DNA of 64,000 nucleotides from an uncultured Candidatus Saccharibacteria bacterium. GTDB taxonomy: Bacteria > Patescibacteriota > Minisyncoccia > Phycocordibacterales > DSPV01. The notes beneath the pieces were generated by a model that was not told the origin of the DNA, ran no database searches, and worked only from the letters and a program-made list of their open reading frames with translations. The stretch's first letter is position 1, and each line of letters starts with the position of its first letter. A program made the position numbers and the translations under genes. The DNA is taken from contig CAZNMD010000001.1 in assembly GCA_964574355.1 (NCBI GenBank), positions 26,180-90,179 on the forward strand. The letters run 5' to 3'. This document shows, piece by piece, positions 1 through 64,000 of this stretch.

Positions 1-118
1 TTGCTACGCATTGACGGATAGCGCCCTTCATACCGTCGTCGCTGTCGCGGGACACCCGCGTACGTGCGCATCAAATACCCGAGCCTACATTTTAGGTGAG
101 GGTATTTTCTTTTTGCAT
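1..118 (+). CDS. Possible 3' end of an upstream gene (partial)
   Basis: Frame 2 is open from the window edge to TGA at 116-118. The stretch is GC-rich and no homology is recognised. Confidence 0.15.
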
Positions 119-135
119 GTTTGACGTTCTGTCGC

Positions 136-141
136 TATAAT
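136..141 (+). promoter_or_regulatory. TATAAT -10 element 9 nt upstream of the grpE ATG
   Basis: Exact TATAAT at 136-141. No Shine-Dalgarno follows, so the grpE mRNA may be leaderless. Confidence 0.3.
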
Positions 142-150
142 GCTCCCACT

Positions 151-744
151 ATGACAGACGAAAATGATATTCAAATAGAAGAAGAGGGCACACAAAAGAA
201 AGGGGCTCATCCTGACGCAGACACATTAGATGATTCCGTTCTCGCCGAAGAATCTTCGCACGAAACAATCAAAAAACTTCGCGAAAAACTGAAAGTTGTT
301 GAGGCTGAAAAAGTGGAGTATTTAACGGGTTGGCAACGAGCAAAAGCAGATCTTATCAACGCCCGAAAACGTGATGAGGAGGATAAACGAGCTTTTGCCA
401 AGCGCGCTACAGAAGATTTGATAGTTGAACTCGTCCCTGTTTTGCAAAGTTTCGAATCCGCAATGGCAAATAAAGAGGCCTGGGAAAAAATAGATAAAAA
501 TTGGCGCGTTGGCGTCGAATATATTGCGGGGCAACTCAAAAAAGCTCTCGTTGATCATGGTCTTGCAGAAATTGACCCACTCGGAAAAGAATTTGACCCA
601 ACTCGTGACGAAGCAATAGAACATGTTGTGGTTACAGAAGAAAAGAAACATAATGTGGTCACTGAAGTGCTACAGAAAGGATACGAATTAAACGGTACTG
701 TTATTCGTGCTCCGCGAGTAAAAGTAGCTCAGTTTATTAAGTAA
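151..744 (+). CDS. grpE: Nucleotide exchange factor GrpE
   Basis: Translation shows the GrpE coiled-coil and C-terminal domain (…GWQRAKADLINARKR…LVPVLQSFE…). The ORF track starts at TTG 121; ATG 151 (MTDEND…) is the more likely start. It lies immediately upstream of dnaK. Confidence 0.88.
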   Translation: MTDENDIQIEEEGTQKKGAHPDADTLDDSVLAEESSHETIKKLREKLKVVEAEKVEYLTGWQRAKADLINARKRDEEDKRAFAKRATEDLIVELVPVLQSFESAMANKEAWEKIDKNWRVGVEYIAGQLKKALVDHGLAEIDPLGKEFDPTRDEAIEHVVVTEEKKHNVVTEVLQKGYELNGTVIRAPRVKVAQFIK

Positions 745-749
745 AGTAT

Positions 750-776
750 AGTGTTTGACCATAGCTCTTTTGTGCT
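750..776 (+). promoter_or_regulatory. Sigma70-like promoter with extended -10 (TTGACC-N15-TGcTATAAT)
   Basis: TTGACC at 750-755 and TGcTATAAT at 768-776, sitting between grpE and the 792 ORF/dnaK. Confidence 0.5.
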
Positions 777-791
777 ATAATCACTTTTCAA

Positions 792-1115
792 ATGAGTACG
801 GCGATTTTACAAAATCCGGGGTACACCATCGTTGAGCGCGTTGTCACAAACAAGCGGGGTGAATTGATGCGTGTTATTTTTGCTATCGCCACATTCAATG
901 GAATAACGCGAGCTCGAATTATTAAAGCCGAAAAAATTCAAAGTCTTACCGGTGATTCTCAACCGCAATCAACAATCTTTCTCTTGGTAGGTGAGACCAC
1001 TGTTCCTTCGCTTGACTCCATCCCTGATTTAAAATCAATTCCATCGCCCTACGTTTTTACAATTGATCTCTTTTTTAGAAGCCAGATGACTCGCGCACCT
1101 GCGCAGAGCATATAA
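792..1115 (+). CDS. Hypothetical small ORF in the grpE-dnaK spacer (could be a non-coding leader instead)
   Basis: 107-aa ORF with no recognisable domain and no SD. ATG lies 15 nt after the -10. Confidence 0.25.
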   Translation: MSTAILQNPGYTIVERVVTNKRGELMRVIFAIATFNGITRARIIKAEKIQSLTGDSQPQSTIFLLVGETTVPSLDSIPDLKSIPSPYVFTIDLFFRSQMTRAPAQSI

Positions 1116-1197
1116 GCTGCTTAGCGAATTAACTTCTTGGCTTTTAAACAAGAAGGTTGTGCTAGCAGCATAAACCTGTTTTTACAGGTTTTTTGTA
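1116..1197 (+). promoter_or_regulatory. Long imperfect hairpin (1116-1169) followed by a terminator-like hairpin + T-run (1171-1197) just upstream of dnaK
   Basis: GCTGCTTAGCG…CAAGAAGGTTGTGCTAGCAGC forms nested inverted repeats. After it comes AAACCTG-ttttta-CAGGTTTTTTGTATTT. The half-sites TTAGC/GTGCTA resemble CIRCE, but the spacing is wrong. Confidence 0.45.
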
Positions 1198-1243
1198 TTT
1201 ACTCTTAATTCTTCATTTATTAGTCTTTAGTCTTTTTTAAACT

Positions 1244-3142
1244 ATGGGAAAAATAATTGGAATCGACCTTGGAACAACCTTTTCAGCTGTCTCTGTTATT
1301 GAAGCTGGTAATCCGCGAGTACTTGAAAATGCAGAGGGTGCGCGCACAACTCCATCAATTGTCGCAACAAGTAAAACGGGCGAACGATCGGTTGGCCTTC
1401 TTGCTAAGCGTCAAGCTGTCACAAACCCAAAAAATACACTCTATCAAATCAAACGCTTCATGGGTCACAATTTCGACGAAGAAGCTGTTCAAAAGGATAT
1501 AAAAAATATTTCGTACGAAGTTCAAAAATCATCGAATGGTGGTATTGAAGTAAAAATGGGGGACAAGTGGTATCGTCCGGAAGAAATTTCGGCAATGATT
1601 TTGGCAAAGCTAAAAACAGACGCCGAAGCTCGTTTAGGCGAACCAGTAACTGAGGCGGTCATTACAGTACCTGCTTACTTCAACGATACACAACGACAGG
1701 CAACAAAAGATGCTGGAAAAATTGCAGGACTTGAAGTAAAACGAATCATCAATGAACCGACTGCTGCAGCCTTGGCATATGGTTTCAACAAAAAAAAGAA
1801 CGAAAAAATTGCCGTCTTTGATTTCGGCGGAGGTACCTTCGATATTTCTATTCTCGAAGTTGGTGACGACGTCGTTGAAGTAAAATCAACAGATGGTGAC
1901 GCTCACCTTGGAGGTCGCGATATCGACGCTAAGATCTTAAACTGGCTTGCGGAAGAGTTTAAAAAAGAAAATGGGATTGATCTACGAAACGATCCCCTTG
2001 CAAAACAGCGACTCGATGAAGCATCTGAAAAAGCAAAAATTGAGCTTTCAACCGCAACACAAACTGAAATTAACATCCCGTTTATCACATCAGGATCTGA
2101 TGGACCAAAGCACCTTTTGGTTACTATGACTCGAGCAAAACTCGAAGAGCTCACTCAAGAATTCATTGATCGAGCAATGGCGATTACCAAACGAGCCATG
2201 GAAGCATCACCATTCAAAAAACCAGAAATTAATGAGGTTGTTTTGGTTGGTGGACAAACCCGAATGCCGGCAATACAGGCGGCAGTAAAAGAATTCTTTG
2301 GCAAAGAACCACACATGGGAGTGAATCCAGACGAAGTGGTTGCTATCGGAGCAGCTATTCAAGGAGGTATTCTTCAAGGAGACGTTAAAGATGTTCTCTT
2401 GCTAGACGTTATTCCGCTTTCGCTTGGTATTGAAACAATGGGAGGGGTTGCAACAAAGTTAATCGAGAGAAACACAACAATTCCAACCGCAAAATCTCAG
2501 ATTTTCTCCACAGCGGCAGACAATCAAACATCGGTTGAAATTCATGTCACTCAAGGAGAGCGCGCGATGGCGGCTGACAACAAGTCGCTTGGTAAATTCA
2601 TGCTCGATGGTATTCCGCCTTCACCACGAGGTATGCCACAAGTTGAAGTTACTTTCGATGTTGATGCCAACGGAATTCTTTCTGTAAAAGCGAAGGAAAA
2701 AACGACAGGCAAAGAACAATCAATTCGTATTGAGGGTTCGTCAGGTCTTTCAAAAGACGATATTGCCCGAATGCAAGGTGACGCTGAAAAGAATGCCGCC
2801 GAAGACGCAAAAAAACGCGATCTTATTGAAGCAAAAAATGGCGCTGAACAGATAATCTATTCAAGTGAAAAGGCCTTGCGTGATAATAAAGACAAAGTTA
2901 GTGCCGATATCGTAAAAGAAGTTGAAGAGAAAATTGCAGCAGCTAAAAAGGAAAAAGATGGTAGTGATGTTGAAGCTATAAAAAAGGCGGTCAGTGAACT
3001 TTCTACGTCACTTTCAAAGATTGGTGAAGCAATGCAAAAAGCTTCACAACAAACACCTCCACCAACAGGGGAAAAGAAAGACGATAAGGGAAACGATGGT
3101 CCAGTTCGAGATGCGGACTTTAAGGAAGGGGATAAAAAATAG
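1244..3142 (+). CDS. dnaK: Molecular chaperone DnaK (Hsp70)
   Basis: Hsp70 signatures are present: [32 protein letters not shown]. Confidence 0.97.
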
Positions 3143-3176
3143 AAATAAGAAAAACAGATAGTAAAAATGAGAAAAA

Positions 3177-3216
3177 CCGCGGACGCATCTTAACAGTTAA
3201 CAACCTGCGTCCGCGG
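3177..3216 (+). promoter_or_regulatory. Intercistronic stem-loop between dnaK and dnaJ (11-bp stem CCGCGGACGCA/TGCGTCCGCGG, no T-run)
   Basis: Perfect 11-bp inverted repeat. The loop contains the palindrome GTTAAC. Not followed by a U-tract, so a processing or stability element is more likely than a terminator. Confidence 0.5.
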
Positions 3217-3238
3217 AGGAAAACCGGATTCTACAAAA

Positions 3239-4294
3239 ATGGCAAAAAATTATTACGAGATATTAGGCGTTAAAAAAGACGCCTCAAAAGAGGAGATAAA
3301 AAAGGCCTTTAGAACATTGGCTCATAAATACCATCCTGACAAAAGTGGAGGAGATGAGGCAAAGTTTAAAGAGGCCTCTGAAGCCTACGCCGTACTCTCA
3401 GACGATACAAAACGTGGTCAATATGACCAGTACGGTAGTGCCATGCCTGGAGGAGGGGGAGGAAATCCTTTTGAGGGTTTTGACTTCTCAGGTTTCGGAG
3501 GAGGTGCTCCTTTTAACGTAGATTTTGGTGACATTTTTGGAGATTTCTTTGGTGGGGGAGGTCATCGTGTAAAACGAGGTCAAGATATCACCGTTGACCT
3601 TGAGCTCTCATTTGCAGAATCTATTTTCGGAGTTGAAAGAGTTATTCGGATTAGAAAAGGAACATCTTGCGACACATGTAGTGGAACTGGTGCTAAATCT
3701 GGTTCAAGTGAAATAACGTGTACTGTTTGTGGAGGACAAGGACAAGTGCGAGAATCAAAACGGTCTATACTTGGATCATTTTCAACCGTGCGTCAGTGTT
3801 TTGAGTGTCACGGTCGTGGAAAAGTTCCAAAGGAAAAATGTGATACCTGCAAAGGGGCAGGTATCACTCGACGCGAAGTCGAAATTACCATTGCCATACC
3901 AGCGGGAATTAATCACGGAGAAGCTGTTCGTCTTTCCGGTCTAGGAGAAGCTATTCCTGACGGAGAACCGGGAGATTTATTTGCTCGTATCCATGTAAAA
4001 TCACATCCAACTCTTAAAAAAGTTGGTGACAACTTAGTTACTGATATTTCAATAAAATTAACAACAGCCCTACTGGGAGGTAACTATCCCCTTAAAACAC
4101 TTGATGGGGATATTACAGTCACTATTCCGGCAGGAGTTGTTCACTCGGAGGTACTTCGAATTAAAGGGAAAGGTGTACCAACCACAAAAGGTAAACGGGG
4201 TGACCTTCTTATAAAAATTTCAATTGATTTACCAAAACGTTTATCAAAATCAGCGGCAAAACTTGTAGAAGAACTTAAAAACGAGGGCTTGTAG
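3239..4294 (+). CDS. dnaJ: Chaperone DnaJ
   Basis: J-domain with HPD (YHPDK), a G/F-rich linker, and four CxxCxGxG zinc-finger repeats. Confidence 0.95.
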
Positions 4295-4308
4295 ACACTT
4301 TGTTGTTT

Positions 4309-4342
4309 TTGATGAATGGGTAGGGTACCTGTATAATACAGG
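4309..4342 (+). promoter_or_regulatory. Promoter TTGATG-N17-TATAAT embedded in the 15-bp palindrome CCTGTATAATACAGG
   Basis: -35 at 4309-4314, -10 at 4332-4337, perfect palindrome at 4328-4342, immediately upstream of ATG 4350. Confidence 0.4.
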
Positions 4343-4349
4343 CACTACC

Positions 4350-5099
4350 ATGTTCTCTGATTATGTGCTCTCGCCACTCATCCTTCAATGGCTGATTTGG
4401 CCTGTTGTACGCCCTGCATTTTGGTTTTTTGGACGATTTCAAGTCCGAGGATTAGAGAACTTAAAGAATCTTCCTCCTGGGGTTATCTTTGCTAGTAATC
4501 ATACCGGCGAACTCGACGCCATACTCATTCCGGCAGCTCTGCCGTTTTTTTCAAGATTTCGACCGTTTTTTTATACTTCCCGAGAGCAATCTTTTTACAA
4601 AACATCAGGATGGCGTCAAGCTTTTTATGGAGGTTCTTTATTTAAACTTCTCGGTGCGTATCCTATTTTGCCTGGTAAACATAATTACGAACTATCACTC
4701 GCTACCCACATTCGAATTGCCAAACTGAAACAAAGCATCATTATTTTTCCAGAAGGCAAAGCTGGGCACAAAGAAATAATGAACGAAGGGAAGGGTGGTG
4801 TTGCCTATATTGCCCATGCTACCAACAAACCAATTGTCCCTATTGCGATTTACGGAACGTACGATTTGAGAAAGAAAGAATTTTACGGAAGAAAAAAACA
4901 ACTTGTTCTTTCTTTTGGAGCACCTATATACTCACAAGAACTATTTTCCGGAAAAACTCCTGTATTAAGCGAAGAACAAAATGACTTTAAAAAAGCATCT
5001 CAAAGTGTAATGGATAAGATAAAAGGTATGTATGATGCAATTTCACTAGAATATAAACAAAAAAATAGCTTGGTAAAAAATGATATCTTACTTTCTTAA
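4350..5099 (+). CDS. 1-acyl-sn-glycerol-3-phosphate acyltransferase family (lysophospholipid acyltransferase)
   Basis: NHTGELD (HX4D acyltransferase motif) and FPEGK motif, with an N-terminal hydrophobic segment. Confidence 0.75.
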   Translation: MFSDYVLSPLILQWLIWPVVRPAFWFFGRFQVRGLENLKNLPPGVIFASNHTGELDAILIPAALPFFSRFRPFFYTSREQSFYKTSGWRQAFYGGSLFKLLGAYPILPGKHNYELSLATHIRIAKLKQSIIIFPEGKAGHKEIMNEGKGGVAYIAHATNKPIVPIAIYGTYDLRKKEFYGRKKQLVLSFGAPIYSQELFSGKTPVLSEEQNDFKKASQSVMDKIKGMYDAISLEYKQKNSLVKNDILLS

Positions 5100-5115
5100 T
5101 TAGTTACTTAGTTTC

Positions 5116-5958
5116 TTAAATTTTCCAAAATCTTTTCTCGGCCTTTACTAGGGCAGAGTGTTTTTTCTTAGGTATTTTTTGGTCGTTATTTTCCGCTCTC
5201 ACATTCCACAGTTTAGCTTTTTGTAATGCCAACAGAAGTAAGGTTTTTATACCATTGGCAAATTCAACACTTTCTACTGTGCACGCAAATTTTTCTCGCG
5301 GAGAAATAAAAGTGGTTTGATTACCATAGACAGCGAGCTCAGAACCAAAGCCACTTTCGGGAATTAACGCGTATTCAATTGAACCCGACGCATTTTTTGT
5401 AATTAGATCACGTATTTGAGAGGTATTATGAGAAAGTATTTTTGTAGAGACGTTTCTTTTGGCTTGTCGTTCGCGCACGGTTGAAATATAATTCGGCATC
5501 TCTTTTATAAGTTCATTTTCAGTGGCATATGAAAAAATGGGCTCTTTTGATAAAAGCATGTTTTCATAAGCAGTCTTAATACCGGCAATTCCTTCAAAAA
5601 ATTTAATGTTCGGTTTTGTTGAATCTTTACTTTTTTCTATCGTTTCTAATTCAGAAAGCATTTCGCGTCCAAGTTTTGCGAGTTCAGCATGCTCTCTAGC
5701 TGAATCTTCGGCTTTTTGAACTAACCTGTCGGGAGAAGCGGGGGAATAACTACGAACTCCATCACGAATTTCAATCGCAGCTAAACCTTTTTTTGTAAGT
5801 GATTCAAGAACAACGTATGCCGTACTCCTGTTTACTCCCGATTTTTTTGCAATGTCACTTGCGGGAACGGTTCCAAGATGAAGAAGCGCTAAATATATAT
5901 CAGCCTCTTTTTCTGACAGGCCAAACCTTTGAAGTTTTTGTATAGTTTCTGTGGCCAT
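5116..5958 (-). CDS. TrmB-family HTH transcriptional regulator
   Basis: N-terminal winged HTH typical of TrmB (…EADIYLALLHLGTVPASDIAKKSGVNRSTAYVVLESL…) followed by a C-terminal TrmB-like domain. Confidence 0.75.
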   Translation of the reverse strand: MATETIQKLQRFGLSEKEADIYLALLHLGTVPASDIAKKSGVNRSTAYVVLESLTKKGLAAIEIRDGVRSYSPASPDRLVQKAEDSAREHAELAKLGREMLSELETIEKSKDSTKPNIKFFEGIAGIKTAYENMLLSKEPIFSYATENELIKEMPNYISTVRERQAKRNVSTKILSHNTSQIRDLITKNASGSIEYALIPESGFGSELAVYGNQTTFISPREKFACTVESVEFANGIKTLLLLALQKAKLWNVRAENNDQKIPKKKHSALVKAEKRFWKI

Positions 5959-6020
5959 AGATTAAGGTTTTAACATATGATCTTTGCGCGTAAATGATTT
6001 TAGTGTTGTTATATACTACC

Positions 6021-6081
6021 AACAATTGTTTACAAATGCAAGTTTATACTTCATATTGTTGTTACTCTTTGACAACAATAT
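6021..6081. promoter_or_regulatory. Operator-like palindromes in the divergent trmB / 6189 promoter region
   Basis: Perfect 10-bp palindrome AACAATTGTT (6021-6030). Inverted repeat ATATTGTTGT-N9-ACAACAATAT (6053-6081) overlaps a TTGACA -35 (6068-6073). Confidence 0.4.
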
Positions 6082-6188
6082 GAACATAACCGTAAAATTT
6101 ACTACGGAACCGACTTTTCGCTTCGCGATCTGGTCGTTAGTTCTTCAAAACAAAATGGTCTGAAAAGACCATAGTTGGAAGAGTTAGT

Positions 6189-6707
6189 ATGAAAAGATAC
6201 ATCGTTAGTGTTTGTCTGGCCGCAGCCGCTTTGTTTGCGGGGAAGTTGGAGGCGAGTGCGCAAACTTGGCATCAGCTGACTCAAAGTCAGCGAAACACGC
6301 TAATATTGGCGCAGGGCAATGTCGATAATGGAAAGATGACAAGTTATACCTGCAAGACATGGGTTCAGTTGAGGGTTATCCCCATGATTTCTGGTGGCGC
6401 AGTGACTATTCCACAAAATCGAAATAACTACAGTTGGTTTCCGGCGCCATATGTCTATGCACACCAGCAACCATTCCGTATTGAATGGTCCAGTCCTGGA
6501 CAGATTGTCCAGATGCAGGTGCCAAATAGAACCACAGGCATACTCGGTCCTCATACTGCAATTATCGCCTCATTTACGAGTTCAGAAGTAATACTTCTTG
6601 ACTGTAACTGGTACGGGGATGGCAAAGTTCAGTACCATCCTGTCGCTTACAATGACTTTTACAGGTGGGTTCAGAATTACAACTATACGGTGTACACCAT
6701 TCAGTAG
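6189..6707 (+). CDS. Hypothetical secreted protein (signal peptide)
   Basis: N-terminal MKRYIVSVCLAAAALFAGKLEASA looks like a signal peptide. An RBS GGAAGAG lies 8 nt upstream. No domain recognised. Confidence 0.55.
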   Translation: MKRYIVSVCLAAAALFAGKLEASAQTWHQLTQSQRNTLILAQGNVDNGKMTSYTCKTWVQLRVIPMISGGAVTIPQNRNNYSWFPAPYVYAHQQPFRIEWSSPGQIVQMQVPNRTTGILGPHTAIIASFTSSEVILLDCNWYGDGKVQYHPVAYNDFYRWVQNYNYTVYTIQ

Positions 6708-6762
6708 TGTTAACATAGGATTGTTCGCGATGCGGGCAATCCTAACTTTTATATTTCACTTT

Positions 6763-7677
6763 ATGAATAAAACGCATTTTTTCAAATTAACAGCAATGAG
6801 CATTCTCCTCGTAGGAGGAGCTTTTGTTGTAAAAGATTACTTAAATTATCAACCGGACGATTGGATAACATACGAAGACACAGAGAACGGTTATAGTGTG
6901 AAATATCCACAAGGCCTCGTCGTTCAAAAGATGGGTAATTCTCTTAGAATTGATTCTCCAGACTATACAGTTTCCAGTAGCTCAATATTGATCTCATTCG
7001 TATGGAAATCCAACATACAAATTCCGGCGACGCATGATACAACAACTAAAAATGAACTTAATCCTTTTCTTAGAGAGGAGCAAATCAAGATCGATGGTAG
7101 GGAAGGGTTTGTCGCCTATAACAACCAAAGAGGTGCCACTTTAAATTTCGAGGACAATATCTCTATGTTTTTTGTTAATACATTAAACATCGATCACGAA
7201 CGAGTGTGGAAAAGTCTTAAGTTTAATAAAGTGCCAGAAAAACAGGATTATACTGTTGTTGCTAATGGAACAAATAAGACAGTGAATAACAAAACGCTCG
7301 GCTTTAAAATTGATGTGCCAAACGAATGGAAGGTGGTTCCTGTTAATAAATTTTCCATGTTCTTTTTTGATGGGGACGGAAACAATCAGAAAATATCTAT
7401 ACCCATATTAACCATTGATGTACGACCTCCCGGCGAAGGTTTCATCCCCAAGAAAGATTTTGTTCCTACGATAGATGAAACAGGAATAAATCTACCAAGC
7501 GAGCACAAAGAAGTAACTATTGATGGAAATCGCGCACTTTATACTCACTATACGGAATTCTTTAGTGATCCAGAAACATGGAATCTAAACCTGTATCGAG
7601 ATGGAAGATTCTATTATATTTCAACAACACAATCTGATTACGAAAAAGTGTGGAATAGTTTCAAATTTCTGAAATAA
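6763..7677 (+). CDS. Hypothetical membrane-anchored/secreted protein
   Basis: ATG at 6763 (MNKTHFFKLTAMSILLVGGAFVV…) gives an N-terminal TM/signal segment. The track ORF starting at 6598 overlaps the upstream gene and is probably too long. Confidence 0.55.
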   Translation: MNKTHFFKLTAMSILLVGGAFVVKDYLNYQPDDWITYEDTENGYSVKYPQGLVVQKMGNSLRIDSPDYTVSSSSILISFVWKSNIQIPATHDTTTKNELNPFLREEQIKIDGREGFVAYNNQRGATLNFEDNISMFFVNTLNIDHERVWKSLKFNKVPEKQDYTVVANGTNKTVNNKTLGFKIDVPNEWKVVPVNKFSMFFFDGDGNNQKISIPILTIDVRPPGEGFIPKKDFVPTIDETGINLPSEHKEVTIDGNRALYTHYTEFFSDPETWNLNLYRDGRFYYISTTQSDYEKVWNSFKFLK

Positions 7678-7769
7678 ATATATTTTGGTAATTAAATTTT
7701 TACCTCTCCCTCATTTTCGCTTTGGACACAAACCATGGTATTGTTCTGGCGATAAGAGTTTAACCTCCA

Positions 7770-9437
7770 ATGGAAATTAATTTTTACGCGATTATTGACT
7801 GGTTAACAGCTGTAATACTCGGAAGTCTTGCCTTTGCTATTTTTCTGGGCAGTAAAAAGCACTCATCCAGAGCTTTTGTTCTAATGATATTTTTTGTGAT
7901 GATTTGGACTCTGAATGCAGGTATTCGTGCCGCGGTAATAGATTCAACGACAGCTTTATATCTGACACGGATAAGCTACTTCTTGGGCACCCTTATTGCG
8001 ACATGCTTTGTAAATTTTTTTATTGCTTATCCGGACGATAAAATATTAGGACGTAAATTAAAAATATTCTTAATCATATGTGAAACAGCTCTTTTTTACG
8101 TAATTGTACTAACAAATTATGTAATATTGAACGCTGAAAAAATTCCTGAAACCTTATTTTGGTCTTGGAATCACGGATCTTTGTGGATGGTTTTTGCTGG
8201 ATATTTTTTTGGTTGCTGGACGGCCGGTCTTGTTGTTCTTTTTAAAAAATACAGAGTATCAACTGAAAACGAAACAAAACATAACCTCAAGTTTATGTTT
8301 TGGGCATTACTAATTGGAATAATTCCACCCTCTTTTTTTAATATAATTCTACCAGCCGCTGGCAGTTATCAGTTTGATTGGCTTGGACCACCAACGGGTT
8401 TGATTTGGATTATTATCATTGGTTATTCAATTGTAAAATATCGCCAAATGAATGTTCGCGTTGTTGCCGCCGAAATTTTTACATTTTCAATAATTACAAT
8501 CTTTTTTCTAAACATTTTTACCGACTTTCAGTTGGGGATCTTAGGGAGAGTTATATTTTTTGTGACATCAATAATTCTTGGATATTTTATTATCAAAGGA
8601 GCCTTAGCAGAAAGAGATCAAAAAGAAACTCTCACATCCTTTAATAAGACCCTAAATGAAAAAGTAGCCGAGCAAACAGTCGAAGTTAAAAGAGCCTATG
8701 AAGTTGAAAAGAAGGCTAATCGAGAATTAAAGCAAGTAGACCAAAATAAAAATGATTTTATTTTGATTACCCAACACCACCTTAGAACTCCGCTCTCACA
8801 AATCAGATGGTATTCTGATTCTATTATAAATGGTTTGTATGGTGATATTTCTGTAGAACTTGGTGAAGTAATTTCTAAAATTGACAAAGCAGCAGAAAAA
8901 CTCACAAAGACATTAAATGATTTTTTAGCTATTACTCAGTTAAAAATTGGAACAAAAGTTTTAAATGTTCAGCCCATAAATCTTAAAGATGTTATCGAGA
9001 CAGTCCTATATGATCTTTCAAGCGAGATAAAAAGAAAGAAAATCACCGTTAGCTTTCCAGCTAATGATAACCATTGGCACCTTGTTTCAGCCGATTCCGA
9101 TAGAATGAAAGATGTTTTTGCAATAATTTTGGATAACGCTATTTTGTACAACCACCAAGAGGGTGGGAAATTGAGGATAAGCACAGAACAAAAAAATGGT
9201 ATTCTGATAGTGAACGTTGCGAACACAGGCATAGGCCTTAGTAAAATCGATAAATTGGGTTTGTTGAAGCAAAGTTTTTATAGGTCAAAAGAAGCGAAAA
9301 AAGTAAATCCGTCTGGTATGGGGGTAGGATTATTGGTAGCTAAAACAATTGTAGAAGCACATCATGGAAGTATTGTACTTGAATCAGATGGGGTAAAGAA
9401 AGAAGTAAAAATTGAAATAAAACTTCCGATAGCGTAG
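7770..9437 (+). CDS. Sensor histidine kinase with N-terminal multi-pass (7TM-like) membrane domain
   Basis: About 8 hydrophobic helices in the first 270 aa, an H-box ITQHHLRTPLSQI, and HATPase_c N/G boxes (…GMGVGLLVAKTIVEAHHGSI…). No receiver domain. Confidence 0.85.
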   Translation: MEINFYAIIDWLTAVILGSLAFAIFLGSKKHSSRAFVLMIFFVMIWTLNAGIRAAVIDSTTALYLTRISYFLGTLIATCFVNFFIAYPDDKILGRKLKIFLIICETALFYVIVLTNYVILNAEKIPETLFWSWNHGSLWMVFAGYFFGCWTAGLVVLFKKYRVSTENETKHNLKFMFWALLIGIIPPSFFNIILPAAGSYQFDWLGPPTGLIWIIIIGYSIVKYRQMNVRVVAAEIFTFSIITIFFLNIFTDFQLGILGRVIFFVTSIILGYFIIKGALAERDQKETLTSFNKTLNEKVAEQTVEVKRAYEVEKKANRELKQVDQNKNDFILITQHHLRTPLSQIRWYSDSIINGLYGDISVELGEVISKIDKAAEKLTKTLNDFLAITQLKIGTKVLNVQPINLKDVIETVLYDLSSEIKRKKITVSFPANDNHWHLVSADSDRMKDVFAIILDNAILYNHQEGGKLRISTEQKNGILIVNVANTGIGLSKIDKLGLLKQSFYRSKEAKKVNPSGMGVGLLVAKTIVEAHHGSIVLESDGVKKEVKIEIKLPIA

Positions 9438-9477
9438 CACTATCCTAAAAATAAATTTAGCTATTCTTTGAACACAA

Positions 9478-10701
9478 ATGCACAACTCAGATATTAAGGG
9501 TGTTCTTTCATTTATTGAAAAGAATATTGAATATCCAGACTTTACTCAAATAACAGGCGCTTCTACCAACCCCGAAATCATTGTTAAAGATCAAAAGAAA
9601 CTGATTTTTTGCTCAAATAACTATTTGGGTATTGCAACTGATCCGCGCACCAAAGAAGTGATGCACCAAGCGGTTGATACCTATGGTATGGGATCAGGCG
9701 GCTCTAGATTAGTCTCTGGAAGTACCGACGTACAAGCTCTGCTAGAGGCTAAAATTGCCTTATTTAAAGGGCAACCGGCGGCAATTACGTTTTCAACAGG
9801 TTATATGGCGAATACCGGTATTATTCCTGCCCTCATGCAGCCTCCGGGTAGTTCAACCTTAAATTACCTTAAGAATTTAACTATTTTGAGAGATAAGGCT
9901 GCAATTATCAGTGATGAGTTAAATCATGCAAGTATTGTTGATGGTATTCGACTTTCAAAAGCTGAAAAGTTTATTTACCCTCACCGTGATATGGAAAAAT
10001 TAGAGCAACTTCTCGATAAGGTTAAAAAATACAAATACAAAATGGTAGTGACTGATGGAGTATTTAGTATGGATGGTGACATCGCACCTCTTCCGGAAAT
10101 AATAAATCTAGCTCGAGCATACGACGCTACCGTTATGGTTGATGATGCACACGCAACAGGAATTATCGGAAAAACAGGTAGAGGGACCTCTGAACATTTT
10201 GAATTAAAAGATGAACCTGATGTGACAATGGGCACATTCACAAAAGTTTTTGGTGGGGTAGGTGGGTATGTGGTTGGCTCTGAAGAGCTAATCAGGTATT
10301 TAAGAGTAACCGCAAGGTCATACATATTTTCTGCACCAATCCCACCTGTCATTGCCGCAGGACTCGTGAAATCAATTGATATTGTTCAAAATGAGCCATC
10401 GTTAAGGCTCCGTTTATGGGAAAATGTTACATATCTGAAAAATTTACTGCTTGAATATGGTTTTAACACTCTTGGCAGCGAAACTCAGATAATGCCGATT
10501 TTTATTGGTGATGAAAAAAAAGCTATCGCTGTTTCGAGGCGGTTACTGGAACTTGGTTTTTATATTGCTTGTGTACGTTGGCCGGCAGTCTCTAAAGGAC
10601 AGAGCCGACTTCGTCTTACCTTAATGGCTCACCATACCAAAAAACAGATTGATTCACTTATTCATGCTCTTGTGCGAGTAAAAAACGAATACTCTTTTTA
10701 A
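9478..10701 (+). CDS. PLP-dependent acyl-CoA:amino-acid C-acyltransferase of the AONS/BioF/Kbl/CqsA family (class II aminotransferase fold)
   Basis: GSGGSRLVSGST motif, PLP-lysine motif GTFTKVFGGVGGYV, and VDDAHATG. Overall it is collinear with 8-amino-7-oxononanoate synthase-like enzymes. Confidence 0.85.
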   Translation: MHNSDIKGVLSFIEKNIEYPDFTQITGASTNPEIIVKDQKKLIFCSNNYLGIATDPRTKEVMHQAVDTYGMGSGGSRLVSGSTDVQALLEAKIALFKGQPAAITFSTGYMANTGIIPALMQPPGSSTLNYLKNLTILRDKAAIISDELNHASIVDGIRLSKAEKFIYPHRDMEKLEQLLDKVKKYKYKMVVTDGVFSMDGDIAPLPEIINLARAYDATVMVDDAHATGIIGKTGRGTSEHFELKDEPDVTMGTFTKVFGGVGGYVVGSEELIRYLRVTARSYIFSAPIPPVIAAGLVKSIDIVQNEPSLRLRLWENVTYLKNLLLEYGFNTLGSETQIMPIFIGDEKKAIAVSRRLLELGFYIACVRWPAVSKGQSRLRLTLMAHHTKKQIDSLIHALVRVKNEYSF

Positions 10702-10706
10702 TCAAC

Positions 10707-11732
10707 ATGAAATACAGTGATCTTTTTAAAAAGTATCTCGCAATAAAAAAAAGTACAGGTGCAGTGTTTTACGATTCACATGTTCACCCGTTTGAAGTAT
10801 TTGGGTTAAAAAAAGAAGGTAAAGAAATAGAATTACCGGTAAACTCATCCACTTTTTCTCCAACTCTTTTAGAAAAACTTAAATTTAATGACGTTTCTTT
10901 ACTTATACTTCAAGGATTATTTCGATTTTTTCCGAAATATATACGAGGAGAAATTCGAAAAAGCTATCGACCATCTGGAGATAAAATATTACAAACATTA
11001 CTTTCGAATGCTGGTATAGACAAAGCAACACTCGTACCCATTTATCCAGAGGCGTCACCCCATGATATTTATAAAGTATTTACTGATAAGACAGCTATAA
11101 GGCTGGGCTCAGTAAATTTTTCATTATCGGAAACAGAACTTATACGAGATCTTGAAAACCAACTAAGTACCTATAAGATTCGAGGAATAAAACTGCATTC
11201 AAATATTCAGTCTTTTTACCCCAATCCAAGCGAGAATGAAGAACTTCTTGCTTTAAAATTACGCGCCACGTACAACTATGCCGAAAAAAACGGACTCTAT
11301 CTCTTATTTCATGGTGGAAGATCGTTTATTCCCGAAAACAGTATTTTTCAAAAAAAAGAATTTGCATTACCTAAACACTTTATTACTGCATTAAAAGAAT
11401 CGTTGAATACAATTAGGGTACCCATTATCATTGCACATTTGGGAGTTTATAACATTCCTAGTCCCCACATAGATGACCTGCGGCCACTTATAGAACATGA
11501 TAATGTGTATTTTGACACCGCAGGTGTAAACCCAAAACATGCTGTCAATTTTTTGAAGTTATATGGCTCAAAACGCTTGATCTTTGGCTCTGATGCTCAA
11601 TATTTTAATTGCAAGCATGCGGTAGTACTGCTTCTTGGAGCACTGAATAAATTTAATCCTAGTGATTTTGAAGAAAACGTCTTAAATGTTTTTAGCACCA
11701 CATATGAACATCTCATTTTAAAGACCAGCTAG
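10707..11732 (+). CDS. Amidohydrolase-2 family (TIM-barrel metal-dependent hydrolase)
   Basis: N-terminal DSHVH metal-binding motif, internal conserved His residues (IKLH, HGG, IIAHLG), and C-terminal FGSDA typical of PF04909-like enzymes. Confidence 0.6.
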   Translation: MKYSDLFKKYLAIKKSTGAVFYDSHVHPFEVFGLKKEGKEIELPVNSSTFSPTLLEKLKFNDVSLLILQGLFRFFPKYIRGEIRKSYRPSGDKILQTLLSNAGIDKATLVPIYPEASPHDIYKVFTDKTAIRLGSVNFSLSETELIRDLENQLSTYKIRGIKLHSNIQSFYPNPSENEELLALKLRATYNYAEKNGLYLLFHGGRSFIPENSIFQKKEFALPKHFITALKESLNTIRVPIIIAHLGVYNIPSPHIDDLRPLIEHDNVYFDTAGVNPKHAVNFLKLYGSKRLIFGSDAQYFNCKHAVVLLLGALNKFNPSDFEENVLNVFSTTYEHLILKTS

Positions 11733-11735
11733 CAT

Positions 11736-13322
11736 ATGCAATATATAATCCTTTTTTTTAGTCTCATAAATTTACTACTGGGTATTATTGTATTAATGCA
11801 TAGTAAACATGAACGAGACAAAGTATCTTTTCTTGCGTTTGCTCTCGTTGCAAGTTTTTGGACTTTTAATAATTTTTTACTCCGACTTAGTCCTGACGTA
11901 GCAACAATTAGAATTTCTTATGGTCTTGGACTTACAGTAGCAACATTCGGACTTATTTGGACATTCTTTTTTCTTAAGAAGAACTTACCGAAACTGGTTA
12001 AATTTGTCATTGTTCCTATTTCGGCACTCTTCTTCTTTATCACTCTCTTTAGCGATACGATCGTCTTAAGTCTCCGATCAGTTGAAACACTTGGGTATGA
12101 GGGTTCATTAGGATCACTTTTTTACCTGTATTCCTTCTATATTTCGCTTGTTTTTCTTTCAATTATTGGTGTTTTGTTTAATGAATATCGAACAACAAAC
12201 GATACCGAAAAGAAAAAACAAGTCGGAACAATTCTCGCAGGAGCTCTATTTTTTACTGCAGTGTCATCAATTGTTAGTTTTGTTATCCCAATCTTTTTTC
12301 AAACGTTACGATTTACAATACTAGACAATTTCAGCTTCTCTATTTTTCTTGGATCAATCGTGTACACAATCCTTAGACACAGATTTTTGGATATAAAAAT
12401 CGCAGTTACTGAAATCTTCACATTTCTCCTTTGGGGACTACTTCTCATGCGCGTTATTTTATGGACAGATCTTAACGATTTTCTTGTTGGTTGTGTAATA
12501 TTAATTTCTAGTGTTATCTTTGGAATCTTTTTAATTAGAAGTGTGCTAAGTGAAATTTCTCAACGAGAACATATTGAAAAACTTGCCGGAGAACTCTCTA
12601 AAGCTAATACGCGACTCAAAGAAATTGATAAACAAAAATCGGAATTCGTCTCCTTTGCCAGCCATCAATTACGCTCACCTCTCACGGCCATAAAGGGTTA
12701 TGCATCAATGATTCTTGAAGGTGATTTTGGTGCCGTTACTGACGGTCTCAAAGACGCCGTCGAGAAAATTTTTGAATCATCAAAAACACTTGCGAATGTG
12801 GTTGATGACTACCTCAATATTTCTCGTATTGAACTTGGAACAATGAAATATAATTTCATACCGCTTGATTTACGAGAGCTTACAGAAAATGTCATTGGCG
12901 AATTAAAACCAAACTTTGAAAAAGCTGGCGTAACGCTTTCTTTTGCTTGCGACACATCACAGACGTATCGAGTAAATGCTGACCCAGATAAACTAAAACA
13001 AGTTATTGCCAACATCATTGATAACTCGATGAAATACTCACCTAAAGGTGCTTCAAAAATTAGTGTTTCGCGAGATGATACTCGAAAAATTGCCCGTTTT
13101 GAGATCAGCGATAACGGAATTGGAATGTCTTCCGTTACACTCGCAAAACTCTTCAACAAATTCACACGAGCTGATAATGCCAATCAGACAAATATTCGTG
13201 GAACCGGTCTTGGCCTCTATGTTGCGAGAGATATTATTGGCGCTCATAAAGGTAAAATTTGGGCAGAATCAGATGGTGAAGGGAAGGGTTCAAAATTTAT
13301 TTTTGAGTTAGCTCTTATATAA
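11736..13322 (+). CDS. Sensor histidine kinase, paralog of 7770-9437 with multi-pass membrane domain
   Basis: About 8 TM helices, a shared AxEIFTF motif, an H-box ASHQLRSPLTAIKGY, and an HATPase_c domain (GTGLGLYVARDII). No receiver domain. Confidence 0.85.
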   Translation: MQYIILFFSLINLLLGIIVLMHSKHERDKVSFLAFALVASFWTFNNFLLRLSPDVATIRISYGLGLTVATFGLIWTFFFLKKNLPKLVKFVIVPISALFFFITLFSDTIVLSLRSVETLGYEGSLGSLFYLYSFYISLVFLSIIGVLFNEYRTTNDTEKKKQVGTILAGALFFTAVSSIVSFVIPIFFQTLRFTILDNFSFSIFLGSIVYTILRHRFLDIKIAVTEIFTFLLWGLLLMRVILWTDLNDFLVGCVILISSVIFGIFLIRSVLSEISQREHIEKLAGELSKANTRLKEIDKQKSEFVSFASHQLRSPLTAIKGYASMILEGDFGAVTDGLKDAVEKIFESSKTLANVVDDYLNISRIELGTMKYNFIPLDLRELTENVIGELKPNFEKAGVTLSFACDTSQTYRVNADPDKLKQVIANIIDNSMKYSPKGASKISVSRDDTRKIARFEISDNGIGMSSVTLAKLFNKFTRADNANQTNIRGTGLGLYVARDIIGAHKGKIWAESDGEGKGSKFIFELALI

Positions 13323-13324
13323 AT

Positions 13325-13774
13325 ATGCCGAAAGATTTTTCATATGGTGTAATTCCCGTATACAAAGGAGAAGGCGGGGTCGTTTCTGTACTCATTGTTG
13401 CCAAGGGAAAAAAGGATGGGGAAAAATGGTGGGGTTTTCCAAAAGGACACCCAGAATCGACAGATAAAACGATACGAGAAAGCGCCTTACGGGAATTCAA
13501 AGAAGAAACTGGTCTTATTCCTACCTTTTTGGGTGAAAAAGAATACTTTGATCACTACATCATTGAACGTAACGGAGAGTTAAAAGATAAAACGGTCACT
13601 TATTTTGTGGGCATCGTAGACACAACAGAAGTAACCATTGATAAAGAAGAACTTGATGAATACCGGTGGGTACCAAGCAACCTTGTCGATCATTTTCTTA
13701 CTCGAGACTCAACAAAATCTATGTACTACCAAGCAGAACATGAAGTAGAAAATATCGGTATAAAAACCACTTAG
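13325..13774 (+). CDS. NUDIX hydrolase
   Basis: Nudix box GFPKGHPESTDKTIRESALREFKEETGL (GX5EX7REUXEEXGU). Confidence 0.8.
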   Translation: MPKDFSYGVIPVYKGEGGVVSVLIVAKGKKDGEKWWGFPKGHPESTDKTIRESALREFKEETGLIPTFLGEKEYFDHYIIERNGELKDKTVTYFVGIVDTTEVTIDKEELDEYRWVPSNLVDHFLTRDSTKSMYYQAEHEVENIGIKTT

Positions 13775-13776
13775 CC

Positions 13777-15168
13777 TTAGTCTAATTTGCCGTGAAGATA
13801 CGAGGAAATTTCAGAAATTTTTATTCGTTCTTGTTTCATTGAATCACGGTCGCGAATTGTCACACACTCATCTTTTTCAACAGTATCAAAATCAACTACC
13901 ACACAAAAAGGAGTACCTATCTCATCTTGTCGACGATATCGTTTACCAATGTTTCCATTGTCGTCATACATCACTCGACCAAACTCTTTTTTCAATGCTT
14001 TAAAAATAGCTTCAGCTTTCTCAACCAAAACAGGTTTATTACGAAGAAGTGGAGAAACAGCAACTAGTACAGGAGCTACTTTTGGTGAAAAGCGCATAAC
14101 GACACGTTCATCACCTTCTTTTACAACCTCTTTTGTATAAGCACTCGAAAGAACCGCCAGAAGAGTTCTATCTAAACCGAATGAAGGCTCGATACAATGA
14201 GGAATAAACCGTTCCTTGGTATCTTCGTCCAAATAAGACAAATCCATGCCGCTATCGCGTCCGTGGGCGCTTAAATCGTAATCTGTACGATAAGCAAGAC
14301 CATACAACTCTTTGCGACCAAAAGGGAAGTCGAATTCAAAATCAATAGTACGTTTACTATAAAATGCACGGTCAGCATCAGAAATTTCGTTCTCATGAAC
14401 GTTATTTTTTTGTATACCGACATCAGCATTAAACGCATGAACTTCTTTTACAAAATCATTGAACACTCTTTCCCACTCTTTTGGATTTACAAAATATTCA
14501 ATTTCCATCTGCTCAAACTCACGCGATCGAAATGTAAAATCACGTGGAGCAATTTCATTTCGAAAAGCTTTACCAATTTGAGCCAAACCAAAAGGAAGTT
14601 TCGGATGAAGGGAATCCATCACATTTTTGAAATTCACAAACATTCCTTGGGCAGTTTCAGGTCGAAGATACGAAATTGATGTTTCATCTTGCATCGCTCC
14701 AACATGTGTTTTAAACATCATGTTAAATTGACGAACCTCACCAAGCAGATTACCTTCAGGACTTTTAATCCCCTTTTCTTTAATAATTTTTGCCATATCC
14801 TCAAGCTTCATTCCCCGAACATCAATTCCAGCATCTTCAAGAAGGTGGTCTGCGCGATACCGCTTACCAGTTTTCATATCATTAACAAGAGGGTCAGCAA
14901 ACCCACCAACATGTCCTGTTGCTACCCACACCTTCGGATTCATTAAAATAGACGCATCCACGCCGTACATATCGTCACGATCAAGCACAAACCGTTTCCA
15001 CCACAATCGACGTATATTTTCTTTTAAAGAAACACCGAGGGGACCATAATCCCATGTTCCAGCTAAACCACCATAAATTTCAGAGCCTTGAAAAATAAAA
15101 CCTCGACGCTTGCATAATGAAACAAGCTCTTCCATTACCTGATTTTTTTCTTCGGTTTTCTTTGCCAT
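13777..15168 (-). CDS. glyQS: Glycine--tRNA ligase (dimeric GlyQS type)
   Basis: N-terminus …RRGFIFQGSEIYGGLAGTWDYGPLG and class II motifs are those of the dimeric GlyRS. Confidence 0.95.
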   Translation of the reverse strand: MAKKTEEKNQVMEELVSLCKRRGFIFQGSEIYGGLAGTWDYGPLGVSLKENIRRLWWKRFVLDRDDMYGVDASILMNPKVWVATGHVGGFADPLVNDMKTGKRYRADHLLEDAGIDVRGMKLEDMAKIIKEKGIKSPEGNLLGEVRQFNMMFKTHVGAMQDETSISYLRPETAQGMFVNFKNVMDSLHPKLPFGLAQIGKAFRNEIAPRDFTFRSREFEQMEIEYFVNPKEWERVFNDFVKEVHAFNADVGIQKNNVHENEISDADRAFYSKRTIDFEFDFPFGRKELYGLAYRTDYDLSAHGRDSGMDLSYLDEDTKERFIPHCIEPSFGLDRTLLAVLSSAYTKEVVKEGDERVVMRFSPKVAPVLVAVSPLLRNKPVLVEKAEAIFKALKKEFGRVMYDDNGNIGKRYRRQDEIGTPFCVVVDFDTVEKDECVTIRDRDSMKQERIKISEISSYLHGKLD

Positions 15169-15462
15169 ATATCGTGATACGTTATGGCGTAATACTATAT
15201 GAAAATACGTTTTTTGTCCCAGTCCTTTTACAGTCCTTACCTATAAACTTCTCAGACAAAAATCCCAGCACCGAGGTCATACGGGCTCGTGCTTCGCACA
15301 TACCGAAGGATGCGCTATTCGCGCCCGCACTCGCCCTGGGCTGGTACGGGATTAGTATTTGCACTTCGCAGTTTCTGCTTGCAGAGAAACGTGCGAGCAA
15401 ATACTAAAAAAATAAGGCCGCCACCTACTTTGCTCACGCAAAACAAGTATTGGCCCATAAAC

Positions 15463-15720
15463 CTACTCGCCGTTACCTGAAGGAAGATTCCGCATCTTTC
15501 CCAAAAGGCGACGAAGTTCTTCACCATGAAAATCTCTGACAAGGTCACTGCCACCCGGACATGAAACCAAACCGTCTCTGACAGGATCCATGTGACAAGA
15601 CCTTTTCCCAACACAAGAATCTCCTCGTAAACGAAACACCGTGAGGACGTCATTGGTTGGTGGCACAGGTCTGCCGCATTTTGTACAAAGCGGCAAAATA
15701 TAGCCTGGTTCTTTTTGCAT
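15463..15720 (-). CDS. Hypothetical small Cys4 (zinc-ribbon-like) protein; uncertain
   Basis: 85 aa with CTKCGRP…CVGKRSC. An AGGA RBS lies 5 nt upstream of the ATG. It lies in a GC-rich, possibly RNA-structured spacer. Confidence 0.3.
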   Translation of the reverse strand: MQKEPGYILPLCTKCGRPVPPTNDVLTVFRLRGDSCVGKRSCHMDPVRDGLVSCPGGSDLVRDFHGEELRRLLGKMRNLPSGNGE

Positions 15721-15861
15721 AACAATCCTTTTTGTTTAGTTGTTCTGTTCACAATGAGCAGTACGTTTGAACTTTTAAAAGTCCATCCAACTTTACAATA
15801 CTCTTTTGGTCAAAAAGTACAAAGGAAAAGCTGCTTTAACTGAAAGCATATTTTTGATACG

Positions 15862-16821
15862 ATGGAGAGTATGATTCAAAAGAAAATTCTCCTTTCTGGT
15901 GTAAAGCCGACAGGATTGCCACACATCGGCAATTATTTTGGCGCGATGAAACAATTTGTCGATTTGCAAGATGAATACCAGTGTTACTACATGATTGCCG
16001 ACTATCACGCCCTAAACCTCATACAACGCCCAAAAGAAATGCGAGAACTTACTGAAAGTCTTATTCTTGATTATCTCGCCATTGGTCTTGATCCAAAAAA
16101 AGTAATAATTTTTAAGCAATCTGCTGTTTCAGCTCACACAGAATTGGCTTGGATTTTTGACACAATTACCACCATGCCATATTTAATGCGCGCACACGCC
16201 TTTAAAGATGCAGAGGCAAAGGATAAAGAAATTAGTGTTGGAACATTCAACTACCCAATGCTTATGGCCGCCGATATCCTTTTATATGACGCCGATGTTG
16301 TACCCGTAGGACAGGACCAAAAACAGCATATCGAATACACACGCGACACGGCAGAAAAATTCAATCGCCTATTTGGTGAGACGTTTAAATTACCCAATCC
16401 AATTATCTACGAACACGTTGCGACTGTACCTGGAACTGATGGTAAAAAGATGAGTAAAAGTTATGGCAATACGATTCCGTTATTCGCCGATAAAGACGAA
16501 ATCGCAAAACTTGTTATGAGTATCGTGACCGACTCAGCTGCCGGTGTTCCAACAAATGTCTATGCCATCCATTCACTACTTAAAGACAAAGCTTCACTCG
16601 ACGCCCTCTATGAGGAGAAAAAAGGGAAGTATAAAGATCTGAAAGACGCTCTCATCAGTGACCTTGAAACCTTTATTGCACCACTTCGGGCTCGTCGTGC
16701 TGAACTTACAAAAGACAAGACTTATATTCAGGCGGTCCTTTCCGAAGGATCAGCAACTGCTCGTGAAATTACCGAAGCTAAAATGAAAGTGGTTCGTGAA
16801 AAAATTGGAGTAAGCAACTAA
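15862..16821 (+). CDS. trpS: Tryptophan--tRNA ligase
   Basis: Class I motifs GVKPTGLPHIGNYFG (HIGH-like) and KMSKS. Confidence 0.95.
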   Translation: MESMIQKKILLSGVKPTGLPHIGNYFGAMKQFVDLQDEYQCYYMIADYHALNLIQRPKEMRELTESLILDYLAIGLDPKKVIIFKQSAVSAHTELAWIFDTITTMPYLMRAHAFKDAEAKDKEISVGTFNYPMLMAADILLYDADVVPVGQDQKQHIEYTRDTAEKFNRLFGETFKLPNPIIYEHVATVPGTDGKKMSKSYGNTIPLFADKDEIAKLVMSIVTDSAAGVPTNVYAIHSLLKDKASLDALYEEKKGKYKDLKDALISDLETFIAPLRARRAELTKDKTYIQAVLSEGSATAREITEAKMKVVREKIGVSN

Positions 16822-17294
16822 GCCTCTCTCAACAAATTTTCAACATCAAGCGGTTCGGTGACCATCTCAACTTCACCGTCATTTTTAACTTTCCATTGAT
16901 CTTTTGGTCTATCCACGTACAACTCGACACCGATACCATCAGGATCATTTAAATAAATTGCTTCCGATACTCCATGGTCAGCCGCACCACCAAGAGGATA
17001 GTCGGCATCAAGCAAGCGCTTTAAGATTTTTGCTAATTCCTTACGCGTCGGAAAGAGGATTGCAAAATGATATAAGCCGGTACGACCGTGAGGAGGAGGA
17101 AGGGCACCTTTTCCAGACCACGTATTTAAACCGATATGGTGATGGTATCCCCCAGCCGAAAGAAATACCGCACGGTCGTCGTAGCGTGCCGTGACCTCAA
17201 AACCAAGTAAATCGCGATAAAATTCAAGCGATTTATCTAAATCAGACACTGTAAGATGTACATGACCAATGCCAACCTGTGGATGAATACTCAT
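16818..17294 (-). CDS. VOC-family (glyoxalase/bleomycin-resistance/dioxygenase) protein
   Basis: IGHVHLTVSDLDKSLEFYRDLLGFEV is typical of VOC/glyoxalase I-like folds. There is a 4-nt overlap with the trpS stop. Confidence 0.8.
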   Translation of the reverse strand: MSIHPQVGIGHVHLTVSDLDKSLEFYRDLLGFEVTARYDDRAVFLSAGGYHHHIGLNTWSGKGALPPPHGRTGLYHFAILFPTRKELAKILKRLLDADYPLGGAADHGVSEAIYLNDPDGIGVELYVDRPKDQWKVKNDGEVEMVTEPLDVENLLREA

Positions 17295-17411
17295 CTAGTC
17301 ATTTTACACCAGTACACCATTCTTTTGTTCTAGAGTGGCTCAGGTTAGGTTATAATTACGGGGAATCACGTATATCTAAATACGTACCTTTATAAATAAA
17401 CGTTTGTTTTT

Positions 17412-18005
17412 ATGAAAGCAAAGAAATATATAGCTGAGGCGCTCGGAACATTCGCTCTCACCGCCGCTGTTGCATTATCACTCGCGGGAGTATTTCCTGT
17501 ATCAACACCGGTTATTGCAGCACTCGTTCTTGGTTTATTCGTCTACTCACTTGGTCACATCTCTGGCACACACATTAATCCAGCCGTCACAATCGGCGCA
17601 TGGTCTATTGGGAAAATAAAAACTCCTGATGCTTTTGCATACATCGTTTCTCAATTTATTGGTTCTGTCCTTGCCCTTATTCTCGTTAACAGCACCACAA
17701 TCCCAGTCGAAGCTTCGATGATAAATAGCCTTCCTGTGTTTTTTGCAGAAGCTTTTGGTATGGCATTTTTTACCTTTGGAATAGCCTCTGTTGTTTATGG
17801 AAAAACCCCAGCTCCTATGTCAGGATTTGTGGTTGGTGGTTCGCTCCTCCTTGGTATTACATTTGCAGCACTCCTAGGTTCAGATGGTATTCTTAATCCT
17901 GCAGTAGCTCTTGGGGTTGGATCACTTAATCTTGTCTACGCACTAGGACCAATTATTGGATCTATTGTTGGTATGCAAACCTATCGGGCACTCGCGAGCG
18001 AATAA
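17412..18005 (+). CDS. Aquaporin / MIP-family channel
   Basis: Two NPA boxes (SGTHINPAVTIG and GILNPAVALG) and about 6 TM segments. Confidence 0.85.
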   Translation: MKAKKYIAEALGTFALTAAVALSLAGVFPVSTPVIAALVLGLFVYSLGHISGTHINPAVTIGAWSIGKIKTPDAFAYIVSQFIGSVLALILVNSTTIPVEASMINSLPVFFAEAFGMAFFTFGIASVVYGKTPAPMSGFVVGGSLLLGITFAALLGSDGILNPAVALGVGSLNLVYALGPIIGSIVGMQTYRALASE

Positions 18006-18100
18006 GGTTCCATCATGTTTTATTCACGTTTAAACTAGAGAATAGCCACTAAGAGCTATACTGAATAGTAAAAAATTATTTTTATCTAATACTAAAAAAT

Positions 18101-18547
18101 ATGGACGGAGAAACACAGCAACCAATGCGATCAGACGGAAATGGAAAATCATTAATTTTTATTATTGCAATTCTTATTATTTTGGCTGGCGTTGGTTATG
18201 CCATCTGGAGTAATAAGACAAAGCAAGCAGCACCTGTCGAAACAACCCCTCTCACTACGGAAGTTAATTCGAACGCAATTGTGTTCAATATCACTGGAAA
18301 AATGTTCGAATATTCGATTAAGGAGATCAGGGTCAAAAAAGGAGATCTTGTTACCATCAACTTTGAAAGTACCGATGGTCTCCACGATATAGTAAACGAT
18401 GAAATAGGATTTAGAACCGAAGCAGTTAATCCAGGAAAGAAAACTTCTTTAACGTTTCTCGCCGATAAAACAGGAACATTTGAATACTACTGCTCAATTG
18501 GTCAGCATCGCCAAAATGGCATGGTCGGAAAATTAATAATTGAATAG
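18101..18547 (+). CDS. Membrane-anchored cupredoxin (type-1 copper, plastocyanin/azurin-like) domain protein
   Basis: N-terminal TM, then a beta-rich domain with candidate Cu ligands H (GLHD) and C-x4-H-x4-M (YYCSIGQHRQNGM). Confidence 0.65.
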   Translation: MDGETQQPMRSDGNGKSLIFIIAILIILAGVGYAIWSNKTKQAAPVETTPLTTEVNSNAIVFNITGKMFEYSIKEIRVKKGDLVTINFESTDGLHDIVNDEIGFRTEAVNPGKKTSLTFLADKTGTFEYYCSIGQHRQNGMVGKLIIE

Positions 18548-18569
18548 TCACATAAAACAACATAAAAAA

Positions 18570-18600
18570 TTCCGCGAAAGCGGAATTTTTTACAATAGAT
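18570..18600. terminator. Bidirectional Rho-independent terminator (ATTCCGC-gaaa-GCGGAAT flanked by A/T runs)
   Basis: AAAAAATTCCGCGAAAGCGGAATTTTTT. Confidence 0.75.
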
Positions 18601-18628
18601 AAATCAAAATGTTATACTGGCTTAACGT

Positions 18629-20443
18629 ATGACAGAAGAAACTGAAAACAAAGAAGAAAAACCTCAAAAAATAACAAAAAAAGGCTTAAAACAAAGCTTT
18701 GGTGTTCTTTTGATTTATCTTAAAAAATATCGAAAAGAAACTATCGCTCTTTCGATCTTAGGTATTGTTTCGGCTATTGGAAACGGCACAATTCCTTTTA
18801 TTGCTGGTCGGTTTTTTGACGCGATCATTAAACCTGACACGGTACCCCTCTTTGGCCACGTCGTCCCTCTTTTTGCTGTTCTCCTGGGCCTTTGGTCTCT
18901 CATCCAAATTGTTACGTACCTTATGGATTGGCAAATTAACATCAAGAGTGAAAATTTTTCAAACAGTGTCTGGGTTGATTATTGGGCAAAAGGGGTAGGG
19001 CACCTTTTAACCCTCCCTATGGCTTTTCATAAAGCTAAAAAAATTGGTGAAGTAGGGGAAAAAATAAATCGAGCAGCATTTTCTTTGGAAACCATCGTTG
19101 GCCGTATCGTTATTGATCTTGCACCTCAATTTCTTTCAATCGCCATCGCTCTTGGTGTCGGTTTTTATATTGAACCGCTACTCGCACTCGTTCTTGTAGC
19201 TGGAATCGTGTTGTATACCATCGTCCTTGCACGATCAGTTGCACCAATTGCTGAAATTCAACGAGAGTATCAAACTCACTTATGGGGTGTTTTTGGTGAC
19301 AGTTTTGACCTCATGGGCAATACCCAAACAGTAAAACAAGCTGGAGCAGAAAAACATGAATTTGATCGAATGGAAAATAAGCTGAAGGGTCCCGTTCTCG
19401 GTTTATGGGGCAAAATGAATCGTGTATGGAGTGACTTAACGCTCTATCAACGAATCATTATTCTTGTCACTCAGCTGACTATTTTTATCGCTTCAGTTGT
19501 TTTTATTGCTCGCGGTAACATGACGATTGGAGATCTTCTGGCCTTTAACGCTTACGCCACCATGGTCTTTGGTCCTTTTGTAGTTGTTGGTCGTAATTGG
19601 CAAACAATTCAAAATGGTGTCATTCAACTTGAAGAAGCAGAGGCGGTTATGAATGAAATACCTGAAAACTACCACCCATCAGGAAAACATATTCATACAC
19701 CTATACGAGGCGATATCACATTTGAAAATGTTGTTTTCTACTACGACGAAAAGAAGCAAGTACTCCAAGATATTTCATTCAAAGCTAAAGCCGGAGAAAT
19801 AATCGCCCTTGTTGGCGAATCCGGCGTTGGTAAATCAACCCTCGTCGAACTCATTGGGGGATATCATTTTCCAGTGTCAGGAAAAGTTCTCGTTGATAGT
19901 ATTCCAATTGAGGATATTGATCTTGTCTCTCTTCGTTCACAAATCGCAATCGTGCCACAAGAAGTTGTGCTGTTTAACGACACCATCATTCACAACATTC
20001 GCTACGGAAAATTTGACGCAACTGAAGAAGAAGTCAAGGAAGCTGCAAAAAAGGCACATGCGCATGACTTTATCGAAAAATTTCCTGACAAATGGCAACA
20101 AACGGTGGGTGAGCGTGGTGTAAAACTTTCTGTTGGACAAAAACAGCGTGTCGCTATTGCGCGGGCTATTCTTCGAAATCCTCGCATTCTCATACTCGAT
20201 GAACCAACATCAGCACTTGATGCCGGCTCAGAAAAAATAATCACTGAATCACTTGAAAAATTAATGGAAGGAAAAACAACATTCATCGTCGCTCATCGAC
20301 TTTCAACTGTTCGCAAAGCAAATAAAATTCTCGTATTTAAGGAAGGCAAAATTGTTGAATGGGGAACGCACGACGAGTTACTCAAAAAGGAGGGTGGGGA
20401 ATATCGACGACTGTACGAACTCCAGATCGGTTTACATGAATAA
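18629..20443 (+). CDS. ABC transporter, fused permease/ATP-binding protein (exporter type)
   Basis: Six-TM N-terminal domain, Walker A GESGVGKST, signature LSVGQKQR, and Walker B ILILDE. Confidence 0.9.
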   Translation: MTEETENKEEKPQKITKKGLKQSFGVLLIYLKKYRKETIALSILGIVSAIGNGTIPFIAGRFFDAIIKPDTVPLFGHVVPLFAVLLGLWSLIQIVTYLMDWQINIKSENFSNSVWVDYWAKGVGHLLTLPMAFHKAKKIGEVGEKINRAAFSLETIVGRIVIDLAPQFLSIAIALGVGFYIEPLLALVLVAGIVLYTIVLARSVAPIAEIQREYQTHLWGVFGDSFDLMGNTQTVKQAGAEKHEFDRMENKLKGPVLGLWGKMNRVWSDLTLYQRIIILVTQLTIFIASVVFIARGNMTIGDLLAFNAYATMVFGPFVVVGRNWQTIQNGVIQLEEAEAVMNEIPENYHPSGKHIHTPIRGDITFENVVFYYDEKKQVLQDISFKAKAGEIIALVGESGVGKSTLVELIGGYHFPVSGKVLVDSIPIEDIDLVSLRSQIAIVPQEVVLFNDTIIHNIRYGKFDATEEEVKEAAKKAHAHDFIEKFPDKWQQTVGERGVKLSVGQKQRVAIARAILRNPRILILDEPTSALDAGSEKIITESLEKLMEGKTTFIVAHRLSTVRKANKILVFKEGKIVEWGTHDELLKKEGGEYRRLYELQIGLHE

Positions 20444-20454
20444 ATAACAAAAGG

Positions 20455-20486
20455 ACCTCGCATCTGCGGGCCCTTTTTAATTTATT
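20455..20486 (+). terminator. Rho-independent terminator after the ABC transporter
   Basis: CTCGCA-tc-TGCGGG stem followed by a CCCTTTTTAATTTATTTTTT tract. Confidence 0.6.
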
Positions 20487-20647
20487 TTTTCTTTTTTCTT
20501 TTTTATTTTTTGTCTCTTTCCGCGCATTTAGAGACGCGCTGCGACTATTCGCCCCCTATTCCAACAGCGTAAGCCTCAATGTAAGGCTCAAAACTGCTCT
20601 TTGAAGAGCTATCCTGCCACCTAAGTTAGTACTAGCATAATAATCAT

Positions 20648-22507
20648 ATGGTGTCAATTATTATTGAATACCTACTAGAAAAAGGATACACTGTCGAAAT
20701 GTCTAAACAAAAACAAAATCCTAAAAAAGACTCAGGAATCAAGACTAAATGGGATTTAACTCTACTCTATAAAAACGAAAACGATCCGCAGATTGAGGCT
20801 GATGTGAAAGCAGCTGAAGCGGCATATGATGCATTTGCTACAAAATACAAAGAGAACTCAACCTATCTTACCAATGAAACCAACCTGAAAGAGGCCCTTG
20901 AAGATTACGAAAAACTGTACACGCTTCACGATACAAAAGCCTACCTCTATTTTATGTATCGGATTTCACTGGAAAGCCAGAACACAAAGATAGGAGCAAA
21001 GCTTACCATGCTCACAGAAACCCTTAATAAGCATGCAAATAAAATTGTCTTTTTTGATGTCTCTCTATCAAAAATTTCTCTAGACCAACAAACAATCTTT
21101 TTGAAAAGCGACCTCTTGAAACCGTACCGCTACTTTCTTGCACGAAAATTTGAAAAAGGTAAACATACGCTCACAGAAGCCGAAGAAAAGATTTTAAATT
21201 TGACTGGCTTGCCGTCATACATGCTGTGGGTAAAGGGCAACGAAACAATTCTAGGAAAACAAGTTGTTATCTGGAAAAAAAAGAAAGTGTCACTTTCTGA
21301 GGCAATGAATAAAATTGTCACCCTTCAAACAAAAGAACGTCGTGCACTTTCCGCCATTGTTCATGAAAAATTAAAAGAGGTTTCTGATTTTGCCGAAAAT
21401 GAACTAAACGCAATTGTTATAGATAAAAAAATTAGTGACGAACTTCGAGGTTACAAAACTCCTTTCGATGAAACGATCCGTGCATACCACAATGAACCCG
21501 ATACCGTGAAAAATCTTGTTGAAACGGTTACAAGACATTTTTCTCTTTCGCATCGTTTTTACAAGCTGAAAGCAAAACTCCTAGGAGAGAAAAAACTTGT
21601 CTACGCTGATCGTAGCGCTGAAATAGGAAAAACAAATAAAAAAATCTCTTTTAATGAAGCGGTTGGTATTGTTTCCCGCGGTTTTGCAAAGGTTCACCCA
21701 GATTACGCTGCTATTTTTTCTTCAATGCTTTCAAAGGGTCAAATTGACGTCTACCCCTATCAGGGCAAGGAAAGCGGAGCATTTTGCTCTGGTCATAAAA
21801 ATTTACCAACGTTTGTTCTTTTGAACCAAGTCAACAATTTTGACTCCGTTACCACCATGGCTCATGAAATGGGTCACGCGATTCACTCTGAATTATCGAA
21901 CCAAAACCAGCGGCCGCTCTACAGTAATTACTCTACTGCCGTTGCCGAAACAGCAAGTACTTTCTTTGAAAATTTTGTTTTCGATGAAATTTTTGAAACA
22001 CTTTCAAAAAAAGAAAAAATTGTTGCCCTTCATGATCGAATTACCGATTCGATTCAAACAGTTTTTCGACAAATCGCCTGTTTTAATTTTGAACTTGAAC
22101 TACACACAACCATAAGAGAGCGGGGCACTATTTCAAAAGACGAGATCCTTGTGCTTATGAACAAACACATGCAAGCGTACCTAGGTCCAGCTTTCAAACT
22201 AGTTCCTGATGACGGTTATATGTTTGTTGCATGGTCACACTTGCGACGTTTCTTTTATGTCTACTCATATGCTTTTGGAAAAATTATTTCAACCGCACTT
22301 TATGAGATGTACAAAAAAGATGTAGGTACAGAAAAGAAAATTCGACAATTTCTTTCAGCGGGGGGTTCAGCTTCACCTGAAGACATTTTTGCATCAATCG
22401 GTATTGATATTCGAAAACCTGACTTTTTTGAGCTTGGACTCAAAAAAATTGAGGCGGATATTATTACACTTGAGAAGTTAAGCAGTTTATCCGCGAACAA
22501 GCTATAA
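20648..22507 (+). CDS. pepF: Oligoendopeptidase F (M3B family)
   Basis: HEXXH zinc motif TTMAHEMGHAIH and M3-family length and architecture. An alternative start is ATG ~20699 (MSKQKQ…). Confidence 0.88.
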   Translation: MVSIIIEYLLEKGYTVEMSKQKQNPKKDSGIKTKWDLTLLYKNENDPQIEADVKAAEAAYDAFATKYKENSTYLTNETNLKEALEDYEKLYTLHDTKAYLYFMYRISLESQNTKIGAKLTMLTETLNKHANKIVFFDVSLSKISLDQQTIFLKSDLLKPYRYFLARKFEKGKHTLTEAEEKILNLTGLPSYMLWVKGNETILGKQVVIWKKKKVSLSEAMNKIVTLQTKERRALSAIVHEKLKEVSDFAENELNAIVIDKKISDELRGYKTPFDETIRAYHNEPDTVKNLVETVTRHFSLSHRFYKLKAKLLGEKKLVYADRSAEIGKTNKKISFNEAVGIVSRGFAKVHPDYAAIFSSMLSKGQIDVYPYQGKESGAFCSGHKNLPTFVLLNQVNNFDSVTTMAHEMGHAIHSELSNQNQRPLYSNYSTAVAETASTFFENFVFDEIFETLSKKEKIVALHDRITDSIQTVFRQIACFNFELELHTTIRERGTISKDEILVLMNKHMQAYLGPAFKLVPDDGYMFVAWSHLRRFFYVYSYAFGKIISTALYEMYKKDVGTEKKIRQFLSAGGSASPEDIFASIGIDIRKPDFFELGLKKIEADIITLEKLSSLSANKL

Positions 22508-22515
22508 TATCTTTT

Positions 22516-23919
22516 ATGTCACGCACACTCATTGGCGAACTCCATGCTCATATTGGCACCGAAATAACTCTCAAGGGCTGGGTTGATATTCGACGCGACC
22601 ATGGCAAACTTGTCTTTTTTGATTTTCGTGACCGTTCTGGAAAAGTACAGATGGTCGCACTTCCTAACAATAAAGAAGCTCATGCAGCGGCCCAAACAGT
22701 TCGACCAGAATGGGTATTGGAAATAAAAGGGAAGGTTAATGCGCGTCCAGAGCGAATGATAAAAAAGGAAGAACTAAATGGCGATATTGAAATTGAAGTG
22801 TTGGGTATTACCGTATTAAACGAATCAGGCACACCACCTTTTGATCTTGGAACTGATGGACGAGACATAAACGAAGAACGCCGACTTGAATACCGCTACC
22901 TCGACTTACGTCGCCCACGCCTTCAGAAAAATATTCGTATGCGCCACAAAGTAAGCGCTTTTATTCGAGAACAACTCTCAAACGAAGATTTTGTTGAAAT
23001 AGAAACACCACTCCTCTCTAAAACAACTCCGGAAGGATCACGAGACTATGTTGTTCCGTCACGTCTCTACAAAGGCTCTTTTTACGCGCTTCCCCAATCA
23101 CCTCAGCAATATAAACAACTCTTAATGACCGCGGGCTTTGAACGCTACTTCCAATTTGCACGTTGTATGCGCGATGAAGATACTCGAGGGGATCGACAAC
23201 CTGAATTTACCCAACTCGATCTTGAAATGAGTTTTGTTGAACGCGAAGATGTTATGGCCCTGAACGAAAAACTACTTATCGAACTTATTGAGAAACTTTA
23301 TCCAGAAAAAATTATTCAGGAGGTTCCTTTTCCACGCCTTACATACAAAGAAGCCATGGAAAAATACGGTAACGACAAGCCAGACCTAAGGCAAGATAAA
23401 GCAAATGAAAATCTTCTCGCCTTTTGCTGGGTTGTTGATTTTCCTTTCTTTGAAAAAACAGACGACGGATCGTGGACATTTACCCATAATCCATTTTCTG
23501 CACCAAAACCAGAACATCGAACATGGCTTATGGAGAAAAAGTCTGTCGGTGACATTTTAACGACTCAGTACGACATCGCTCTCAACGGCTTCGAAATTGG
23601 AGGCGGATCAATTCGTAACCACCAACCAGAATCACTAAAAAAGGTATTCGAAATCATGGGATATACAGAAGAAGAAATCGAAGAAGATTTTCACCACATA
23701 CTTGAAGCATTTTCTTTTGGAACTCCGCCTCATGGTGGTATTGCCTGGGGTTTTGACCGTCTTATGGCTATTCTCGAAAACGAACCGAATATCCGTGAAG
23801 TTATCGCCTTCTCAAAAACTGGTGAGGGTAGGGACCCAATGATGAAATCTCCTTCAACCATTACACCCGAACAACTCATCGAACTAGGTATCACCGTCAA
23901 AAAAGAAGAAAAGAAATAA
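22516..23919 (+). CDS. aspS: Aspartate--tRNA ligase (bacterial type but lacking the GAD insertion domain)
   Basis: N-terminal OB fold, QSPQQYKQLLM, and motif 2 FARCMRDEDTRGDRQPEFTQLD. Only 467 aa, and collinear with E. coli AspRS except that the ~130-aa GAD insertion is absent. Confidence 0.93.
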   Translation: MSRTLIGELHAHIGTEITLKGWVDIRRDHGKLVFFDFRDRSGKVQMVALPNNKEAHAAAQTVRPEWVLEIKGKVNARPERMIKKEELNGDIEIEVLGITVLNESGTPPFDLGTDGRDINEERRLEYRYLDLRRPRLQKNIRMRHKVSAFIREQLSNEDFVEIETPLLSKTTPEGSRDYVVPSRLYKGSFYALPQSPQQYKQLLMTAGFERYFQFARCMRDEDTRGDRQPEFTQLDLEMSFVEREDVMALNEKLLIELIEKLYPEKIIQEVPFPRLTYKEAMEKYGNDKPDLRQDKANENLLAFCWVVDFPFFEKTDDGSWTFTHNPFSAPKPEHRTWLMEKKSVGDILTTQYDIALNGFEIGGGSIRNHQPESLKKVFEIMGYTEEEIEEDFHHILEAFSFGTPPHGGIAWGFDRLMAILENEPNIREVIAFSKTGEGRDPMMKSPSTITPEQLIELGITVKKEEKK

Positions 23920-23924
23920 CGTAA

Positions 23925-23965
23925 TTAAAAAATCTCCGCGTATAAGACGCGGAGATTTTGATTTT
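23925..23965. terminator. Bidirectional Rho-independent terminator (TCTCCGCG-tataaga-CGCGGAGA + TTTTGATTTT)
   Basis: Perfect 8-bp stem flanked by an A-run and a T-run. Serves the convergent aspS and the 23977-24516 ORF. Confidence 0.85.
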
Positions 23966-23976
23966 ACTTCTCGACT

Positions 23977-24516
23977 TCAATCGAGGAAGAAGATCCTTGT
24001 TCCGGAAGGCCACTCCGTGTCTTCCGTGGGCTCTTGAGCGTCCAAGAGCCACGAACCGTCACCTTTTGACGTTACAACAACCAAATGACCCATCTGATTG
24101 GTCCCCATCATGTAAAGCAGGTTGGGTTGACGCCGAGAGAGAACCACCCCCAACGACAAGGGAGCCTTGAGTAACCCAAACAAGTGTACCGTGTGAGGAA
24201 GGCGAAATGATCCATAATGGACCACATCATGAATGTCCCTGTTTCTTGCCGGGCAAACCGTAGTCAATGGCCTGATTCTGGATTCCGGTTCACGGTTATA
24301 CTTTCGTCCACAAAAGTAGGGACGAAAGTTTTCCGACATTTCCGCTAACGGAGCTTGAAAATCTGTCCACGGCGTAAAATCTTCGACCGCGGACAAGGTA
24401 AACACTGAACCAGAGGGACGAAACAAGTCTCGTCGCCGACCACTTCCATTTCTGGGACCTGTTGCAGCTAACACACCGGTCCCAACCAGCGAATCAGAAA
24501 CATAAAAACGACCCAT
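23977..24516 (-). CDS. Hypothetical protein in a GC-rich block (alternative: structured RNA)
   Basis: 179-aa ORF with an AAAGG RBS 7 nt upstream and codon third positions resembling host genes, but the GC is far above the window average and no domain is recognised. Confidence 0.4.
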   Translation of the reverse strand: MGRFYVSDSLVGTGVLAATGPRNGSGRRRDLFRPSGSVFTLSAVEDFTPWTDFQAPLAEMSENFRPYFCGRKYNREPESRIRPLTTVCPARNRDIHDVVHYGSFRLPHTVHLFGLLKAPLSLGVVLSRRQPNLLYMMGTNQMGHLVVVTSKGDGSWLLDAQEPTEDTEWPSGTRIFFLD

Positions 24517-24724
24517 AGATCAAACCTTTCTATTCTATTTTTTTGAGTTTAGCCCCAAAACAGACAGCATTGCTATCTGTTTATATCCTATAATAAATTA
24601 CTCTTAATATTACACTTTGTCAACTATTACAGCCTTCTGTTTCCCAAAAAAGAACTGCCCGAAGCCCCATCTTCAGTGGATATACACCCTAACAATTGGC
24701 CACAAAATAGGGTAAAATGCGAGA

Positions 24725-25453
24725 GTGAACGAACAATATACGGTTAAAACAGAGGTTTTTGAGGGGCCCCTCCATCTCCTCCTGGATCTTATAGAAAAGC
24801 GGAAGCTTTTAATTAACGACGTCTCATTAGCCCAGGTAGCTGATGATTTTATTGCATACCTAGAAAAACAGGATGCGTTCTCAATGAAAGATACTGCAGA
24901 ATTTATTCTTATTGCCTCAACGCTACTTCTTATAAAATCAAAATCGCTCCTTCCAACACTGAACCTGACAAACGAAGAGCAGGGCGATATTGCAAATTTA
25001 GAATTGCGCCTAAAACTCTACCAACGCTTCAAAGAACTCGCGGGACATCTTCGATCAGTATTTGGTAAAACCCCTCTTTTTTCTCCTGAGCCTCGTCCTC
25101 GCGAAATTGTTTTTTCAGCGCATGCACGAATTACAAATGGGAATCTTCTTACAGCTATACGGGAAGCTCTCAACAATGTTCCTCGGCTTGTTCATACTCC
25201 GAGCGTCACAGTAAAAAAAGTAGTTTCTCTAGAAGAAATGATTGTTAACCTTTCTGATCGTATTAAAGGCGCCCTTACCATGAGCTTTCGTGATTTTTCT
25301 GGAATTGGTAAAAAAGAAAAAGTTGAAGTTATCGTATCATTTCTCGCCATGCTTGAATTAGTAAAACGTGGTGTTCTTTTAGTAAAACAGGAGAATCACT
25401 TTGACGACATTACCATTGAGACTGATTCTATTTCTATTCCAAGCTATGCCTGA
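24725..25453 (+). CDS. scpA: Segregation and condensation protein A
   Basis: N-terminus FEGPLHLLLDLIEKRKLLINDVSLAQVADDF is typical of ScpA. Confidence 0.9.
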   Translation: MNEQYTVKTEVFEGPLHLLLDLIEKRKLLINDVSLAQVADDFIAYLEKQDAFSMKDTAEFILIASTLLLIKSKSLLPTLNLTNEEQGDIANLELRLKLYQRFKELAGHLRSVFGKTPLFSPEPRPREIVFSAHARITNGNLLTAIREALNNVPRLVHTPSVTVKKVVSLEEMIVNLSDRIKGALTMSFRDFSGIGKKEKVEVIVSFLAMLELVKRGVLLVKQENHFDDITIETDSISIPSYA

Positions 25454-26030
25454 CCAAAACCAACAACCCCTAGCCCTTTCTTCTCAACTTGAAGCCGTAT
25501 TGTTTTTCCATGCAGAACCGTTAAGTTTAAAAGAGCTTACTGTCATTTTGAAAGAACCGATAGAAACGGTGAAAGTGGCTCTCAAAGAACTAGAGACGGC
25601 TTTATACGGTCGAGGTATTTCTCTTATCCAAATTAACGACGTATATTCCCTCGGAACCGCAAAAGAAGCTTCTTCTTTAATCGAAGAAATGACAAAAGAG
25701 GAGCTCTCAAAAGATATTGGAAAAGCGGGCCTTGAAACATTAGCAATTATTATGTACAAAGGCGCCGTTACACGAAAAGAAATTGATTTTATTCGTGGAG
25801 TAAATTCAACATTTATTATCAGAAACCTTTTGATTCGCGGCTTGATTGAAAAAGTTGAAGACGAGGGGGACAAAAGACAATTTCGATACAGAGCAACTAT
25901 TGATTTACTTTCTCATCTTGGTCTTTCAAAAACAGAAGATTTACCTGAATTTACCACCATGAAAACTGAACTTGAAAAACTACACGAACATACGGAGACA
26001 AAACAAGAGTTACCTGTACTCCCTGAATAA
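25446..26030 (+). CDS. scpB: Segregation and condensation protein B
   Basis: LEAVLFFHAEPLSLKELTVIL… indicates ScpB winged-helix repeats. ATG 25446 overlaps the scpA stop by 8 nt. The track start TTG 25401 is probably too far upstream. Confidence 0.88.
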   Translation: MPDQNQQPLALSSQLEAVLFFHAEPLSLKELTVILKEPIETVKVALKELETALYGRGISLIQINDVYSLGTAKEASSLIEEMTKEELSKDIGKAGLETLAIIMYKGAVTRKEIDFIRGVNSTFIIRNLLIRGLIEKVEDEGDKRQFRYRATIDLLSHLGLSKTEDLPEFTTMKTELEKLHEHTETKQELPVLPE

Positions 26031-26032
26031 AT

Positions 26033-27022
26033 ATGGATACATACGAACAAAAAGAAAATCTATTTGAAACAAAAGAGCTTTTACAGTACTCACTTTTTTT
26101 TGTTGGTATTATTTCTGTTTTTCTCATTACAAAATCAATACATCAATCACCAACCTCAGCTACTGCATTAGTAACTACAGCAACGGAAACAGCCATTACT
26201 CCTCCAAACCCATTTGAATCTGTTTCATTTCGTTCTCAAGCAGCGGCAGTATACGACGTGAACTCTGAAAGTTTTTTATTTACAACAAACGCTGATGCAC
26301 CACTCGCACTTGCTTCGCTAACAAAACTAATGACCGCAGTTGTCGCTGTTGAATCTGCTCCAGAAAACAAAACAATTACTATTCCTCGCACCGCATTACT
26401 CAAAGAAGGGGATAGCGGGCTTCAGTTAGGTGAAACCTGGAACCTTTCTGAACTTATTGATTACATGATGGTTGTATCATCAAACGACGGAGCAGCCGCT
26501 CTCGCTATTTCTATAGGTGCCCAGCCACTTCCAGGCCAAGGAGATGGAACACCAACCCCCTATCCTGATCCTGAGGCTCGATTTATTTCAAGAATGAACG
26601 CTACAGCAAATCGTCTTAACCTGAGAAATATGCATTTCAATAATGAATCAGGACTCGATAGTACCGCCAACCAAGGAGGAAGTTATGGCTCAGCTCGCGA
26701 TGTGGCAAAACTTATGGCATATACACTCATTAATCATCCAGAAATTTTGAAAGAAACAACAAAAACAAAAACAACTATATCCTCTCTTGAAAAAACAAGA
26801 GAGGCAATAAACACAAATCCTTTTGTTGATACAATTCCTGGCATCATTGGTAGTAAAACTGGTTTTACTGATATCGCCGGAGGTAACTTGGTTGTCGCCT
26901 TTGATGCTGGATTTAACCAACCAGTTGTCGTTGTTGTTCTTGGTTCAACTCCTGAAAGCCGTTTTACTGATGTTGATACACTGATCTACGCAACAAGACA
27001 GTGGTTTGCTAATCAACCTTAA
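26033..27022 (+). CDS. D-alanyl-D-alanine carboxypeptidase (PBP5/S11-like serine peptidase)
   Basis: SxxK (ASLTK), SxN (SSND) and KTG (KTGFT) motifs, with an N-terminal membrane anchor. Confidence 0.8.
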   Translation: MDTYEQKENLFETKELLQYSLFFVGIISVFLITKSIHQSPTSATALVTTATETAITPPNPFESVSFRSQAAAVYDVNSESFLFTTNADAPLALASLTKLMTAVVAVESAPENKTITIPRTALLKEGDSGLQLGETWNLSELIDYMMVVSSNDGAAALAISIGAQPLPGQGDGTPTPYPDPEARFISRMNATANRLNLRNMHFNNESGLDSTANQGGSYGSARDVAKLMAYTLINHPEILKETTKTKTTISSLEKTREAINTNPFVDTIPGIIGSKTGFTDIAGGNLVVAFDAGFNQPVVVVVLGSTPESRFTDVDTLIYATRQWFANQP

Positions 27023-27033
27023 ATAAAGATTTT

Positions 27034-28119
27034 ATGAACTTTATCATTACCGATTTTGTAAAACTACTTTTACCAGCAACACTATCTTTCGTCGTTGGTA
27101 TCGGGCTAGCAGTTATTCTTTCCCACTATCTATACAAATACAAATTATGGAAACCAAAAGCAGGGAAAATTGATCTTTCTGGCAACGAAACACCTATATT
27201 CAACGCCCTTCACAAAGACAAAGAAATAAACACTCCGCGAATGGGAGGCATTATTGTATGGCTGTCACCTCTCGTCACTGTTATGCTTTTGTGGATTGTT
27301 GCATTTGTATATCCTGCAGCATCATTTGTTAAACTTGATCTTCTTTCACGAAATCAAACATGGCTACCTCTTTTTGCATTGGTTATTGGAGGGCTCATTG
27401 GAATAATCGATGACTGGTTTGAAATAAAAGGTTTTGGCGGCAGAAAAGCGGGAGGGTTGTCTCTAAAGAAACGACTCTTTCTTGTTTCTCTTATTGGACT
27501 CGTCGGCGGTTTTTGGTTTTACGAGAAGTTAGATGTTATTACAATTGGTTTTTCTTATTTTGGCAGCAGTGAAATTCCACTTGGAATACTTTTTATTCCT
27601 TTCTTCGTTATTGTTACTGTAGCTGTGTATTCGGGGGGTATTATTGACGGAATTGATGGTCTTGCCGGAGGAGTTTTTGCAACTGTATTTACTTCATATG
27701 CCGTTATTGCTTTTGTGCAACAACAAATAAATCTTGCAGCCTTCTGTTTAACCGTCGTCGGAGCAATACTTGCTTTTCTCTGGTTTAATATTCCACCAGC
27801 CAGATTTTATATGTCTGAAACAGGAAGCATGGCCTTAACAGTAACTCTTGCCATCGTTGCATTCATGACAGATAGCCTTGGCGAGGGAAGAGGTGTTATC
27901 GTTCTTCCCATTATCGCTCTTCCTCTTTTTCTAACAACTCTTTCAGTTATTATTCAAACACTCTCTAAAAAAATCCGTGGCAAAAAGGTGTTCCTGGCAG
28001 CACCAATACATCACCACTTTGAAGCTATTGGCTGGCCCGCCTACAAAGTTACTATGCGTTATTGGATTTTTGGGGCCCTCTCAGCATTTATTGGTATAGC
28101 GCTCGCGTTGATTAATTAA
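27034..28119 (+). CDS. mraY: Phospho-N-acetylmuramoyl-pentapeptide transferase
   Basis: GIIDDWFEIKG and IDGIDGLAGG motifs, about 10 TM segments, and position upstream of ftsW-murG. Confidence 0.92.
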   Translation: MNFIITDFVKLLLPATLSFVVGIGLAVILSHYLYKYKLWKPKAGKIDLSGNETPIFNALHKDKEINTPRMGGIIVWLSPLVTVMLLWIVAFVYPAASFVKLDLLSRNQTWLPLFALVIGGLIGIIDDWFEIKGFGGRKAGGLSLKKRLFLVSLIGLVGGFWFYEKLDVITIGFSYFGSSEIPLGILFIPFFVIVTVAVYSGGIIDGIDGLAGGVFATVFTSYAVIAFVQQQINLAAFCLTVVGAILAFLWFNIPPARFYMSETGSMALTVTLAIVAFMTDSLGEGRGVIVLPIIALPLFLTTLSVIIQTLSKKIRGKKVFLAAPIHHHFEAIGWPAYKVTMRYWIFGALSAFIGIALALIN

Positions 28120-28134
28120 TCAACAAAAAAAACA

Positions 28135-29262
28135 ATGGCCGTGCAACAAAAAGCTGTCGATAAAATCCTTCTTGGAATAATTGGAATATTCATTGTTGTC
28201 GGTTCTGCCTTTTTCATATCAGCTTCTCTTGGATTATTAGCAAGAGAAGCAGGACCGAGCGTTTCACACCTTGCTGTTAAGCAGCTTGTTATTGGTCTTT
28301 GCTTGGGTAGCCTTATTTTGTATATCTTTTCTCGCGTCCCCGTGCTTTTTTGGCGCCGTAATGGTTTCTTTTTGTATATTGCAGGACTTCTAGCCTGCCT
28401 TTTAGTATTTATTCCAGGCCTTGGATTTGAATTTGGCGGAGCACGACGTTGGATTATACTTTTTGGAATCTCTATTCAACCAGCCGAACTACTCAAATTA
28501 GGGGCTGTTGCATACTATGCAGCACTTCTTACTGCGGTTGGAAAAGGAGTACGTGATTTTAGAACCGGCGTCCTTCCAATTTTTTTTGTATTACTTCCCA
28601 TCATTGGCGTGCTCTTTTTACATCCAGACCTAAGTACCCTCGCTGTCACCGTCGCGGCTTTGTTTGGAATGTATATAGCCGGAGGAGGAAAATTTTATCA
28701 CGCAACACTTATTGTTCTTTTTGTTGGACTTATTGGTATTGGAACAATACTCGTCAAACCATACGCCATGGAACGAGTCCAAACATTTCTACACCCAGAA
28801 GCTGACACGGCAGGATCAGGATATCAGATCAATCAATCTCTCACCGCGATTGGTGCCGGTAACTTTTTTGGAAGAGGATTTGGCCAAGGAATTCAAAAAT
28901 TTCGCTATCTACCAGAACCTGTTGGAGATTCCATTTTTGCTGTTATAGGCGAAGAATTTGGGTTTATTGGAACAGGAGGGCTCATTCTTCTTTACCTCGT
29001 TTTTACAGGGCGAGCCCTCACTATTGCCGCAAAAAGTCGCGATCGCTATGGTGGACTCCTCGTTGTTGGAATTGTTATACTAATAATTACTCAATCATTT
29101 TTTAACATGGCATCAATGCTTGGGCTTGTTCCTCTTTCTGGTATGCCACTTGTCTTTGTAAGCCAAGGAGGAACGGCGCTCGTAACGGCTTTAGCGAGCG
29201 TTGGTATAATATTGTCAGTCTCAAGAATAAAACCTCTATCCACTACTCAAACATCTCTATGA
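28135..29262 (+). CDS. ftsW: SEDS-family peptidoglycan glycosyltransferase FtsW
   Basis: Polytopic SEDS protein. Context mraY-ftsW-murG. Confidence 0.88.
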   Translation: MAVQQKAVDKILLGIIGIFIVVGSAFFISASLGLLAREAGPSVSHLAVKQLVIGLCLGSLILYIFSRVPVLFWRRNGFFLYIAGLLACLLVFIPGLGFEFGGARRWIILFGISIQPAELLKLGAVAYYAALLTAVGKGVRDFRTGVLPIFFVLLPIIGVLFLHPDLSTLAVTVAALFGMYIAGGGKFYHATLIVLFVGLIGIGTILVKPYAMERVQTFLHPEADTAGSGYQINQSLTAIGAGNFFGRGFGQGIQKFRYLPEPVGDSIFAVIGEEFGFIGTGGLILLYLVFTGRALTIAAKSRDRYGGLLVVGIVILIITQSFFNMASMLGLVPLSGMPLVFVSQGGTALVTALASVGIILSVSRIKPLSTTQTSL

Positions 29263-30383
29263 AAATTGTCATGACAGGAGGGGGAAGTGGCGGCCACTTA
29301 TATCCCATTCTCGCTATCGCAGACGCAATCGAAGAAATCGTAAAAAAAGAACACCTTGTTGAGCCAAAAGTTTGGTTTGTATCTTCTGAAAGTTACGACA
29401 AAGGACTTCTGTATCAGCATGGATTACGCGGAAAAGTAATTCAAACAGGGAAGCGCAGACTGTATCGTTCGTCCAAAAACTTTTTTGATATTTTCAAAAC
29501 GGGCCATGCTATTATTCGAGCCCTTTTTTTCCTTTTTAGAACTTACCCCGACGTCGTTTTTGGAAAAGGTGGATATGCAAGTTTTCCCTCCCTTTTTGCG
29601 GCTCGCCTCCTTAGAATTCCGGTCGTTGTTCATGAATCAGACACAGTACCAGGACGAGTAAACTTGTGGGCAGGCAAATTTGCTAAACGAATTGCAGTTT
29701 CTTACCCCGAAGCAGCAAAATATTTTCCGGAAGATAGGGTGGCCTGGACAGGGAATCCTATTCGAAAAAGCATCATTACTCCGATAAAAGATGGCGCGGC
29801 TGCATTTTTAAATCTTGAATCAGATATACCCACCGTCTTTATTGTGGGAGGTTCACTTGGTTCACAAAAAATTAACGAGGTTATTTTAGACACACTTGTT
29901 TCCATTCTTCCACAGTGCCAAATTATTCACCAAACGGGCAAAGAAAACTTTGCAGAAATTACCCGCTTAGCCGAAGTTGTTTTAGAAAACAACGAACACA
30001 AAAGTCGTTACCATCCTTTTGCTTATCTCGATGATCAAGCCCTGCAACTTATAGCTGGAAACGCAACGCTGGCCATAACTCGGGCCGGTTCAACTCTTTT
30101 TGAAATAGCCACCTGGGGAATTCCCTCTGTTGTTATTCCTATTACTGAATCAAACGGTAATCATCAGAAAAAAAATGCTTTTGCTTATGCACGAACAGGG
30201 GCTGCTGTTGTCATAGAAGAAGCAAACCTTGCACCCCATGTTCTCTCAAGTGAAATACTACGCCTCCTCAAAGATGAAGTTTTGCGACATAAAATGCGTG
30301 ATGCTGCGAAATCGTTTGCCCGTCTCGATGCCGCAGAGCTTATCGCACGAGAACTTATTGACGTTTGTCTTAAACATGAATAA
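29259..30383 (+). CDS. murG: Undecaprenyl-PP-MurNAc-pentapeptide-UDP-GlcNAc GlcNAc transferase MurG
   Basis: N-terminal TGGGSGGHLYPILAIAD and GT28 architecture. 4-nt overlap with ftsW. Confidence 0.93.
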   Translation: MKIVMTGGGSGGHLYPILAIADAIEEIVKKEHLVEPKVWFVSSESYDKGLLYQHGLRGKVIQTGKRRLYRSSKNFFDIFKTGHAIIRALFFLFRTYPDVVFGKGGYASFPSLFAARLLRIPVVVHESDTVPGRVNLWAGKFAKRIAVSYPEAAKYFPEDRVAWTGNPIRKSIITPIKDGAAAFLNLESDIPTVFIVGGSLGSQKINEVILDTLVSILPQCQIIHQTGKENFAEITRLAEVVLENNEHKSRYHPFAYLDDQALQLIAGNATLAITRAGSTLFEIATWGIPSVVIPITESNGNHQKKNAFAYARTGAAVVIEEANLAPHVLSSEILRLLKDEVLRHKMRDAAKSFARLDAAELIARELIDVCLKHE

Positions 30384-30386
30384 GTA

Positions 30387-31751
30387 ATGACTGCTTCAAA
30401 AAATAAAATCGTTGTCCGTATACCACCGTCACCTACAGGAAACCTGCATGTTGGAACAGCTCGAACAGCTCTTTACAACTACTTGTTTGCAAAAAAACAA
30501 GGAGGACTCATTCATTTGAGAATGGAAGATACGGATAAAGAACGATCGAAGTTAGAATTTGAAAAAAATATTATCGAAGGATTAGAATGGCTTGGTATAG
30601 AACCAACAAACAAAACGCCCGTTCGACAATCAGAACGAGGGGAACTCTATAAAAAAATACTACAACAGCTTATTTCGGAAAAAAAAGCCTACATATCAAA
30701 AGAAGCTCCCAAAAATGAAGGTGACCGATCTGAGGTAATCCGTTTCAAGAATCCAAACAGCACAATTACTTTTACCGATTTAATTCGCGGCGACATTTCT
30801 TTTAACACAACAGAGCTCGGAGATTTTGTTATCGCCAAAAGCATAGATGAGCCGCTCTACCACCTTGCGGTTGTGGCGGATGATATCGATATGGGAGTAA
30901 CTCATGTTATTCGAGGAGAAGACCATATCAGTAACACCCCAAGACAAATTCTTCTTATTGAAGCCTTGGGCGCGCCACGACCATCGTATGCCCATATCCC
31001 ACTTATTCTTGCGGCAGACCGTTCAAAAATGAGTAAACGCCATGGAGCTACGGCTGTAACCAGTTATCGTGACGCTGGTTATCTTCCAGAAGCTCTTATT
31101 AACTTTCTTGCCCTTTTAGGATGGAACCCTGGAACAGAGCAGGAGCTTTTCTCTTTGGAAGAGCTTATTCAAGCATTTGATTTATCAAAAGTTCAAAAGG
31201 GTGGGGCAATCTTCAATAACGAAAAACTCAACTGGTTCAATCGTGAATATATTAAAAAACTATCACCAGAAAAACGGCAAACGCTCATTAAAGAAGCTCT
31301 TAAGGCGGGAATAAAAAAAGAAGTCTCCATTGATGATGAGATGCTGCATCGTTCTGATGCGGTTATTACTGAACGTATCGCAACTTTTGGAGAAATAACG
31401 GAACAGGCAAAAATAGGAGCTTACGATTATTTATTTGAAAGTCCTTCCTTGGTACGTGATAAAATGCTCTTTAAGGGCGAAGGCGATTTTGCCCTAACCG
31501 CAACACACCTTGAAACAGCAATAAAACTCCTTGAGGAAATCTCAACGGAAAACCCTAACGCAGAAGAGGTAAAAGCTGTTCTTATGCCGTACGCGGAAAA
31601 AGAAGGTAAGGGAAGTGTTCTTTGGCCAATTCGTTATTCATTAACAGGCCTTGACCGCTCACCAGATCCTTTTACGGTGATTGCTCTTTTAGGTAAAACA
31701 AAATCAATCAATCGTCTCACGCTGGCAGCACAAATCGCCCTGCCAAAATAA
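30387..31751 (+). CDS. gltX: Glutamate--tRNA ligase
   Basis: HIGH region PTGNLHVGTA, KMSKR, and GluRS-type anticodon-binding C-terminus. Confidence 0.93.
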   Translation: MTASKNKIVVRIPPSPTGNLHVGTARTALYNYLFAKKQGGLIHLRMEDTDKERSKLEFEKNIIEGLEWLGIEPTNKTPVRQSERGELYKKILQQLISEKKAYISKEAPKNEGDRSEVIRFKNPNSTITFTDLIRGDISFNTTELGDFVIAKSIDEPLYHLAVVADDIDMGVTHVIRGEDHISNTPRQILLIEALGAPRPSYAHIPLILAADRSKMSKRHGATAVTSYRDAGYLPEALINFLALLGWNPGTEQELFSLEELIQAFDLSKVQKGGAIFNNEKLNWFNREYIKKLSPEKRQTLIKEALKAGIKKEVSIDDEMLHRSDAVITERIATFGEITEQAKIGAYDYLFESPSLVRDKMLFKGEGDFALTATHLETAIKLLEEISTENPNAEEVKAVLMPYAEKEGKGSVLWPIRYSLTGLDRSPDPFTVIALLGKTKSINRLTLAAQIALPK

Positions 31752-31760
31752 AAAGAAGGG

Positions 31761-33074
31761 GTGTTCCACATACCACAAAAAAAGATACATACTTTAGGTA
31801 TTGTCGCATCTATTATTGCGAGTGTTTTTTCTTTTACAACTTATGTAGTTGCACAAACAACTTCCGCCTCAGACCCAACAGCCCTCAACGAAAAAATTGA
31901 ATCAAGAAGAAAAGACATTGAAGCACTTGAAAAAGAAATAGAGCAAGATCGAGCTGAACTTTCAAAGCTTGGTGGTCAAAAAAACTCTCTCGCAAATGAA
32001 ATTAAGGTTCTCGACCTTACTCGAACAAAACTACAAAAAGAAATTTCGGTAACAACCAATAAAATATCTATTACTGACTCCGAACTTATTGGATTAGGTG
32101 ACAGCATAGCTGAAAAAGAAACTCGACGAATAAAAACCGTAGCCTCCTTGGCTCAAACAGTGAGATCATTACGAGAAACAGATGATTTATCTCTTGTTGA
32201 AACTCTCCTTTCAAGTAAGACACTTTCAGAAATTTGGGAAGACGTTGATATGATTAACTCTCTTCAAACAGCGCTTTCATCTAACCTTTCTTCGGTTATC
32301 GCCATAAAAGCAGACCTTGAGATAAAAAAAACTGAGACTGAGGGTAAACGCAAAGAATTAGCTTCTTATCACAGAACACTTGCTGATCAAAAATCAGTCG
32401 TCGACTATACAACTCGACAAAAAAATACCCTACTCGGAAGTGTAAAAAGCAAAGAATCAGAGTATCAAAAGCTAGTAGCGGCCAAGCTTGCAAAAAAACA
32501 AGCATTCGAAAAAGAATTGCTCGATATTGAAGCTGAATTACGCTACATTACCGATCCTTCGATGATACCTCCTGCACAGCCTGGGATGTTACGCTGGCCA
32601 CTTGCTTCAATAAAAGTCACTCAACAGTTTGGTGACACAGATTTTTCTCGAGCTAACCCAGGTGTATACAGCGGTAAAGGACACAACGGAGCTGATTTTG
32701 GTGCACCAATCGGAACTCCTATCCTTGCGGCACAATCAGGGGTTATTGAAGGTGTTGGCGACACCGACAAAACCTGCCCTGGGGCTTCGTACGGAAAGTG
32801 GATTCTTATTCGACACAAAAATGGCCTCTCAACGCTCTATGCTCACCTTTCAGTAATTCGAGCAGAAGAAGGACAATCAGTTGAAGCAGGGCAGACTATT
32901 GGATATGTTGGTCTTACCGGCTATACAACTGGTCCCCATTTACACTTTACGGTTTATGCAACAGCTGGTGTTAAGATTGTAGACAGAAAAAGTGCCGTAT
33001 GTGGTGGCACCTATCACATGCCCATAGCTGATTTACGCGCCTACTTAAATCCACTTCTTTATTTACCCTCTTAA
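31761..33074 (+). CDS. Coiled-coil M23 (LytM) metallopeptidase, EnvC-like
   Basis: Signal/TM, long coiled-coil, and C-terminal M23 motifs (GHNGADFGAPIGTPI…HLHF). Start codon is uncertain (GTG 31761 abuts the RBS). Confidence 0.85.
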   Translation: MFHIPQKKIHTLGIVASIIASVFSFTTYVVAQTTSASDPTALNEKIESRRKDIEALEKEIEQDRAELSKLGGQKNSLANEIKVLDLTRTKLQKEISVTTNKISITDSELIGLGDSIAEKETRRIKTVASLAQTVRSLRETDDLSLVETLLSSKTLSEIWEDVDMINSLQTALSSNLSSVIAIKADLEIKKTETEGKRKELASYHRTLADQKSVVDYTTRQKNTLLGSVKSKESEYQKLVAAKLAKKQAFEKELLDIEAELRYITDPSMIPPAQPGMLRWPLASIKVTQQFGDTDFSRANPGVYSGKGHNGADFGAPIGTPILAAQSGVIEGVGDTDKTCPGASYGKWILIRHKNGLSTLYAHLSVIRAEEGQSVEAGQTIGYVGLTGYTTGPHLHFTVYATAGVKIVDRKSAVCGGTYHMPIADLRAYLNPLLYLPS

Positions 33075-33112
33075 GAACCTCCTTTACTTGCAAAAGTAAA
33101 GTAATTAACCTC

Positions 33113-33418
33113 ATGCATCACACAACAACAGACAAGGGCGGTTTTATAAAAATGCTTATTCTTATAGTTATCGCCGTTGGTACACTTTGGTACTTCAAAA
33201 TCGACGTTCGCGGTTTAAGTGGCATAGAACCAGAGTCTCGTTACAAATATGTTTGGCGAGCCAAAATTGATTACTATTGGTACAGCTTTTATGTATGGTA
33301 TGACTCACAAACCACATCCAGTAAGCCAATTGGCTGGATTCAAAATAAAGTAAACTCATTGATCAGGGAGGATAAAATAAATACTCCCACATCCACCAGT
33401 ACTCAAAGTCTCCTTTAA
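33113..33418 (+). CDS. Hypothetical small membrane protein
   Basis: One TM (MLILIVIAVGTLWYF) and a Trp/Tyr-rich tail. No homolog recognised. Confidence 0.4.
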   Translation: MHHTTTDKGGFIKMLILIVIAVGTLWYFKIDVRGLSGIEPESRYKYVWRAKIDYYWYSFYVWYDSQTTSSKPIGWIQNKVNSLIREDKINTPTSTSTQSLL

Positions 33419-33696
33419 ACAACATCGGCTTACTGAAACCTGAACCAACCACATTAAGATACCAAACCTTTTCTGTGCGGTATCAGAACTTTTTTACTCT
33501 TGGTCTATGTCGTAAAAGATATATTGTGCGACACGTATACAAGAAAGAACGCTCGCAAAGACTTATCCTTCAAAATGTGAAACTTCTCTACCCTCATGAC
33601 TATGCTGGCTAAAAGACTTCAGACTACACATTTAGAATACAAAGATATTTTCATATCTCTTCTCTTTTAAAAAATGATATTCTTCGTTCCAATCGC

Positions 33697-33738
33697 AAAA
33701 ACAAAAAATCTCCCGGAAAGGGAGATTTTTTGTTTTTG
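33697..33738. terminator. Bidirectional terminator (TCTCCC-ggaaa-GGGAGA flanked by A/T runs)
   Basis: AAAAAATCTCCCGGAAAGGGAGATTTTTTGTTTTT. Confidence 0.8.
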
Positions 33739-33741
33739 GAG

Positions 33742-34278
33742 TTATGAATTTGCAGCATCCCAACAAGCTGATGATGCATTCCAAGGTTTTACTCCCTGTT
33801 TTTCAAAAAGATATCGCGCATAAGCCATATTGCCGCGAAGCGTGTAAATGTCGTACCCGAGATCTTTTGCCTGCTTACCGTGGTAGCGCTCATTGATCTG
33901 CATAATACCAACATCTTTCGAATCAACTTTTCCTCGAAGCACTGAACCGTTTGTATCATTGTGCTTGAATGTTGACTCACAAAACGCAATACGAGCTAAA
34001 ACGGGCTGATGTTCGAAAAAAGCTTGAACGTACTCTCGACGGTCTTCTATAGGAAGCGTCGCATCAAGTGTCTCAATTGATAATAGATCAACCCCTCCTT
34101 TTTCTTTTTGTGAAGTATCTCCCTCAACATCTGTGACAGAGAAATTTGATAACTCTCTCACTTCAACAACTTGATTCGTCGCATCAACAAGCATAAGAGG
34201 TGTTGGATAAGACGTTGTTGATTGGGCAGATGTTGCCACAAACATAATGCCTATAAACAATTCTTTTACTATATTCAT
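33742..34278 (-). CDS. Secreted lysozyme-like / lytic transglycosylase (SLT-type) domain protein
   Basis: Signal peptide, then AFCESTFKHNDTNGS…DVGIMQIN, which resembles the catalytic E-S…GLMQI core of SLT domains. Confidence 0.6.
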   Translation of the reverse strand: MNIVKELFIGIMFVATSAQSTTSYPTPLMLVDATNQVVEVRELSNFSVTDVEGDTSQKEKGGVDLLSIETLDATLPIEDRREYVQAFFEHQPVLARIAFCESTFKHNDTNGSVLRGKVDSKDVGIMQINERYHGKQAKDLGYDIYTLRGNMAYARYLFEKQGVKPWNASSACWDAANS

Positions 34279-34413
34279 ATATTTTTGTTTTGAGGTGTCC
34301 TAAATAACAGACCTGCCACAAATTAAAAATCAGAGTCGTTCGGCTCTGATACCCTACTATGTTAGCATAAAGAATATACCCTGTCAATAGTCTAAAACAT
34401 AAAAACAACAAAA

Positions 34414-34442
34414 TAACGGCTTAGTTTAGCCGTTTAAACAGA
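34414..34442 (-). terminator. Rho-independent terminator downstream of 34462-35208 (AACGGCT-N6-AGCCGTT + U-run on minus strand)
   Basis: 7-bp stem. The minus strand follows it with ATTTTGTTGTTTTT. Confidence 0.5.
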
Positions 34443-34461
34443 ATCCCTAATAGGCCACATT

Positions 34462-35208
34462 TTAACGATTTTCGCTACTTTCGATGTACCGAACCTCAAA
34501 TTTGGTTTTTTCTCCTGCCTCTGCTGAAACAATTGCATCTTTTAGGTTTACACTCGCTTTACTGCCAGGCAAAACACGTACTTCATACTCACCAGAAGGT
34601 ACTACTACCTCAAAAGAGCCGTTTTCATTAGACTCAACAACTCTTTCAACTTTACCGTTTTTAAATAGAGCAAATTTTGTCTGATAAGGTCGCGGTGGAC
34701 ACTTTTGACGTTCCGTAGTGCTCCCTACACTGCTCTCATCACACGCTTCATCCAAAAGAACGATCCCGTACAAAGTAGACGTTTGAGTCACCCTTTCTCC
34801 ATTTGAAATCTTTTTTTCTACAAGAATCTCTTGCTTGCCTATCTCTTTAAAGCCGAACACGTCAGTTACAGTAGCAAGAGCTATAATTCCAAGACTTAAC
34901 GTTGTGTACAAAATAACCACCACCGTCCGATTTCCTCTTCGTAAAGGAATAATCCGATCGCCATATACCTGATCCCAGGTCTTAAGTCCTTGTACAACTC
35001 CAACAATCAAACCTACCGCAACAAGAGCAAGATACACATAATTAAAAGGGTCTTGTTTACCAAAAGCATATCCAAGGGTTGTAGAAATATCGTCAATCGA
35101 CTGAAAATCGAGCATGGTAAGGTATGCAAATTCTGTTGACCAGGCAACAATAGCACCTATCACCAAACCCAACGCAGCAAACAATACTACATAAAAAGGC
35201 CTCTTCAT
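34462..35208 (-). CDS. Hypothetical membrane protein with C-terminal beta-rich (carboxypeptidase-regulatory/Ig-like?) domain
   Basis: Three N-terminal TMs. The C-terminus …NGSFEVVVPSGEYEVRVLPG… resembles a CarboxypepD_reg-like fold (tentative). Confidence 0.55.
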   Translation of the reverse strand: MKRPFYVVLFAALGLVIGAIVAWSTEFAYLTMLDFQSIDDISTTLGYAFGKQDPFNYVYLALVAVGLIVGVVQGLKTWDQVYGDRIIPLRRGNRTVVVILYTTLSLGIIALATVTDVFGFKEIGKQEILVEKKISNGERVTQTSTLYGIVLLDEACDESSVGSTTERQKCPPRPYQTKFALFKNGKVERVVESNENGSFEVVVPSGEYEVRVLPGSKASVNLKDAIVSAEAGEKTKFEVRYIESSENR

Positions 35209-35275
35209 GTAAGAATTTTAACATGACATCGGTTTAGTTCCGATATCCTTTTATCTGTGTTTTCTCAAAAAAATA

Positions 35276-35707
35276 CTATTTTGTTCCCTTGCAAGCGGTT
35301 GATGGTTTATACCCCTGCCGAACAGCGGCTTCAGACGAAGCAAAACGAACAAGATTCTCTGGCTTAATGCGACTTACAGCCGAACACCATGGTAAGTAGT
35401 ACACCGTTCCATTTTTACTCGCGACTACCTCTCCTTCACCTTCTATAGAAGCCGTAGTTGTTGTCTCAATTGCTATAGGTATAAAACTATCAGCGACCTT
35501 GGCAACATATGACCCATTCTGAAGATAAGGACCGACAATTTGGACCTTATCAGAGCTTTCACGAGAAAGAGAAAGTCGCCCAAGAGAAAATGAGGTTATT
35601 CCAACAAAAATAAGAACTAACGGTATGTAAAAATGGGGTAAATACCTCCAAACACGGCCAAGAAGGGCCCTTCCCTTGCTTTCTTTCAATTCATCAGGTA
35701 TACTCAT
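35276..35707 (-). CDS. Hypothetical membrane-anchored protein; C-terminus with Ada-like metal-binding-domain-type motif
   Basis: One TM. The C-terminus GTVYYLPWCS…ENLVRFASSEAAVRQGYKP…C resembles the Y-H/Y-x-P-x-C…ENV-F-S-AEA-GY-P-C pattern (tentative). Confidence 0.5.
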   Translation of the reverse strand: MSIPDELKESKGRALLGRVWRYLPHFYIPLVLIFVGITSFSLGRLSLSRESSDKVQIVGPYLQNGSYVAKVADSFIPIAIETTTTASIEGEGEVVASKNGTVYYLPWCSAVSRIKPENLVRFASSEAAVRQGYKPSTACKGTK

Positions 35708-35738
35708 TCAACTTTGATTATAGCAAACACGACTAACC

Positions 35739-36125
35739 ATGGCATCAACTAAATCCGGCGGAACAGCAAGTAACCTAAACGACTCCAACCCAAAGTACCT
35801 CGGGGTGAAGCTTTATGATGGTGAAAAGGCTCAAATTGGCTCAATTATTGTTCGTCAACGTGGAACGAAAATCCTCGCAGGAAAAAACGTTGGCACAGGC
35901 AAGGATCACACCCTCTTCGCTTCAGCGACAGGCACGGTTTCTTTTGGAACTAAACGAAGTATGCGCTTTAACAACAGACAAGTTATTAAACGAACAGTGA
36001 GCGTCATTCCGTCCGAAGGAACACCTACCTCAAAGAAACCAAAAGAAAAGAAAATTACCCCAAAAGAGACGATCAAAGTTGAAGCACCAAAAACCCCGAA
36101 GAAAAAAGCAGCTGGTACCAAATAA
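35739..36125 (+). CDS. rpmA: 50S ribosomal protein bL27 with Lys/Pro-rich C-terminal extension
   Basis: [28 protein letters not shown] matches the bL27 core, and about 45 extra basic residues follow. Confidence 0.93.
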
Positions 36126-36160
36126 CAAAAAAGCTCCACACGGTGGAGCTTTTTTGTTAT
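36126..36160. terminator. Bidirectional terminator (AGCTCCAC-acgg-GTGGAGCT + T6)
   Basis: AAAAAAGCTCCACACGGTGGAGCTTTTTT. Confidence 0.85.
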
Positions 36161-36348
36161 TGATTCTTTTGTTTCTTTTGGGGCAAAATTGCGTCCAATT
36201 CTTCAAGGGTCACATCAGCCCCAACTATTGCGATTGAAAAACCTTCATCCGAAAGCATGCCGGCTACCACATGCTCGGGCGGCTGCTCTTTATTTTTTCT
36301 ATCTTTTTGATCCATTACAATCAACACCTAACTAGCCAACCTACCTAA

Positions 36349-36798
36349 TTATTTACTCTCAGCAACGATAGTTACGGTAATAGCACCTTTTTTATCTCCT
36401 ACCTGAATATGAACACGCTCACTACCAACCTTCTTAAGGGCCGCTTCAAGCTTGATATGTCGTGGCTCAAAAGAAACCTTATATTTATCCAAAATTGCCT
36501 TAGCAATATCTACCTCATGAACAGCAGCAAACAGATGTCCTTGTTCATTAACCGCACGAGAAATGATAACCTCTTCGCCATTTACCTTCCCCACTTCAGC
36601 AGCAATTAATGACTCAATAGCCGCTCGCTTTGCCTCTTCTTCTGTTTTTATCTTGGTAAGACGACGAAGGGCCGCTGGAGTAGCTGTCTCAGCCTTACCC
36701 TGTGGAATAAGCGCATTCGCAGCGTAGCCGTCAGCTACGTCTTTTACCTCATACTTGCGTCCAACCTTTGCAATATCGTGCAATAAAATGACTTTCAT
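36349..36798 (-). CDS. rplI: 50S ribosomal protein bL9
   Basis: MKVILLHDIAKVGRKYEVKDVADGYAANALIPQGKA matches the bL9 N-domain. Confidence 0.93.
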   Translation of the reverse strand: MKVILLHDIAKVGRKYEVKDVADGYAANALIPQGKAETATPAALRRLTKIKTEEEAKRAAIESLIAAEVGKVNGEEVIISRAVNEQGHLFAAVHEVDIAKAILDKYKVSFEPRHIKLEAALKKVGSERVHIQVGDKKGAITVTIVAESK

Positions 36799-36883
36799 GC
36801 AGTTAAATCGTTATATGTGATTATGTGTTGTGCTATCGTAACCCGTTTTTAGCTTATCTGCAATATGCCAAACAGAAAGGTGA

Positions 36884-38176
36884 TTAACGAGCTTTTGTTG
36901 TTGTTGCGGAAGACATACTAGGTTTTTTCCCTGTTTTAAGAAACTCTGCTGCAGCCTCAAGTTGAGTATCTTTTTTTGCCTCAAGATCTTCTTTCGTTAT
37001 TGTAATCTGAATATCAGGGACAATACCATTCTTACTAATTGAAACCCCACTTGGTGTAAGCCAACGAGCAATAGTTACCTTAAGTGCGGTGTCTTCCGTA
37101 ATAGGAACAAGCTCCTGAACTGAACCTTTTCCAAAAGAGGTTTTACCAACCAAGGTTGCTCTCTTATGATCACGAAGTGCTCCTGCAAAAATTTCTGACG
37201 CAGAAGCTGAACCCTCATCAATCATGACAACAATTTTTATATCATTACCAAAGACATTATATCCACGACTTCGATATACCTCCGATCCTTCATGAGCACC
37301 TCGATCCTCAGAAACAATCAACTCACCTTGCGGCAAAAACCAACTAGCCATATCAACAGCAGCTTCAAGATATCCCCCCGGATTAGATCGAAGATCAATA
37401 ATTAAATTTTTATTCTCAGAAACAACGAATTCTCGGAGGGCTTCACGAAATTGATTTACCACAACTCCAGAAAAACTATGCACTCGGATAACAAAAACTC
37501 CATCTTTGCGAGCAATAGTTTCAACCGTTGGAACGGTTATCACGTCACGCACAATAGAAACTTCAAAAGGATCACTGGTTCCTGCCCGAAACAAAAGCAA
37601 ACGGACCGTTGTTCCTTTTGTTCCTCGAATCTTTTTAACAGCGTCATCAACACCCATCCCAGTTGTAAGAATGTCATCAATTTTCAAAATCTTATCACCA
37701 GGTTTTATACCTGCTCGCTCAGCCGGATTTCCTTTCAAAGGAGCGACGACCGTTAACACTTCTTCCTTAATTCCAATTTCCATTCCAACTCCTTCAAACT
37801 GTCCACTAACCTCTTCATCAAATTCTTTCTTTTCTACGGGTGGAAAAAATTGAGTATAAGGATCACCAAGAGATGCCGCCAATCCAGCTATTGCACCATA
37901 CACCTTCGTTTGATCGTCGGTTGTTGTCGAACTAACGAAACGATCATTAATAACATTCCAAGCTTTCCAAAATGAGCCAAAATCAATATCACTTGACCCA
38001 ACAAGAGGTTCTTTATTAGCAAGACCGATAACCTTATCAACCTCTCTTGCGGCTGATTCTGCCCCAAAGTAATACCCAAGAGCCCCAACAGAGAGAAGTG
38101 AAAAAACAAAAATGAGAGTAAACGGCAAGGTGCGCCCGAATGAAATCGAGCGGATTTTTTTTCTTATTTCAATCAT
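36884..38176 (-). CDS. Carboxyl-terminal processing protease (S41, PDZ-containing)
   Basis: PDZ domain (GIKPGDKILKIDD) and S41 catalytic region (IIDLRSNPGGYL…GKTSFGKGSVQ). Confidence 0.9.
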   Translation of the reverse strand: MIEIRKKIRSISFGRTLPFTLIFVFSLLSVGALGYYFGAESAAREVDKVIGLANKEPLVGSSDIDFGSFWKAWNVINDRFVSSTTTDDQTKVYGAIAGLAASLGDPYTQFFPPVEKKEFDEEVSGQFEGVGMEIGIKEEVLTVVAPLKGNPAERAGIKPGDKILKIDDILTTGMGVDDAVKKIRGTKGTTVRLLLFRAGTSDPFEVSIVRDVITVPTVETIARKDGVFVIRVHSFSGVVVNQFREALREFVVSENKNLIIDLRSNPGGYLEAAVDMASWFLPQGELIVSEDRGAHEGSEVYRSRGYNVFGNDIKIVVMIDEGSASASEIFAGALRDHKRATLVGKTSFGKGSVQELVPITEDTALKVTIARWLTPSGVSISKNGIVPDIQITITKEDLEAKKDTQLEAAAEFLKTGKKPSMSSATTTKAR

Positions 38177-38243
38177 GTATGGGCATTATCTCAGGTTTTA
38201 AACAAAGCAGTCAACCATATCGCTAAACAAGAGATACGCGTGT

Positions 38244-38249
38244 TATAAT
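38244..38249 (+). promoter_or_regulatory. Extended -10 (TGtTATAAT) only 6 nt upstream of the corA ATG (leaderless candidate)
   Basis: TGTTATAAT at 38241-38249, ATG at 38256. Confidence 0.4.
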
Positions 38250-38255
38250 TTTTTC

Positions 38256-39170
38256 ATGTTACAGCGACGAACACATCGCGACTTAGTTTGGATTGACGTT
38301 GAATCACCAACCACGCACGACATTCGACCACTCGCAGAAGAATATGGCATTCATCCACTCGTAGCAGACGAACTTCTCGGCCCTTCCCTGAAACCAAAAG
38401 TTGATTACCACGGAACACTGATTTATTGTGTTCTCCACTTTCCTGCACTAAAACATAGCCATCGTGAATCAACTGACCAAGAAATCGATTTTGTTATTGG
38501 AAAAAATTTCCTCATTACAGCTCATTATGACACCATCGATCCCCTTCTTAAATTTTCAAAAGTTTTTGAGGTAAATTCAACACTCAATCACGACACCTTA
38601 GGAGAACACGCAGGATACATTTTCTATTATTTAGTTAAAAAATTGTATCGATCTTTACACAATGAACTTGCAATAATCAGCGGTTCACTTTCAAAAATAG
38701 AAAAAGAAACGTTCAGAGGGAGAGAGCGAGATATGGTCATAGAGTTATCTAAAACCGCACGCGACATTTTAACTATGAAACGAGCCTTATCTTTGCACGG
38801 TGATGTTTTAAGCTCTTTGCGCCACGCAGCAAAAAGAATGTTTGGTGAAGAATTTGATTTTTATCTTCGTGATATTGAAGACGAATACACCAAAGTTATT
38901 CATTCATTACGAGACCTCTCGGAATCTTTGCATGAACTTCGAAGTACCAATGACTCACTTTTAACAACCAAACAAAATCAAATTGCCCAAACATTAACCG
39001 TTATGGCGTTCATGGTTTTGCCAACCTCACTTATTGCAACGCTGTTTTCAATGCAAGTTGAATCTATTCCCTTCACTGGTCAACCAAACGGTTTTTGGCT
39101 CGTCTTTGGAATAATTGTCACAGTGATTTTATTTATCTATCTATTCTTTAAGCGCAAAGAGTGGATCTAA
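38256..39170 (+). CDS. corA: CorA-family divalent cation transporter (variant GMN region)
   Basis: Cytoplasmic N-domain and two C-terminal TMs, with CorA-like LVWIDVESPT…PLVADEL. The canonical YGMNF is replaced by FSMQV. Confidence 0.75.
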   Translation: MLQRRTHRDLVWIDVESPTTHDIRPLAEEYGIHPLVADELLGPSLKPKVDYHGTLIYCVLHFPALKHSHRESTDQEIDFVIGKNFLITAHYDTIDPLLKFSKVFEVNSTLNHDTLGEHAGYIFYYLVKKLYRSLHNELAIISGSLSKIEKETFRGRERDMVIELSKTARDILTMKRALSLHGDVLSSLRHAAKRMFGEEFDFYLRDIEDEYTKVIHSLRDLSESLHELRSTNDSLLTTKQNQIAQTLTVMAFMVLPTSLIATLFSMQVESIPFTGQPNGFWLVFGIIVTVILFIYLFFKRKEWI

Positions 39171-39177
39171 CACATCT

Positions 39178-40671
39178 ATGAAACACTTTTTAGATCTCTT
39201 TTTTCATAGACAGCAAAAAGAACCCAACAAGCACGAACCTCGAGGCAGCGTCGTTCTTTTTAATACCAAAACAAAAAAGAAAGAACTGTTTGGAGCGCTC
39301 ACTCCTCCCAAAGTACGAATGTATAATTGCGGACCAACTGTCTACGCTGGTGCCCATATTGGGAACCTGCGCTCGTACGTATTTGCTGACACACTACGAA
39401 GAACACTCATAGAAGCAGGTTTTGAAGTAGACCAGGTTATTAACATCACCGACGTTGGACACCTTACTTCCAACGGTGACGAGGGGGCGGACAAAATGGA
39501 AGAAGGTGCAAAATTAGCAGGACTTCAAACCCAAGCAATTGCCGCAAAATATACGGCACAATTTCTTGACGATATCACGTCTCTTAATATTGAAGCCGAA
39601 GACGTTTCATTTCCTCGGGCGACAGATCATATTCCTGAACAAATTGCCCTCATTAAAACACTTGAGGAAAAGGGCTACACCTACAAAACAAATGATGGGA
39701 TTTATTTTGATTCGTCACTCTTTAAGCACTACGGAGCTCTCGGCGGTATTGATCTTCAAGGATTAAAAGAAGGGGCTCGTGTAGAAAAAAATATTGAAAA
39801 AAAGCATCCAACAGACTTTGCTCTCTGGAAATTCTCTCCCGCTGATTCAAAAAGACAACAAGAATGGCCCTCTCCGTGGGGAATTGGCTTTCCTGGTTGG
39901 CACATTGAATGCTCAGCGATGTCTATGAAATACCTTGGCCCAACACTCGATATTCACACAGGGGGTATTGATCACATCCCTATTCATCACAATAACGAAA
40001 TTGCTCAATCTGAGGCCGCAACCGGCCGTACCTACGCTCGTTTTTGGATGCACAACGAACACCTCATGATTGAGGGGAGAAAAATAAGTAAATCACTCGG
40101 AAACACAGTGGCTCTTTCACAAATAAAAGATAAAAACATTTCGCCACTTGCGTATCGATACTTTTTACTAACCGGACACTATCGAACTCAAATGAATTTT
40201 ACCTGGGAGGCCCTTGAAGGGTCTTCTGTTGCACTCTTTCGATTAAGAAAATACTTTGTTGAAAAACTAAGCTCATCAAAAGGTGGAACCCCCGATGAAA
40301 AAATTTTAGCCGAATTTCGTGAGCGTATGAACGACGACCTTGATAGCCCTCGAGCAATTTCTCTCTTGTGGGAAACTGTTAAAAATGAAAAACTAAAACC
40401 AAACGTAAAACGAGAAACCCTTCTTGTGATGGACAAATGGCTTGGCCTTGGATTACTTGAATCAAACGACATCATCGAAGACATGCAGTTGTATGATGAT
40501 ACTGACCCTTCTCTGCCAGAAGAAATTCGAGACCTTCTTTTAAAGAGAATGACTGCTCGAAAAAATAAAAACTGGACTGAAGCGGACCAATTTCGAGCCT
40601 CATTAAATGAAAAAGGTTATGAGGTAACAGATACAGACAAAACACAAAGAGTTTCGCTTAAAAAGCGCTGA
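39178..40671 (+). CDS. cysS: Cysteine--tRNA ligase
   Basis: MYNCGPTVYAGAHIGN (HIGH), KISKS, and zinc-binding Cys residues. There is an N-terminal ~25-aa extension, or the start is mis-set. Confidence 0.93.
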   Translation: MKHFLDLFFHRQQKEPNKHEPRGSVVLFNTKTKKKELFGALTPPKVRMYNCGPTVYAGAHIGNLRSYVFADTLRRTLIEAGFEVDQVINITDVGHLTSNGDEGADKMEEGAKLAGLQTQAIAAKYTAQFLDDITSLNIEAEDVSFPRATDHIPEQIALIKTLEEKGYTYKTNDGIYFDSSLFKHYGALGGIDLQGLKEGARVEKNIEKKHPTDFALWKFSPADSKRQQEWPSPWGIGFPGWHIECSAMSMKYLGPTLDIHTGGIDHIPIHHNNEIAQSEAATGRTYARFWMHNEHLMIEGRKISKSLGNTVALSQIKDKNISPLAYRYFLLTGHYRTQMNFTWEALEGSSVALFRLRKYFVEKLSSSKGGTPDEKILAEFRERMNDDLDSPRAISLLWETVKNEKLKPNVKRETLLVMDKWLGLGLLESNDIIEDMQLYDDTDPSLPEEIRDLLLKRMTARKNKNWTEADQFRASLNEKGYEVTDTDKTQRVSLKKR

Positions 40672-40710
40672 CATAAACATTTTCTCATCAATACGCTATA
40701 CTAGCGAAAG

Positions 40711-41178
40711 ATGAATACACCTGCCTCGTTCATTGTAAGGAAAGGCCTAAAAAACCCTTCGTATAGAACGCTTTTTCCGTCGCCTTTGTTACGTTTTTAT
40801 ACCAGTGGAGAGAAAAAATTCAGAAGGATTTCACTCGATATAGAGATCGTCGCGCAGGCTCGACGTGAATTACGACGTTTTGCCAAACGGCTCTCCATTT
40901 CTGATCTTTGTTCTTTGTGTCGGGCACTCAAAAAAGGAGAGCTAACTGAATGCGTTCGGGATGATAGCTTTGTTGGAACAATAATCAAGTACCGAAAGCG
41001 CCGCCAGCGAACCGACAGGTTGAATCCAGATGATTACAATCACCTAGAAGAAAGTAGGGCTCTTGTTTACTGGTTTAAACAACACGTGGGGAGACTTCCT
41101 CCGGATAGTGATGACTATGTCGCAACCACTATCTGCTGGCTGGAGCAAATCATCAAAGAACGACGCTCTGGAAACTGA
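40711..41178 (+). CDS. Hypothetical basic (Arg-rich) protein
   Basis: 155 aa with its own -10 TATACT and GAAAG RBS. A terminator follows. No domain recognised. Confidence 0.45.
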   Translation: MNTPASFIVRKGLKNPSYRTLFPSPLLRFYTSGEKKFRRISLDIEIVAQARRELRRFAKRLSISDLCSLCRALKKGELTECVRDDSFVGTIIKYRKRRQRTDRLNPDDYNHLEESRALVYWFKQHVGRLPPDSDDYVATTICWLEQIIKERRSGN

Positions 41179-41193
41179 AACCAGAATTAATTT

Positions 41194-41227
41194 CCGTCGC
41201 CTATTCGAAGGCGACGGTTTTTTTATT
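41194..41227 (+). terminator. Rho-independent terminator (CCGTCGCC-N8-GGCGACGG + T8)
   Basis: Perfect 8-bp stem followed by TTTTTTTATT. Confidence 0.8.
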
Positions 41228-41318
41228 AAAACAAATCTTTATCCACACGCATCCACATGTTCTGCACCTTTTTTATGCTTCCCGCAAGATAAAGACAGCT
41301 GTTACAATACACCGACAA

Positions 41319-42719
41319 ATGACCAAACGCCCCTCATCAGGTTTACGCCTTCCTCCTCAATCACTTGAAAGTGAACATGCACTCTTGGGCTCCATCATGC
41401 TCCGCCCTGATGCAGCGCTGGATATTATTCCAACTGTTCCACCCGGTTCATTTTATGCGGAAAAAAATCGCCTGATCTATCAAGCAATGATAGAGCTAGC
41501 CGATATGCACTCACCAATCGATCTTGTTTCGATTGCCAACCATCTTAGTGGAAAAGGAATTTTGGAATCAGTTGGGGGGAGAGCATACCTTGCTGATCTT
41601 GCCGGAAGTGTCCCTTCTGCGGCAAATATTGAATACTATGCAGAAATTGTTACTAGTAAATACCTCTTACGAAAACTCATTGAGGCTTCAGAAGGAATTT
41701 CAAAACTTGGCTACAGCGAAGATCGTAACGTCACAGATCTTATAGATGAAGCTCAGCGAACCATTTTTGAAGTAGCGAACGCCTCCACTCACGGAGTTAA
41801 ATTTATCGAACTGAAACACGCACTTGGTGACGCTTGGACACGCCTCGATACACTTCATAAAAACAAAGGTGAACTCCGCGGTATTCCAACAGGATTTAAA
41901 CAAGTTGATAATCTTCTTGCGGGACTCCAACGATCAGATCTCATTATTCTTGCCGCCCGTCCTTCTGTTGGTAAAACTTCTTTTGCCTTGGATATTGCCC
42001 GCCAGACAGCAATTCGTCACCAAAAACACGTCGCTATTTTCTCTCTGGAAATGAGTTCGCAACAACTTGTTGATCGTATGTTGGCAGCCGAGTCTCAAGT
42101 AAACGCATGGAAACTTCGTACCGGAGCATTGAGTACCGAAGATGAGTTTGGTCGCATTCGTGACGCGTTAAATACGCTTTCGACCGCACCCATCTTTATA
42201 AACGACGAAGCAGGAATTACCGCCATGAAGATGCGTTCCATTGCCCGACGCCTCATGGTTGAGAAAAAATTAGATTTGATTGTTGTTGATTACTTGCAGC
42301 TCATGATGCCAATGCACACACGCTCATCAGATTCTCTTGTTCAGCAAGTAACCGAAATCAGTCGTTCATTAAAACATCTTGCCCGCGAATTGGATGTTCC
42401 AGTTTTAGCACTCTCTCAGCTTTCACGTGACGTTGAAAAACGTGGTGGTAAACCTCGGCTTTCAGATTTGCGTGACTCTGGTTCTATTGAACAAGATGCC
42501 GATGTTGTTATGTTTATTCATCGCCCAGACCGTTTCAATGAAGGTTCAAATCGAACAAACATCGCGGAAATCCATGTCGAAAAACACCGCAACGGTCCAA
42601 CCGGACAAGTTGATTTATTTTTCGACGACAAACGTGCAACCTTCCTCGATCTTGAAAAAGACGACTTTGGAGCACTTGCTGCCGGTGTTGATGACGCCTC
42701 TTTGGCTCCTGGTTTTTAA
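41319..42719 (+). CDS. dnaB: Replicative DNA helicase DnaB
   Basis: N-terminal ESEHALLGSIML and Walker A ARPSVGKTSFALDIA, with RecA-like fold motifs. Confidence 0.95.
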   Translation: MTKRPSSGLRLPPQSLESEHALLGSIMLRPDAALDIIPTVPPGSFYAEKNRLIYQAMIELADMHSPIDLVSIANHLSGKGILESVGGRAYLADLAGSVPSAANIEYYAEIVTSKYLLRKLIEASEGISKLGYSEDRNVTDLIDEAQRTIFEVANASTHGVKFIELKHALGDAWTRLDTLHKNKGELRGIPTGFKQVDNLLAGLQRSDLIILAARPSVGKTSFALDIARQTAIRHQKHVAIFSLEMSSQQLVDRMLAAESQVNAWKLRTGALSTEDEFGRIRDALNTLSTAPIFINDEAGITAMKMRSIARRLMVEKKLDLIVVDYLQLMMPMHTRSSDSLVQQVTEISRSLKHLARELDVPVLALSQLSRDVEKRGGKPRLSDLRDSGSIEQDADVVMFIHRPDRFNEGSNRTNIAEIHVEKHRNGPTGQVDLFFDDKRATFLDLEKDDFGALAAGVDDASLAPGF

Positions 42720-42722
42720 TCC

Positions 42723-43346
42723 ATGAAATCAATAGACGAACTCGCAGAATTATTTAAAAAACTTCCCGGGGTTGGCCCACGCCAAGCACGACGTTTTGTC
42801 TATCACCTCCTCACCGCGTCAAGAGATGAAGCTGCCCGAATCGCCGCTCTCATCAAATCCATGCACGAAGAAACGCTCGTTTGCACAGAATGTCATCGAT
42901 TTTTTCCAAAAGATCTAAAAGAAAATCGTCTCTGCAAAGAGTGTCGAGATCATAGCCGTGACGCAACTCTCTTGGCAATCGTTCCGAGAGATTCTGATCG
43001 TGAGGCTATAGAAAAAAGTGGTACATACAAAGGATACTACTTTATTCTTGGTGGCTCTGTGCCAGTACTAGGAGATCACCCAGAAAAAAGAATTCGGCTC
43101 CCCGCCCTTCTTACCCTTATTAAAAAAAGAAAAGCGATGGGACTCAAAGAAATTATTATCGCCATGGACGCCAACCCTGAAGGTGATCACACCGCAGAAT
43201 TTCTCGCATCATGCCTTGAACCTTTAGTAAAAGAATTTTCTCTTACCATAACCACACTTGGTCGAGGCCTCTCAACCGGCACCGAACTTGAATATGCAGA
43301 TTCTGACACCATCAAAAATGCCTTTGGAAATAGGCTTAAAATTTAA
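42723..43346 (+). CDS. recR: Recombination protein RecR
   Basis: HhH (LPGVGPRQARR), C4 zinc finger (CTECHRF…CKEC), and a Toprim domain. Confidence 0.93.
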   Translation: MKSIDELAELFKKLPGVGPRQARRFVYHLLTASRDEAARIAALIKSMHEETLVCTECHRFFPKDLKENRLCKECRDHSRDATLLAIVPRDSDREAIEKSGTYKGYYFILGGSVPVLGDHPEKRIRLPALLTLIKKRKAMGLKEIIIAMDANPEGDHTAEFLASCLEPLVKEFSLTITTLGRGLSTGTELEYADSDTIKNAFGNRLKI

Positions 43347-43362
43347 CAAGCTTTATAAAGAC

Positions 43363-43391
43363 TTGTCAATATATCCCACTTTTGCTATAAT
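43363..43391 (+). promoter_or_regulatory. Strong sigma70-like promoter TTGTCA-N17-TGcTATAAT
   Basis: -35 at 43363-43368 and extended -10 at 43383-43391. It is followed by the RBS GGAAGGAG and ATG 43413. Confidence 0.55.
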
Positions 43392-43412
43392 TCGTAGCTG
43401 GAAGGAGCACTC

Positions 43413-43664
43413 ATGAAAAATGTTATTGACGATGTTATCCTGCGCCTGCTGCATCAAGTAACAACTCCTCGTCAGCACGAAAGCAATACCTGTCCAAAAT
43501 GTGAAGGTACCGGACTTAATCTCCGGGATTACGCCTACGAACTCAAAGACTACAAGATGGTTCCTTACCATCCAAAGTGTCTCTTGTGCAAAGGCACAAA
43601 AACCGTGGACACCGTTCCGGTCATTGGCGTCAACGTCGGGGTTCCAGACGCCATCGCCATCTAG
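43413..43664 (+). CDS. Small protein with two DnaJ-type CxxCxGxG zinc-finger motifs
   Basis: CPKCEGTG and CLLCKGTK. Strong RBS; its own promoter and terminator. Confidence 0.65.
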   Translation: MKNVIDDVILRLLHQVTTPRQHESNTCPKCEGTGLNLRDYAYELKDYKMVPYHPKCLLCKGTKTVDTVPVIGVNVGVPDAIAI

Positions 43665-43666
43665 GT

Positions 43667-43725
43667 CTCATCGAGACCAAACAAAAAAACCGCCTCGGGC
43701 ACTCCGTAGCGGTTTTTCTTGTTCT
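43667..43725. terminator. Hairpin GGTCTC-atc-GAGACC followed by bidirectional terminator ACCGC…GCGGT with flanking A/T runs
   Basis: Seen directly. Serves the convergent 43413 gene and rplU. Confidence 0.6.
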
Positions 43726-43728
43726 TTA

Positions 43729-44082
43729 TTATTTAATGGATTCAATCATCACCTCCATAAACGGCTGACGATGACCATTCTTTTTCGCGTTGCGGCTCTT
43801 TTGTTTATACTTCATAACAACCACCGTCTTTTCACGTCCAAGTTTTGTAATTTTTCCAACAACCGAAGCTCCATCAATATAAGGCGTGCCAATAGTAGTA
43901 GCTCCACCATCATCTACAAGTAATACTTTATCAAAAGTGATGGTTTCTCCCTCTACTTTTCCAGGCAAAATCTCAGTGTGAATAGTGTCACCTGCTGCTA
44001 CCCCATACTGCTTACCACCAGTCTCAACGACGGCGTACAAGCTCGAATTTGCTTCAGTTTTTGCTGTTTTTTTAGCAGGCAT
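43729..44082 (-). CDS. rplU: 50S ribosomal protein bL21 (with short N-terminal extension)
   Basis: YAVVETGGKQYGVAAGDTIHTE…TKLGREKTVVVMKYKQK matches bL21. Confidence 0.9.
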   Translation of the reverse strand: MPAKKTAKTEANSSLYAVVETGGKQYGVAAGDTIHTEILPGKVEGETITFDKVLLVDDGGATTIGTPYIDGASVVGKITKLGREKTVVVMKYKQKSRNAKKNGHRQPFMEVMIESIK

Positions 44083-44174
44083 GTCAGTAATGAAGCATTC
44101 TACCTAATTTTAAGGATTATGCAAATTTCTAACCCTAAAAAGCCGTTTTCTGGGAAAAAATCAATAGTACAGCC

Positions 44175-45269
44175 TTATTCTTCAAGATCTGGCTTATCTA
44201 ATACCTCTACCTCAATACCCGGTGCCGCACCTGCAATACGAAGCACATCCTTATCAAGCTGACGAAAAGCTTTACCCGATGCGTTGTAATGATTCACCAC
44301 TGTCCCGAGCGCATTTCCAAGCTTGGCGTGATACTCCTCATAACCTTTTAAATGCTTTCCTAGCTCCTCAACACGCTTTCGAATCTCTTTAGCCGTTTCC
44401 TCAATTTGAAGCGCCTTAAGGCCCTGTAAAACGGTCTGGAGGTAGGCCAGGAATGAGGTCGGAGAAACAATTATGACGTGATACTTTCCGGCCGCACGCT
44501 GGACCAGGTTTTCCGTGTCATCGGTGACTGCACCAACCTTATTGATCAATAAATCGTAATAAATTGCCTCATGGGGAATAAACATGAATGCAAATTCGGT
44601 TGTCCCCTGCTCTGGTTGAATATATTTTGATGTTTCAACTATTCGATTCTTCAAATCGTTCGTAAATACTTTCTGAAGCCGGTCTTTTTCACTCGGATCC
44701 CTCGCCTCAACAATACGATTATAATTTTCAAGAGAAAACTTTGAATCAACCGGAATAACTTTGTCTTTTACAAAAACCGCAGCATCAACAATCGTGCCGT
44801 CTGGAAACGCGTACTGCATTTGATATGAATCCGGTGGCAACACATTTTTCAAAAGCGTTTCAAGGTAATACTCGCCAAGAACGCCACGTTGTTTTGGATT
44901 TTTTAAAAGATCGCCAAGATTTTGCAATTCTGATGCGAAACCAACCATTTGTTTTCCGGTCTCCTCAACGCGCGTGACCTTTTCAGTCATGGACGTCACT
45001 TCTTTAAGAAAGCGGTCGACAAGCTTTTGCGATTCACCAAATTGTGAACGCATAGCTTCGCTCATAAACTTATTTGTCTCCCCAATTTTACTATCTACTG
45101 TCCGAGACAATGAATTCATCTGATCCAACAAAAGCCGCAATGAGGAGTCATCTTGTTGAACAGGTTTCTGTTTTCTTACTAATAAGAAAATAACAGCCAC
45201 AAGAAGTGCTGCAATAACTGCCAAAAATCCAATCAGTGCTGGGTCCATAAGTAGCATTCTAACATCCAC
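44175..45269 (-). CDS. rmuC: DNA recombination protein RmuC
   Basis: N-terminal TM, long coiled-coil, and C-terminal RmuC nuclease-like region (FAFMFIPHEAIYYDL…). Confidence 0.85.
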   Translation of the reverse strand: MDVRMLLMDPALIGFLAVIAALLVAVIFLLVRKQKPVQQDDSSLRLLLDQMNSLSRTVDSKIGETNKFMSEAMRSQFGESQKLVDRFLKEVTSMTEKVTRVEETGKQMVGFASELQNLGDLLKNPKQRGVLGEYYLETLLKNVLPPDSYQMQYAFPDGTIVDAAVFVKDKVIPVDSKFSLENYNRIVEARDPSEKDRLQKVFTNDLKNRIVETSKYIQPEQGTTEFAFMFIPHEAIYYDLLINKVGAVTDDTENLVQRAAGKYHVIIVSPTSFLAYLQTVLQGLKALQIEETAKEIRKRVEELGKHLKGYEEYHAKLGNALGTVVNHYNASGKAFRQLDKDVLRIAGAAPGIEVEVLDKPDLEE

Positions 45270-45344
45270 GCTTGTATATCAAAACCTAAAATAAAAACCT
45301 CGTGGTAGTGCTACCACGAGGTTTATGTAAAACGACCCACTCCT

Positions 45345-45932
45345 TTACTCCAAACGGACACTCACCGTACGTTTTGTGAGCATCGAAGGACGAACGAGGA
45401 GAATCGTTACGACAATGCTTTCGATCACAAAAAAGGTGATCGGCTGAGCAGCATCTGCAAAGGTCCACCGCGGAATGGCGATGACGGCACAGAAACACGA
45501 CAACCAAAAAAGAGTCCACGCCAACTTGTTTTCCCGAGCTGGATCTTCCCACGCAGATTGAAAAGTTGGAAGCGCACCGATAAACAGAGCAACTTGTGCA
45601 ACTCCGATTCCAAAATTTGCCTCCTTGAAAACCACCCAAAGAACAATGGCAAACGCAGCGCCAACAAGACACAGCTTATCGAGCTTCGTCCAGCCAGGTG
45701 TTCCGTGCATGATCGCGAGTACAACAACAATCCATACTCCGATAACGGCTCCAATAATCTGGCCATTGACCGTACCTTTTGCATACATACCAGCAAACGT
45801 AACAGTATCCAGAACTCCCCAGATAACCCACGAAGCCTTGGCAGGCTTCGTTGTCTTTTGAAGAATGGCAAGAATGTATGGAACGAAAGCAACAAGAACC
45901 AACAAGCCCGCAATGAATGACAGCGTTTTCAC
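45345..45932 (-). CDS. Hypothetical polytopic membrane protein (GC-elevated)
   Basis: 5–6 TM helices, a GTG start with an AAGGAAGAG RBS, no domain recognised. Two alternative-frame ORFs overlap it, a sign of high GC. Confidence 0.55.
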   Translation of the reverse strand: MKTLSFIAGLLVLVAFVPYILAILQKTTKPAKASWVIWGVLDTVTFAGMYAKGTVNGQIIGAVIGVWIVVVLAIMHGTPGWTKLDKLCLVGAAFAIVLWVVFKEANFGIGVAQVALFIGALPTFQSAWEDPARENKLAWTLFWLSCFCAVIAIPRWTFADAAQPITFFVIESIVVTILLVRPSMLTKRTVSVRLE

Positions 45933-46089
45933 TCTCTTCCTTTTTTTGTTTTTTTACGAAGAACGTATGATAAAATAATAACAGTTTAATTTAATACTGT
46001 CAATAAATGTCTTCCTGCACAAACATCTTCAACTAGATTTTTATACCTGAAAGCGGTAAGCTCTACCTATCAACTAAACACTACTATCA

Positions 46090-46536
46090 ATGTCACTTCA
46101 AACCGATATAAAAGCAGGAATCAAAGAGGCGATGATGAAAAAAGACGAAGTACGATTGACCGTGCTTCGCTCTATTCAGGCTACAATCACCAACGAAATA
46201 ATCGCGAAAAAAGCAACGGAACTTCTCGATGAAGACGTTCTCACCATCATCCGCCGATCGGTAAAACAACACAAAGACTCAATTGATCAATTTACGAAGG
46301 GTAACCGCATGGATTTGGTTCAGAATGAACAAGCTGAACTAACCGTTCTTGAAGAATTTCTTCCAACAATGATGAGCCGAGAAGAAATCAAAAAAATTGC
46401 TGAAAAGAAAAAAGCAGAACTTGGTATCACAGACAAATCAAAAGCCGGAATGTTGACGGGCGCTCTCATGAAAGACTTGAAAGGTCGTGCAGATGGTAGT
46501 GATGTAAAATCAATTGTTGAAGAACTTTTAGGGTAA
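46090..46536 (+). CDS. GatB/YqeY-domain protein
   Basis: LQTDIKAGIKEAMMKKDEVRLTVLRSIQA… matches the YqeY family. Confidence 0.85.
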   Translation: MSLQTDIKAGIKEAMMKKDEVRLTVLRSIQATITNEIIAKKATELLDEDVLTIIRRSVKQHKDSIDQFTKGNRMDLVQNEQAELTVLEEFLPTMMSREEIKKIAEKKKAELGITDKSKAGMLTGALMKDLKGRADGSDVKSIVEELLG

Positions 46537-46632
46537 AAACCTAAGGACGCCTGCCCCGTAGTGAAGCGAATCCCTGAGCTTCTACTACTGGAGTTAAAAG
46601 CTGTTGTCGAGAAACCGCTCGGATAAGAATAC

Positions 46633-46662
46633 AAAAACCCGCTACGGTAGTAGCGGGTTTTT
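46633..46662. terminator. Bidirectional terminator (CCCGCTAC-ggta-GTAGCGGG flanked by A5/T5)
   Basis: AAAAACCCGCTACGGTAGTAGCGGGTTTTT. Confidence 0.8.
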
Positions 46663-46905
46663 AAAGTCTCAAACGATGGACCTGTCACTATCGCCTTTTC
46701 GGCATTGTCGCCCTCACCGAGGGCTGACGATCATCCGGCTCGAGCATCATGTAACGCTCACGTCGTGCCTCAGGATACCGAGGGACATGCCGATAACGGT
46801 GCTCCTTACCAGAGTGCCTGTTGCCAAGCCCCGCCGATGCTAACCTTGCATTGTTGCTCATAGTAATTAACCGATCCGTATAGAATACTCACAAAAATGA
46901 AGTTT
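46663..46905 (-). ncRNA. Candidate ~250-nt minus-strand transcription unit (GC-rich; encodes at most a 57-aa Arg-rich peptide) – sRNA or small protein
   Basis: It sits between a minus-strand TTGACA-N17-GAGTAT promoter (around 46880-46913) and the 46633-46662 terminator. It starts ATGAGCA like its divergent partner. No ribosomal-protein or known-RNA match was confirmed. Confidence 0.3.
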
Positions 46906-46906
46906 T

Positions 46907-46949
46907 TTGTCAATCCACAAACTTGACAATAGAGATTTCTCTACTATAA
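46907..46949. promoter_or_regulatory. Back-to-back divergent promoters on inverted repeat TTGTCAA-N8-TTGACAA; plus-strand consensus TTGACA-N16-TATAAT
   Basis: Plus -35 at 46922-46927 and -10 at 46944-46949. The minus -35 is the reverse complement of 46908-46913. Confidence 0.6.
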
Positions 46950-46962
46950 TTTAAACCAGATT

Positions 46963-47169
46963 ATGAGCACCCTAAGACGTCGGAAAATCCCGTCGAGGTG
47001 GTGGTTTAGTCGAATGAGACAGGCGGCAGCAGGAACACTTTCTGCTCCAACTCCAAAAACAACTTTGGGAGTTCCCTACTCTCAAATCGAACTCGCAGCA
47101 AAACTGACAGCCAACCCTGATGATGACGTACAACACCGCACCGAAGTATTACGCGGCGAATGGGATTAA
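46963..47169 (+). ncRNA. Candidate ~250-nt plus-strand transcription unit (68-aa Arg-rich ORF with unbiased codons, or sRNA)
   Basis: A consensus promoter lies 13 nt upstream of the ATG, there is no SD, and a terminator follows at 47186-47214. Arg is encoded by six different codons, which argues against a conserved CDS. Confidence 0.3.
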
Positions 47170-47185
47170 ATCCCCCCACAACACA

Positions 47186-47214
47186 AAACAGAGTCGCAAG
47201 ACTCTGTTTTATTT
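47186..47214. terminator. Rho-independent terminator (AACAGAGTC-gcaa-GACTCTGTT + TTTATTTT)
   Basis: Perfect 9-bp stem with a GNRA-like loop. Confidence 0.8.
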
Positions 47215-47217
47215 TAC

Positions 47218-47430
47218 TTACTCATTTGAATTTATAAGTGCATCAATTGCGGCAAGACGCGCAGTTTGATTTTCAATTTCATCCCTTTTTTCAGCAGCTA
47301 ACAACTCACCAAGTGCCTGCACGTCAGACGGAGGAAGCACATCAAGCCGTGCAATAAGGTCACCTTTAAGCTCGTGACTAAAAAGTCCACTCCATCGTAT
47401 TAAAACTGAAAGCGCTTCTTTTTTAGTCAT
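47218..47430 (-). CDS. Hypothetical small protein, translationally coupled to 47423-47977
   Basis: 8-nt ATGACTAA start/stop overlap with the upstream gene. 70 aa, helical, no domain recognised. Confidence 0.5.
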   Translation of the reverse strand: MTKKEALSVLIRWSGLFSHELKGDLIARLDVLPPSDVQALGELLAAEKRDEIENQTARLAAIDALINSNE

Positions 47431-47977
47431 TATTTTTTACTTGGTTTGCTTCAGGTAAAAATACTGAAACGGCTTCATCTATTTCCTCTTGATGGGCCTT
47501 ATATGTTTCATCATCTAATTTCATTGTCTCCCGCAAAGATACAAAGGCATCGTGTATAGCTTGCTTATCACCTTTAAAAAATTGATAGAGCGTTTCGTAC
47601 AAATGAGACGGCATAGCGCCTCCAACAACTTCGGTTGCTTCTGTTGCAAGTGCTCCAGCAAGAGGAACATCTGGTGTTAAAAAATTCAACCGTCTAAACC
47701 AGCGCAACTTTGCCAACGACTTAAACGCATCAGCACTCCAAGAACCAGTCTCTCCAGCGACCGGAACAATATCAAGAAGACTGATCCCCGTATTTGCCAT
47801 CGTACGCAACAAAGCCTTTCCCCCTTTTTGAATTGAAGGATTTCGCAAAAGCATTTCCCACTTTGAATACGTCACCGCATACTCTCCAACAAGTTTCGGA
47901 GGAATTTCTTGCGGACGTTCTAGAGAAGCCTCCCATTCATTTTCATTCGCTATTTCATTTTTTGGTATAGATTCCAT
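47423..47977 (-). CDS. Hypothetical protein (first gene of a two-gene operon)
   Basis: 184 aa, no domain recognised. GC-elevated. Confidence 0.55.
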   Translation of the reverse strand: MESIPKNEIANENEWEASLERPQEIPPKLVGEYAVTYSKWEMLLRNPSIQKGGKALLRTMANTGISLLDIVPVAGETGSWSADAFKSLAKLRWFRRLNFLTPDVPLAGALATEATEVVGGAMPSHLYETLYQFFKGDKQAIHDAFVSLRETMKLDDETYKAHQEEIDEAVSVFLPEANQVKNND

Positions 47978-48229
47978 GAGTTATATCTCTATATTACGTT
48001 GATTCAATCTCGGTGAAAAGCATCGTATTACATCAACTGCCCAAAGGGGTAAAGAGTGGAGAAAATATTCGTCTGTTACCTTGGTTTGTTAATAAAAAAA
48101 TACAACAACAGATACGAGCTCAAAATTGACATATATACTATTTTATGCTAATTTAATAGTAGACTGCACCTCTCCATGAAAAGTCACGTAGGGCCGGAAA
48201 CCTTACATGATGAGCCGGAAGCTCCCTGG

Positions 48230-48241
48230 CATGTGCACATG
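48230..48241. promoter_or_regulatory. Perfect 12-bp palindrome CATGTGCACATG 16 nt upstream of ATG 48258
   Basis: Seen directly. It is preceded by the direct repeat GCCGGAAAC / GCCGGAAGC and a TTGACA at 48124. Confidence 0.35.
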
Positions 48242-48257
48242 AAAGGTACCTCACAAC

Positions 48258-48875
48258 ATGACGACGAAGCAAACAGAGTTTGAAATAGTGAAATATTTTC
48301 TCAAACACAACAGCTACGGGCAGGCACGGATTCGAGCCGTTCACGCCAACGTTGTTGCGCGTCGACAGTTCGGACAGAGCCTACTGATCACATTGTTGGG
48401 CATCTTCGTAGCATTGGTGGGAACACTCATCAACAACGCTCCCCAGATTCCCCACAATGTAAGAATCGGAGAAGTGCTCTTCGCACTTGGCGGAGGTTTA
48501 ACTATCCTCTTTATAATCCGTGGCGTAATCAAGCTCTACAATGTGCGCAGCGGCTGTGATTACGAAAACGGTGCTTGGGAAGATGGCCTCCAAGATATTC
48601 TCGAAACCATCAAAACCTTCGAGAAACTTTTCGGAAAACGTCCGGAAAAACTTGGCCTTCAGGGAACAGCCCGTTTCCTTACCCATGAAGCAGGAACGAT
48701 CCTCCGCCTGAACGCGCAACGACGAAGTCCGGAAGAACTTATTTTGCGCAAACGCTTCAGGGACATGCACGATGTGGCAAGCAAGCTCATGCCAATGTCG
48801 AGCTACGAGGAAATCTACCACGCTGCCCAAAACAAGCAGCAACGACCAACCTTCATTCCTGGTTTTACCAGCTGA
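48258..48875 (+). CDS. Hypothetical two-TM membrane protein (GC-elevated)
   Basis: 205 aa with two hydrophobic helices. No domain recognised. Confidence 0.5.
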   Translation: MTTKQTEFEIVKYFLKHNSYGQARIRAVHANVVARRQFGQSLLITLLGIFVALVGTLINNAPQIPHNVRIGEVLFALGGGLTILFIIRGVIKLYNVRSGCDYENGAWEDGLQDILETIKTFEKLFGKRPEKLGLQGTARFLTHEAGTILRLNAQRRSPEELILRKRFRDMHDVASKLMPMSSYEEIYHAAQNKQQRPTFIPGFTS

Positions 48876-49247
48876 CGTGGTCTTGATGCCTCATTGTTCT
48901 TTAGAACGACACAGCAACCCTACCCTAAACCGGTGGGGTTGTTTTTTTGTTTACGTGAACCTACGGGGACCGCTCCGCGTATCGATCCTTACAGGATCAG
49001 TACAGGTTTCCCATTTTTTCACCATCAGAATGGCTCAAAAATATGGGAGAACCTTTTCGATTCCTACAGGGAAACGCGGAGTACCGCTTTCGGTCAGGAA
49101 TATTTTATTCGCCGTCGCTCATAAAATTTCCCGACCCGGACTCGCGCTTCGCCCAAGCTTGGGCTCAAGGCACTCCGTCTTTCGATTCCCCGTAGCGTCT
49201 ACAAAAATATAGTCGGCCAATGCTTCGCGCTGGCCTCATTATTTTTG

Positions 49248-49319
49248 TGACCCTACGGGGAATCGAACCCCGATTTAAGCCTTGAGAAGGCTCTGTCCTA
49301 ACCGTTAGACGATAGGGCC
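49248..49319 (-). tRNA. tRNA-Glu (anticodon CUC), CCA not encoded
   Basis: Cloverleaf read by hand: acceptor GGCCCTA/TAGGGTC, D-arm GTCT/GGAC, anticodon stem GAGCC/GGCTT with loop TTCTCAA (anticodon CTC), T-arm CGGGG-TTCGATT-CCCCG, discriminator A. Confidence 0.88.
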
Positions 49320-49371
49320 ATATCTGAATAAAAAAATAATAGCTTAAAATAATGCCTTTATCAAGATGGAA

Positions 49372-49400
49372 TTGACATTTGCCAATATATTTGTTATTAT
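49372..49400 (+). promoter_or_regulatory. Promoter TTGACA-N17-TGtTATTAT upstream of 49468
   Basis: -35 at 49372-49377 and -10 at 49395-49400. An AAGGAG RBS lies 8 nt before the ATG. Confidence 0.5.
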
Positions 49401-49467
49401 TTTAAATAGAGGTTGATATCACTTCAACCGCCCTAAACAGTCACCACACAGGTGACAAGGAGTATAG

Positions 49468-49890
49468 ATGAAATTGAAATTGATGATGCCGGCAATCTAC
49501 AAATTGACTAGGTGGTCGGCAAACGAGGCAAATGTTCAGGTACCAAAGGCAAGGATATGGGGATGGCACAGAGTTGACGACCTCATTGAAGTCGTCAACA
49601 ACATCCGAGAAGAAAAGGGGCTTTCCCCTTTAACCCCGCAGCAAATGGGGGAAACATACCTTCTCAAGGATCTGCCGATCGACCAGGAAGCGATTCCTGA
49701 GGCTCGCAGCTGGTGCCACCCGTTGTGTTTCGCAATGGAGGATCCCTCGGATGGGACATTCTATCCAACCCTCATGAACTGTCATCCAACATTTTGGCTC
49801 CACCATCTGAAAGAAGACTACAAATGGTGTAAGGACAAATTTGTCCCAGCCGGAGTCGGCATGGCCCTCATCAAAATGGTGAAAGCTTAA
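49468..49890 (+). CDS. Hypothetical Cys/His/Trp-rich protein
   Basis: 140 aa with good promoter, RBS and terminator. No domain recognised. Confidence 0.55.
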   Translation: MKLKLMMPAIYKLTRWSANEANVQVPKARIWGWHRVDDLIEVVNNIREEKGLSPLTPQQMGETYLLKDLPIDQEAIPEARSWCHPLCFAMEDPSDGTFYPTLMNCHPTFWLHHLKEDYKWCKDKFVPAGVGMALIKMVKA

Positions 49891-49904
49891 GGCTAGCACC
49901 GCAC

Positions 49905-49945
49905 CCCGCTCTCGATTCAATCGAGAGCGGGTTTTCTTTTTTATT
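49905..49945. terminator. Bidirectional terminator (CCCGCTCTCGA-ttcaa-TCGAGAGCGGG + T-run)
   Basis: 11-bp perfect stem followed by TTTTCTTTTTTATT. Confidence 0.85.
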
Positions 49946-49973
49946 ATACTCTCTCACTTCCCCTTTTTTATTC

Positions 49974-51272
49974 TTACCTTCTCCCCCACTCTTCTTCTTG
50001 TCTCACTAAAACATCTTTTGCTATTTTTGGATCAGCTAACAGGGCAGCTGAAACGCGTTCCATTCGAGCACCTTGAGAACCTTTTACTAAAACAACATCA
50101 CCTTTTGCAACAATCTTTGAAAGATATTCTGCTGCCTCTGCTGAATTTGAAAAAAAGACAACGCTTTCTTTTGCTTTTCCAGATTTAAGTAAAGCTTCCC
50201 CTGCTCCACGTGCTCGTAAACCAACAGCGACAAATAAATCTACAAATGTCGCTTCTTTGCCAATTGCTTCATGCTCAGCAATTGAATATTTTCCAAGTTC
50301 GAGCATGTCACCAAATGCAACAATTTTTCGCCCCTGTACCGTAAGGCTCGACAAGGTATGCAACGCTTCTCGAGCGGCCACCGGAGATGAATTGTAACTA
50401 TCATCAATGATCACTGACCCCTCTTTACCTTCCAATAGCTTCATTCTTCCCGGAGGAGACACGTGAGTAGCCAGACGATCAGCGGCTTTACGAATATCAA
50501 AGCCGGCAGCTTTTGAAGCGGTAAGTGCGGCTAAAAGTGGATAGGCATGATGTTTACCAAGCGACCCTTTATAGGTCATAAAAAAAGATTCCCCTCCTGA
50601 TAAAATCTTCATTGAAAAACCAACTGGATAGCGCCGCCCATCTTTTTCTTCATAAACCACCTCATACGTTTCTGCACGAACAGTTACCCCCTCAGAAAAT
50701 CCATACGTGAGCATAGAAACACCTCGCTTCTTCACTCCATCAATAATCAATGGATCATCTCCGTTCGCGATAACGGTTCCGCCTTTTTGAAGTGAGTCAA
50801 CCAAGGAAAGTTTTTCTTCCACAACCTTTTGTGGCGAAGAAAAATATTCAACATGTACGGGAACATTTGGAAGACGCGTCAAAACAACCATATGCGGTTT
50901 AACCCAGGAGGCTATTTTTTTAATATCACCTGGCCGGTCAGCCCCAACCTCAAGCACAACCCACTTTGGATAGGTCGTAAAACCAAAAATAACCTTAAGA
51001 CCTTGAAAAATATTTACCGTCCAGGCAATAGGATCGCTCCAAGCGTTTTTAAGACCAAGAATAGTAAGAGGCACACCAATCTCACTATTAAAAGATTTTT
51101 CACTTTTTCGCGCCTGCACAAAACCAGAAAACGCAGTAAAAACTGCGTCTTTTGTTGAGGTCTTTCCAACACTACCGGTAACTGCAATAACTGATGGCTT
51201 AAACCTTTTTAAAACCGCCCGTGATTCTGCTTCCAAAATCGTGGCGATTACTTTCTTAAAAACAGCCTTCAT
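49974..51272 (-). CDS. murF: UDP-N-acetylmuramoyl-tripeptide--D-alanyl-D-alanine ligase
   Basis: Mur ligase P-loop AVTGSVGKTSTKD and MurF-type domain order. Confidence 0.9.
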   Translation of the reverse strand: MKAVFKKVIATILEAESRAVLKRFKPSVIAVTGSVGKTSTKDAVFTAFSGFVQARKSEKSFNSEIGVPLTILGLKNAWSDPIAWTVNIFQGLKVIFGFTTYPKWVVLEVGADRPGDIKKIASWVKPHMVVLTRLPNVPVHVEYFSSPQKVVEEKLSLVDSLQKGGTVIANGDDPLIIDGVKKRGVSMLTYGFSEGVTVRAETYEVVYEEKDGRRYPVGFSMKILSGGESFFMTYKGSLGKHHAYPLLAALTASKAAGFDIRKAADRLATHVSPPGRMKLLEGKEGSVIIDDSYNSSPVAAREALHTLSSLTVQGRKIVAFGDMLELGKYSIAEHEAIGKEATFVDLFVAVGLRARGAGEALLKSGKAKESVVFFSNSAEAAEYLSKIVAKGDVVLVKGSQGARMERVSAALLADPKIAKDVLVRQEEEWGRR

Positions 51273-51348
51273 AGATATGGAATAAATATATCAGATGAAT
51301 GGCTATTTTCATTGTGCATTTTGATTCGAATCTCTACCTCATCATACA

Positions 51349-51377
51349 TTGACTAAGCTACATTATTATGTTAATAT
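51349..51377 (+). promoter_or_regulatory. Promoter TTGACT-N17-TAATAT upstream of 51441
   Basis: The hairpin TGCAAC-aggtaaa-GTTGCA (51408-51426) lies between the promoter and an AAAGGA RBS. Confidence 0.45.
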
Positions 51378-51440
51378 TCTACTTAGAGCACTCATACGTG
51401 CACCCTTATGCAACAGGTAAAGTTGCATCAATAAAGGACA

Positions 51441-52130
51441 TTGATAATGAATACATTGGGTCTTCCCCAATTGATGGATAAGTCGTACTTCGACAGCGTC
51501 AGCCAGCTGATGAGGAAACAAGGTCTTCGTGAGTTCGCTCGCGTCGCTATCAGCACAGATGATGTGCGGTATCACGTTTTAGCATCAATTGCTCGGAGCA
51601 CCTCACTCTTCTTCTTACTCTCGCAACGCGCCTTCATGGTACAACTCACTTACACCGAGAGTAACCACGAAGACGAGCAGGAAAGACTGTACTATACCGG
51701 AAAACCTCCACAGGGGGTGCACGGGCATTGGAGCATACACTTCTACCATAAGTTCCTGGAGTACGGTAAACTTCTGGATCGAGTAAAACACCTAGATCAC
51801 GAATGTTGGGACGATGAATTGGCAAAAGTGCCTTTTCACGGACACGGTCCGAAATTCTCTGGGTTTCAGTGGTACGGAAACAAATACGAAGAACCTGGTC
51901 AAAATCCACAAGGTCTCGACCTTGGGAGATTAGCACAAGAAATAGGCTACAATACCTACCTCTGTGCCGACTGGCTCGCGGGCCCACAATTCGACGACCT
52001 TCAAGTCACATGCTTCCCTCCGTACTACACGTTCCCCGGATGTGAAAACATCTTCTGGGATCGGTTCGGAAGGCACAACCTTCGGCCACTCATCAAAAAG
52101 GCTTGGGGTTCGGAAGGACTCAGGAGATAA
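51441..52130 (+). CDS. Hypothetical protein (GC-elevated, His/Trp/Tyr-rich)
   Basis: 229 aa with no recognisable domain. Its own promoter and terminator. Confidence 0.55.
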   Translation: MIMNTLGLPQLMDKSYFDSVSQLMRKQGLREFARVAISTDDVRYHVLASIARSTSLFFLLSQRAFMVQLTYTESNHEDEQERLYYTGKPPQGVHGHWSIHFYHKFLEYGKLLDRVKHLDHECWDDELAKVPFHGHGPKFSGFQWYGNKYEEPGQNPQGLDLGRLAQEIGYNTYLCADWLAGPQFDDLQVTCFPPYYTFPGCENIFWDRFGRHNLRPLIKKAWGSEGLRR

Positions 52131-52153
52131 CTGACTCTTTTCATTTCAGTTCA

Positions 52154-52183
52154 AAGCCGCAGAGCAATCTGCGGCTTTTTTAT
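52154..52183 (+). terminator. Rho-independent terminator (AAGCCGCAGA-gcaa-TCTGCGGCTT + T6)
   Basis: Perfect 10-bp stem. Confidence 0.85.
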
Positions 52184-52251
52184 TGACAAATATACTTATA
52201 TATGATAAATTTTCTAGCAGGTAAAGTTCCTCGAAATTAGATTTCTGCACT

Positions 52252-52300
52252 TCGTCATAGCAGAGAGCAGCTAACTACTTAGCATTTCTCTGCTATGACG
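52252..52300 (+). promoter_or_regulatory. 14-bp perfect inverted repeat CGTCATAGCAGAGA…TCTCTGCTATGACG enclosing the ATG of the 52295 ORF
   Basis: The arms lie at 52252-52265 and 52287-52300. The 21-nt loop contains the mini-hairpin GCTAA-ctac-TTAGC, and the start codon lies inside the 3' arm. Confidence 0.5.
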
Positions 52301-52882
52301 AAATCAAACGGTTTCTCTGGCAAACGTTTACTCAAACGTTTCAAAACAGAGTACGTATGGCGACAACGTCACCGCCTAGTACATATGCAACCAATCATTC
52401 AGTTTTACTGGCAACTCCTCGAGCACTGCAGGAATGACATTGGAGGAAGTATACTCACACAAGGAATTCTTTCTTTGGCAAAAAAAGCAAAACCCTCGTG
52501 GATAGCGACCGAGGAAAATGTCCGCCTTGTGAGGGAGTGGTACCTTGATAGCAACGAGCTCAACTCGGGAACCAACGCAAAAGAAAAACGTCTCACCGCC
52601 CACAAGCTGATGCTGGACTTGTTGGCGGCGGCCTTCAAAGACCTCTCTCCTCTCAAAAATCCTGCGGCAATGGCACTCTTTTTTGAGATCAAGCAAGCGT
52701 TTTGTCTGCCCGAAGATGTCTTTGTATGGGCACGGAATATCAAGCAGCGCGAAGATGGTAGTGGAGTCATCATTCTCCACGTAAGTGATGTTGATACATT
52801 CAGACGCACTATGGAGGCCGGGCGGATGGGTGTCAGAGGTCGAACCCTCGAAAAGGTTCTGCTCATCGATGGATCAGAGTAA
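52295..52882 (+). CDS. Hypothetical protein (GC-elevated)
   Basis: 195 aa with no domain recognised. Two antisense ORFs of >130 aa overlap it, which reflects high GC. Confidence 0.5.
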   Translation: MTKSNGFSGKRLLKRFKTEYVWRQRHRLVHMQPIIQFYWQLLEHCRNDIGGSILTQGILSLAKKAKPSWIATEENVRLVREWYLDSNELNSGTNAKEKRLTAHKLMLDLLAAAFKDLSPLKNPAAMALFFEIKQAFCLPEDVFVWARNIKQREDGSGVIILHVSDVDTFRRTMEAGRMGVRGRTLEKVLLIDGSE

Positions 52883-52905
52883 TCAATTCCAAAATAAAAA
52901 GTTAC

Positions 52906-52938
52906 AACCCCAAGCTACGCGCTTGGGGTTCTTTTTTA
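52906..52938. terminator. Terminator (AACCCCAAGC-tacgc-GCTTGGGGTT + CTTTTTTAT)
   Basis: Perfect 10-bp stem. Confidence 0.85.
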
Positions 52939-53090
52939 TATTCCGAATATTGTGTCGTCATTCCGATGGCGCACCTTAGGGTAATTTGGTGCGAGGCTTT
53001 TGTACTAGAGAATGTAACGGAGGCCGATGAGGCCGAGTGTAGGGCGGCGCGAGCACGCGACGACCCGCATTCTCTGGTGCAAAGGCCGAG

Positions 53091-54818
53091 TTAACGGTCT
53101 GGAGGAATATTGTAATACGACAACAAAAATCTCGCTGTATCCATTGTTGGTATCGTCAACGTTTCAGATGCATACGTGGCACCTTTAGGATACACAGCAT
53201 ACATAAACACTAAAAATTTAGGATCGTACGCAGGAAAATAAGCGAAAAATGAGTGAAGGTATCGATCATCATAATATCCTCCCGAACTGTTAGCCATTTG
53301 AGCCGTTCCCGTTTTTGCAGCAACCGTATATTTAGCCAGTTTTGCTTTACCGTGCAAAAGAGCGTCATCAACCACCTTAACCAACATGCGAGTAATCGTC
53401 TTTGATGTGTTTTCTGAAATCACACGTCGCTCAGACGTATAATCTGGCCGACGCACCGAACCATCTTCATATCGAATTTCTTGAATTAAATGAGGATTTG
53501 GAAGTATGCCACCATTTCCAAGAGCCGAAAGCGCTCGAGCCATCATAATAGGGGTTACGGCGAAACCTTGACCATATGACGCAGTTGCAACCGTCACATC
53601 ACGCTTATTAGAAAGGTTGGCCACAAGTCCCGCAGATTCATTTGGTAAATCAATTCCTGTTTCTTCACCAATACCAAAACGATGTAAGCCCTCTATAAAT
53701 TTGTCATAGCCTAATTTCAAACCAACATAAGCTGCGCCCGTATTCAACGATTGGCTTAAAATTTCTTGCATTGGCACGGTCCCCCTTCCTTTACCATCAA
53801 AATTTTTAATAGTCTTTCCGTCCAAATCAAGAAATCCGGCATCAAAGTAGGTTGACTCTGCATTTACAATACCAGCATCAAGACCAAGCGCTACCGTAAT
53901 TGGTTTTGCAATCGAACCCATTTCATACACATTTTCAACAATTGGATTTCCAAACACAGATGGATCCGTAACTTCACCATAAAGATTTGGATCAAATGAC
54001 GGAAGTGAAGCCATGGCCAACAGTGCACCTGTTTTTGGATCCATAACAAGAGCCCCTACCTCATCAGCTTTCCAATTCTCATTAAATGACTCTAATGTTT
54101 TTTCTATTTCGAGTTGAACTGACGGCTCGATTGAAACAATAATATTTCCTGGACCCTCAAGTGTGACCTCTTCTTCTTTTGGCTTATCTTCAAATAAGGT
54201 AGCGAAAAGTGACGAATGAACTCCTGTATTACTGCGACCTAACACATGTTCATAGTACCGCTCGAGTCCATAACGTCCGGTTAACATATCACCCTCCCAA
54301 CCAACAAATCCCAAAAGATGCGACGCAAAATCACCGGCCGCATAGATACGCCAATGTTCATCACTAACAATGGTCCCTTCAAGTGCCCTCTCTTCAATCA
54401 ATCGTGCAGCATCGCGTGGAACACGTTTGGCGACTTCTTCATATGTATCATTTGTTTTTGCTGCTTTTTGCAAAAAAATGGCCTGATCAAGAGGTACGAT
54501 CGCAGCAAGAGACTGAAATGTTGTCTCGGGGTTTTTTATAACACTCGGATTAATTGCCAACGTGGCTCCCGATGCAATCGTCGCCGCACCAACTTCAATA
54601 CCTTTTTTATCTAAAAAATAAATAGATCCGCGATCGAACAGATTTCCAGAATTTCTTCGATATTGTCGGTCAGCAGCTTCACGATATTCATCACCATGAA
54701 CAATCGTGACCATATATAGTTTCACTAAAAGAATGAGGCCTGCGACAAGAATCAAAAAACCAATGAGACGAAGCCTGAGCGAAAAATCATGACCAAGAGC
54801 ATCGCGGCTATGACTCAT
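53091..54818 (-). CDS. ftsI: Peptidoglycan D,D-transpeptidase FtsI (class B PBP)
   Basis: N-terminal TM, a dimerisation domain, transpeptidase SxxK (SIAK) and KTG motifs. Context: mraZ-rsmH-ftsL-ftsI. Confidence 0.88.
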   Translation of the reverse strand: MSHSRDALGHDFSLRLRLIGFLILVAGLILLVKLYMVTIVHGDEYREAADRQYRRNSGNLFDRGSIYFLDKKGIEVGAATIASGATLAINPSVIKNPETTFQSLAAIVPLDQAIFLQKAAKTNDTYEEVAKRVPRDAARLIEERALEGTIVSDEHWRIYAAGDFASHLLGFVGWEGDMLTGRYGLERYYEHVLGRSNTGVHSSLFATLFEDKPKEEEVTLEGPGNIIVSIEPSVQLEIEKTLESFNENWKADEVGALVMDPKTGALLAMASLPSFDPNLYGEVTDPSVFGNPIVENVYEMGSIAKPITVALGLDAGIVNAESTYFDAGFLDLDGKTIKNFDGKGRGTVPMQEILSQSLNTGAAYVGLKLGYDKFIEGLHRFGIGEETGIDLPNESAGLVANLSNKRDVTVATASYGQGFAVTPIMMARALSALGNGGILPNPHLIQEIRYEDGSVRRPDYTSERRVISENTSKTITRMLVKVVDDALLHGKAKLAKYTVAAKTGTAQMANSSGGYYDDRYLHSFFAYFPAYDPKFLVFMYAVYPKGATYASETLTIPTMDTARFLLSYYNIPPDR

Positions 54819-54842
54819 GTTGCATTGATGAACTCAAACCAA

Positions 54843-55199
54843 CTACTGGCTTGAGAGAGTAAAACCAGGCCCAAGAGAGCCACGAATAACGAAAGAAGGG
54901 TCGACAGGAACAAAACCAAGCATTTTTGCATTATCTCTATTTACTGAATCTAGCAAAGCGACATACACAGCCTCTTTTTCAGCAACATGAGCAACTAGCT
55001 CCACAAGATCAGATAAGCCTGTGCGTCTCTCAGCCGCCACAACAGTCGTCCCAACCATAAAAGCAACGTAGGCACCGGTCGCGATAAAACCAAAAAGTAA
55101 GAGTCCTATAAAAATCATCTTTCGCAATTCCAACGAAACCACTTCCCCAACAGCAAGATCGGATACTCCTCTATTTATTTTTTTAATTACTGTCATCAT
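54843..55199 (-). CDS. ftsL: Cell division protein FtsL-like (single-TM)
   Basis: 118 aa with one TM, positioned between rsmH and ftsI. 4-nt overlap with rsmH. Confidence 0.55.
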   Translation of the reverse strand: MMTVIKKINRGVSDLAVGEVVSLELRKMIFIGLLLFGFIATGAYVAFMVGTTVVAAERRTGLSDLVELVAHVAEKEAVYVALLDSVNRDNAKMLGFVPVDPSFVIRGSLGPGFTLSSQ

Positions 55200-56119
55200 G
55201 TGGTTATTTTTTCTATTTTTTCAAGAGCTCGTAATTTTGCGCTGCGACTTCGTGGATTATTTTTTATCTCTTCTTCGGTTGCAACAATTGGTTTTTTTAC
55301 AATAAGTTTTCCTTCTTTTTCTTTAGCTCTCTCTTTCATAAATCGTTTTACTATTCCGTCTTCACCGCTATGGAAAGAGATAACAACCAACCTTCCCCCA
55401 ACTCGCACATACTTCCACAAACCCAAAAGTGCCTCCTGAAGAGCGCCATACTCGTCATTAACCGCAATACGAAGAGCTTGAAACGACTTAGTGGCAGGAT
55501 TAATGCGTCCATGAGTATACGAAGCAGGTACTGCATTTTTAATAACATCAACTAATTCAAACGTTGTTTCTATAGGTTTAACCGTTCGAGCTCGTACAAT
55601 AGCTGCTGCAATTCGATGAGCATATCGTTCTTCGCCATATCCAAATAAAACATTTGAAATATCTGCTTCTTTCCATGTATTAAGAATTCTTTTTGCTGTC
55701 AACGCGTCAGCTTCTGGTTTATCAGATAACGTCATTAAAAGGGGTTCATCTTTTTGAAAAGAAAAACCGCGACCACTTGATTCCAATTGATCTGAGCGCA
55801 TTCCCAAATCAAGCAATACCCGATCAACACTACTTACTCCCGCCGATTCGAGCACAGACGGTGCCGTTTTGAAGTTAAAAGGATAAAAACGAACATTTGC
55901 AACACCAGCGGTACTAATTTTTCCTTCAGCGGCAGCAATAGCCTCACTATCAACATCAAAGCAGTGAAGAGAAATGTCACCGTGAACACGTTTCGCAATT
56001 TCAACAGAATGCCCTCCTCCGCCAACAGTACCATCAACAACAACATCACCCGGCTTTGGATCCAAAAGATCGACGGTTTCATGAAGCAAGACAGGAATAT
56101 GAATTGAAATAGCTGTCAT
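55196..56119 (-). CDS. rsmH: 16S rRNA (cytosine1402-N4)-methyltransferase RsmH (MraW)
   Basis: HIPVLLHETVDLL…DGTVGGGGHS SAM-binding motif. Confidence 0.93.
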   Translation of the reverse strand: MTAISIHIPVLLHETVDLLDPKPGDVVVDGTVGGGGHSVEIAKRVHGDISLHCFDVDSEAIAAAEGKISTAGVANVRFYPFNFKTAPSVLESAGVSSVDRVLLDLGMRSDQLESSGRGFSFQKDEPLLMTLSDKPEADALTAKRILNTWKEADISNVLFGYGEERYAHRIAAAIVRARTVKPIETTFELVDVIKNAVPASYTHGRINPATKSFQALRIAVNDEYGALQEALLGLWKYVRVGGRLVVISFHSGEDGIVKRFMKERAKEKEGKLIVKKPIVATEEEIKNNPRSRSAKLRALEKIEKITT

Positions 56120-56128
56120 GTCCTTTGT

Positions 56129-56563
56129 TTAAATAAATCCAATATCACCAAGTTTTTGAGCCAATGTATCGCCTTGTTGTTCAATTTTTGCCTTGTACGT
56201 TGCCCAAGCTTCTTTATTCCAAATCTCAACACGCTCTTGAACACCAACAAACACAGCCGATGTATCAATCTTTGCAAACGTGCGCAAAAAATCAGGTATT
56301 AAAATTCGTCCCGCCGAATCAACTTCAACATCAGCAGCACCACCAAAAAGAAAACGAGAAAAGCCACGAGATTCAGCGCTTCCCATTGAAAGGTCCTCGA
56401 GTTTTGCTGAAAATTTTTCAAATGCCTTTCCGGAATATAAAAACAAACACGCGTCTAGTCCGCGCGTGATCACAATTTTTTTACCTACCTCGCTTCGGAA
56501 TTTTGCCGGCAACGAGATGCGGTTTTTTTCGTCAAAAGAATGAGTATATTCGCCTATAAGCAT
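56129..56563 (-). CDS. mraZ: Transcriptional regulator MraZ
   Basis: Duplicated MraZ domain (EYTHSFDEKNRISLPAKFR and a second DxxxR repeat). Confidence 0.93.
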   Translation of the reverse strand: MLIGEYTHSFDEKNRISLPAKFRSEVGKKIVITRGLDACLFLYSGKAFEKFSAKLEDLSMGSAESRGFSRFLFGGAADVEVDSAGRILIPDFLRTFAKIDTSAVFVGVQERVEIWNKEAWATYKAKIEQQGDTLAQKLGDIGFI

Positions 56564-56593
56564 GATGTGATTCGAGCAGAAACTGCGTGTGGC

Positions 56594-56716
56594 GTACCTT
56601 GCGCGCTGCTGTCCGTATTAGACAACGCACAAGGTACACCGATTCGCAGTATGTGATACATTTTTGATATACCACAATTTCCCACTCAATGATTATTCTA
56701 TTACACTCTATCCCAC
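56594..56716 (-). promoter_or_regulatory. mraZ upstream region: 12-bp inverted repeat in the 5' UTR (56594-56637) and three GTGG(G/T) direct repeats (minus strand; 56671-75, 56681-85, 56712-16) resembling MraZ boxes
   Basis: Two of the repeats are spaced exactly 10 bp (GTGGGaaattGTGGT). MraZ is known to bind 10-bp-spaced GTGGG-like repeats in its own promoter. Confidence 0.4.
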
Positions 56717-56738
56717 CATGCTACAGATTTATCCACAA

Positions 56739-56770
56739 AATCGCCCTTGTTAGGGCGATTTTGTGTGTTC
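56739..56770 (-). terminator. Putative terminator after lysS (AATCGCCC-N6-GGGCGATT)
   Basis: 8-bp stem with a weak U-run on the minus strand. The plus-strand flank contains TTATCCACA. Confidence 0.45.
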
Positions 56771-56787
56771 TGATTTTCTACAAAAAG

Positions 56788-58254
56788 TTAAGAACTTTTA
56801 TCTTTTTTTGGTCGTACCAGAGGAAACAACTGCGTCTCTCGTACCGGTCTACCAGACAAAAGAGCAAAAAGACGCTCTCCAAAGCCGTACCCACAGGTTG
56901 GAGGCATTCCGTGCTCAAGCATTTCAACAAATTCATAATCACTCATCATGGCCTCATCATCACCCTTCTCTATCAATTTTTGCTGTTCTTCAAATCGGGA
57001 CGCTTGATCAATTGGATCATTTAGTTCTGAATACCCACGCCCAAGCTCACTTCCAGCAATAAGGGGCTGAAACATTTGAACAGTCTTTTTCTCAGCTGAA
57101 TCCAACTTTGCAAGTGGAGCAACTAAAACAGGGTGACCAACAAGAAAAGCTGGTCCAGATATATTTTTACGACAATATTTCCACAAAGTATCAGTTAATC
57201 GTTCTTTATTTTTTCCTGCATACTCAACATGTAACTCATGAAGTTTCGTTTCCATCTCCTTTTCAGTTGCAGAAGCAATATCAACACCTGTTTGTTTTTT
57301 AATTTCTTCAATATAGTCAATTCTTGGCCACTCGCCCGCTAAATCAAAAGTGTGTCCGTTTACATTAAATGCGGTTGTTCCAAAAACCTCTTTTGCAACC
57401 GTTTGATACAAATCCTGCACCAATTTCATACCCATCTCAAAATCTGTATACGCGGCGTAAAATTCAACATTAGTAAACTCTTGAAGATGCTCAGGACTTG
57501 TTCCTTCATTTCGATAAATACGACCAATTTCAAAAGTTTTTTCAAAACCAGCTGCCATAAGACGTTTTTGCCACAATTCACCAACAGAAATACGCAAAAA
57601 CATATCCATATCATAATCGTTGTGGTGCGTCTTAAACGGTCGAGCCTCCGCTCCACCAGTTGTAACTTCAAGTGTTGGAGTTTCAACCTCAAGAAAACCC
57701 TTACCCGAAAGATAGGTGCGAATAACATTCCAAAATTTTGCCTTACGTACAAAAAGTTCTCGTTCATCAGGGCGCATCAAAAGATCAAGATATCGTTGTC
57801 GTAAACGCTCTTCTTCATTTTGGAGACCATGCCATTTTTCAGGAAGTGGCCGAAGTGATTTCGCCCCCATTGTCCAACTAGTTACTGCAACGGTCTGCTG
57901 ACCTCGTTTAGTAACAAACAAGGTTCCAGTAAAAGATACAAAATCACCGATATCGACAACTTCAGTAAAAAAATCAAAAGACTCCTTGGGAGTATCACCT
58001 TCTTTTAAGAGCGCCTGAAACATACCGGTACCATCGGTAAAATTAACAAAAATCAAACCTCCCTGAGCACGAATAGCAAGTATTCTCCCAGCAAGAGAGA
58101 GCTCACCTTTCGTTGCAAGCGTCTCGAATTCTTTTATTGCAACCTCAATTGAGGCATCACGAGGAATTTTTGCCGGATACGGATTAATACCACGCGCACG
58201 AATTGCGTTTAATTTTTCAAGTCGGCCATTTCTTATTTCTTCGAGTGAGGCCAT
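56788..58254 (-). CDS. lysS: Lysine--tRNA ligase (class II)
   Basis: N-terminal OB fold and class II motifs. …RNEGTSPEHLQEFT… is typical of LysRS. Confidence 0.95.
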   Translation of the reverse strand: MASLEEIRNGRLEKLNAIRARGINPYPAKIPRDASIEVAIKEFETLATKGELSLAGRILAIRAQGGLIFVNFTDGTGMFQALLKEGDTPKESFDFFTEVVDIGDFVSFTGTLFVTKRGQQTVAVTSWTMGAKSLRPLPEKWHGLQNEEERLRQRYLDLLMRPDERELFVRKAKFWNVIRTYLSGKGFLEVETPTLEVTTGGAEARPFKTHHNDYDMDMFLRISVGELWQKRLMAAGFEKTFEIGRIYRNEGTSPEHLQEFTNVEFYAAYTDFEMGMKLVQDLYQTVAKEVFGTTAFNVNGHTFDLAGEWPRIDYIEEIKKQTGVDIASATEKEMETKLHELHVEYAGKNKERLTDTLWKYCRKNISGPAFLVGHPVLVAPLAKLDSAEKKTVQMFQPLIAGSELGRGYSELNDPIDQASRFEEQQKLIEKGDDEAMMSDYEFVEMLEHGMPPTCGYGFGERLFALLSGRPVRETQLFPLVRPKKDKSS

Positions 58255-58255
58255 C

Positions 58256-58371
58256 CCGTTAGAAGTCAGTTAGTTATGTAATGGCATACCTAGCAAATAA
58301 TTACCAAAATCAATCTTTACTTATGTTTTCCCACAACCTACGGTCGCGTCGCGCGACCTACTTCTAACGGG
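58256..58371 (-). promoter_or_regulatory. 12-bp perfect inverted repeat (CCCGTTAGAAGT…ACTTCTAACGGG) spanning the whole greA–lysS spacer, with central palindrome GGTCGCG-tcg-CGCGACC
   Basis: The arms lie at 58256-58267 and 58360-58371. On the mRNA the 3' arm ends 1 nt before the lysS ATG, so it could occlude the ribosome-binding region. Confidence 0.5.
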
Positions 58372-58376
58372 ACACG

Positions 58377-58838
58377 TTAGTCGATACTCACTATTTTACC
58401 AGATTGTTTACCTCCTGGCGTCTGCCACGAAACCTCATCACCCTTTTTCTTCCCCATAAGTACTTCTCCAATAGGTGAGTGGGCAGAAATTTTACCACTT
58501 GAAACGTCAACTTCTTCAGAACCAACGAGCATATACTTACGTTTTTCTCCCCCAACTGACAACGTTACCACTGAACCAATACTCACCGATGACGTTTTGT
58601 GAGTATCAATAATAGAAGCATTTTTAATAAGCTCTTCGAGTTTTGCAATTCGGTCTTCGGTATTTGCCTGCAATTCACGAGCTTCGTGATACTCAGCGTT
58701 TTCTGAAAGATCCCCCAACGATTTTGCATACTCTAAACTTTCCGCTACTTCTCTGCGCTTGCGGGTTTTTAAATCTTCAAGTTCTTTTTGAAGTTCTTCA
58801 AATTTTTCTTTTGTGAAATATTCTATTGAATCAGCCAT
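58377..58838 (-). CDS. greA: Transcription elongation factor GreA
   Basis: Coiled-coil N-domain and FKBP-like C-domain (SIGSVVTLS…). Matches the GreA family. Confidence 0.93.
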   Translation of the reverse strand: MADSIEYFTKEKFEELQKELEDLKTRKRREVAESLEYAKSLGDLSENAEYHEARELQANTEDRIAKLEELIKNASIIDTHKTSSVSIGSVVTLSVGGEKRKYMLVGSEEVDVSSGKISAHSPIGEVLMGKKKGDEVSWQTPGGKQSGKIVSID

Positions 58839-58931
58839 ATATTATTGTTACTGCCGTCACCTGAAGGGTAACGGCATTTGGGAGCTATTGTATCACGTGC
58901 TACGTCAAGGTCAATTTACAAAAAATAGCCC

Positions 58932-60635
58932 TTATTCTTTAAGGTACTCTGGAGCTTCATCTCTAATCCATTCCATTACTTCTCGCATAGCAACAACGGC
59001 ACCATACAAGTTTGATCGTGGACCACGTTCCATAAGTACCACAAACGCATACCGCGGTTTATCATAAGGAAAATATCCTGTAACCCAGGAATTCACTTCC
59101 TCCTTCTTCGTCCCAAGCTCGGCCGTTCCAGTTTTAGCACCAATCTTTACTCCGCTAATATTAAGTGCAGCAGCTGTTCCCCGTAAAACGCCTTGCCTCA
59201 TACCCTCACGAACAATAGCAAGATCTTTTTCTGGAAGAGAGAGCGTGGTACTTGTTCCTTCGCGTAAATCATTCCCATGAGCTACAATCGTCGGCGTAAC
59301 CAATATGCCACCATTACCAATAGCGGCAACAGCCCGAACAGCTTGTATGGGAGTAACCTGAAAACCATACTGCCCAATAGACGTATTATAGGTATCTCCT
59401 AGCCGCCACGGTTCATTTGGAAACACATCTTTCTTCCACTCTGGATTAGGCACAACCCCCTCAACTCCTGAAAAAAAATCACCCGGAACCTCGGAACCAA
59501 AACCAAAACGTTTAAGACCTTCTGATACTTTATCAATACCAAGCCCTTTTTGATCTTCATACCCTCCGCCCACAGTAAAAAAATACACGTTACTAGAGAC
59601 CGCAAGAGCATCTACCATATTTACCCATCCATGCGCCTTCCAGTCACGAAAAATGGTGGGCAATGTTGGATTATAAGGATTTGGAATAGAGATTGAGCCA
59701 GTTGAAAGAATCTCTTTGGTTGGAGAAATAGTTCCGTATTGCAAAGCGGTCAATGCAACATACGGCTTTACAATTGAACCAGGTGTATACAAACCATTAA
59801 CAGCTCGATTTAAAAAGGGCGAACGAAGGTCATCATTATATTTTTTAATTGCACTCGTATTTGTGGCCAGAGCCATGATTGCTGGAGAAAATTCAGGATA
59901 ACTCGTTAACGCAACAACTTCTCCCGTTTGAATATCCATAATAATCCCCGCCCCACCACGAAAACCAACTCGCTCACCTAAATCATGAATTGATTGATAC
60001 AGTTTATTTGTCAGCTTTGCATCAATCGAAAGAACAACTGATCGACCATCTTGGGGTGGCGTAAAAACACTCTCAGACTGAATCTCTCCATGAACATCAG
60101 TTTCTACTAATTTTTGACCATTTGTTCCTGTTAAAAAAGAATCGAAGAAAAGCTCAGCCCCACTTCCTCCAACATACGAAAGAGAATAATACCGACCAGA
60201 CGTATCACGCTTAGGAGGGCGAGCATAACCAACAACATGAGCAAGTCCTGGTAAAGCAAAATATGTTCGTGGAGTAAAATCTTCCCCGGCTTTTGGAATA
60301 TCATTCCAAGCCAAAAGTTCTTCATTTCTATCAAAAATAACCCCCCTATTTGCAAAGGCGGTATATTCACGAAGCCGATTACTACGACTCAATTCTTCGT
60401 ACGAATCACCACGAACAATTTCTAACGTATAGATTCTAAACGTGAAAACAGCAAAAACAATAAAAGAAATTCCCGCAACAAAAAAGACAGCGAAGCGCGA
60501 GATAGGCTTCTCGATTCTTCCTTCGAACCGTTCAGTTTCAAATTGGGGAAGATTTCTAGCATCAATCAAAACCTCATCGGGATTTATTTCACCACTTTGT
60601 CTTTTGCGTGATTTTAAAAATCTAAAAAACCTCAT
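58932..60635 (-). CDS. mrdA: Peptidoglycan D,D-transpeptidase MrdA (PBP2, elongasome)
   Basis: Class B PBP with SxxK/SxN/KTG motifs, located downstream of mreBCD. Confidence 0.85.
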   Translation of the reverse strand: MRFFRFLKSRKRQSGEINPDEVLIDARNLPQFETERFEGRIEKPISRFAVFFVAGISFIVFAVFTFRIYTLEIVRGDSYEELSRSNRLREYTAFANRGVIFDRNEELLAWNDIPKAGEDFTPRTYFALPGLAHVVGYARPPKRDTSGRYYSLSYVGGSGAELFFDSFLTGTNGQKLVETDVHGEIQSESVFTPPQDGRSVVLSIDAKLTNKLYQSIHDLGERVGFRGGAGIIMDIQTGEVVALTSYPEFSPAIMALATNTSAIKKYNDDLRSPFLNRAVNGLYTPGSIVKPYVALTALQYGTISPTKEILSTGSISIPNPYNPTLPTIFRDWKAHGWVNMVDALAVSSNVYFFTVGGGYEDQKGLGIDKVSEGLKRFGFGSEVPGDFFSGVEGVVPNPEWKKDVFPNEPWRLGDTYNTSIGQYGFQVTPIQAVRAVAAIGNGGILVTPTIVAHGNDLREGTSTTLSLPEKDLAIVREGMRQGVLRGTAAALNISGVKIGAKTGTAELGTKKEEVNSWVTGYFPYDKPRYAFVVLMERGPRSNLYGAVVAMREVMEWIRDEAPEYLKE

Positions 60636-60644
60636 ATACCCACA

Positions 60645-60950
60645 TTAAAAAGAATCTCCTTTTTTAATACGCAAACGCTTTCGCACAAACAAACCCGCAA
60701 ACAAAAAAATGACAGCACCGATTGTCATGAGCGCATCAATACCCATAACATGGCGATAAGGAACACTATAGAGTGCATCATGAATAATTGAAACAATCAC
60801 ACCCTCAACAAACCAAGAAAAACAAAAAGAAGAAACGATCACAAAACTCACAAAAAGCCACCACGGTCCATACAGTGCGGCAATAAATATGACACCGTCA
60901 ACAATACATCGAAGAAAAACTATGTGCGATTTGGACAATGTCTCATTCAT
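60645..60950 (-). CDS. mreD: Rod shape-determining protein MreD-like small membrane protein
   Basis: 101 aa with 3 TMs. It sits between mreC and mrdA, the conserved mreBCD order. Confidence 0.5.
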   Translation of the reverse strand: MNETLSKSHIVFLRCIVDGVIFIAALYGPWWLFVSFVIVSSFCFSWFVEGVIVSIIHDALYSVPYRHVMGIDALMTIGAVIFLFAGLFVRKRLRIKKGDSF

Positions 60951-61781
60951 TTATTTTGATGCTTTTGACTCATCAGGAAGACTTCGCGCGGGCACAATTT
61001 CAACAAAACCTAATTCATTCATATTAGCAGCAGGACGAATAATCAATGTTTTTAATGATCCAGCCGATTGCGTACCAATTGTTTCAACAGTCCCAACAAC
61101 CAGAACGTTTTCACCAGAAAGTCGCACAGGAGAACCTATTTCAACTTCTAAATCCTTTGGTACAGTAGCATGAATAACACCACCACCCGCACCATACGCG
61201 TCAACTGTCTGATTTCCTTTTAGCACAACGGCGTGAACTTCTCCGCTACTAGAAAAAAGTACCGCTCGAGACAATGATGAATATACTGTTTCAATTATTC
61301 CAAGGGCAATACCACCAGGAGACATCACAATACTTCCCTTTGTAATACCTTGTTTTGTACCAGCGTCAAGAATAATACTGTCATACAGAGAAGTTGGCGG
61401 TTTTGCCAAAACAAACGCCCTCACACCTTCATCATGAGAAATAGTATTGAAACCGCCTCTCAATTCTTTAATATCCTCAAGAAGAGCTGAAATAATAATA
61501 TCTTTCCCTCTTTCTTCTGCGATACGTTGTTTCAATTTTTGATTTTCAATAAAAAGAGAAGATTTTAAACTAACTGTACCAAAAAAACTTATAACCGTAT
61601 CGAGAACAAGTCCGCGGCCCTCAAGTGCAGGCTTAGCAAAAGAAACAATAGGATTAGCAACCTTATCAATGACTGTAAATTTTATAACCACAAAAAAAAG
61701 GACGACACACAAAAGAAACACCACCCAGAAAGGCAGCGAACGTCTTCCTCTTTCTCTAAAGAGATCCCTTTTCATCATCAC
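60951..61781 (-). CDS. mreC: Rod shape-determining protein MreC
   Basis: N-terminal TM, coiled-coil, and C-terminal beta domains. Adjacent to mreB. Confidence 0.85.
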   Translation of the reverse strand: MMMKRDLFRERGRRSLPFWVVFLLCVVLFFVVIKFTVIDKVANPIVSFAKPALEGRGLVLDTVISFFGTVSLKSSLFIENQKLKQRIAEERGKDIIISALLEDIKELRGGFNTISHDEGVRAFVLAKPPTSLYDSIILDAGTKQGITKGSIVMSPGGIALGIIETVYSSLSRAVLFSSSGEVHAVVLKGNQTVDAYGAGGGVIHATVPKDLEVEIGSPVRLSGENVLVVGTVETIGTQSAGSLKTLIIRPAANMNELGFVEIVPARSLPDESKASK

Positions 61782-62817
61782 TCGTCAAAAGAATGTCCTT
61801 ATGACGGACCAAATCTTCAAGAATAATACCCGTACCACGAGCAACTGCCGTCAGTGGATCCTCAGCAACATGAACAGGAATATGAGTGTACTCATGAAGC
61901 GCTTGCGGCAATCCGCGAAGCAATGCCCCTCCACCAACAAGATAAATTCCGCGCTGCATGACGTCAGAAATAACCTCAGGAGGAGTTGTTTCGATGACTT
62001 CCTTAACAGACTCCAAAAACACTTCCATCGATTGACCAATCGCCTCTCGAATATCACCATCCGTAATAACAACTTCTCGAGGTAAACCACTGACTAAATC
62101 ACGACCTTTCATAGAAGCTTCCATTGGTGTATCACCGGGTAAAACTGACCCAATTCCTATTTTTAAATCCTCAGCGGTTTTTTCACCAATCAAAATTTTA
62201 AATTCGCTACGAATATACGACATGATATCTGTATTGAGTCGGTCGCCGGCAATTTTCAAATTTTTTGAACGAACAATACCACCCATCGATATAATGGCGA
62301 TATCAGTCGTTCCACCACCAATATCAATAATCATGCTGCCAACCGGCTCATGAATCGGTAACTTAATACCAACAGCAGCAGCCATAGGCTCTTCAACAAT
62401 GTATACCTCTCGAGCGCCAGTATTACGAGTTGCATCACGAACCGCTCGAACTTCAACGTTTGTCACCCCTGAAGGAACACCCACAACAACCCGCGGTCCA
62501 AAAATCTTTTTTGCTTTTTCTTCAGCTCGTCTAATAAGATAGGCAATCATTTCTTCGGTTACTTCAAAATCAGAAATAACCCCATCAACAACCGGACGAA
62601 CCGCACGAATATGTGCAGGTGTGCGCCCGAGCATTGCTTTTGCCTGTCTTCCAACCGCAACAACTCGGCCGGTTTTATCGTTCACAGCAACCACAGACGG
62701 CTCATTAACAACAATACCCTGTCCTTTTACATAGACGAGCGTATTAGCTGTACCAAGATCGATTCCAATATCATTCGACCATATACCTTGAATTTTTTTC
62801 TGGAGCTTTGAGAGCAT
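61756..62817 (-). CDS. mreB: Rod shape-determining protein MreB (actin homolog)
   Basis: IGIDLGTANTLVYV, DIGGGTTD, VGGGALLRGL actin-fold motifs. Confidence 0.95.
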   Translation of the reverse strand: MLSKLQKKIQGIWSNDIGIDLGTANTLVYVKGQGIVVNEPSVVAVNDKTGRVVAVGRQAKAMLGRTPAHIRAVRPVVDGVISDFEVTEEMIAYLIRRAEEKAKKIFGPRVVVGVPSGVTNVEVRAVRDATRNTGAREVYIVEEPMAAAVGIKLPIHEPVGSMIIDIGGGTTDIAIISMGGIVRSKNLKIAGDRLNTDIMSYIRSEFKILIGEKTAEDLKIGIGSVLPGDTPMEASMKGRDLVSGLPREVVITDGDIREAIGQSMEVFLESVKEVIETTPPEVISDVMQRGIYLVGGGALLRGLPQALHEYTHIPVHVAEDPLTAVARGTGIILEDLVRHKDILLTSDDEKGSL

Positions 62818-62829
62818 GACAGAAGCAGT

Positions 62830-64000
62830 CTATGCTGTATTGCGAAGACCTGCAATCACCGCAGAAAGCGCTTCTCCAAGGGAAACAAGCTCGACTGAAT
62901 TGTTACCCCGACCACGAATTTCAATCTGTTTTTCAAGAAGTGTTTTTTTACTGATAACCACCTGAACCGGAATACCAATCAAATCAGCATCAGCAAATTT
63001 TTCACCCGGACGACCTGCGCGATCATCAATAAGAACTTCAACACCTTTTTTATGTAACTGTTCATACAATACTTCTGCTTCTTTCATCACATCAGCATCA
63101 TCAACTTGCAATGGTAAAACATGCACAGCAAAGGGTGCGACCGCTTTCGGCCAAACAATACCCTTTGAGTCAGACATGACTTCAACAATCGTACCCATCA
63201 AACGACCAGGCCCAATTCCATAACTCCCCATGACCACAGGAATATCTTTACCCGCCTCGTCTTTATAGGTAAGTTTCAGCGGCTCTGAAAAACGCGTACC
63301 GAGAGAAAAAATATTTCCAACTTCAACTGCCTTCTTTTCTACTAATTCCTCACGCTTAACACCTAGATCTTTTAACACCTCATCAATGAGCACTTCTTTA
63401 TTTATCGCAATCTTTTTCTTCTCATCAACATAAATAATATCCTCACCAGCATCAGTGATCGTCTGAAATTCGTGACTAAATTTTGAAAATAATCCGCCAG
63501 ACGCAAACGTGACATACGTCTTATCACCAAGCCCGACACGATTAAAAACATTTATATAAGCCTGCTTAGCTTTTTCATAAAAAGCATCATGTTCTTCTTT
63601 CGTCTTGGAGAACGAATACAAATCTTTCATCAAAAACTCTCGCCCGCGCATAATTCCGCTCTTGGCGCGTTGTTCGTTACGAAACTTCGTTTGAAATTGA
63701 TAGACATGGCGAGGTAAATCGCGATAACTGGAAATATGATCTCGCATCAAATTTGTTAGCGGATCTTCGTGCGTAAAACCTAAACCAAGTTCATTGCCGT
63801 TTTTAAGTTTTGTTTTAAACCAATTATCAACAACAGCATCATCCCAACGATTCGTTGTCTTCCACACTTCTGGGTTTTGCAAAGCGGTAAGAGAAAGTTC
63901 CACACCGCCAATAGCATTCATCTCTTCACGAATGATTTGAACAATTTTATTGAGAACAATATACCCCAACGGTAAGTAGGCATACACACCAGCCATTTCT
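62830..64000 (-). CDS. proS: Proline--tRNA ligase (partial; N-terminus beyond window edge)
   Basis: Class II ProRS motifs (YAYLPLGYIVLNKI…IIREEM…). The ORF runs to the window end. Confidence 0.85.
   Translation of the reverse strand, partial: EMAGVYAYLPLGYIVLNKIVQIIREEMNAIGGVELSLTALQNPEVWKTTNRWDDAVVDNWFKTKLKNGNELGLGFTHEDPLTNLMRDHISSYRDLPRHVYQFQTKFRNEQRAKSGIMRGREFLMKDLYSFSKTKEEHDAFYEKAKQAYINVFNRVGLGDKTYVTFASGGLFSKFSHEFQTITDAGEDIIYVDEKKKIAINKEVLIDEVLKDLGVKREELVEKKAVEVGNIFSLGTRFSEPLKLTYKDEAGKDIPVVMGSYGIGPGRLMGTIVEVMSDSKGIVWPKAVAPFAVHVLPLQVDDADVMKEAEVLYEQLHKKGVEVLIDDRAGRPGEKFADADLIGIPVQVVISKKTLLEKQIEIRGRGNNSVELVSLGEALSAVIAGLRNTA

Follow-up and report, generated by a model that had tools for sequence, protein, structure and literature searches.

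An insertion-marked clade of alpha-oxoamine synthases adjoining 7TM histidine kinases: a possible synthase/receptor cassette in CPR bacteria and Omnitrophota

Gene content of the locus

We examined a window of 64 kb (the whole stretch of 64,000 nucleotides) from an uncultured Candidatus Saccharibacteria bacterium, at the start of which the order grpE-dnaK-dnaJ-ACT was found, ACT being a PlsC-type acyltransferase gene. The same synteny was identified in two related loci, L006 and L088. The features identified are as follows.

4350..5099, + strand: ACT, PlsC-type acyltransferase (Pfam Acyltransferase PF01553, 49.3 bits)
5116..9437: lineage-specific insertion separating the AOS gene from ACT, as judged by synteny with L006 and L088
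5116-5958, - strand: TrmB-family regulator, inside the insertion
6189-6707 and about 6730-7677: two hypothetical proteins, inside the insertion
7770..9437, + strand: HK1, divergent paralogous HisKA_7TM histidine kinase, non-hybrid, window-specific (555 aa)
9478..10701, + strand: AOS enzyme, PLP-dependent alpha-oxoamine synthase of the insertion-bearing clade (407 aa)
9838..9897, + strand: clade-specific AOS insertion, aa 121-140, QPPGSSTLNYLKNLTILRDK
10707..11732, + strand: Amidohydro_2 TIM-barrel enzyme of the amidohydrolase superfamily (341 aa)
11736..13322, + strand: HK2, conserved HisKA_7TM kinase partner, intramembrane-sensing type, non-hybrid (528 aa)
13325..13774, + strand: NUDIX hydrolase (Pfam NUDIX, 63.4 bits)

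The original prediction of four co-directional, closely packed genes at 7770-13322 agreed exactly with the ORF coordinates and also with the Pfam domains, the order being HK1, AOS enzyme, Amidohydro_2 enzyme and HK2, all on the + strand with intergenic gaps of 40, 5 and 3 nt. From 9437 to 13774 no terminator-like site separates the genes, and the NUDIX gene, which begins 2 nt past HK2, is probably co-transcribed with the module. It is not a conserved part of it, as no NUDIX orthologue adjoins the module among the other loci, and a NUDIX gene close to AOS in L091 has only the Nudix box in common with that of the window.

The ACT product has the H(X)4D motif as NHTGELD at aa 50 and FPEGK at aa 133. 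In L006 and L088 its homologues immediately precede the AOS gene, the order being ACT-AOS-amidohydrolase-kinase, and in L108 one lies about 1.6 kb 5′ of it; in L087/P0101 and P0084 they are fused to the AOS enzyme. In the window, ACT is split from the AOS gene by the 4.4 kb insertion. ACT is a facultative component of the module. A TrmB-like gene is again found just 5′ of the AOS gene in L100 (94 bits), with a weak match at L101 too, whereas HK1 and the two hypothetical proteins had no counterpart at any other locus. Thus, the bracketing of the enzymes by two kinases, as first described, stands for the window genome and does not extend to its relatives, which carry only the downstream kinase. 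HK1 arrived with the lineage-specific insertion and is not part of the core module, HK2 being the only conserved kinase partner.

HK1 and HK2 are paralogous over their full length (28% identity, E=1e-66). HK1 matched HisKA_7TM with 57.9 bits (cutoff 28.6), HisKA with 26.9 bits, exactly at its cutoff, and HATPase_c with 54.7 bits, and showed 8 or more hydrophobic segments in aa 1-275, an H-box (HHLRTPL) at aa 336 and a G1 box reading NTGIGL instead of DxGxG. The corresponding HK2 scores were 35.9, 57.0 and 86.9 bits, with the H-box SHQLRSPL at aa 309, the N box at aa 429, and the G1 (DNGIGM) and G2 (GTGLGL) boxes at aa 459 and 489. HK2 has no periplasmic or cytoplasmic sensor domain; since the kinases lack any other sensor domain, their input must be membrane-associated. 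Neither has a receiver domain, and, as had been stated before, no response regulator or HPt gene accompanies them: Response_reg and Hpt were absent from the Pfam scan of 49 window ORFs, among them every ORF of at least 200 aa, and no REC-domain ORF was found in the 64 kb by phmmer with CheY, PhoB and Spo0F queries against six-frame ORFs of at least 50 aa.

The Amidohydro_2 enzyme (Pfam 51.8 bits, cutoff 26.4) conserves the metal-site signature HxH...H...H...D shared by enzymes of PF04909, among which are the COG3618 lactonases (4dlf), LigI and the non-oxidative decarboxylases LigW, ACMSD and 2,3-DHBD. It differs from them in that its identity to solved members is no higher than 13-20%, NCBIfam gives no match and its family is tiny, with 8 relatives, all located beside this AOS clade only. 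It is probably a tailoring enzyme.

Placement of the AOS enzyme

The AOS enzyme matched Pfam Aminotran_1_2 with 195 bits, and its subfamily scores in NCBIfam were 423.9 bits for bioF (cutoff 426.45, thus short by 2.5), 413.8 for the Kbl-related model, 403.8 for Kbl, 375.2 for SPT (SPT-CFB, cutoff 640), 316.9 for ALAS and 183.8 for the CqsA equivalog (cutoff 428), with no equivalog cutoff reached. Sphingobacterium SPT (Sphingobacterium multivorum, PDB 3a2b/8guh) was its top solved-structure match with 289.6 bits, next to the broad-specificity AOS of Thermus (PDB 7poa) with 288-289 bits, while the CqsA structures, with about 94 bits, ranked only 46th-48th. The AONS/CqsA-family label given to it earlier is therefore right for the AOS family and wrong for the CqsA type. 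The catalytic residues H150, D222, H225, K256, R377 and R379, the same as in SPT, are present and invariant across the clade.

An insertion of 9-21 residues between the GYMANTG and SDELNHAS motifs was found in 16/16 aligned clade members. It is missing from Thermus AOS/Kbl, from verified CqsA, from Sphingobacterium SPT (which lacks 17-20 residues relative to the module enzyme) and from the other solved AOS structures matching that segment. The N-to-N span was accordingly 30-42 residues in the insertion clade versus 21-23 in canonical enzymes. In a neighbour-joining tree, 124/124 insertion-bearing sequences grouped together with 0 canonical members inside, at a weak bootstrap of 27/100. Judged from these sequences, the AOS enzyme is a member of a separate, insertion-marked AOS clade.

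The original prediction had also likened the locus to cqsA-cqsS and lqsA-lqsS. In both systems, as here, an AOS-family PLP enzyme adjoins a kinase with a multi-helix, membrane-only sensor. In the Cqs and Lqs systems, the kinase perceives a lipophilic product inside the membrane. The two paralogous kinases of the window also recall Legionella, which has a second paralogous receptor, LqsT, besides LqsS (PMC8023197). Despite this fitting architecture, a true Cqs/Lqs alpha-hydroxyketone quorum-sensing member, with orthologous synthase and receptor, is scarcely credible, and membership of the CqsA/CqsS family was rejected. Besides the CqsA scores and the absence of the insertion from CqsA, the AOS enzyme showed only 24% identity to verified V. 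campbellii CqsA. The sensor domain of verified CqsS had no match to HisKA_7TM (PF16927), the domain found in both module kinases, and against the module 7TM profile it gave an hhalign probability of 0.08%, with no detectable homology. As both enzyme and sensor fail the CqsA/CqsS tests, the parallel is architectural or functional at most, and the homology once implied falls away. The module differs further in that its AOS enzyme lies in a different, BioF/Kbl/SPT-like clade, its sensor is HisKA_7TM plus two more helices, its kinase is non-hybrid, LqsR-like and HdeD-like genes are missing, tailoring enzymes (amidohydrolase, acyltransferase) are added, and its hosts are CPR bacteria and Omnitrophota, not Proteobacteria.

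Linkage of the AOS clade to 7TM domains

A HisKA_7TM protein was identified within 6 kb of 23/24 informative non-redundant insertion-clade AOS genes (30 non-redundant genes in total, 23 with such a neighbour and the other 7 on short-flank contigs). On the other hand, only 1/74 canonical-span BioF/Kbl-type AOS loci, each flanked by 2.5 kb or more on either side, had such a neighbour when searched with the module-derived 7TM profile, not with PF16927 itself. With L091/L104, where the 7TM gene was absent within 7 kb downstream, taken as the single informative negative, Fisher's p was about 4e-20, a value which overstates independence since the loci are phylogenetically related.

The linkage was seen in lineages labelled Saccharibacteria, Wildermuthbacteria, WWE3 and Omnitrophota, with AOS identity down to about 41% among 19 AOS-7TM pairs and with at least 5 gene orders; it is therefore not just a matter of recent shared ancestry. 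Across the 19 pairs, AOS and 7TM divergence were correlated (r=0.79, permutation p<=5e-4). Orthologues of the HK2 7TM domain (170-305 bits) lie directly 3′ of AOS-amidohydrolase in L001, L003, L006, L087 and L088, and likewise in L094-L098 and L101. Spacing is tight, with a 3-nt gap in the window, overlaps of 1 nt in L003 as well as L087, and the AOS gene abutting the kinase directly in L089, L152 and L153, which suggests co-translation.

The 7TM domain is joined to HisKA-HATPase, GAF-HATPase or DUF835 outputs, or stands alone; different outputs joined to one domain are usual for a sensory input module. In sister variants a single-domain receiver lies directly beside the kinase, namely the response regulators 3′ of it in L089/L090, L093 and L152, L093 also having a GAF-HD protein and a neighbouring MGDG synthase gene. 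No response regulator was linked to the window's own module variant in any sampled locus.

Could the AOS enzyme be an ordinary BioF or Kbl, sharing an operon with unrelated orphan kinases and with no functional link to them? Its near-threshold bioF score and its Kbl scores of about 404-414 bits would fit, as would the database name of its relatives (8-amino-7-oxononanoate synthase), the C-terminal SRLRLTL, which we take to resemble that of E. coli BioF, and the compactness of CPR genomes, which puts unrelated genes into operons. However, the adjacency is clade-specific, spans phyla with changing gene orders and is not seen at 73/74 canonical loci; the insertion is in no solved BioF, Kbl or SPT structure; and some genomes encode the AOS enzyme as a fusion with an acyltransferase. 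Moreover, BioA/BioB/BioD-type domains were absent from the window ORFs, and neither bio genes nor tdh were found in the window or in the precomputed Pfam tables of the related loci. This explanation is quite improbable, and a BioF role remains unlikely, in line with the original prediction. As the two genes stay adjacent in CPR lineages as well as in Omnitrophota, and specifically in this clade, functional coupling of the AOS enzyme and the 7TM kinase, proposed from the start, is strongly supported by the synteny.

Structural lipid or sensed product

The accessory enzymes change with lineage and include the amidohydrolase, fused PlsC acyltransferase, an ICMT-like methyltransferase, a formyltransferase and acyl-ACP-reductase-like proteins, all of which suit lipid-like or fatty-acyl substrates. 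Sister variants contain two acyl-ACP-reductase/PigE-N-like proteins and an ICMT/PEMT-like membrane methyltransferase.

A serious rival, although a somewhat unlikely one, is a role in membrane-lipid homeostasis, which the original prediction had already offered as its alternative. An SPT-like AOS enzyme would form, from a scavenged acyl thioester, a long-chain amino-ketone base, from which the acyltransferase, amidohydrolase or methyltransferase would make an amino- or sphingo-type structural lipid of the membrane; the 7TM kinase would track membrane composition or lipid level and adjust expression, and the product would be a membrane constituent and no signal. The top structure match to SPT and the 375 bits with SPT-CFB are consistent with this, although that equivalog cutoff was widely missed. 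The PlsC-type acyltransferase, adjacent or fused, would fit a long-chain acyl substrate, and the methyltransferase, the acyl-ACP-reductase-like proteins and the MGDG synthase gene of the sister variants point the same way, but known bacterial ceramide genes were absent beside the module in the Pfam tables of its loci, with no ceramide synthase, reductase, dedicated ACP or acyl-ACP synthetase found. Intramembrane-sensing kinases are commonly sensors of envelope or membrane state, and the module keeps a stable syntenic position amid housekeeping genes (dnaK operon, aminoacyl-tRNA synthetases). Yet the wholesale swapping of tailoring enzymes among lineages and the two tandem synthase-7TM pairs of WWE3 would be unusual for a core structural-lipid pathway, and kinase pairing was found in 1/74 canonical control loci only. 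To our knowledge, neither near-obligate pairing with a kinase of its own nor, as in the window lineage, linkage to an Amidohydro_2 enzyme is a feature of SPT loci.

We tentatively favour a different reading, in which the cassette may be a synthase/receptor pair for a lipophilic aminoketone-derived molecule, Cqs/Lqs-like and independently arisen; beyond AOS-family chemistry and domain content, it is drawn from synteny. The core unit would be the AOS enzyme, the amidohydrolase and HK2, with the PlsC-type acyltransferase as a facultative fourth member. The PLP enzyme would join an amino acid and an acyl thioester into an alpha-aminoketone, the established chemistry of the family; this product would next be altered by the metal-dependent enzyme of amidohydrolase fold and, in loci that have it, by the acyltransferase. 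The lipophilic product would enter the membrane and be detected by the 7TM domain of the co-transcribed HK2, as the conserved clade-specific synteny suggests, upon which HK2 would autophosphorylate at its H-box histidine and phosphorylate a response regulator whose gene lies elsewhere. HK1, a paralogue that may have been gained recently, could serve as a second receptor, as LqsT does alongside LqsS. That tailoring varies while the synthase-receptor core stays fixed is reminiscent of signal diversification.

Some observations weigh against a synthase/receptor pair. CPR bacteria are generally thought to be without fatty-acid synthesis, which bears on the source of the acyl donor. PlsC, the ICMT/PEMT-like enzymes and the L093 MGDG synthase fit a structural-lipid pathway equally well; the window variant has no linked response regulator, and one clade member, L091/L104, has no 7TM gene within 7 kb downstream.

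We found no literature on an AOS/7TM-kinase cassette. The synthase/receptor reading suggests that the ultra-small CPR/Patescibacteria and Omnitrophota possess an undescribed system for making and sensing a lipid-like small molecule of their own.

Organization of the module in the window and in close relatives

The original prediction had placed two multi-transmembrane kinases, here HK1 (upstream) and HK2 (downstream), around a PLP-dependent enzyme of the alpha-oxoamine synthase (AOS) family and an amidohydrolase. All four ORFs were recovered on the forward strand at the coordinates given there, with their domain calls borne out by Pfam, and a NUDIX gene starts 2 nt past HK2.

Genes of the module and the adjoining gene (domains from Pfam)
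7770-9437, + strand: HK1, 555 aa, with HisKA_7TM, HisKA and HATPase_c domains
9478-10701, + strand: AOS enzyme of aminotransferase fold, 407 aa, Aminotran_1_2 (PF00155) at 195 bits
10707-11732, + strand: amidohydrolase, 341 aa, Amidohydro_2 at 51.8 bits
11736-13322, + strand: HK2, 528 aa, with HisKA_7TM, HisKA and HATPase_c domains
13325-13774: NUDIX gene

The gaps between the four genes are 40 nt (HK1 end to AOS start), 5 nt and 3 nt, and the 1035 nt from the AOS stop to the HK2 start hold one intervening gene. No terminator-like hairpin was detected by the terminator scan in the gaps from HK1 through to the NUDIX gene, while promoter-like sites were no commoner than in shuffled sequences, so that the scan does not define operon boundaries. 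The coupling of AOS, amidohydrolase and kinase is tight and operonic. The NUDIX gene was considered as a further member and rejected, since it shows no conservation with the module and shares just the Nudix box with the NUDIX gene of locus L091. A defence system was also rejected, because PADLOC gave only generic HATPase, wHTH and Nudix-level matches of 35 bits or less.

The other genes of the window are of housekeeping type, including a grpE-dnaK-dnaJ operon, eight aminoacyl-tRNA synthetases, cell-wall synthesis genes, DnaB, RecR and MreB. Pfam scans took in 49 ORFs of the window, every ORF of at least 200 aa among them, and detected no bioA, bioB or bioD, no HPt gene and no response regulator; nor was there a receiver-domain ORF anywhere in the 64 kb or a Response_reg domain in HK1 or HK2. 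Thus, on the scope of 64 kb, the kinases are orphans as had been proposed, and the predicted absence of biotin partners holds for the related loci too, as far as their Pfam tables show. At 45286-49890, several overlapping mechanical ORFs and ORFs with no Pfam family (47423-47977 and 48258-48875) adjoin the only tRNA gene of the window (tRNA-Glu-CTC, 49247-49319), and the highest GC content of the window (0.467) is reached at 48-50 kb within the same segment, a short stretch that may be of foreign origin or rich in non-coding sequence.

Both kinase N-domains match HisKA_7TM (PF16927), as suggested earlier, with 57.9 bits for HK1 and 35.9 bits for HK2 against a cutoff of 28.6. The two are paralogues from end to end, the membrane domain being part of the match (28% identity, E=1e-66). 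At least eight hydrophobic segments were found within the first ~275 residues of each, and no sensor domain besides the membrane domain was detected in either; they are therefore of the intramembrane-sensing type. The H-box His and the N, G1 and G2 boxes were located in both. HK2 is a plausible, predicted catalytically active membrane kinase. In HK1, the G1 box (NTGIGL, aa 485-490) has Asn for the conserved Asp of DxGxG and the HisKA score coincides with the Pfam cutoff; weak ATP binding or a bias towards phosphatase activity is possible for HK1. A structure model of the 7TM domain, built from a 4-sequence alignment, was too poor for fold comparison (pLDDT 56, pTM 0.40), and a homologue search with the HK2 7TM domain returned 3 proteins, the word index of that search handling low-complexity transmembrane sequence poorly.

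The closest relatives, with 58-67% AOS identity, include among the matches listed a MAG labelled Candidatus Saccharibacteria. On the basis of one automated MAG name, the source organism is taken to be probably of the CPR/Patescibacteria. In four comparison loci (L001, L003, L006 and L088), the order AOS-amidohydrolase-kinase is the same as in the window, with genes overlapping or abutting, and the kinase is the HK2 orthologue (7TM domain at 170-305 bits). HK1 had no counterpart in any other locus compared; the predicted bracketing by two kinases is therefore true of the window and does not carry over to its relatives. L006 and L088 have the order grpE-dnaK-dnaJ-acyltransferase-AOS-amidohydrolase-kinase, and the window opens with the same grpE-dnaK-dnaJ-acyltransferase. 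The acyltransferase and AOS are adjacent in L006 (7718-9666) and L088 (7285-9221), while in the window they are parted by a 4.4 kb block (5116-9437) that holds a TrmB regulator on the - strand, two family-less hypothetical genes and HK1. Since the synteny of L006 and L088 matches without this block, we regard it as a lineage-specific insertion. In locus L087 (protein P0101, 48% AOS identity), and also in protein P0084, the AOS enzyme carries the PlsC-type acyltransferase as an N-terminal fusion.

A TrmB-family regulator was also observed directly upstream of AOS and on the same strand in locus L100 (45-839, +), with 94 bits to the TrmB of the window (5116-5958, -), and a weaker match lies upstream of AOS in L101 (2-577, +). 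In lineages whose module lacks a linked response regulator, TrmB may repeatedly serve as its local regulator. Of the terminator-like hairpins in the region, the strongest (13 bp stem, 6 GC pairs) is located at 6716-6744, after the ORF at 6189-6707. The mechanical TTG start of the following ORF (6598) overlaps both that gene (6598-6707) and the hairpin, and therefore its true start is probably a downstream ATG near 6730.

A distinct AOS clade and its linkage to 7TM kinases

Scored against the curated NCBIfam models, the AOS enzyme missed every subfamily cutoff. It fell 2.5 bits short for bioF (TIGR00858, 423.9 vs 426.45), and further short for Kbl (413.8 vs 535 for the Kbl-related model, 403.8 vs 460 for NF005394 and 330.5 vs 493 for TIGR01822), ALAS (316.9 vs 338.55) and SPT (375.2 against a cutoff of 640, then 306.3 and 244.9 bits, where SPT equivalog cutoffs are 500-670). 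The enzyme is thus nearest to BioF, Kbl and SPT by sequence and misses the cutoffs of all three, and the clear Kbl or SPT orthology that would have spoken against the original prediction was not seen. No alcohol-dehydrogenase-type tdh neighbour was found in any module locus table. The best matches among solved structures were Sphingobacterium SPT and Thermus AOS/Kbl (about 290 bits). H150 (NHAS), D222 and H225 (DDAHATG) and K256 (TFTK) are identical in all 16 clade members and line up with the corresponding residues of SPT and Thermus AOS, as do R377 and R379, likewise invariant in the clade. With its predicted catalytic Lys, stacking His and Asp/His pair, the enzyme is assigned to the alpha-oxoamine synthase family of fold-type I, and it looks catalytically competent.

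An insertion of ~17-20 residues (aa 121-140, nt 9838-9897) lies between the GYMANTG and SDELNHAS motifs. It is present at the same site in 16/16 aligned relatives from CPR and Omnitrophota and absent from SPT, Thermus AOS and CqsA, and none of the solved AOS structures could be aligned over this segment. In a neighbour-joining tree of 249 non-redundant AOS sequences, calculated with the insertion columns left out, 124 insertion-bearing sequences and 3 with a shorter insertion formed one clade with no canonical (BioF/Kbl-type span) sequence inside. Bootstrap support for this exact split was weak (27/100), and the shared indel is thus a stronger marker of the clade than the tree. In public records, the relatives are named '8-amino-7-oxononanoate synthase' or left with no name.

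For the analysis of gene neighbourhoods, 173 loci were annotated locally with phmmer and hmmsearch on mechanically called ORFs and de-duplicated; 80 were listed matches of a genome scan, 80 came from a metagenome scan and 13 from context look-ups. The genome scan used the full-length alignment and returned mostly canonical BioF/Kbl loci, which were reused as controls; the metagenome scan used a sub-alignment of the clade region. A HisKA_7TM neighbour was found within 6 kb of 23 insertion-bearing AOS genes. The 7 genes without one are all on short-flank contigs, and only L091/L104 among them reaches 7 kb downstream. Of 74 canonical-span AOS genes flanked by 2.5 kb or more on each side, one had a 7TM match (L121, 1.9 kb off); the 7TM profile used on the control loci was derived from the module itself and was not PF16927. 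No such neighbour was found for 37 short-flank canonical genes or for 21 genes whose motif span was unmeasurable, and a histidine-kinase core occurred in the fetched flank of only about six of ~130 non-clade loci. Counting L091/L104 as a single informative negative (23/24 vs 1/74), Fisher's exact test gave p ~4e-20, a value that treats related loci as independent and so exaggerates the significance. Divergence of AOS and of the 7TM domain was correlated over 19 pairs (r=0.79, permutation p<=5e-4).

The pairing of AOS with the kinase is conserved and clade-specific across phyla, and this is the chief new finding of the analysis. It would also be conceivable that the enzyme is a housekeeping BioF or Kbl that happens to stand beside kinases; we consider this improbable, as coincidence is hard to square with clade-specific synteny.

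Accessory genes in the lineage variants

While the AOS-7TM pairing persists in distant lineages, the accessory genes change. The amidohydrolase of the window is rare, with 8 relatives among the 5.8 billion proteins searched, each of which shares its contig with a close AOS homologue wherever contig data are recorded; further copies in the metagenome loci are always between AOS and the kinase. It scores above the gathering threshold of Amidohydro_2 (PF04909) and has the (beta/alpha)8 barrel and the HxH and Asp metal ligands, and is a genuine, intact enzyme of the superfamily. A search of the PDB by sequence returned nothing meaningful, so a fold comparison was needed.

In Wildermuthbacteria, the order is acyltransferase, unknown membrane protein, AOS, kinase and single-domain response regulator, and such regulators adjoin the module in several variants. 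In WWE3 (L092/L112, 3984-11195), AOS is followed by U255, an ICMT-like methyltransferase, a 7TM protein, a second AOS, a formyltransferase and a 7TM kinase. This WWE3 operon contains two AOS-7TM pairs in tandem, of which the first has a 7TM protein (462 aa) with no kinase core; two more short 7TM-like ORFs lie upstream (1003-2429). The Omnitrophota variant has two acyl-ACP-reductase/PigE-N-like proteins, AOS, U255, an ICMT-like protein, a 7TM-GAF kinase, a response regulator and a GAF-HD protein. Two such proteins, paralogues of about 330-360 aa, are located upstream of AOS in L093 (3902-5993) and in L152 (3232-5773) and are homologous to long-chain acyl-ACP reductase and to the N-terminal reductase of PigE (6jzz at E=2e-10; NCBIfam PigE at 80-127 bits). 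Such neighbours imply the handling of fatty-acyl thioesters in these sister variants.

U255 is a conserved soluble protein of ~255 aa that directly follows AOS in the ICMT-containing variant (L092 5212-5976, L093 7227-8000, L102, L103, L106 and L113), the position of the amidohydrolase in the window; no Pfam or NCBIfam family matched it. The protein U237 showed no detectable relation to the 7TM profile.

Two further arrangements were observed. In L008, from the unclassified MAG 'bacterium isolate STD1_36' (6115-15986), AOS is followed by a 7TM protein fused to DUF835 in place of a kinase core and then by a separate large kinase-core ORF, and six REC-domain ORFs flank the region, an unusually dense signalling cluster. 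L091 (869-3158, a relative of Parcubacteria GW2011_GWA2_38_13) and L104 are the sole case in the clade where a long flank downstream of AOS holds no 7TM kinase; there, AOS is followed by a histidine-phosphatase-family gene, a NUDIX gene and a radical-SAM/SPASM/PqqD peptide-maturation cluster.

The lineage-variable accessory enzymes suit fatty-acyl or lipid-like substrates. This bears on the main rival explanation, a structural pathway for amino- or sphingo-type lipids in which the kinase monitors the state of the membrane. The SPT-like similarity of AOS and the PlsC, ICMT and acyl-reductase neighbours speak for such a pathway, which we take to be possible and rather unlikely. Our tentative preference is for a cassette of synthase and receptor that would make and sense a small molecule, because tailoring enzymes are exchanged between lineages while the synthase-receptor core stays the same, because WWE3 has tandem pairs and because the 7TM domain is wired to several outputs. 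In such a make-and-sense cassette, AOS would join an amino acid and an acyl thioester to give an alpha-aminoketone, which would then be tailored; the 7TM domain would detect the product within the membrane, and HK2 would relay the signal to an unlinked response regulator. HK1 would be a second, recently acquired receptor.

Relation to Cqs/Lqs systems and significance

The parallel drawn earlier with cqsA-cqsS and the lqs cluster stands for gene adjacency and fails for homology. As with CqsS/LqsS, the module kinase is encoded beside an AOS-type synthase, and for HK2 this adjacency is kept in the relatives. On the other hand, the AOS enzyme scored 183.8 bits against a cutoff of 428 on the CqsA model (NF005526), with five other AOS subfamily models far above; CqsA structures (2wk8, 2wk7 and 3hqt) were far down the list at only ~94 bits, against ~290 for SPT and Thermus AOS, and the CqsA-family identity was thus dropped. 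As verified cqsS-cqsA reference we used the V. campbellii chromid locus (L174, CqsS at 3480-5552), a separate CqsS sequence serving as bait only. This CqsA is 24% identical to the AOS of the window, and their alignment has a gap of 17 residues where the insertion lies.

The CqsS of this verified locus is hybrid, carrying a receiver domain at its C-terminus, and in Lqs the cluster includes LqsR; HK1 and HK2, unlike these, are non-hybrid and have no REC ORF in the window. The proposed match of the kinase sensors to CqsS was not borne out: its N-terminal sensor had no PF16927 match even at E<=0.1, and hhalign of the module 7TM profile (15 sequences) with CqsS aa 1-208 gave a probability of 0.08%. 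Homology to Cqs/Lqs therefore fails for synthase and receptor alike, which places the module outside that family. True orthology is refuted at the sequence level and we hold it to be highly improbable. By analogy of working principle, CqsA/CqsS and LqsA/LqsS(/LqsT) would be the closest known systems. We rate the combination of an AOS-type synthase with a membrane kinase described here as independently evolved, in new phyla and with new partner enzymes. A full-text literature search, with many subscription papers outside its coverage, returned no account of this AOS clade, of its pairing with HisKA_7TM or of AOS in CPR bacteria; what it did yield was general work on the HisKA_7TM domain, the Cqs/Lqs systems and oral plaque.

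More broadly, and this we put forward as a doubtful possibility, insertion-clade AOS and HisKA_7TM might form a phylum-spanning family of make-and-sense signalling systems in ultra-small, host-dependent bacteria of the CPR/Patescibacteria and Omnitrophota, in which the lipophilic aminoketone derivative would be tailored differently from lineage to lineage (N-acyl, methyl, formyl or hydrolysed) and detected by a membrane receptor kinase devoted to it. If true, this would be the first candidate system for cell-cell or symbiont-host communication in these phyla, and a second, independent origin of AOS-based signalling beside Cqs/Lqs. Should the lipid reading hold instead, organisms regarded as lipid scavengers would, unexpectedly, be making amino-lipids.

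The clade defines a previously unrecognised AOS subfamily, now annotated as BioF, and gives a first functional lead on the ligand class of the widespread, uncharacterised HisKA_7TM sensor domain. CPR bacteria and Omnitrophota combine very small genomes with little regulatory machinery, and most seem to live on other cells or to depend on them. For the sensing of partners or of the own population in such bacteria, a conserved module that links an enzyme forming a small molecule with a receptor kinase of the membrane, and is retained despite genome reduction, is a concrete, testable candidate.

Follow-up and report, generated by a model that had tools for sequence, protein, structure and literature searches.

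A mosaic of accessory genes of different ages around tRNA-Glu in the truncated cell-wall gene cluster of an uncultured Parcubacteria-type bacterium

Gene content and transcription units

Positions 45286-53090 of the window (the whole stretch of DNA analysed, 64,000 nt), in an uncultured Parcubacteria-type genome with a GC content of ~41%, hold 7.8 kb of small, unannotated, GC-richer genes within the cell-wall (dcw) cluster. The dcw block is truncated here (mraZ-rsmH-ftsL-ftsI-murF-tRNA-Glu), and the accessory genes are interleaved with the backbone genes ftsI, murF, tRNA-Glu, yqeY and rmuC (Table 1). The interval had been described in a first-pass annotation as a mosaic of orphan genes, none with a recognisable domain, which holds for the nine accessory ORFs since none has a credible match in Pfam, NCBIfam, PHROGs or PADLOC, but not for yqeY, an ordinary housekeeping gene with 92% identity in L056 and 78% in L049 (L numbers denote related loci). 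FtsI is 83-88% identical to its counterparts in L040 and L047, which are annotated as Transpeptidase and PBP_dimer.

Table 1. Coordinates of the features in and next to the interval (GC3, GC content of third codon positions)
Feature	Position	Strand	Description
45345 (195 aa)	45345..45932	-	GC3 0.47; promoter 46003-45975, terminator 45324-45295
yqeY (GatB/YqeY domain)	46090..46536	+	Pfam PF09424, E = 5.6e-38; native backbone gene
Tiny unit with 57-aa Arg-rich ORF (46688-46861)	46632..46915	-	terminator 46663-46632; GC up to 0.61
Tiny unit with 68-aa ORF (46963-47169)	46923..47210	+	promoter 46923-46950 (perfect 12/12), terminator 47185-47210
Operon 47423 (184 aa) then 47218 (70 aa)	47218..47977	-	genes overlap by 8 nt (47423-47430)
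48258 (205 aa)	48258..48875	+	GC3 0.54; terminator 48913-48943
GC-rich non-coding scar	48944..49246		downstream of tRNA-Glu, ~300 nt
tRNA-Glu(CUC)	49247..49319	-	ARAGORN and Rfam, 61.8 bits; conserved anchor just downstream of murF
49468 unit, monocistronic (140 aa)	49372..49931	+	ORF 49468-49890; GC3 0.59; terminator 49905-49931
murF	49974..51272	-	Pfam Mur_ligase_M and Mur_ligase_C; TIGR01143, E = 3e-66; native; own promoter-like site at 51312-51285
51441 unit, monocistronic	51349..52178	+	ORF 51441-52130; likely start ATG at 51447; GC3 0.55
52295 unit, monocistronic (195 aa)	52183..52930	+	ORF 52295-52882; GC3 0.52; promoter 52183-52211; bidirectional terminator 52906-52930
GC-rich structured segment	52945..53090	-	just 3' of ftsI
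ftsI	53091..54818	-	final gene of the mraZ-rsmH-ftsL-ftsI block (block up to 56563)

Each accessory gene or gene pair forms a separate predicted promoter-terminator unit, as had been claimed. Terminator-like sites are enriched in the interval (19 vs 10.1 +/- 2.6 expected), with a strong one after each gene, and the best promoter matches (12/12 and 11/12) lie directly upstream of genes; overall promoter number is not enriched (19 vs 15.3 +/- 5.1). The 57-aa ORF is preceded by a promoter-like TTGACA...TATTCT read from the sequence, and the transcript of the 68-aa ORF is predicted to be almost leaderless. The accessory genes had also been placed on the strand opposite to the dcw genes, which is correct for four of the nine ORFs but not for 45345, 47218/47423 and one of the tiny ORFs.

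Several lines of evidence indicate that these are real genes. A full HMMER search returned homologues for most of them, seven of the nine ORFs are kept as ORFs in relatives with dN/dS < 1 (0.25-0.3 for the accessory genes compared with relatives) and, for the five genes of high GC3, the annotated frame scores best among six in a codon model fitted to the native genes. Some ORFs might instead have arisen by chance in GC-rich non-coding or RNA-coding DNA, in line with the long ORFs found on both strands, the absence of profile-library matches and the GC-rich, structured nature of the non-coding segments flanking tRNA-Glu and ftsI. However, besides the conservation just mentioned, ORFs of 140-229 codons fill the promoter-terminator units and no Rfam matches speak for RNA-coding DNA, which makes this account highly improbable in general and possible only for 49468, 52295 and, outside the interval, 15315-15752. 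The long antisense ORFs noted earlier do exist but are not conserved in homologues, and merely follow from the GC3-rich codons of the genes opposite them.

Accessory genes of different ages

L049 has an identical backbone between rmuC and L9. Synteny with close relatives (L046, L056 and L049) extends to both tiny ORFs, 47423/47218 and 48258, the contigs of the closest relatives being short. L056 and L046 have in common the order tiny ORF - tiny ORF - 47218 - 47423 - (348-aa gene) - 48258. At the positions of the two tiny ORFs, L056 has a 60-aa ORF (50% identity over 36 aa with the 57-aa ORF, E = 1e-6) and a 69-aa homologue 60% identical to the 68-aa ORF. The order of 47423/47218 and their overlapping junction are kept in L056 (68% and 83% identity) and L049 (57% and 46%), while at its contig end L046 has a partial 47423 homologue (75% identity over 106 aa), which points to an operon ancestral to the clade. 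Predicted to comprise two transmembrane helices (hydropathy windows > 1.6 begin at residues 37-75) and a soluble C-terminal domain, 48258 has syntenic homologues in L046, L056 and L049 (60%, 46% and 30% identity; GC3 0.54, 0.51 and 0.63) and evolves fast, with a dN vs L056 of 0.51 compared to 0.04-0.07 for native genes. Together with 51441, these genes make up a clade-ancestral layer, found at equivalent places in relatives, the proteins of which evolve roughly 1.4-10 times faster than their housekeeping neighbours.

The dcw cluster had been said to be split between ftsI and murF. The split is real, with a spacing of 1,818 bp here where 33 of the 34 related loci have no more than about 240 nt, but only 51441 and 52295 are responsible for it, the other genes lying elsewhere. 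51441 belongs to a conserved family whose alignment has 54 invariant columns and a C-terminal motif, LQVTxFPPxYTFPG...WGSxGL[KR]R. GC3-high homologues occupy the same site in the same orientation in L047 (73%) and L040 (68%), which indicates a clade-ancestral insertion between murF and ftsI, and homologues of 42% identity are found elsewhere in other Parcubacteria, adjoining a 45345-like gene. Its dN is 0.20 and its dS 0.78, compared to 0.05-0.14 and 0.95-1.8 for dcw-cluster genes (dS of greA is 0.73). Next to ftsI, the structured segment (folding energy -49.7 kcal/mol, z = -3.9) aligns with the ftsI 3' flank of L040 (71% mean column identity in a 323-column alignment), with what appear to be compensatory stem changes; it has no counterpart in L047. 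Relative to Parcubacteria at large, this comparison of gene order supports reading the genes that separate ftsI from murF, and those that separate murF from tRNA-Glu, as insertions. The insertions may uncouple murF transcription from mraZ-ftsI, as suggested by the bidirectional terminator after ftsI and the promoter-like site before murF.

Both 49468 and 52295 are missing from the corresponding sites of the closest relatives, 52295 being absent at the ftsI|murF site in L047 and L040, and thus probably form a strain-specific layer. 49468, between murF and tRNA-Glu, has an 11/12 promoter with an extended -10 and an AAGGAG ribosome-binding site; it was absent from L001-L058 by tblastn and had no homologue but itself among the best 150 of 2,315 hits. 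The homologue listing for both genes covers these best 150 and the search is weak, and two concatenated word-index searches gave false negatives for them. An identical copy of 52295 is present in L048, an independent sample, and its leader hairpin (52251-52302; -35.4 kcal/mol, z = -5.75) buries the ATG.

45345 is the only gene with a confident fold. Its AF2 model (pLDDT 96.9, seven helices) best matches cystinosin, the KDEL receptor and SWEET in Foldseek (prob 1.0, TM about 0.66), identifying the predicted product as a PQ-loop/SWEET-like seven-helix membrane protein, even though no Pfam model covers it; the same approach gave no fold match for 51441 (pLDDT 57). Its family, with well over 100 of the best 150 hits, is a large one. 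The protein is 53% identical to that of L052, whose housekeeping proteins are only 36-42% identical (36-37% for MurF, FtsI and RsmH), and the gene at this site in L056 and L049 is a remote paralogue (hhalign prob 98.4%) that runs the opposite way. 45345 has therefore probably replaced a resident remote paralogue horizontally. The earlier claim of horizontal acquisition is thus supported for 45345, and is favoured by the absence of 49468 and 52295 from the closest relatives, but is at odds with the synteny of most genes. An ancestral core, with the same genes at the same place and of similar composition in relatives, had been named as the observation that would speak against acquisition, and for most genes this is what was found.

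A hot spot at tRNA-Glu

In L003, L009, L020 and L036, tRNA-Glu comes directly after murF, 17-60 nt downstream of it. Repeated copies of its 3' end, as first reported, are present in the scar: an inverted 21-nt copy at 49181-49201 (3 mismatches; 0 expected by chance) and a partial direct copy at 48955-48969 (14/15 nt). The scar itself has no Rfam match. In L056, the stretch from the 48258 homologue to a 21/22-nt tRNA 3' repeat holds a Thoeris and S24-peptidase island; the repeat starts 168 nt ahead of the tRNA copy, leaving about 146 nt between the two. Restriction-modification islands occupy the tRNA-Glu site in L049 and L002, and tRNA 3'-end repeats are also seen in L001, L020 and L034. The att-like repeats here and the defence islands in relatives mark this neighbourhood as a hot spot, of which only the ~300-nt scar is left at the tRNA-adjacent position within the window.

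Composition and codon usage

With a GC content of 0.448 vs 0.404 for the remaining window, the interval lies at the 99.8th percentile of same-size windows, essentially the maximum. The deviation from other genes is significant for 45345, 48258, 49468, 51441 and 52295, with z = 4.7-7.9 relative to a housekeeping GC3 of 0.308 +/- 0.036 (n=52) and -0.20 to +0.02 bits/codon vs 0.26 +/- 0.09 for native genes in the codon model. The claim that GC is raised in all genes fails for 47218 and 47423, which show no rise in GC (GC3 of 0.25 and 0.31) and whose codon usage resembles that of native genes (scores 0.28 and 0.25, in the native range).

In all seven related contexts examined, family GC3 exceeds host GC3: 0.47 vs 0.25-0.34 (L047), 0.56 vs 0.36-0.47 (L040), 0.42-0.45 vs 0.22-0.36 (L043), 0.54 vs 0.29 (L046), 0.63-0.68 vs about 0.36-0.53 (L049), 0.72 vs 0.31-0.51, most neighbours being at about 0.37 (L052), and 0.46-0.51 vs 0.27-0.35 (L056). 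Families that are GC3-richer than every host examined are not expected from random exchange among lineages. Moreover, in the window lineage, GC-ending synonymous sites of 51441 changed to A/T in 2 of 42 cases, the corresponding count for flanking genes being 57 of 126 (p = 5e-7), which does not fit neutral foreign DNA still adjusting to host composition.

These two observations would be consistent with vertically inherited, lineage-specific genes in which selection on synonymous sites maintains the high GC3 (e.g. because high expression or stable mRNA is favoured in an AT-rich genome). So would the consensus-like promoters, strong terminators and ribosome-binding site of 49468, the low dS of 51441 relative to most neighbours and the marked preference for NNC over NNT (TAC 0.82 vs 0.35, TTC 0.58 vs 0.16, CAC 0.79 vs 0.42). 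However, a strand effect accounts for part of this C-over-T shift, rare G-ending codons (AGG, CGG, CTG and TCG) are also raised in the GC3-high genes, unlike what translational selection predicts, and the highly expressed dnaK, L27, L9 and L21 have an ordinary GC3 of 0.31-0.39. In addition, 51441 is losing GC on the L047 lineage (GC to A/T at 15/55 sites, A/T to GC at 1/29), and the transfer signals in 45345 are clear. We therefore consider this explanation unlikely. GC-biased gene conversion at a recombination hot spot would fit a variable locus with raised GC3 whose conserved flanks could serve as homology arms, and a link between recombination and GC3 was reportedly described by Lassalle et al. 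in 2015. It is nevertheless barely credible here, as the arms (ftsI, murF, rmuC and yqeY) have an ordinary GC3 of 0.30-0.39 and AT to GC change in 51441 is not elevated (5/32 sites vs 74/385). Gene exchange, including allele replacement, from a putative GC-richer pool common to Parcubacteria may underlie the elevated GC3, to which some synonymous-site constraint may add. The persistence of this elevation across host genomes is the one unexplained feature of the region.

An old plasticity zone or a single element

The first-pass annotation had suggested horizontally acquired material, possibly the degraded remains of an integrative element or else a defence/addiction island, and had likened the organisation of 47423/47218 to that of toxin-antitoxin genes. 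Entry of one such element at tRNA-Glu and its spread over the dcw cluster would account for the partial tRNA 3'-end copies, the atypical composition, the Thoeris and restriction-modification islands at the equivalent tRNA in relatives and the overlap between 47423 and 47218. However, the accessory genes alternate with native murF, tRNA-Glu and yqeY, and most of them are kept in place in relatives with saturated synonymous divergence. The window contains neither an integrase nor any homology to PADLOC, PHROG or toxin-antitoxin entries; there was likewise no match in a phage database, and none in one viral-contig scan for the 51441 family. For the block as a whole this proposal is largely refuted, and we hold it to be quite improbable. 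Rather than a single mobile or defence element of recent arrival, the region is a mosaic whose parts differ in age, and it is probably an ordinary, long-lived plasticity zone around a tRNA gene, with accessory genes of mixed age that each have their own promoter and terminator. Small accessory genes would have accumulated between conserved backbone genes at the end of the truncated dcw block, and their products (transporter-like, two-helix membrane and small soluble proteins) might serve lineage-specific envelope or uptake functions rather than defence. As for the proposed toxin-antitoxin pair, neither toxin-antitoxin nor PADLOC nor PDB sequences match 47423/47218, which, with their stable position in three relatives and native codons, are unlike a mobile addiction module.

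Gene order in the rmuC-ftsI interval

The window, with an overall GC content of 41%, encodes DnaK/DnaJ/GrpE, many aminoacyl-tRNA synthetases, MreBC and two PBPs, together with mraY-ftsW-murG and mraZ-rsmH-ftsL-ftsI-murF. Judged by this gene content and by the relatives retrieved via MurF, it belongs to Patescibacteria. The closest MurF matches, at 49% identity, come from MAGs labelled Giovannonibacteria, Taylorbacteria, Parcubacteria and similar, and no MurF above that value was found in scans of GTDB and JGI. Closer relatives were reached only via the accessory proteins, with contigs encoding homologues of these proteins as the route; such loci from other genomes or metagenomes are designated here by L numbers. 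Among the ORFs of the interval, named after their lower coordinates, no paralogy was detected, and their predicted products, which include small basic peptides, might point to roles in the envelope, uptake or host interaction.

Features of the window from rmuC to ftsI
Feature	Coordinates	Strand
rmuC	44175-45269	-
ORF 45345	45345-45932	-
yqeY	46090-46536	+
57-aa ORF	46688-46861	-
68-aa ORF	46963-47169	+
47218/47423 operon	47218-47977	-
ORF 48258	48258-48875	+
GC-rich non-coding DNA	48944-49246	
tRNA-Glu(CUC)	49247-49319	-
ORF 49468	49468-49890	+
murF	49974-51272	-
ORF 51441	51441-52130	+
ORF 52295	52295-52882	+
ftsI	53091-54818	-

Most of the mosaic is ancestral

The first-pass annotation had described these ORFs as orphan genes without a recognisable domain, making up horizontally acquired accessory material. 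It is true that no profile library recognises them, but an HMMER search run exhaustively against 1.84 billion representatives with a concatenated query (2,315 matches, identical proteins among them) uncovered homologues of 45345, 47423, 48258 and 51441. Word-index searches with concatenated proteins were unreliable, missing even 100%-identical entries, and their negatives were discarded once the HMMER search and a single-protein search had recovered identical and related proteins. In relatives, 51441, 48258, 47423/47218 and the two tiny ORFs are conserved in place; 49468, 52295 and 45345 are polymorphic for presence or absence, as are the Thoeris and restriction-modification islands of these relatives. 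No homologue of 49468 or 52295 was found in any related locus retrieved, the sites of the closest relatives included, at a search depth that is limited. Exact-protein look-ups for the two gave no match; for 52295, a gene caller had chosen another start. Since interval genes are found at the same places in relatives, the mosaic is for the most part a gene set that is ancestral and specific to the clade, an outcome that speaks against a recent island and that the annotation itself had named as refuting its reading. Of modest practical use, three uncharacterised protein families are defined by this work.

In L056, whose RmuC and YqeY are 95% and 92% identical to those of the window, rmuC is followed in turn by the gene of a 192-aa membrane protein, yqeY, ORFs of 60 and 69 aa, 47218 (83%), 47423 (68%), a 348-aa gene and 48258 (46%), the last encoding in the window a predicted two-helix membrane protein. 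The arrangement of 47423, 348-aa gene and 48258 recurs in L046. This 348-aa gene, which has a weak CsoSCA_cat match (L046 350-1396, L056 3280-4326), is missing from the window, where the spacing between 47423 and 48258 is only 280 nt (47978-48257). L049 (RmuC 89%, DnaB 84%) shares the backbone between mraZ and L9, has ftsI and murF adjacent, and carries a 48258-like gene between murF and tRNA-Glu as well as homologues of 47423/47218.

The 47423/47218 pair had been likened to a toxin-antitoxin module. As in type II toxin-antitoxin operons, the two genes are co-oriented, the second is small, and stop and start share 8 nt (47423-47430) in a bicistronic layout whose overlap is retained in L049 and L056. 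No toxin or antitoxin family was recognised by homology, searches of Pfam, NCBIfam, PADLOC and PDB sequences giving only spurious matches (E >0.01), and, unlike in such operons, 47423 encodes 184 aa without a fold assignment and codon usage is native. Moreover, mobile toxin-antitoxin modules are patchy, whereas the synteny of 47423/47218 is kept in L056 and L049 (with a partial 47423 homologue in L046).

Composition and transcription signals

The elevated GC of the interval noted in the annotation is real (0.448 vs 0.404 elsewhere, approximately the maximum among all windows of the same size), and the excess resides in third codon positions. GC at these positions (GC3) is 0.47-0.59 in 45345, 48258, 49468, 51441 and 52295 vs 0.308 +/- 0.036 in 52 housekeeping genes (z = 4.7-7.9). 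The elevation does not, however, extend to 47218 and 47423, also listed originally, which are native-like both in GC3 and under a codon model that was trained with native genes. In this model, scores of the five GC3-rich ORFs are 2.5-5 SD under those of native genes, yet the annotated frame is the best of six. The shift consists mostly of NNC over NNT codons (TAC 0.82 vs 0.35, TTC 0.58 vs 0.16), and G-ending codons, rare ones included, are also up by a lesser amount. The C/T shift is partly due to strand (native genes are at ~0.4 on the + strand and ~0.15 on the - strand); third-position G+C is raised on both strands. Window-wide, C/(C+T) in two-fold NNY codons is ~0.38-0.42 in + strand housekeeping genes vs ~0.12-0.26 on the - strand, a strand-dependent choice consistent with the steep negative GC skew from ~33 kb onward. 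Antisense dual coding was ruled out, the antisense open stretches not being conserved among homologues.

As initially proposed, each ORF is flanked by its own promoter-like site and strong terminator. Terminators are enriched in the interval (19 vs 10.1 +/- 2.6 expected); promoter-like sites show no overall enrichment there, and the best-scoring ones are located where expected.

Three further unannotated GC3-high ORFs are found elsewhere in the window, at 15315-15752 (-), 23977-24516 (-) and 40711-41178 (+) (z = 6.5, 5.2 and 3.0), which makes the pattern genome-wide rather than peculiar to the dcw region. Each stands alone between housekeeping genes; the coding frame of 15315 is ambiguous, and 40711 separates cysS from dnaB, which are neighbours in L049. 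Rfam searches gave no match for the 15315 and 23977 ORFs, 40711 being covered solely by the gathering-threshold scan of the whole window.

A GC3 offset that persists

In all seven related contexts examined, GC3 of family members exceeds that of their neighbours by about 0.1-0.35. When synonymous changes were polarised with L040 as outgroup, the flanking genes were found to be at compositional equilibrium (implied GC3 0.30), and 51441 had lost only 2/42 GC-ending sites in the window lineage vs 57/126 in flanking genes (Fisher p = 5e-7). In the lineage of L047, a close relative, 51441 is decaying, with 15/55 GC sites lost and 1/29 AT sites gained. Its dS is 0.78 vs 0.95-1.8 for five dcw-cluster genes, and it is also lower in two other pairwise comparisons; greA, which is outside the cluster, is as low (0.73). 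The proteins evolve fast: dN is 0.51 for 48258 against L056 (native genes, 0.04-0.07) and 0.20 for 51441 against L047 (flanking genes, 0.05-0.14). In the clade-specific genes, dN/dS is 0.25-0.3.

The pattern in 51441 is not a simple decay of foreign composition. It fits either the recent import of an allele from a GC-richer relative or a constraint on synonymous sites, although numbers are small and saturation is a concern. Biased gene conversion, which would be another source of high GC3, is unlikely, since GC3 is ordinary in the homology arms on either side. A bolder proposal, which we consider rather improbable, is that the 51441 and 48258 families and the 45345-type seven-helix proteins form a distinct class of monocistronic, strongly signalled, Parcubacteria-specific genes whose synonymous GC is actively held well above that of the host genome, by selection on mRNA or by circulation as a GC-rich mobile gene pool. 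The suppressed GC-to-AT synonymous change in 51441 would be the first sign of such a GC-held class. The persistent offset is of wider interest only if maintained by selection, in which case it would bear on why GC-ending codons are favoured in bacteria with AT-biased mutation.

A PQ-loop-like membrane protein family

ORF 45345 is modelled by AF2 with high confidence (pLDDT 96.9, pTM 0.90) as seven helices in a 3+1+3 arrangement, and Foldseek matches the model to cystinosin (8dyp), the KDEL receptor (6i6b) and SWEET (5ctg), the likeness to cystinosin and the KDEL receptor reaching prob 1.0 and a TM of about 0.66. As in the PQ-loop/SWEET superfamily, a Pro conserved in helix 1 and in helix 5 marks an internal repeat. 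Unlike in that superfamily, P-x-x-x...Q and PTFQ take the place of the PQ dipeptide; P30/W35/W38 and P122-T123...P131/E134 are the motifs that are conserved. Known bacterial relatives in this superfamily, such as SemiSWEETs, are three-helix proteins. Neither 45345 nor any of its 86 aligned homologues (87 members) matches the Pfam PQ-loop/MtN3 models (PF04193 / PF03083). By this model the protein has a PQ-loop-type transporter fold, and it defines a new, well-modelled membrane-protein family without a Pfam model, a large one since it accounts for well over 100 of the top 150 HMMER matches.

In L056 and L049, the rmuC/yqeY site is occupied by a paralogue in opposite orientation with 17-20% identity to 45345 (hhalign prob 98.4%). 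The best homologue (53%) adjoins tRNA-Glu and murF in L052, a locus whose MurF, FtsI, RsmH and MraZ are only 36-42% identical to those of the window. Because this similarity is above the housekeeping level and close relatives have a different occupant at the site, we read 45345 as a probable horizontal replacement.

A probable plasticity zone at tRNA-Glu

The repeated copies of the tRNA-Glu 3' end reported in the annotation were recovered as one inverted 21-nt copy with 3 mismatches, 45 nt from the tRNA (0 expected by chance), and one degenerate direct copy (14/15 nt) at 292 nt. The DNA enclosed in this way is non-coding and only about 280 nt long. Repeats are cleaner in L001 and L020 (16-18 nt, direct and exact, at a distance of 150-200 nt from the tRNA) and in L056, and L034 has a 26-nt extra copy. 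Beyond the repeats, the tRNA-proximal segments of the window, L001 and L020 have nothing convincing in common. Downstream of tRNA-Glu, a long folded structure (-49.4 kcal/mol, z = -4.05) is obtained for the non-coding segment 48944-49090 (- strand), with a stem-loop, GATCC-TGTAA-GGATC, resembling a tRNA anticodon arm; the segment matches no Rfam family, and no homology to the equivalent segments of relatives was found. The tRNA was the only Rfam element found in the gathering-threshold scan of the whole window and in E-value searches of 45000-53200 and 15100-24800.

In relatives, the same site carries defence genes. In L056, the 48258 homologue is followed (5398-8184) by a low-GC Thoeris system (ThsB, ThsA_Macro, ThsB) with DUF2188 and an S24 peptidase, past which lies a 21/22-nt repeat of the tRNA-Glu 3' end; the tRNA copy starts 168 nt after the start of this repeat, so that about 146 nt separate the two. 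In L049, a restriction-modification island of low GC comes after the tRNA (5956-9330; HTH protein, C5-methylase, 481-aa protein and N4/N6-methylase), and L002 has a low-GC LexA-fused C5-methylase with a Bsp6I-like endonuclease (11987-14137), a GC-rich prephenate dehydratase lying in the same interval. This would mark the murF/tRNA-Glu junction as a place where defence systems repeatedly land in Parcubacteria.

The part next to the tRNA is a genuine hot spot of integration, of which only a scar is left in the window. No ORF of 45286-53090 matches a recombinase or integrase (Pfam, NCBIfam, PHROG), PADLOC returned 0 matches in the 8/9 ORFs scanned (all but the 57-aa ORF, 46688-46861), and neither a viral-contig scan for the 51441 family nor a phage tblastn with four ORFs gave anything. 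A defence/addiction island, as suggested originally, is not supported: no recognised defence gene is present among the ORFs scanned, such genes being found instead at the homologous site in L056, L049 and L002. The companion idea of one degraded integrative element is likewise unsupported, even if the locus is a hot spot and some of its genes probably arrived horizontally. The reading that we favour, as more likely than not, is a plasticity zone whose anchors are tRNA-Glu and the ends of short conserved operons, at which single-gene cassettes with their own transcription signals would persist, be replaced or be added, and where classical att-mediated islands with defence systems would come and go at the tRNA. 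If this is right, it is an ordinary case of tiny symbiont-type genomes keeping a few flexible sites beside conserved operons. The finding is one of fairly ordinary lineage-specific accessory genes, one unexplained compositional regularity and one new membrane-protein family.

Separation of murF from ftsI

Relative to the wider group, genes have indeed been inserted between ftsI and murF, as first proposed: the gap is 1,818 bp here vs <= about 240 nt in 33/34 related loci drawn from GTDB genomes and JGI metagenomes. Similarly, tRNA-Glu lies 17-60 nt after murF in L003, L009, L020 and L036, whereas 49468 intervenes in the window. A 51441 homologue occupies the identical place and orientation in L047 (73%; MurF 81%, FtsI 88%) and L040 (68%; MurF 68%, FtsI 83%), neither of which has a 52295 homologue. 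The 51441 product is a conserved soluble protein in which the C-terminal motif WGSxGL[KR]R is invariant. Given a bidirectional terminator (52906-52930) and a promoter-like site (51312-51285), we infer that insertion of 51441 (and 52295) would detach murF from the mraZ-ftsI transcript.

Several other features were seen around these genes. Directly 3' of ftsI, segment 52945-53090 (- strand; GC 0.6, -49.7 kcal/mol, z = -3.9) aligns with the ftsI 3' flank of L040 (3326-3648) at 71% mean column identity across the alignment, with apparently compensatory stem changes; in L040, one sub-motif recurs as a second, partial copy. L047, the closer relative, lacks the segment, which has no Rfam match. In the 52295 leader (52251-52302), an interrupted hairpin of 22 bp (17+5; -35 kcal/mol, z = -5.75) buries the annotated ATG at 52295, and one public gene call begins at Met31 instead; translational control and a wrongly assigned start are both possible explanations. 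In L041-L045, from another Parcubacteria lineage, a GC3-elevated trio (a 45345-like seven-helix gene, a 51441-family gene and a 126-aa gene; e.g. L043 6369-8269) lies between scpA and the L27 gene, an adjacency that hints at a possible functional link between the two families.

Comparison with known systems

Plasticity zones and genomic islands anchored at tRNA genes, defence islands among them, are the nearest known parallels. The interval resembles them in that gene content beside the tRNA varies among relatives, direct repeats of the tRNA 3' end occur, although the copy in the window is degenerate, composition is atypical, and Thoeris and restriction-modification systems are found at the same site in relatives. 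It differs from them in that the atypical genes of the window are GC-richer than the host, not AT-richer, and in that its genes are interleaved with the backbone, several being kept in place across species-level divergence. With respect to the canonical dcw cluster (mraZ-rsmH-ftsL-ftsI-murE-murF-mraY-...-ftsZ), the order mraZ-rsmH-ftsL-ftsI-murF is kept. However, the cluster was already broken up in the lineage of the window, mraY-ftsW-murG being ~20 kb off (27034-30383), and in its clade ftsI is further parted from murF by one or two genes on the opposite strand.

Follow-up and report, generated by a model that had tools for sequence, protein, structure and literature searches.

Two divergent small units in the window (the whole 64,000-nucleotide stretch of DNA that was analysed) very probably constitute two independent monocistronic genes for small basic proteins, read outward from back-to-back sigma-70-type promoters. 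Transcription would run outward from the two promoters, each gene being read to its own intrinsic terminator, and would start about 7 nt after each -10 element. The rightward gene would be strongly expressed; since its predicted start lies about 7 nt after the -10 and its ATG 12 nt after it, the mRNA leader would be only about 4-6 nt, and translation would be SD-independent and nearly leaderless. The features of the locus, with promoters, start sites and terminators called by consensus match only, were as follows.

46632-46663, no strand assigned: GC-rich hairpin with A-run and T-run, predicted intrinsic terminator of the leftward gene and of the convergent yqeY (terminator scan).
46688-46861, minus strand: putative leftward gene, stop codon included, for a 57-aa Arg/His-rich protein, MSNNARLASAGLGNRHSGKEHRYRHVPRYPEARRERYMMLEPDDRQPSVRATMPKRR (ORF list).
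46862-46884, minus strand: leftward -10-to-ATG interval of 23 nt, with a conserved GGAT motif inside.
46885-46890, minus strand: predicted leftward -10, GAGTAT (3/6; A2 and T6 kept, 17-nt spacer).
46908-46913, minus strand: predicted leftward -35, TTGACA as read on the minus strand (6/6 in all five genomes with the leftward gene).
46907-46929, no strand assigned: inverted repeat TTGTCAA-N9-TTGACAA, most simply two back-to-back -35 elements.
46923-46950, plus strand: predicted rightward sigma-70-type promoter (consensus match 12/12).
46963-47169, plus strand: putative rightward gene for a 68-aa protein, MSTLRRRKIPSRWWFSRMRQAAAGTLSAPTPKTTLGVPYSQIELAAKLTANPDDDVQHRTEVLRGEWD (ORF list).
47185-47217, plus strand: predicted intrinsic terminator of the rightward gene, with an 11-bp stem, a 4-nt loop and a T-run (terminator scan).

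The rightward promoter, TTGACA-N16-TATAAT, is the sole perfect match to the consensus on either strand of the 64-kb window. An earlier note on this DNA had described it rightly, with coordinates one base off, and had also reported the inverted repeat, whose 7 bp are indeed perfect (TTGTCAA at 46907-46913 and TTGACAA at 46923-46929) but whose gap measures 9 nt instead of the 8 nt given. The repeat occurs once in the window (chance expectation 0.04 with one mismatch allowed) and is made up of two -35 hexamers and one flanking A, 15 bp centre to centre. Sigma-70 hexamers 16-18 nt apart were found on both sides, with 12/12 agreement on the right and, on the left, a -35 of 6/6 and a spacer of 17 nt. 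The rightward ATG lies 12 nt past its -10, close to the 13 nt or so claimed for both units, whereas the leftward ATG lies 23 nt from the weak GAGTAT; the leftward 5' UTR would be about 16 nt, counted from a predicted, unmapped transcription start. Both ORFs begin with ATGAGCA and encode basic products of the lengths listed, and both units, about 250 nt each, end at GC-rich hairpins with a T-run on the transcribed strand (predicted intrinsic terminators at 46632-46663 and at 47185-47210 plus the T-run after it), much as the note had it. With an A-run at one flank and a T-run at the opposite one, the former hairpin looks bidirectional. The units had also been called GC-rich, which holds for the left one (54-61%, against 30-45% in the flanks) and less so for the right one (about 50%); a high GC content would fit the Arg/Pro/Ala/Gly-rich make-up of both proteins.

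Two further traits that had been pointed out are real but ordinary. The units have no SD sequence, like 13 of the 17 genes checked in the window, and the rightward ORF uses six types of Arg codon, which had been taken as a sign of non-coding or very young coding sequence and which the long genes of this genome share, all six being in use there. Genes without SD or with a very short leader are normal in this genome, so these traits are poor evidence for non-coding sequence, and the start regions point to leaderless or very short-leader mRNAs as the usual kind. A -10-like hexamer was seen a few bases 5' of the ATG in several genes (for example CorA, 38230-38258; DnaB, 41293-41321; YqeY, 46064-46092). 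The literature on leaderless mRNAs in Patescibacteria was searched and nothing bearing on these genes was found.

The neighbours are housekeeping genes (CorA, CysS, DnaB, RecR, RmuC, a membrane protein and YqeY), and yqeY (46090-46536) is convergent with the left unit; past the right unit lie unknown 70-aa and 184-aa genes, tRNA-Glu and a MurF-like ligase gene. The 70-aa and 184-aa genes (47218-47430 and 47423-47977, both on the minus strand) overlap, are convergent with the rightward small gene and are conserved in genomes L002 and L046. They gave no Pfam, NCBIfam or PADLOC match, and since a look-up of their exact sequences, taken from the first start codon, found nothing among the public proteins, the starts annotated for them may lie elsewhere. 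A mobile or foreign origin of the locus was rejected, there being no match in phage or plasmid collections, no second copy in the window and housekeeping genes on its flanks.

Relatives of YqeY placed the window among the Patescibacteria/Paceibacterota (labels Paceibacterota, Taylorbacteria, Parcubacteria and 'Saccharibacteria' MAGs). No relative above 78% identity was found by searching species-representative genomes and JGI metagenomes with YqeY, and these first searches, with relatives of up to 78% only, at first suggested that the left unit was unique. A larger protein collection, queried with YqeY, led to closer relatives; the contigs behind its best matches were retrieved, namely L045, L046, L047 and L048 (YqeY 95%, 92%, 81% and 80% identical, respectively). 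The order yqeY, terminator, left ORF, inverted -35 pair, right ORF and terminator recurs in all four, the right ORF of L045 being cut off by the contig end; the divergent monocistronic units that had been proposed are thus a layout conserved in four related genomes. A hairpin equivalent to 46632-46663 is present in L045-L048, and GC-rich hairpins with T-runs were read by eye at the unit ends of the orthologues. In L047 and L048 the hairpin between yqeY and the left gene has its T-run on the leftward-gene strand only, which would make it a dedicated terminator of the leftward gene; yqeY has no obvious terminator of its own there (L047 3680-3735, L048 3545-3585), and its transcription may continue antisense to the small gene.

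Two side features were seen next to the left unit. The stretch of about 95 nt from the yqeY stop codon to the terminator (46537-46631) contains a conserved hairpin formed by 46554-46567 and 46578-46593; the same element occurs in L046 (1810-1905), L047 (3553-3690) and L048 (3448-3545) and is missing in L045 and L002. Over the four loci its consensus fold comprises 12 pairs, compensatory changes being seen in 2, and no Rfam match was obtained. An unused second copy of the last eight or so yqeY codons and the stop lies at 46600-46626 (AVVEKPLG and stop, against the real IVEELLG and stop), and yqeY of L045 ends at a sequence equal to the 'second copy' of L046; the element looks like a small insertion with its own gene end. 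A 20-nt direct repeat (46613-46632 and 46869-46888, 75% identical) exactly brackets the terminator and the leftward gene. It was judged a chance occurrence, about 3 such pairs being expected in 781 nt by our own estimate, and it is not found in the relatives.

The orthologous rightward promoters of L045-L048, L002, L012, L013 and the second unit of L006 agree with the consensus at 10-12 of 12 positions, and the rightward ATG lies 11-12 nt past the -10 in the five two-gene genomes. The leftward -10s of the relatives have the form nAnnAT (AAGAAT, GAGAAT, TAAAAT; 4-5/6) behind a 17-nt spacer; that of L048, GAAAAT, was read by eye, the promoter script having chosen a different promoter there. The leftward 5' UTRs (46862-46884 and its orthologues) have a GGAT...(G/A)AAT(T/C)C motif in common, palindromic in L047 and L048 (GGATT-N4-AATCC / GGAT-N6-ATCC), which may form a small hairpin or serve as a binding site.

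The inverted repeat is conserved in L045-L048 with a gap of 7-9 nt, and would most simply be two back-to-back -35 elements, since the left half-site is found only with the leftward gene: genomes without that gene also lack the half-site and keep the rightward promoter. That the palindrome serves in addition as the operator of a dimeric regulator, maybe one of the two proteins, in a cI/cro-like switch or co-repression, does not exclude two protein genes and is compatible with them, but it is unlikely. The 7-bp repeat is perfect and unique in the window, yet the two -35 hexamers explain it fully; repeat and spacing are conserved in five genomes, with a half-site spacer whose sequence is not conserved in L047 and L048 and whose length runs from 7 to 9 nt. 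Between the window and L045 no segment is better conserved than the promoter region (96%), and both products are basic, the right one having three short helices predicted at low confidence; however, no DNA-binding domain was detected in either protein and no regulator gene lies nearby. The small regulatory switch proposed earlier found no support, and two ordinary protein genes take its place.

Within the reading as two independent genes, the rightward unit is judged to be a protein-coding gene under purifying selection from the sharing of motifs, shuffle z-scores, third-position substitutions and the members found by profile search. Homologues lie downstream of yqeY in L002, L006, L012, L013, L044 and L046-L048, P0125 being a further member, and ten members of the family retain an open frame. 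The family motifs are an N-terminal [WL]F..MR.A, a central GVP.SQ[IV].LA.KL and an acidic Trp-containing C-terminus (RG[DE]WD or WEEEND). L002, the closest species-representative genome (YqeY 78% identical), has in order yqeY, a terminator, TTGACA-N17-CATAAT, a 69-aa ORF sharing 'WWF..MR.AA' with the window protein, and homologues of the 70-aa and 184-aa genes. L012 and L013 each have a 61-aa ORF right after yqeY, with a near-consensus promoter and a terminator; the N-terminal motif is present in both ORFs, and the 'RGDWD' ending also in that of L012. The homologue of L006 and L044 has GTG as assigned start, 72 aa and an 'RGDWD' end, P0003 being the same ORF called with an upstream start at 74 aa.

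The window protein scored z = 6-7 against L002, the second unit of L006 (L006_2) and L012, and none of 500 shuffles reached the score. The homologues of L006 and L044 differ by 19 substitutions, distributed 2/0/17 over the codon positions (dN/dS 0.047), and pN was 0.23 and pS 0.52 between the right ORFs of the window and L046. When 1.84 billion representative proteins were searched exhaustively with the family profile, six matches came back, three of them spurious (long repetitive proteins); the true members were P0003, P0002 (the window's own protein, N-terminally truncated) and P0125 only, the last with all three motifs (HWWFNQMRKA, GVPVSQIALAAKLTADP and ERGDWD, respectively). Word-indexed searches of proteins, in which the 68-aa protein and the family alignment served as queries, returned almost nothing but self matches. 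The public protein collection contains the rightward protein, with an NCBI source, and its frame has the best codon score of its six. Two tandem small units, each with its own promoter, follow yqeY in the Taylorbacteria-type genome L006 (4507-4746 and 4822-5040) and in L044; the first (79 aa, P0004) has only a C-terminal EVLRGDSD in common with the family, and L006 and L044 differ by 4 substitutions in it against 19 in the second.

The left unit is ambiguous on the evidence of the single genome. In the window its ORF lacks codon periodicity (GC 0.60/0.52/0.59 at the three codon positions), its frame is not the top-scoring one, and antisense ORFs of comparable length are present. No source for this genome in the public protein collection lists the 57-aa protein, and the identical contig L001 has no gene call at the ORF; both small ORFs were called by the gene caller in L046. 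The unit is GC-rich (54-61%) within an AT-rich genome and folds, with its terminator, better than every shuffle (z = -4.2). Apart from the gene calls in L046, these points would suit a non-coding sRNA, alone or paired with the rightward unit, whose ORF is incidental to the GC-rich sequence. That explanation, put forward earlier in the form of an sRNA pair, is nevertheless quite improbable, as the fold and the comparison between genomes both go against it.

Without its terminator the left unit reaches only z = -1.76, and 11 of 200 shuffles fold equally well (the right unit, likewise trimmed, gave z = -1.16). RNAalifold on the left units of the window, L045 and L046 gave a weak consensus of -14.5 kcal/mol over 236 columns with a penalising covariation term (+1.78). 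The covariance-model check recommended in the earlier note was run on both units and gave no relevant match: at the Rfam gathering score the whole window yielded tRNA-Glu only, with nothing at the locus; at E <= 10 the region 46500-47300 yielded terminator-driven chance matches, the best being rnk_pseudo (30.6 bits; gathering score 55); and the loci of L045-L048 and L002 yielded nothing. SRP or 6S RNA, considered for the left unit on its GC content and a 'CAGG...GGUAAGGAGCA' seen by eye, was rejected, there being no covariance-model match and no conservation of the fold.

A minus-strand ORF of 56-61 aa occupies the same place in L045-L048, with the yqeY terminator on one side and the inverted -35 pair on the other, and thus keeps its length and position in five genomes at about 50% nucleotide identity. 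The five form two groups (window, L045 and L046; L047 and L048), between which no significant similarity was found by Smith-Waterman comparison of the left proteins. Conservation within the groups is confined to the ORF frame: six-frame Smith-Waterman comparison gave 93-134 (z = 12-19) for that frame among the window, L045 and L046 and 82 (z = 11.7) between L047 and L048, the remaining frames reaching at most 76. The first group has the core REHRxRHVPxxPxxRRxRF in common, held across CGA-to-AGA and CGT-to-AGG swaps, and the second the motif LDN[RK]P..I.RS...RR.RRG.P....R.ALMG. For the within-group pairs pN (0.25-0.42) is below pS (0.69-0.90), and dN/dS is 0.155 between L045 and L046, synonymous sites being near saturation in most pairs (pS 0.57-0.9) and most dN/dS values therefore imprecise. 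The comparison of ORFs in relatives that had been recommended accordingly found protein-level conservation with mainly synonymous variation, which counters the idea of non-coding or very young coding sequence and, with the lack of a conserved fold, that of an sRNA pair.

The leftward unit is concluded to be, by all appearances, a fast-evolving protein gene, its pN being well above that of yqeY in the same genome pairs (0.04-0.10). The unit is absent from L002, L006, L012 and L013, and blastn found no copy in 43 loci; by these comparisons the left protein is shown as confined to the closest relatives. A degenerate inverted paralogue of the right gene was considered for the left ORF and rejected, as the HMM had no match in any frame, pairwise z did not exceed 2.5 and the hhalign probability was 0.2%. 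A type-I-like toxin-antitoxin or other addiction or defence module, to which two small divergent units with strong promoters might point and of which toxin-like peptides had been suggested, is extremely improbable, given two highly charged, Arg-rich peptides with no hydrophobic or transmembrane stretch, transcripts about 80 bp apart with promoter DNA between them that neither overlap nor show complementarity by blastn, no PADLOC or PHROG match, a housekeeping context (DnaB, RecR, RmuC, YqeY, MurF-like) and several genomes with the right gene but not the left.

For the two small proteins so identified, neither family gave a match in Pfam, NCBIfam, PHROGs, PADLOC or PDB sequences; the best PDB profile matches (E = 0.05 and 2.8) were both to unrelated proteins, and Pfam at E <= 10 gave zero matches, bS21 included, for nine members of the rightward and five of the leftward family. 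The AlphaFold2 models had low confidence and were too poor for fold searches: that of the right protein (pLDDT 59, pTM 0.23) shows three short helices, and that of the left (pLDDT 63, pTM 0.14) is for the most part unstructured. Both proteins are small and basic and probably largely disordered or helical. Judged only by charge, size, strength of the expression signals and linkage to yqeY, they may bind nucleic acid (RNA, the ribosome or DNA), as their composition suggests. It is a doubtful further step to regard them as lineage-specific nucleic-acid-binding factors of Paceibacterota, either with a bS21-like role on ribosome or RNA beside yqeY or as a pair regulating itself through the palindrome; if this were true, the leftward, fast-evolving one would count as recently added and clade-specific.

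The locus is thus real but ordinary: two previously undescribed and uncharacterised small-protein families of this lineage, of which the rightward one is shown by gene order to be linked to yqeY in several Paceibacterota genera and the leftward one appears narrower. A candidate sRNA pair or switch becomes two small protein genes, and a false lead is removed. The gain is modest, namely an annotation correction and two candidate small-protein families for the biology of CPR (Patescibacteria); the yqeY-linked rightward family carries the strongest promoter of the 64-kb window, and small proteins of this type are systematically under-annotated, the 57-aa gene being missing from the public protein collection.

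Several known systems resemble the locus in part. Arginine-rich-motif RNA-binding peptides, such as N of phage lambda, have an N-terminal Arg run, Trp or other aromatic residues and an Ala-rich helix. RRRKIPSRWWFSRMRQAAAG has such an N-terminal Arg run, aromatics and Ala-rich helix, a likeness of composition only, whereas homology, a phage context and a nut/boxB-like target were not detected. Loci for sRNAs or type-I toxin-antitoxin systems are likewise compact and intergenic, with units of about 250 nt that have a promoter and a terminator of their own; they differ from the present one in that here conservation is frame-specific and at the protein level, with no conserved fold, antisense overlap or hydrophobic peptide.

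In Bacillus and other Firmicutes rpsU, the gene for the small basic ribosomal protein bS21, shares an operon with yqeY. The small proteins are like bS21 in size (57-70 aa), in a basic, Arg-rich N-terminal part, in strong expression signals and in lying beside yqeY; they differ in that neither family has sequence similarity to it (Pfam, E <= 10), that the rightward gene follows yqeY under its own promoter instead of preceding it in an operon, and that the right protein has an acidic, Trp-containing C-terminus.

As in leaderless or short-leader, SD-independent mRNAs, the rightward genes have no SD sequence, nor do most genes of the window, and the rightward ATG lies 7-12 nt past the -10 in 7 of the 10 promoters examined (window, L045, L046, L047, L048, L012 and unit 2 of L006). 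Unlike a truly leaderless mRNA, the rightward one would probably have a leader of 4-6 nt from its predicted start and not of zero, and the leader of L002 is longer and contains GAGG. The closest likeness in arrangement is to the back-to-back divergent sigma-70 pairs of bacteria, with which the locus shares outward promoters, -35 elements side by side, spacers of 16-17 nt and predicted transcription starts about 80 bp apart; it differs in that its -35s with the flanking A form a perfect 7-bp palindrome, and is otherwise in no way unusual.
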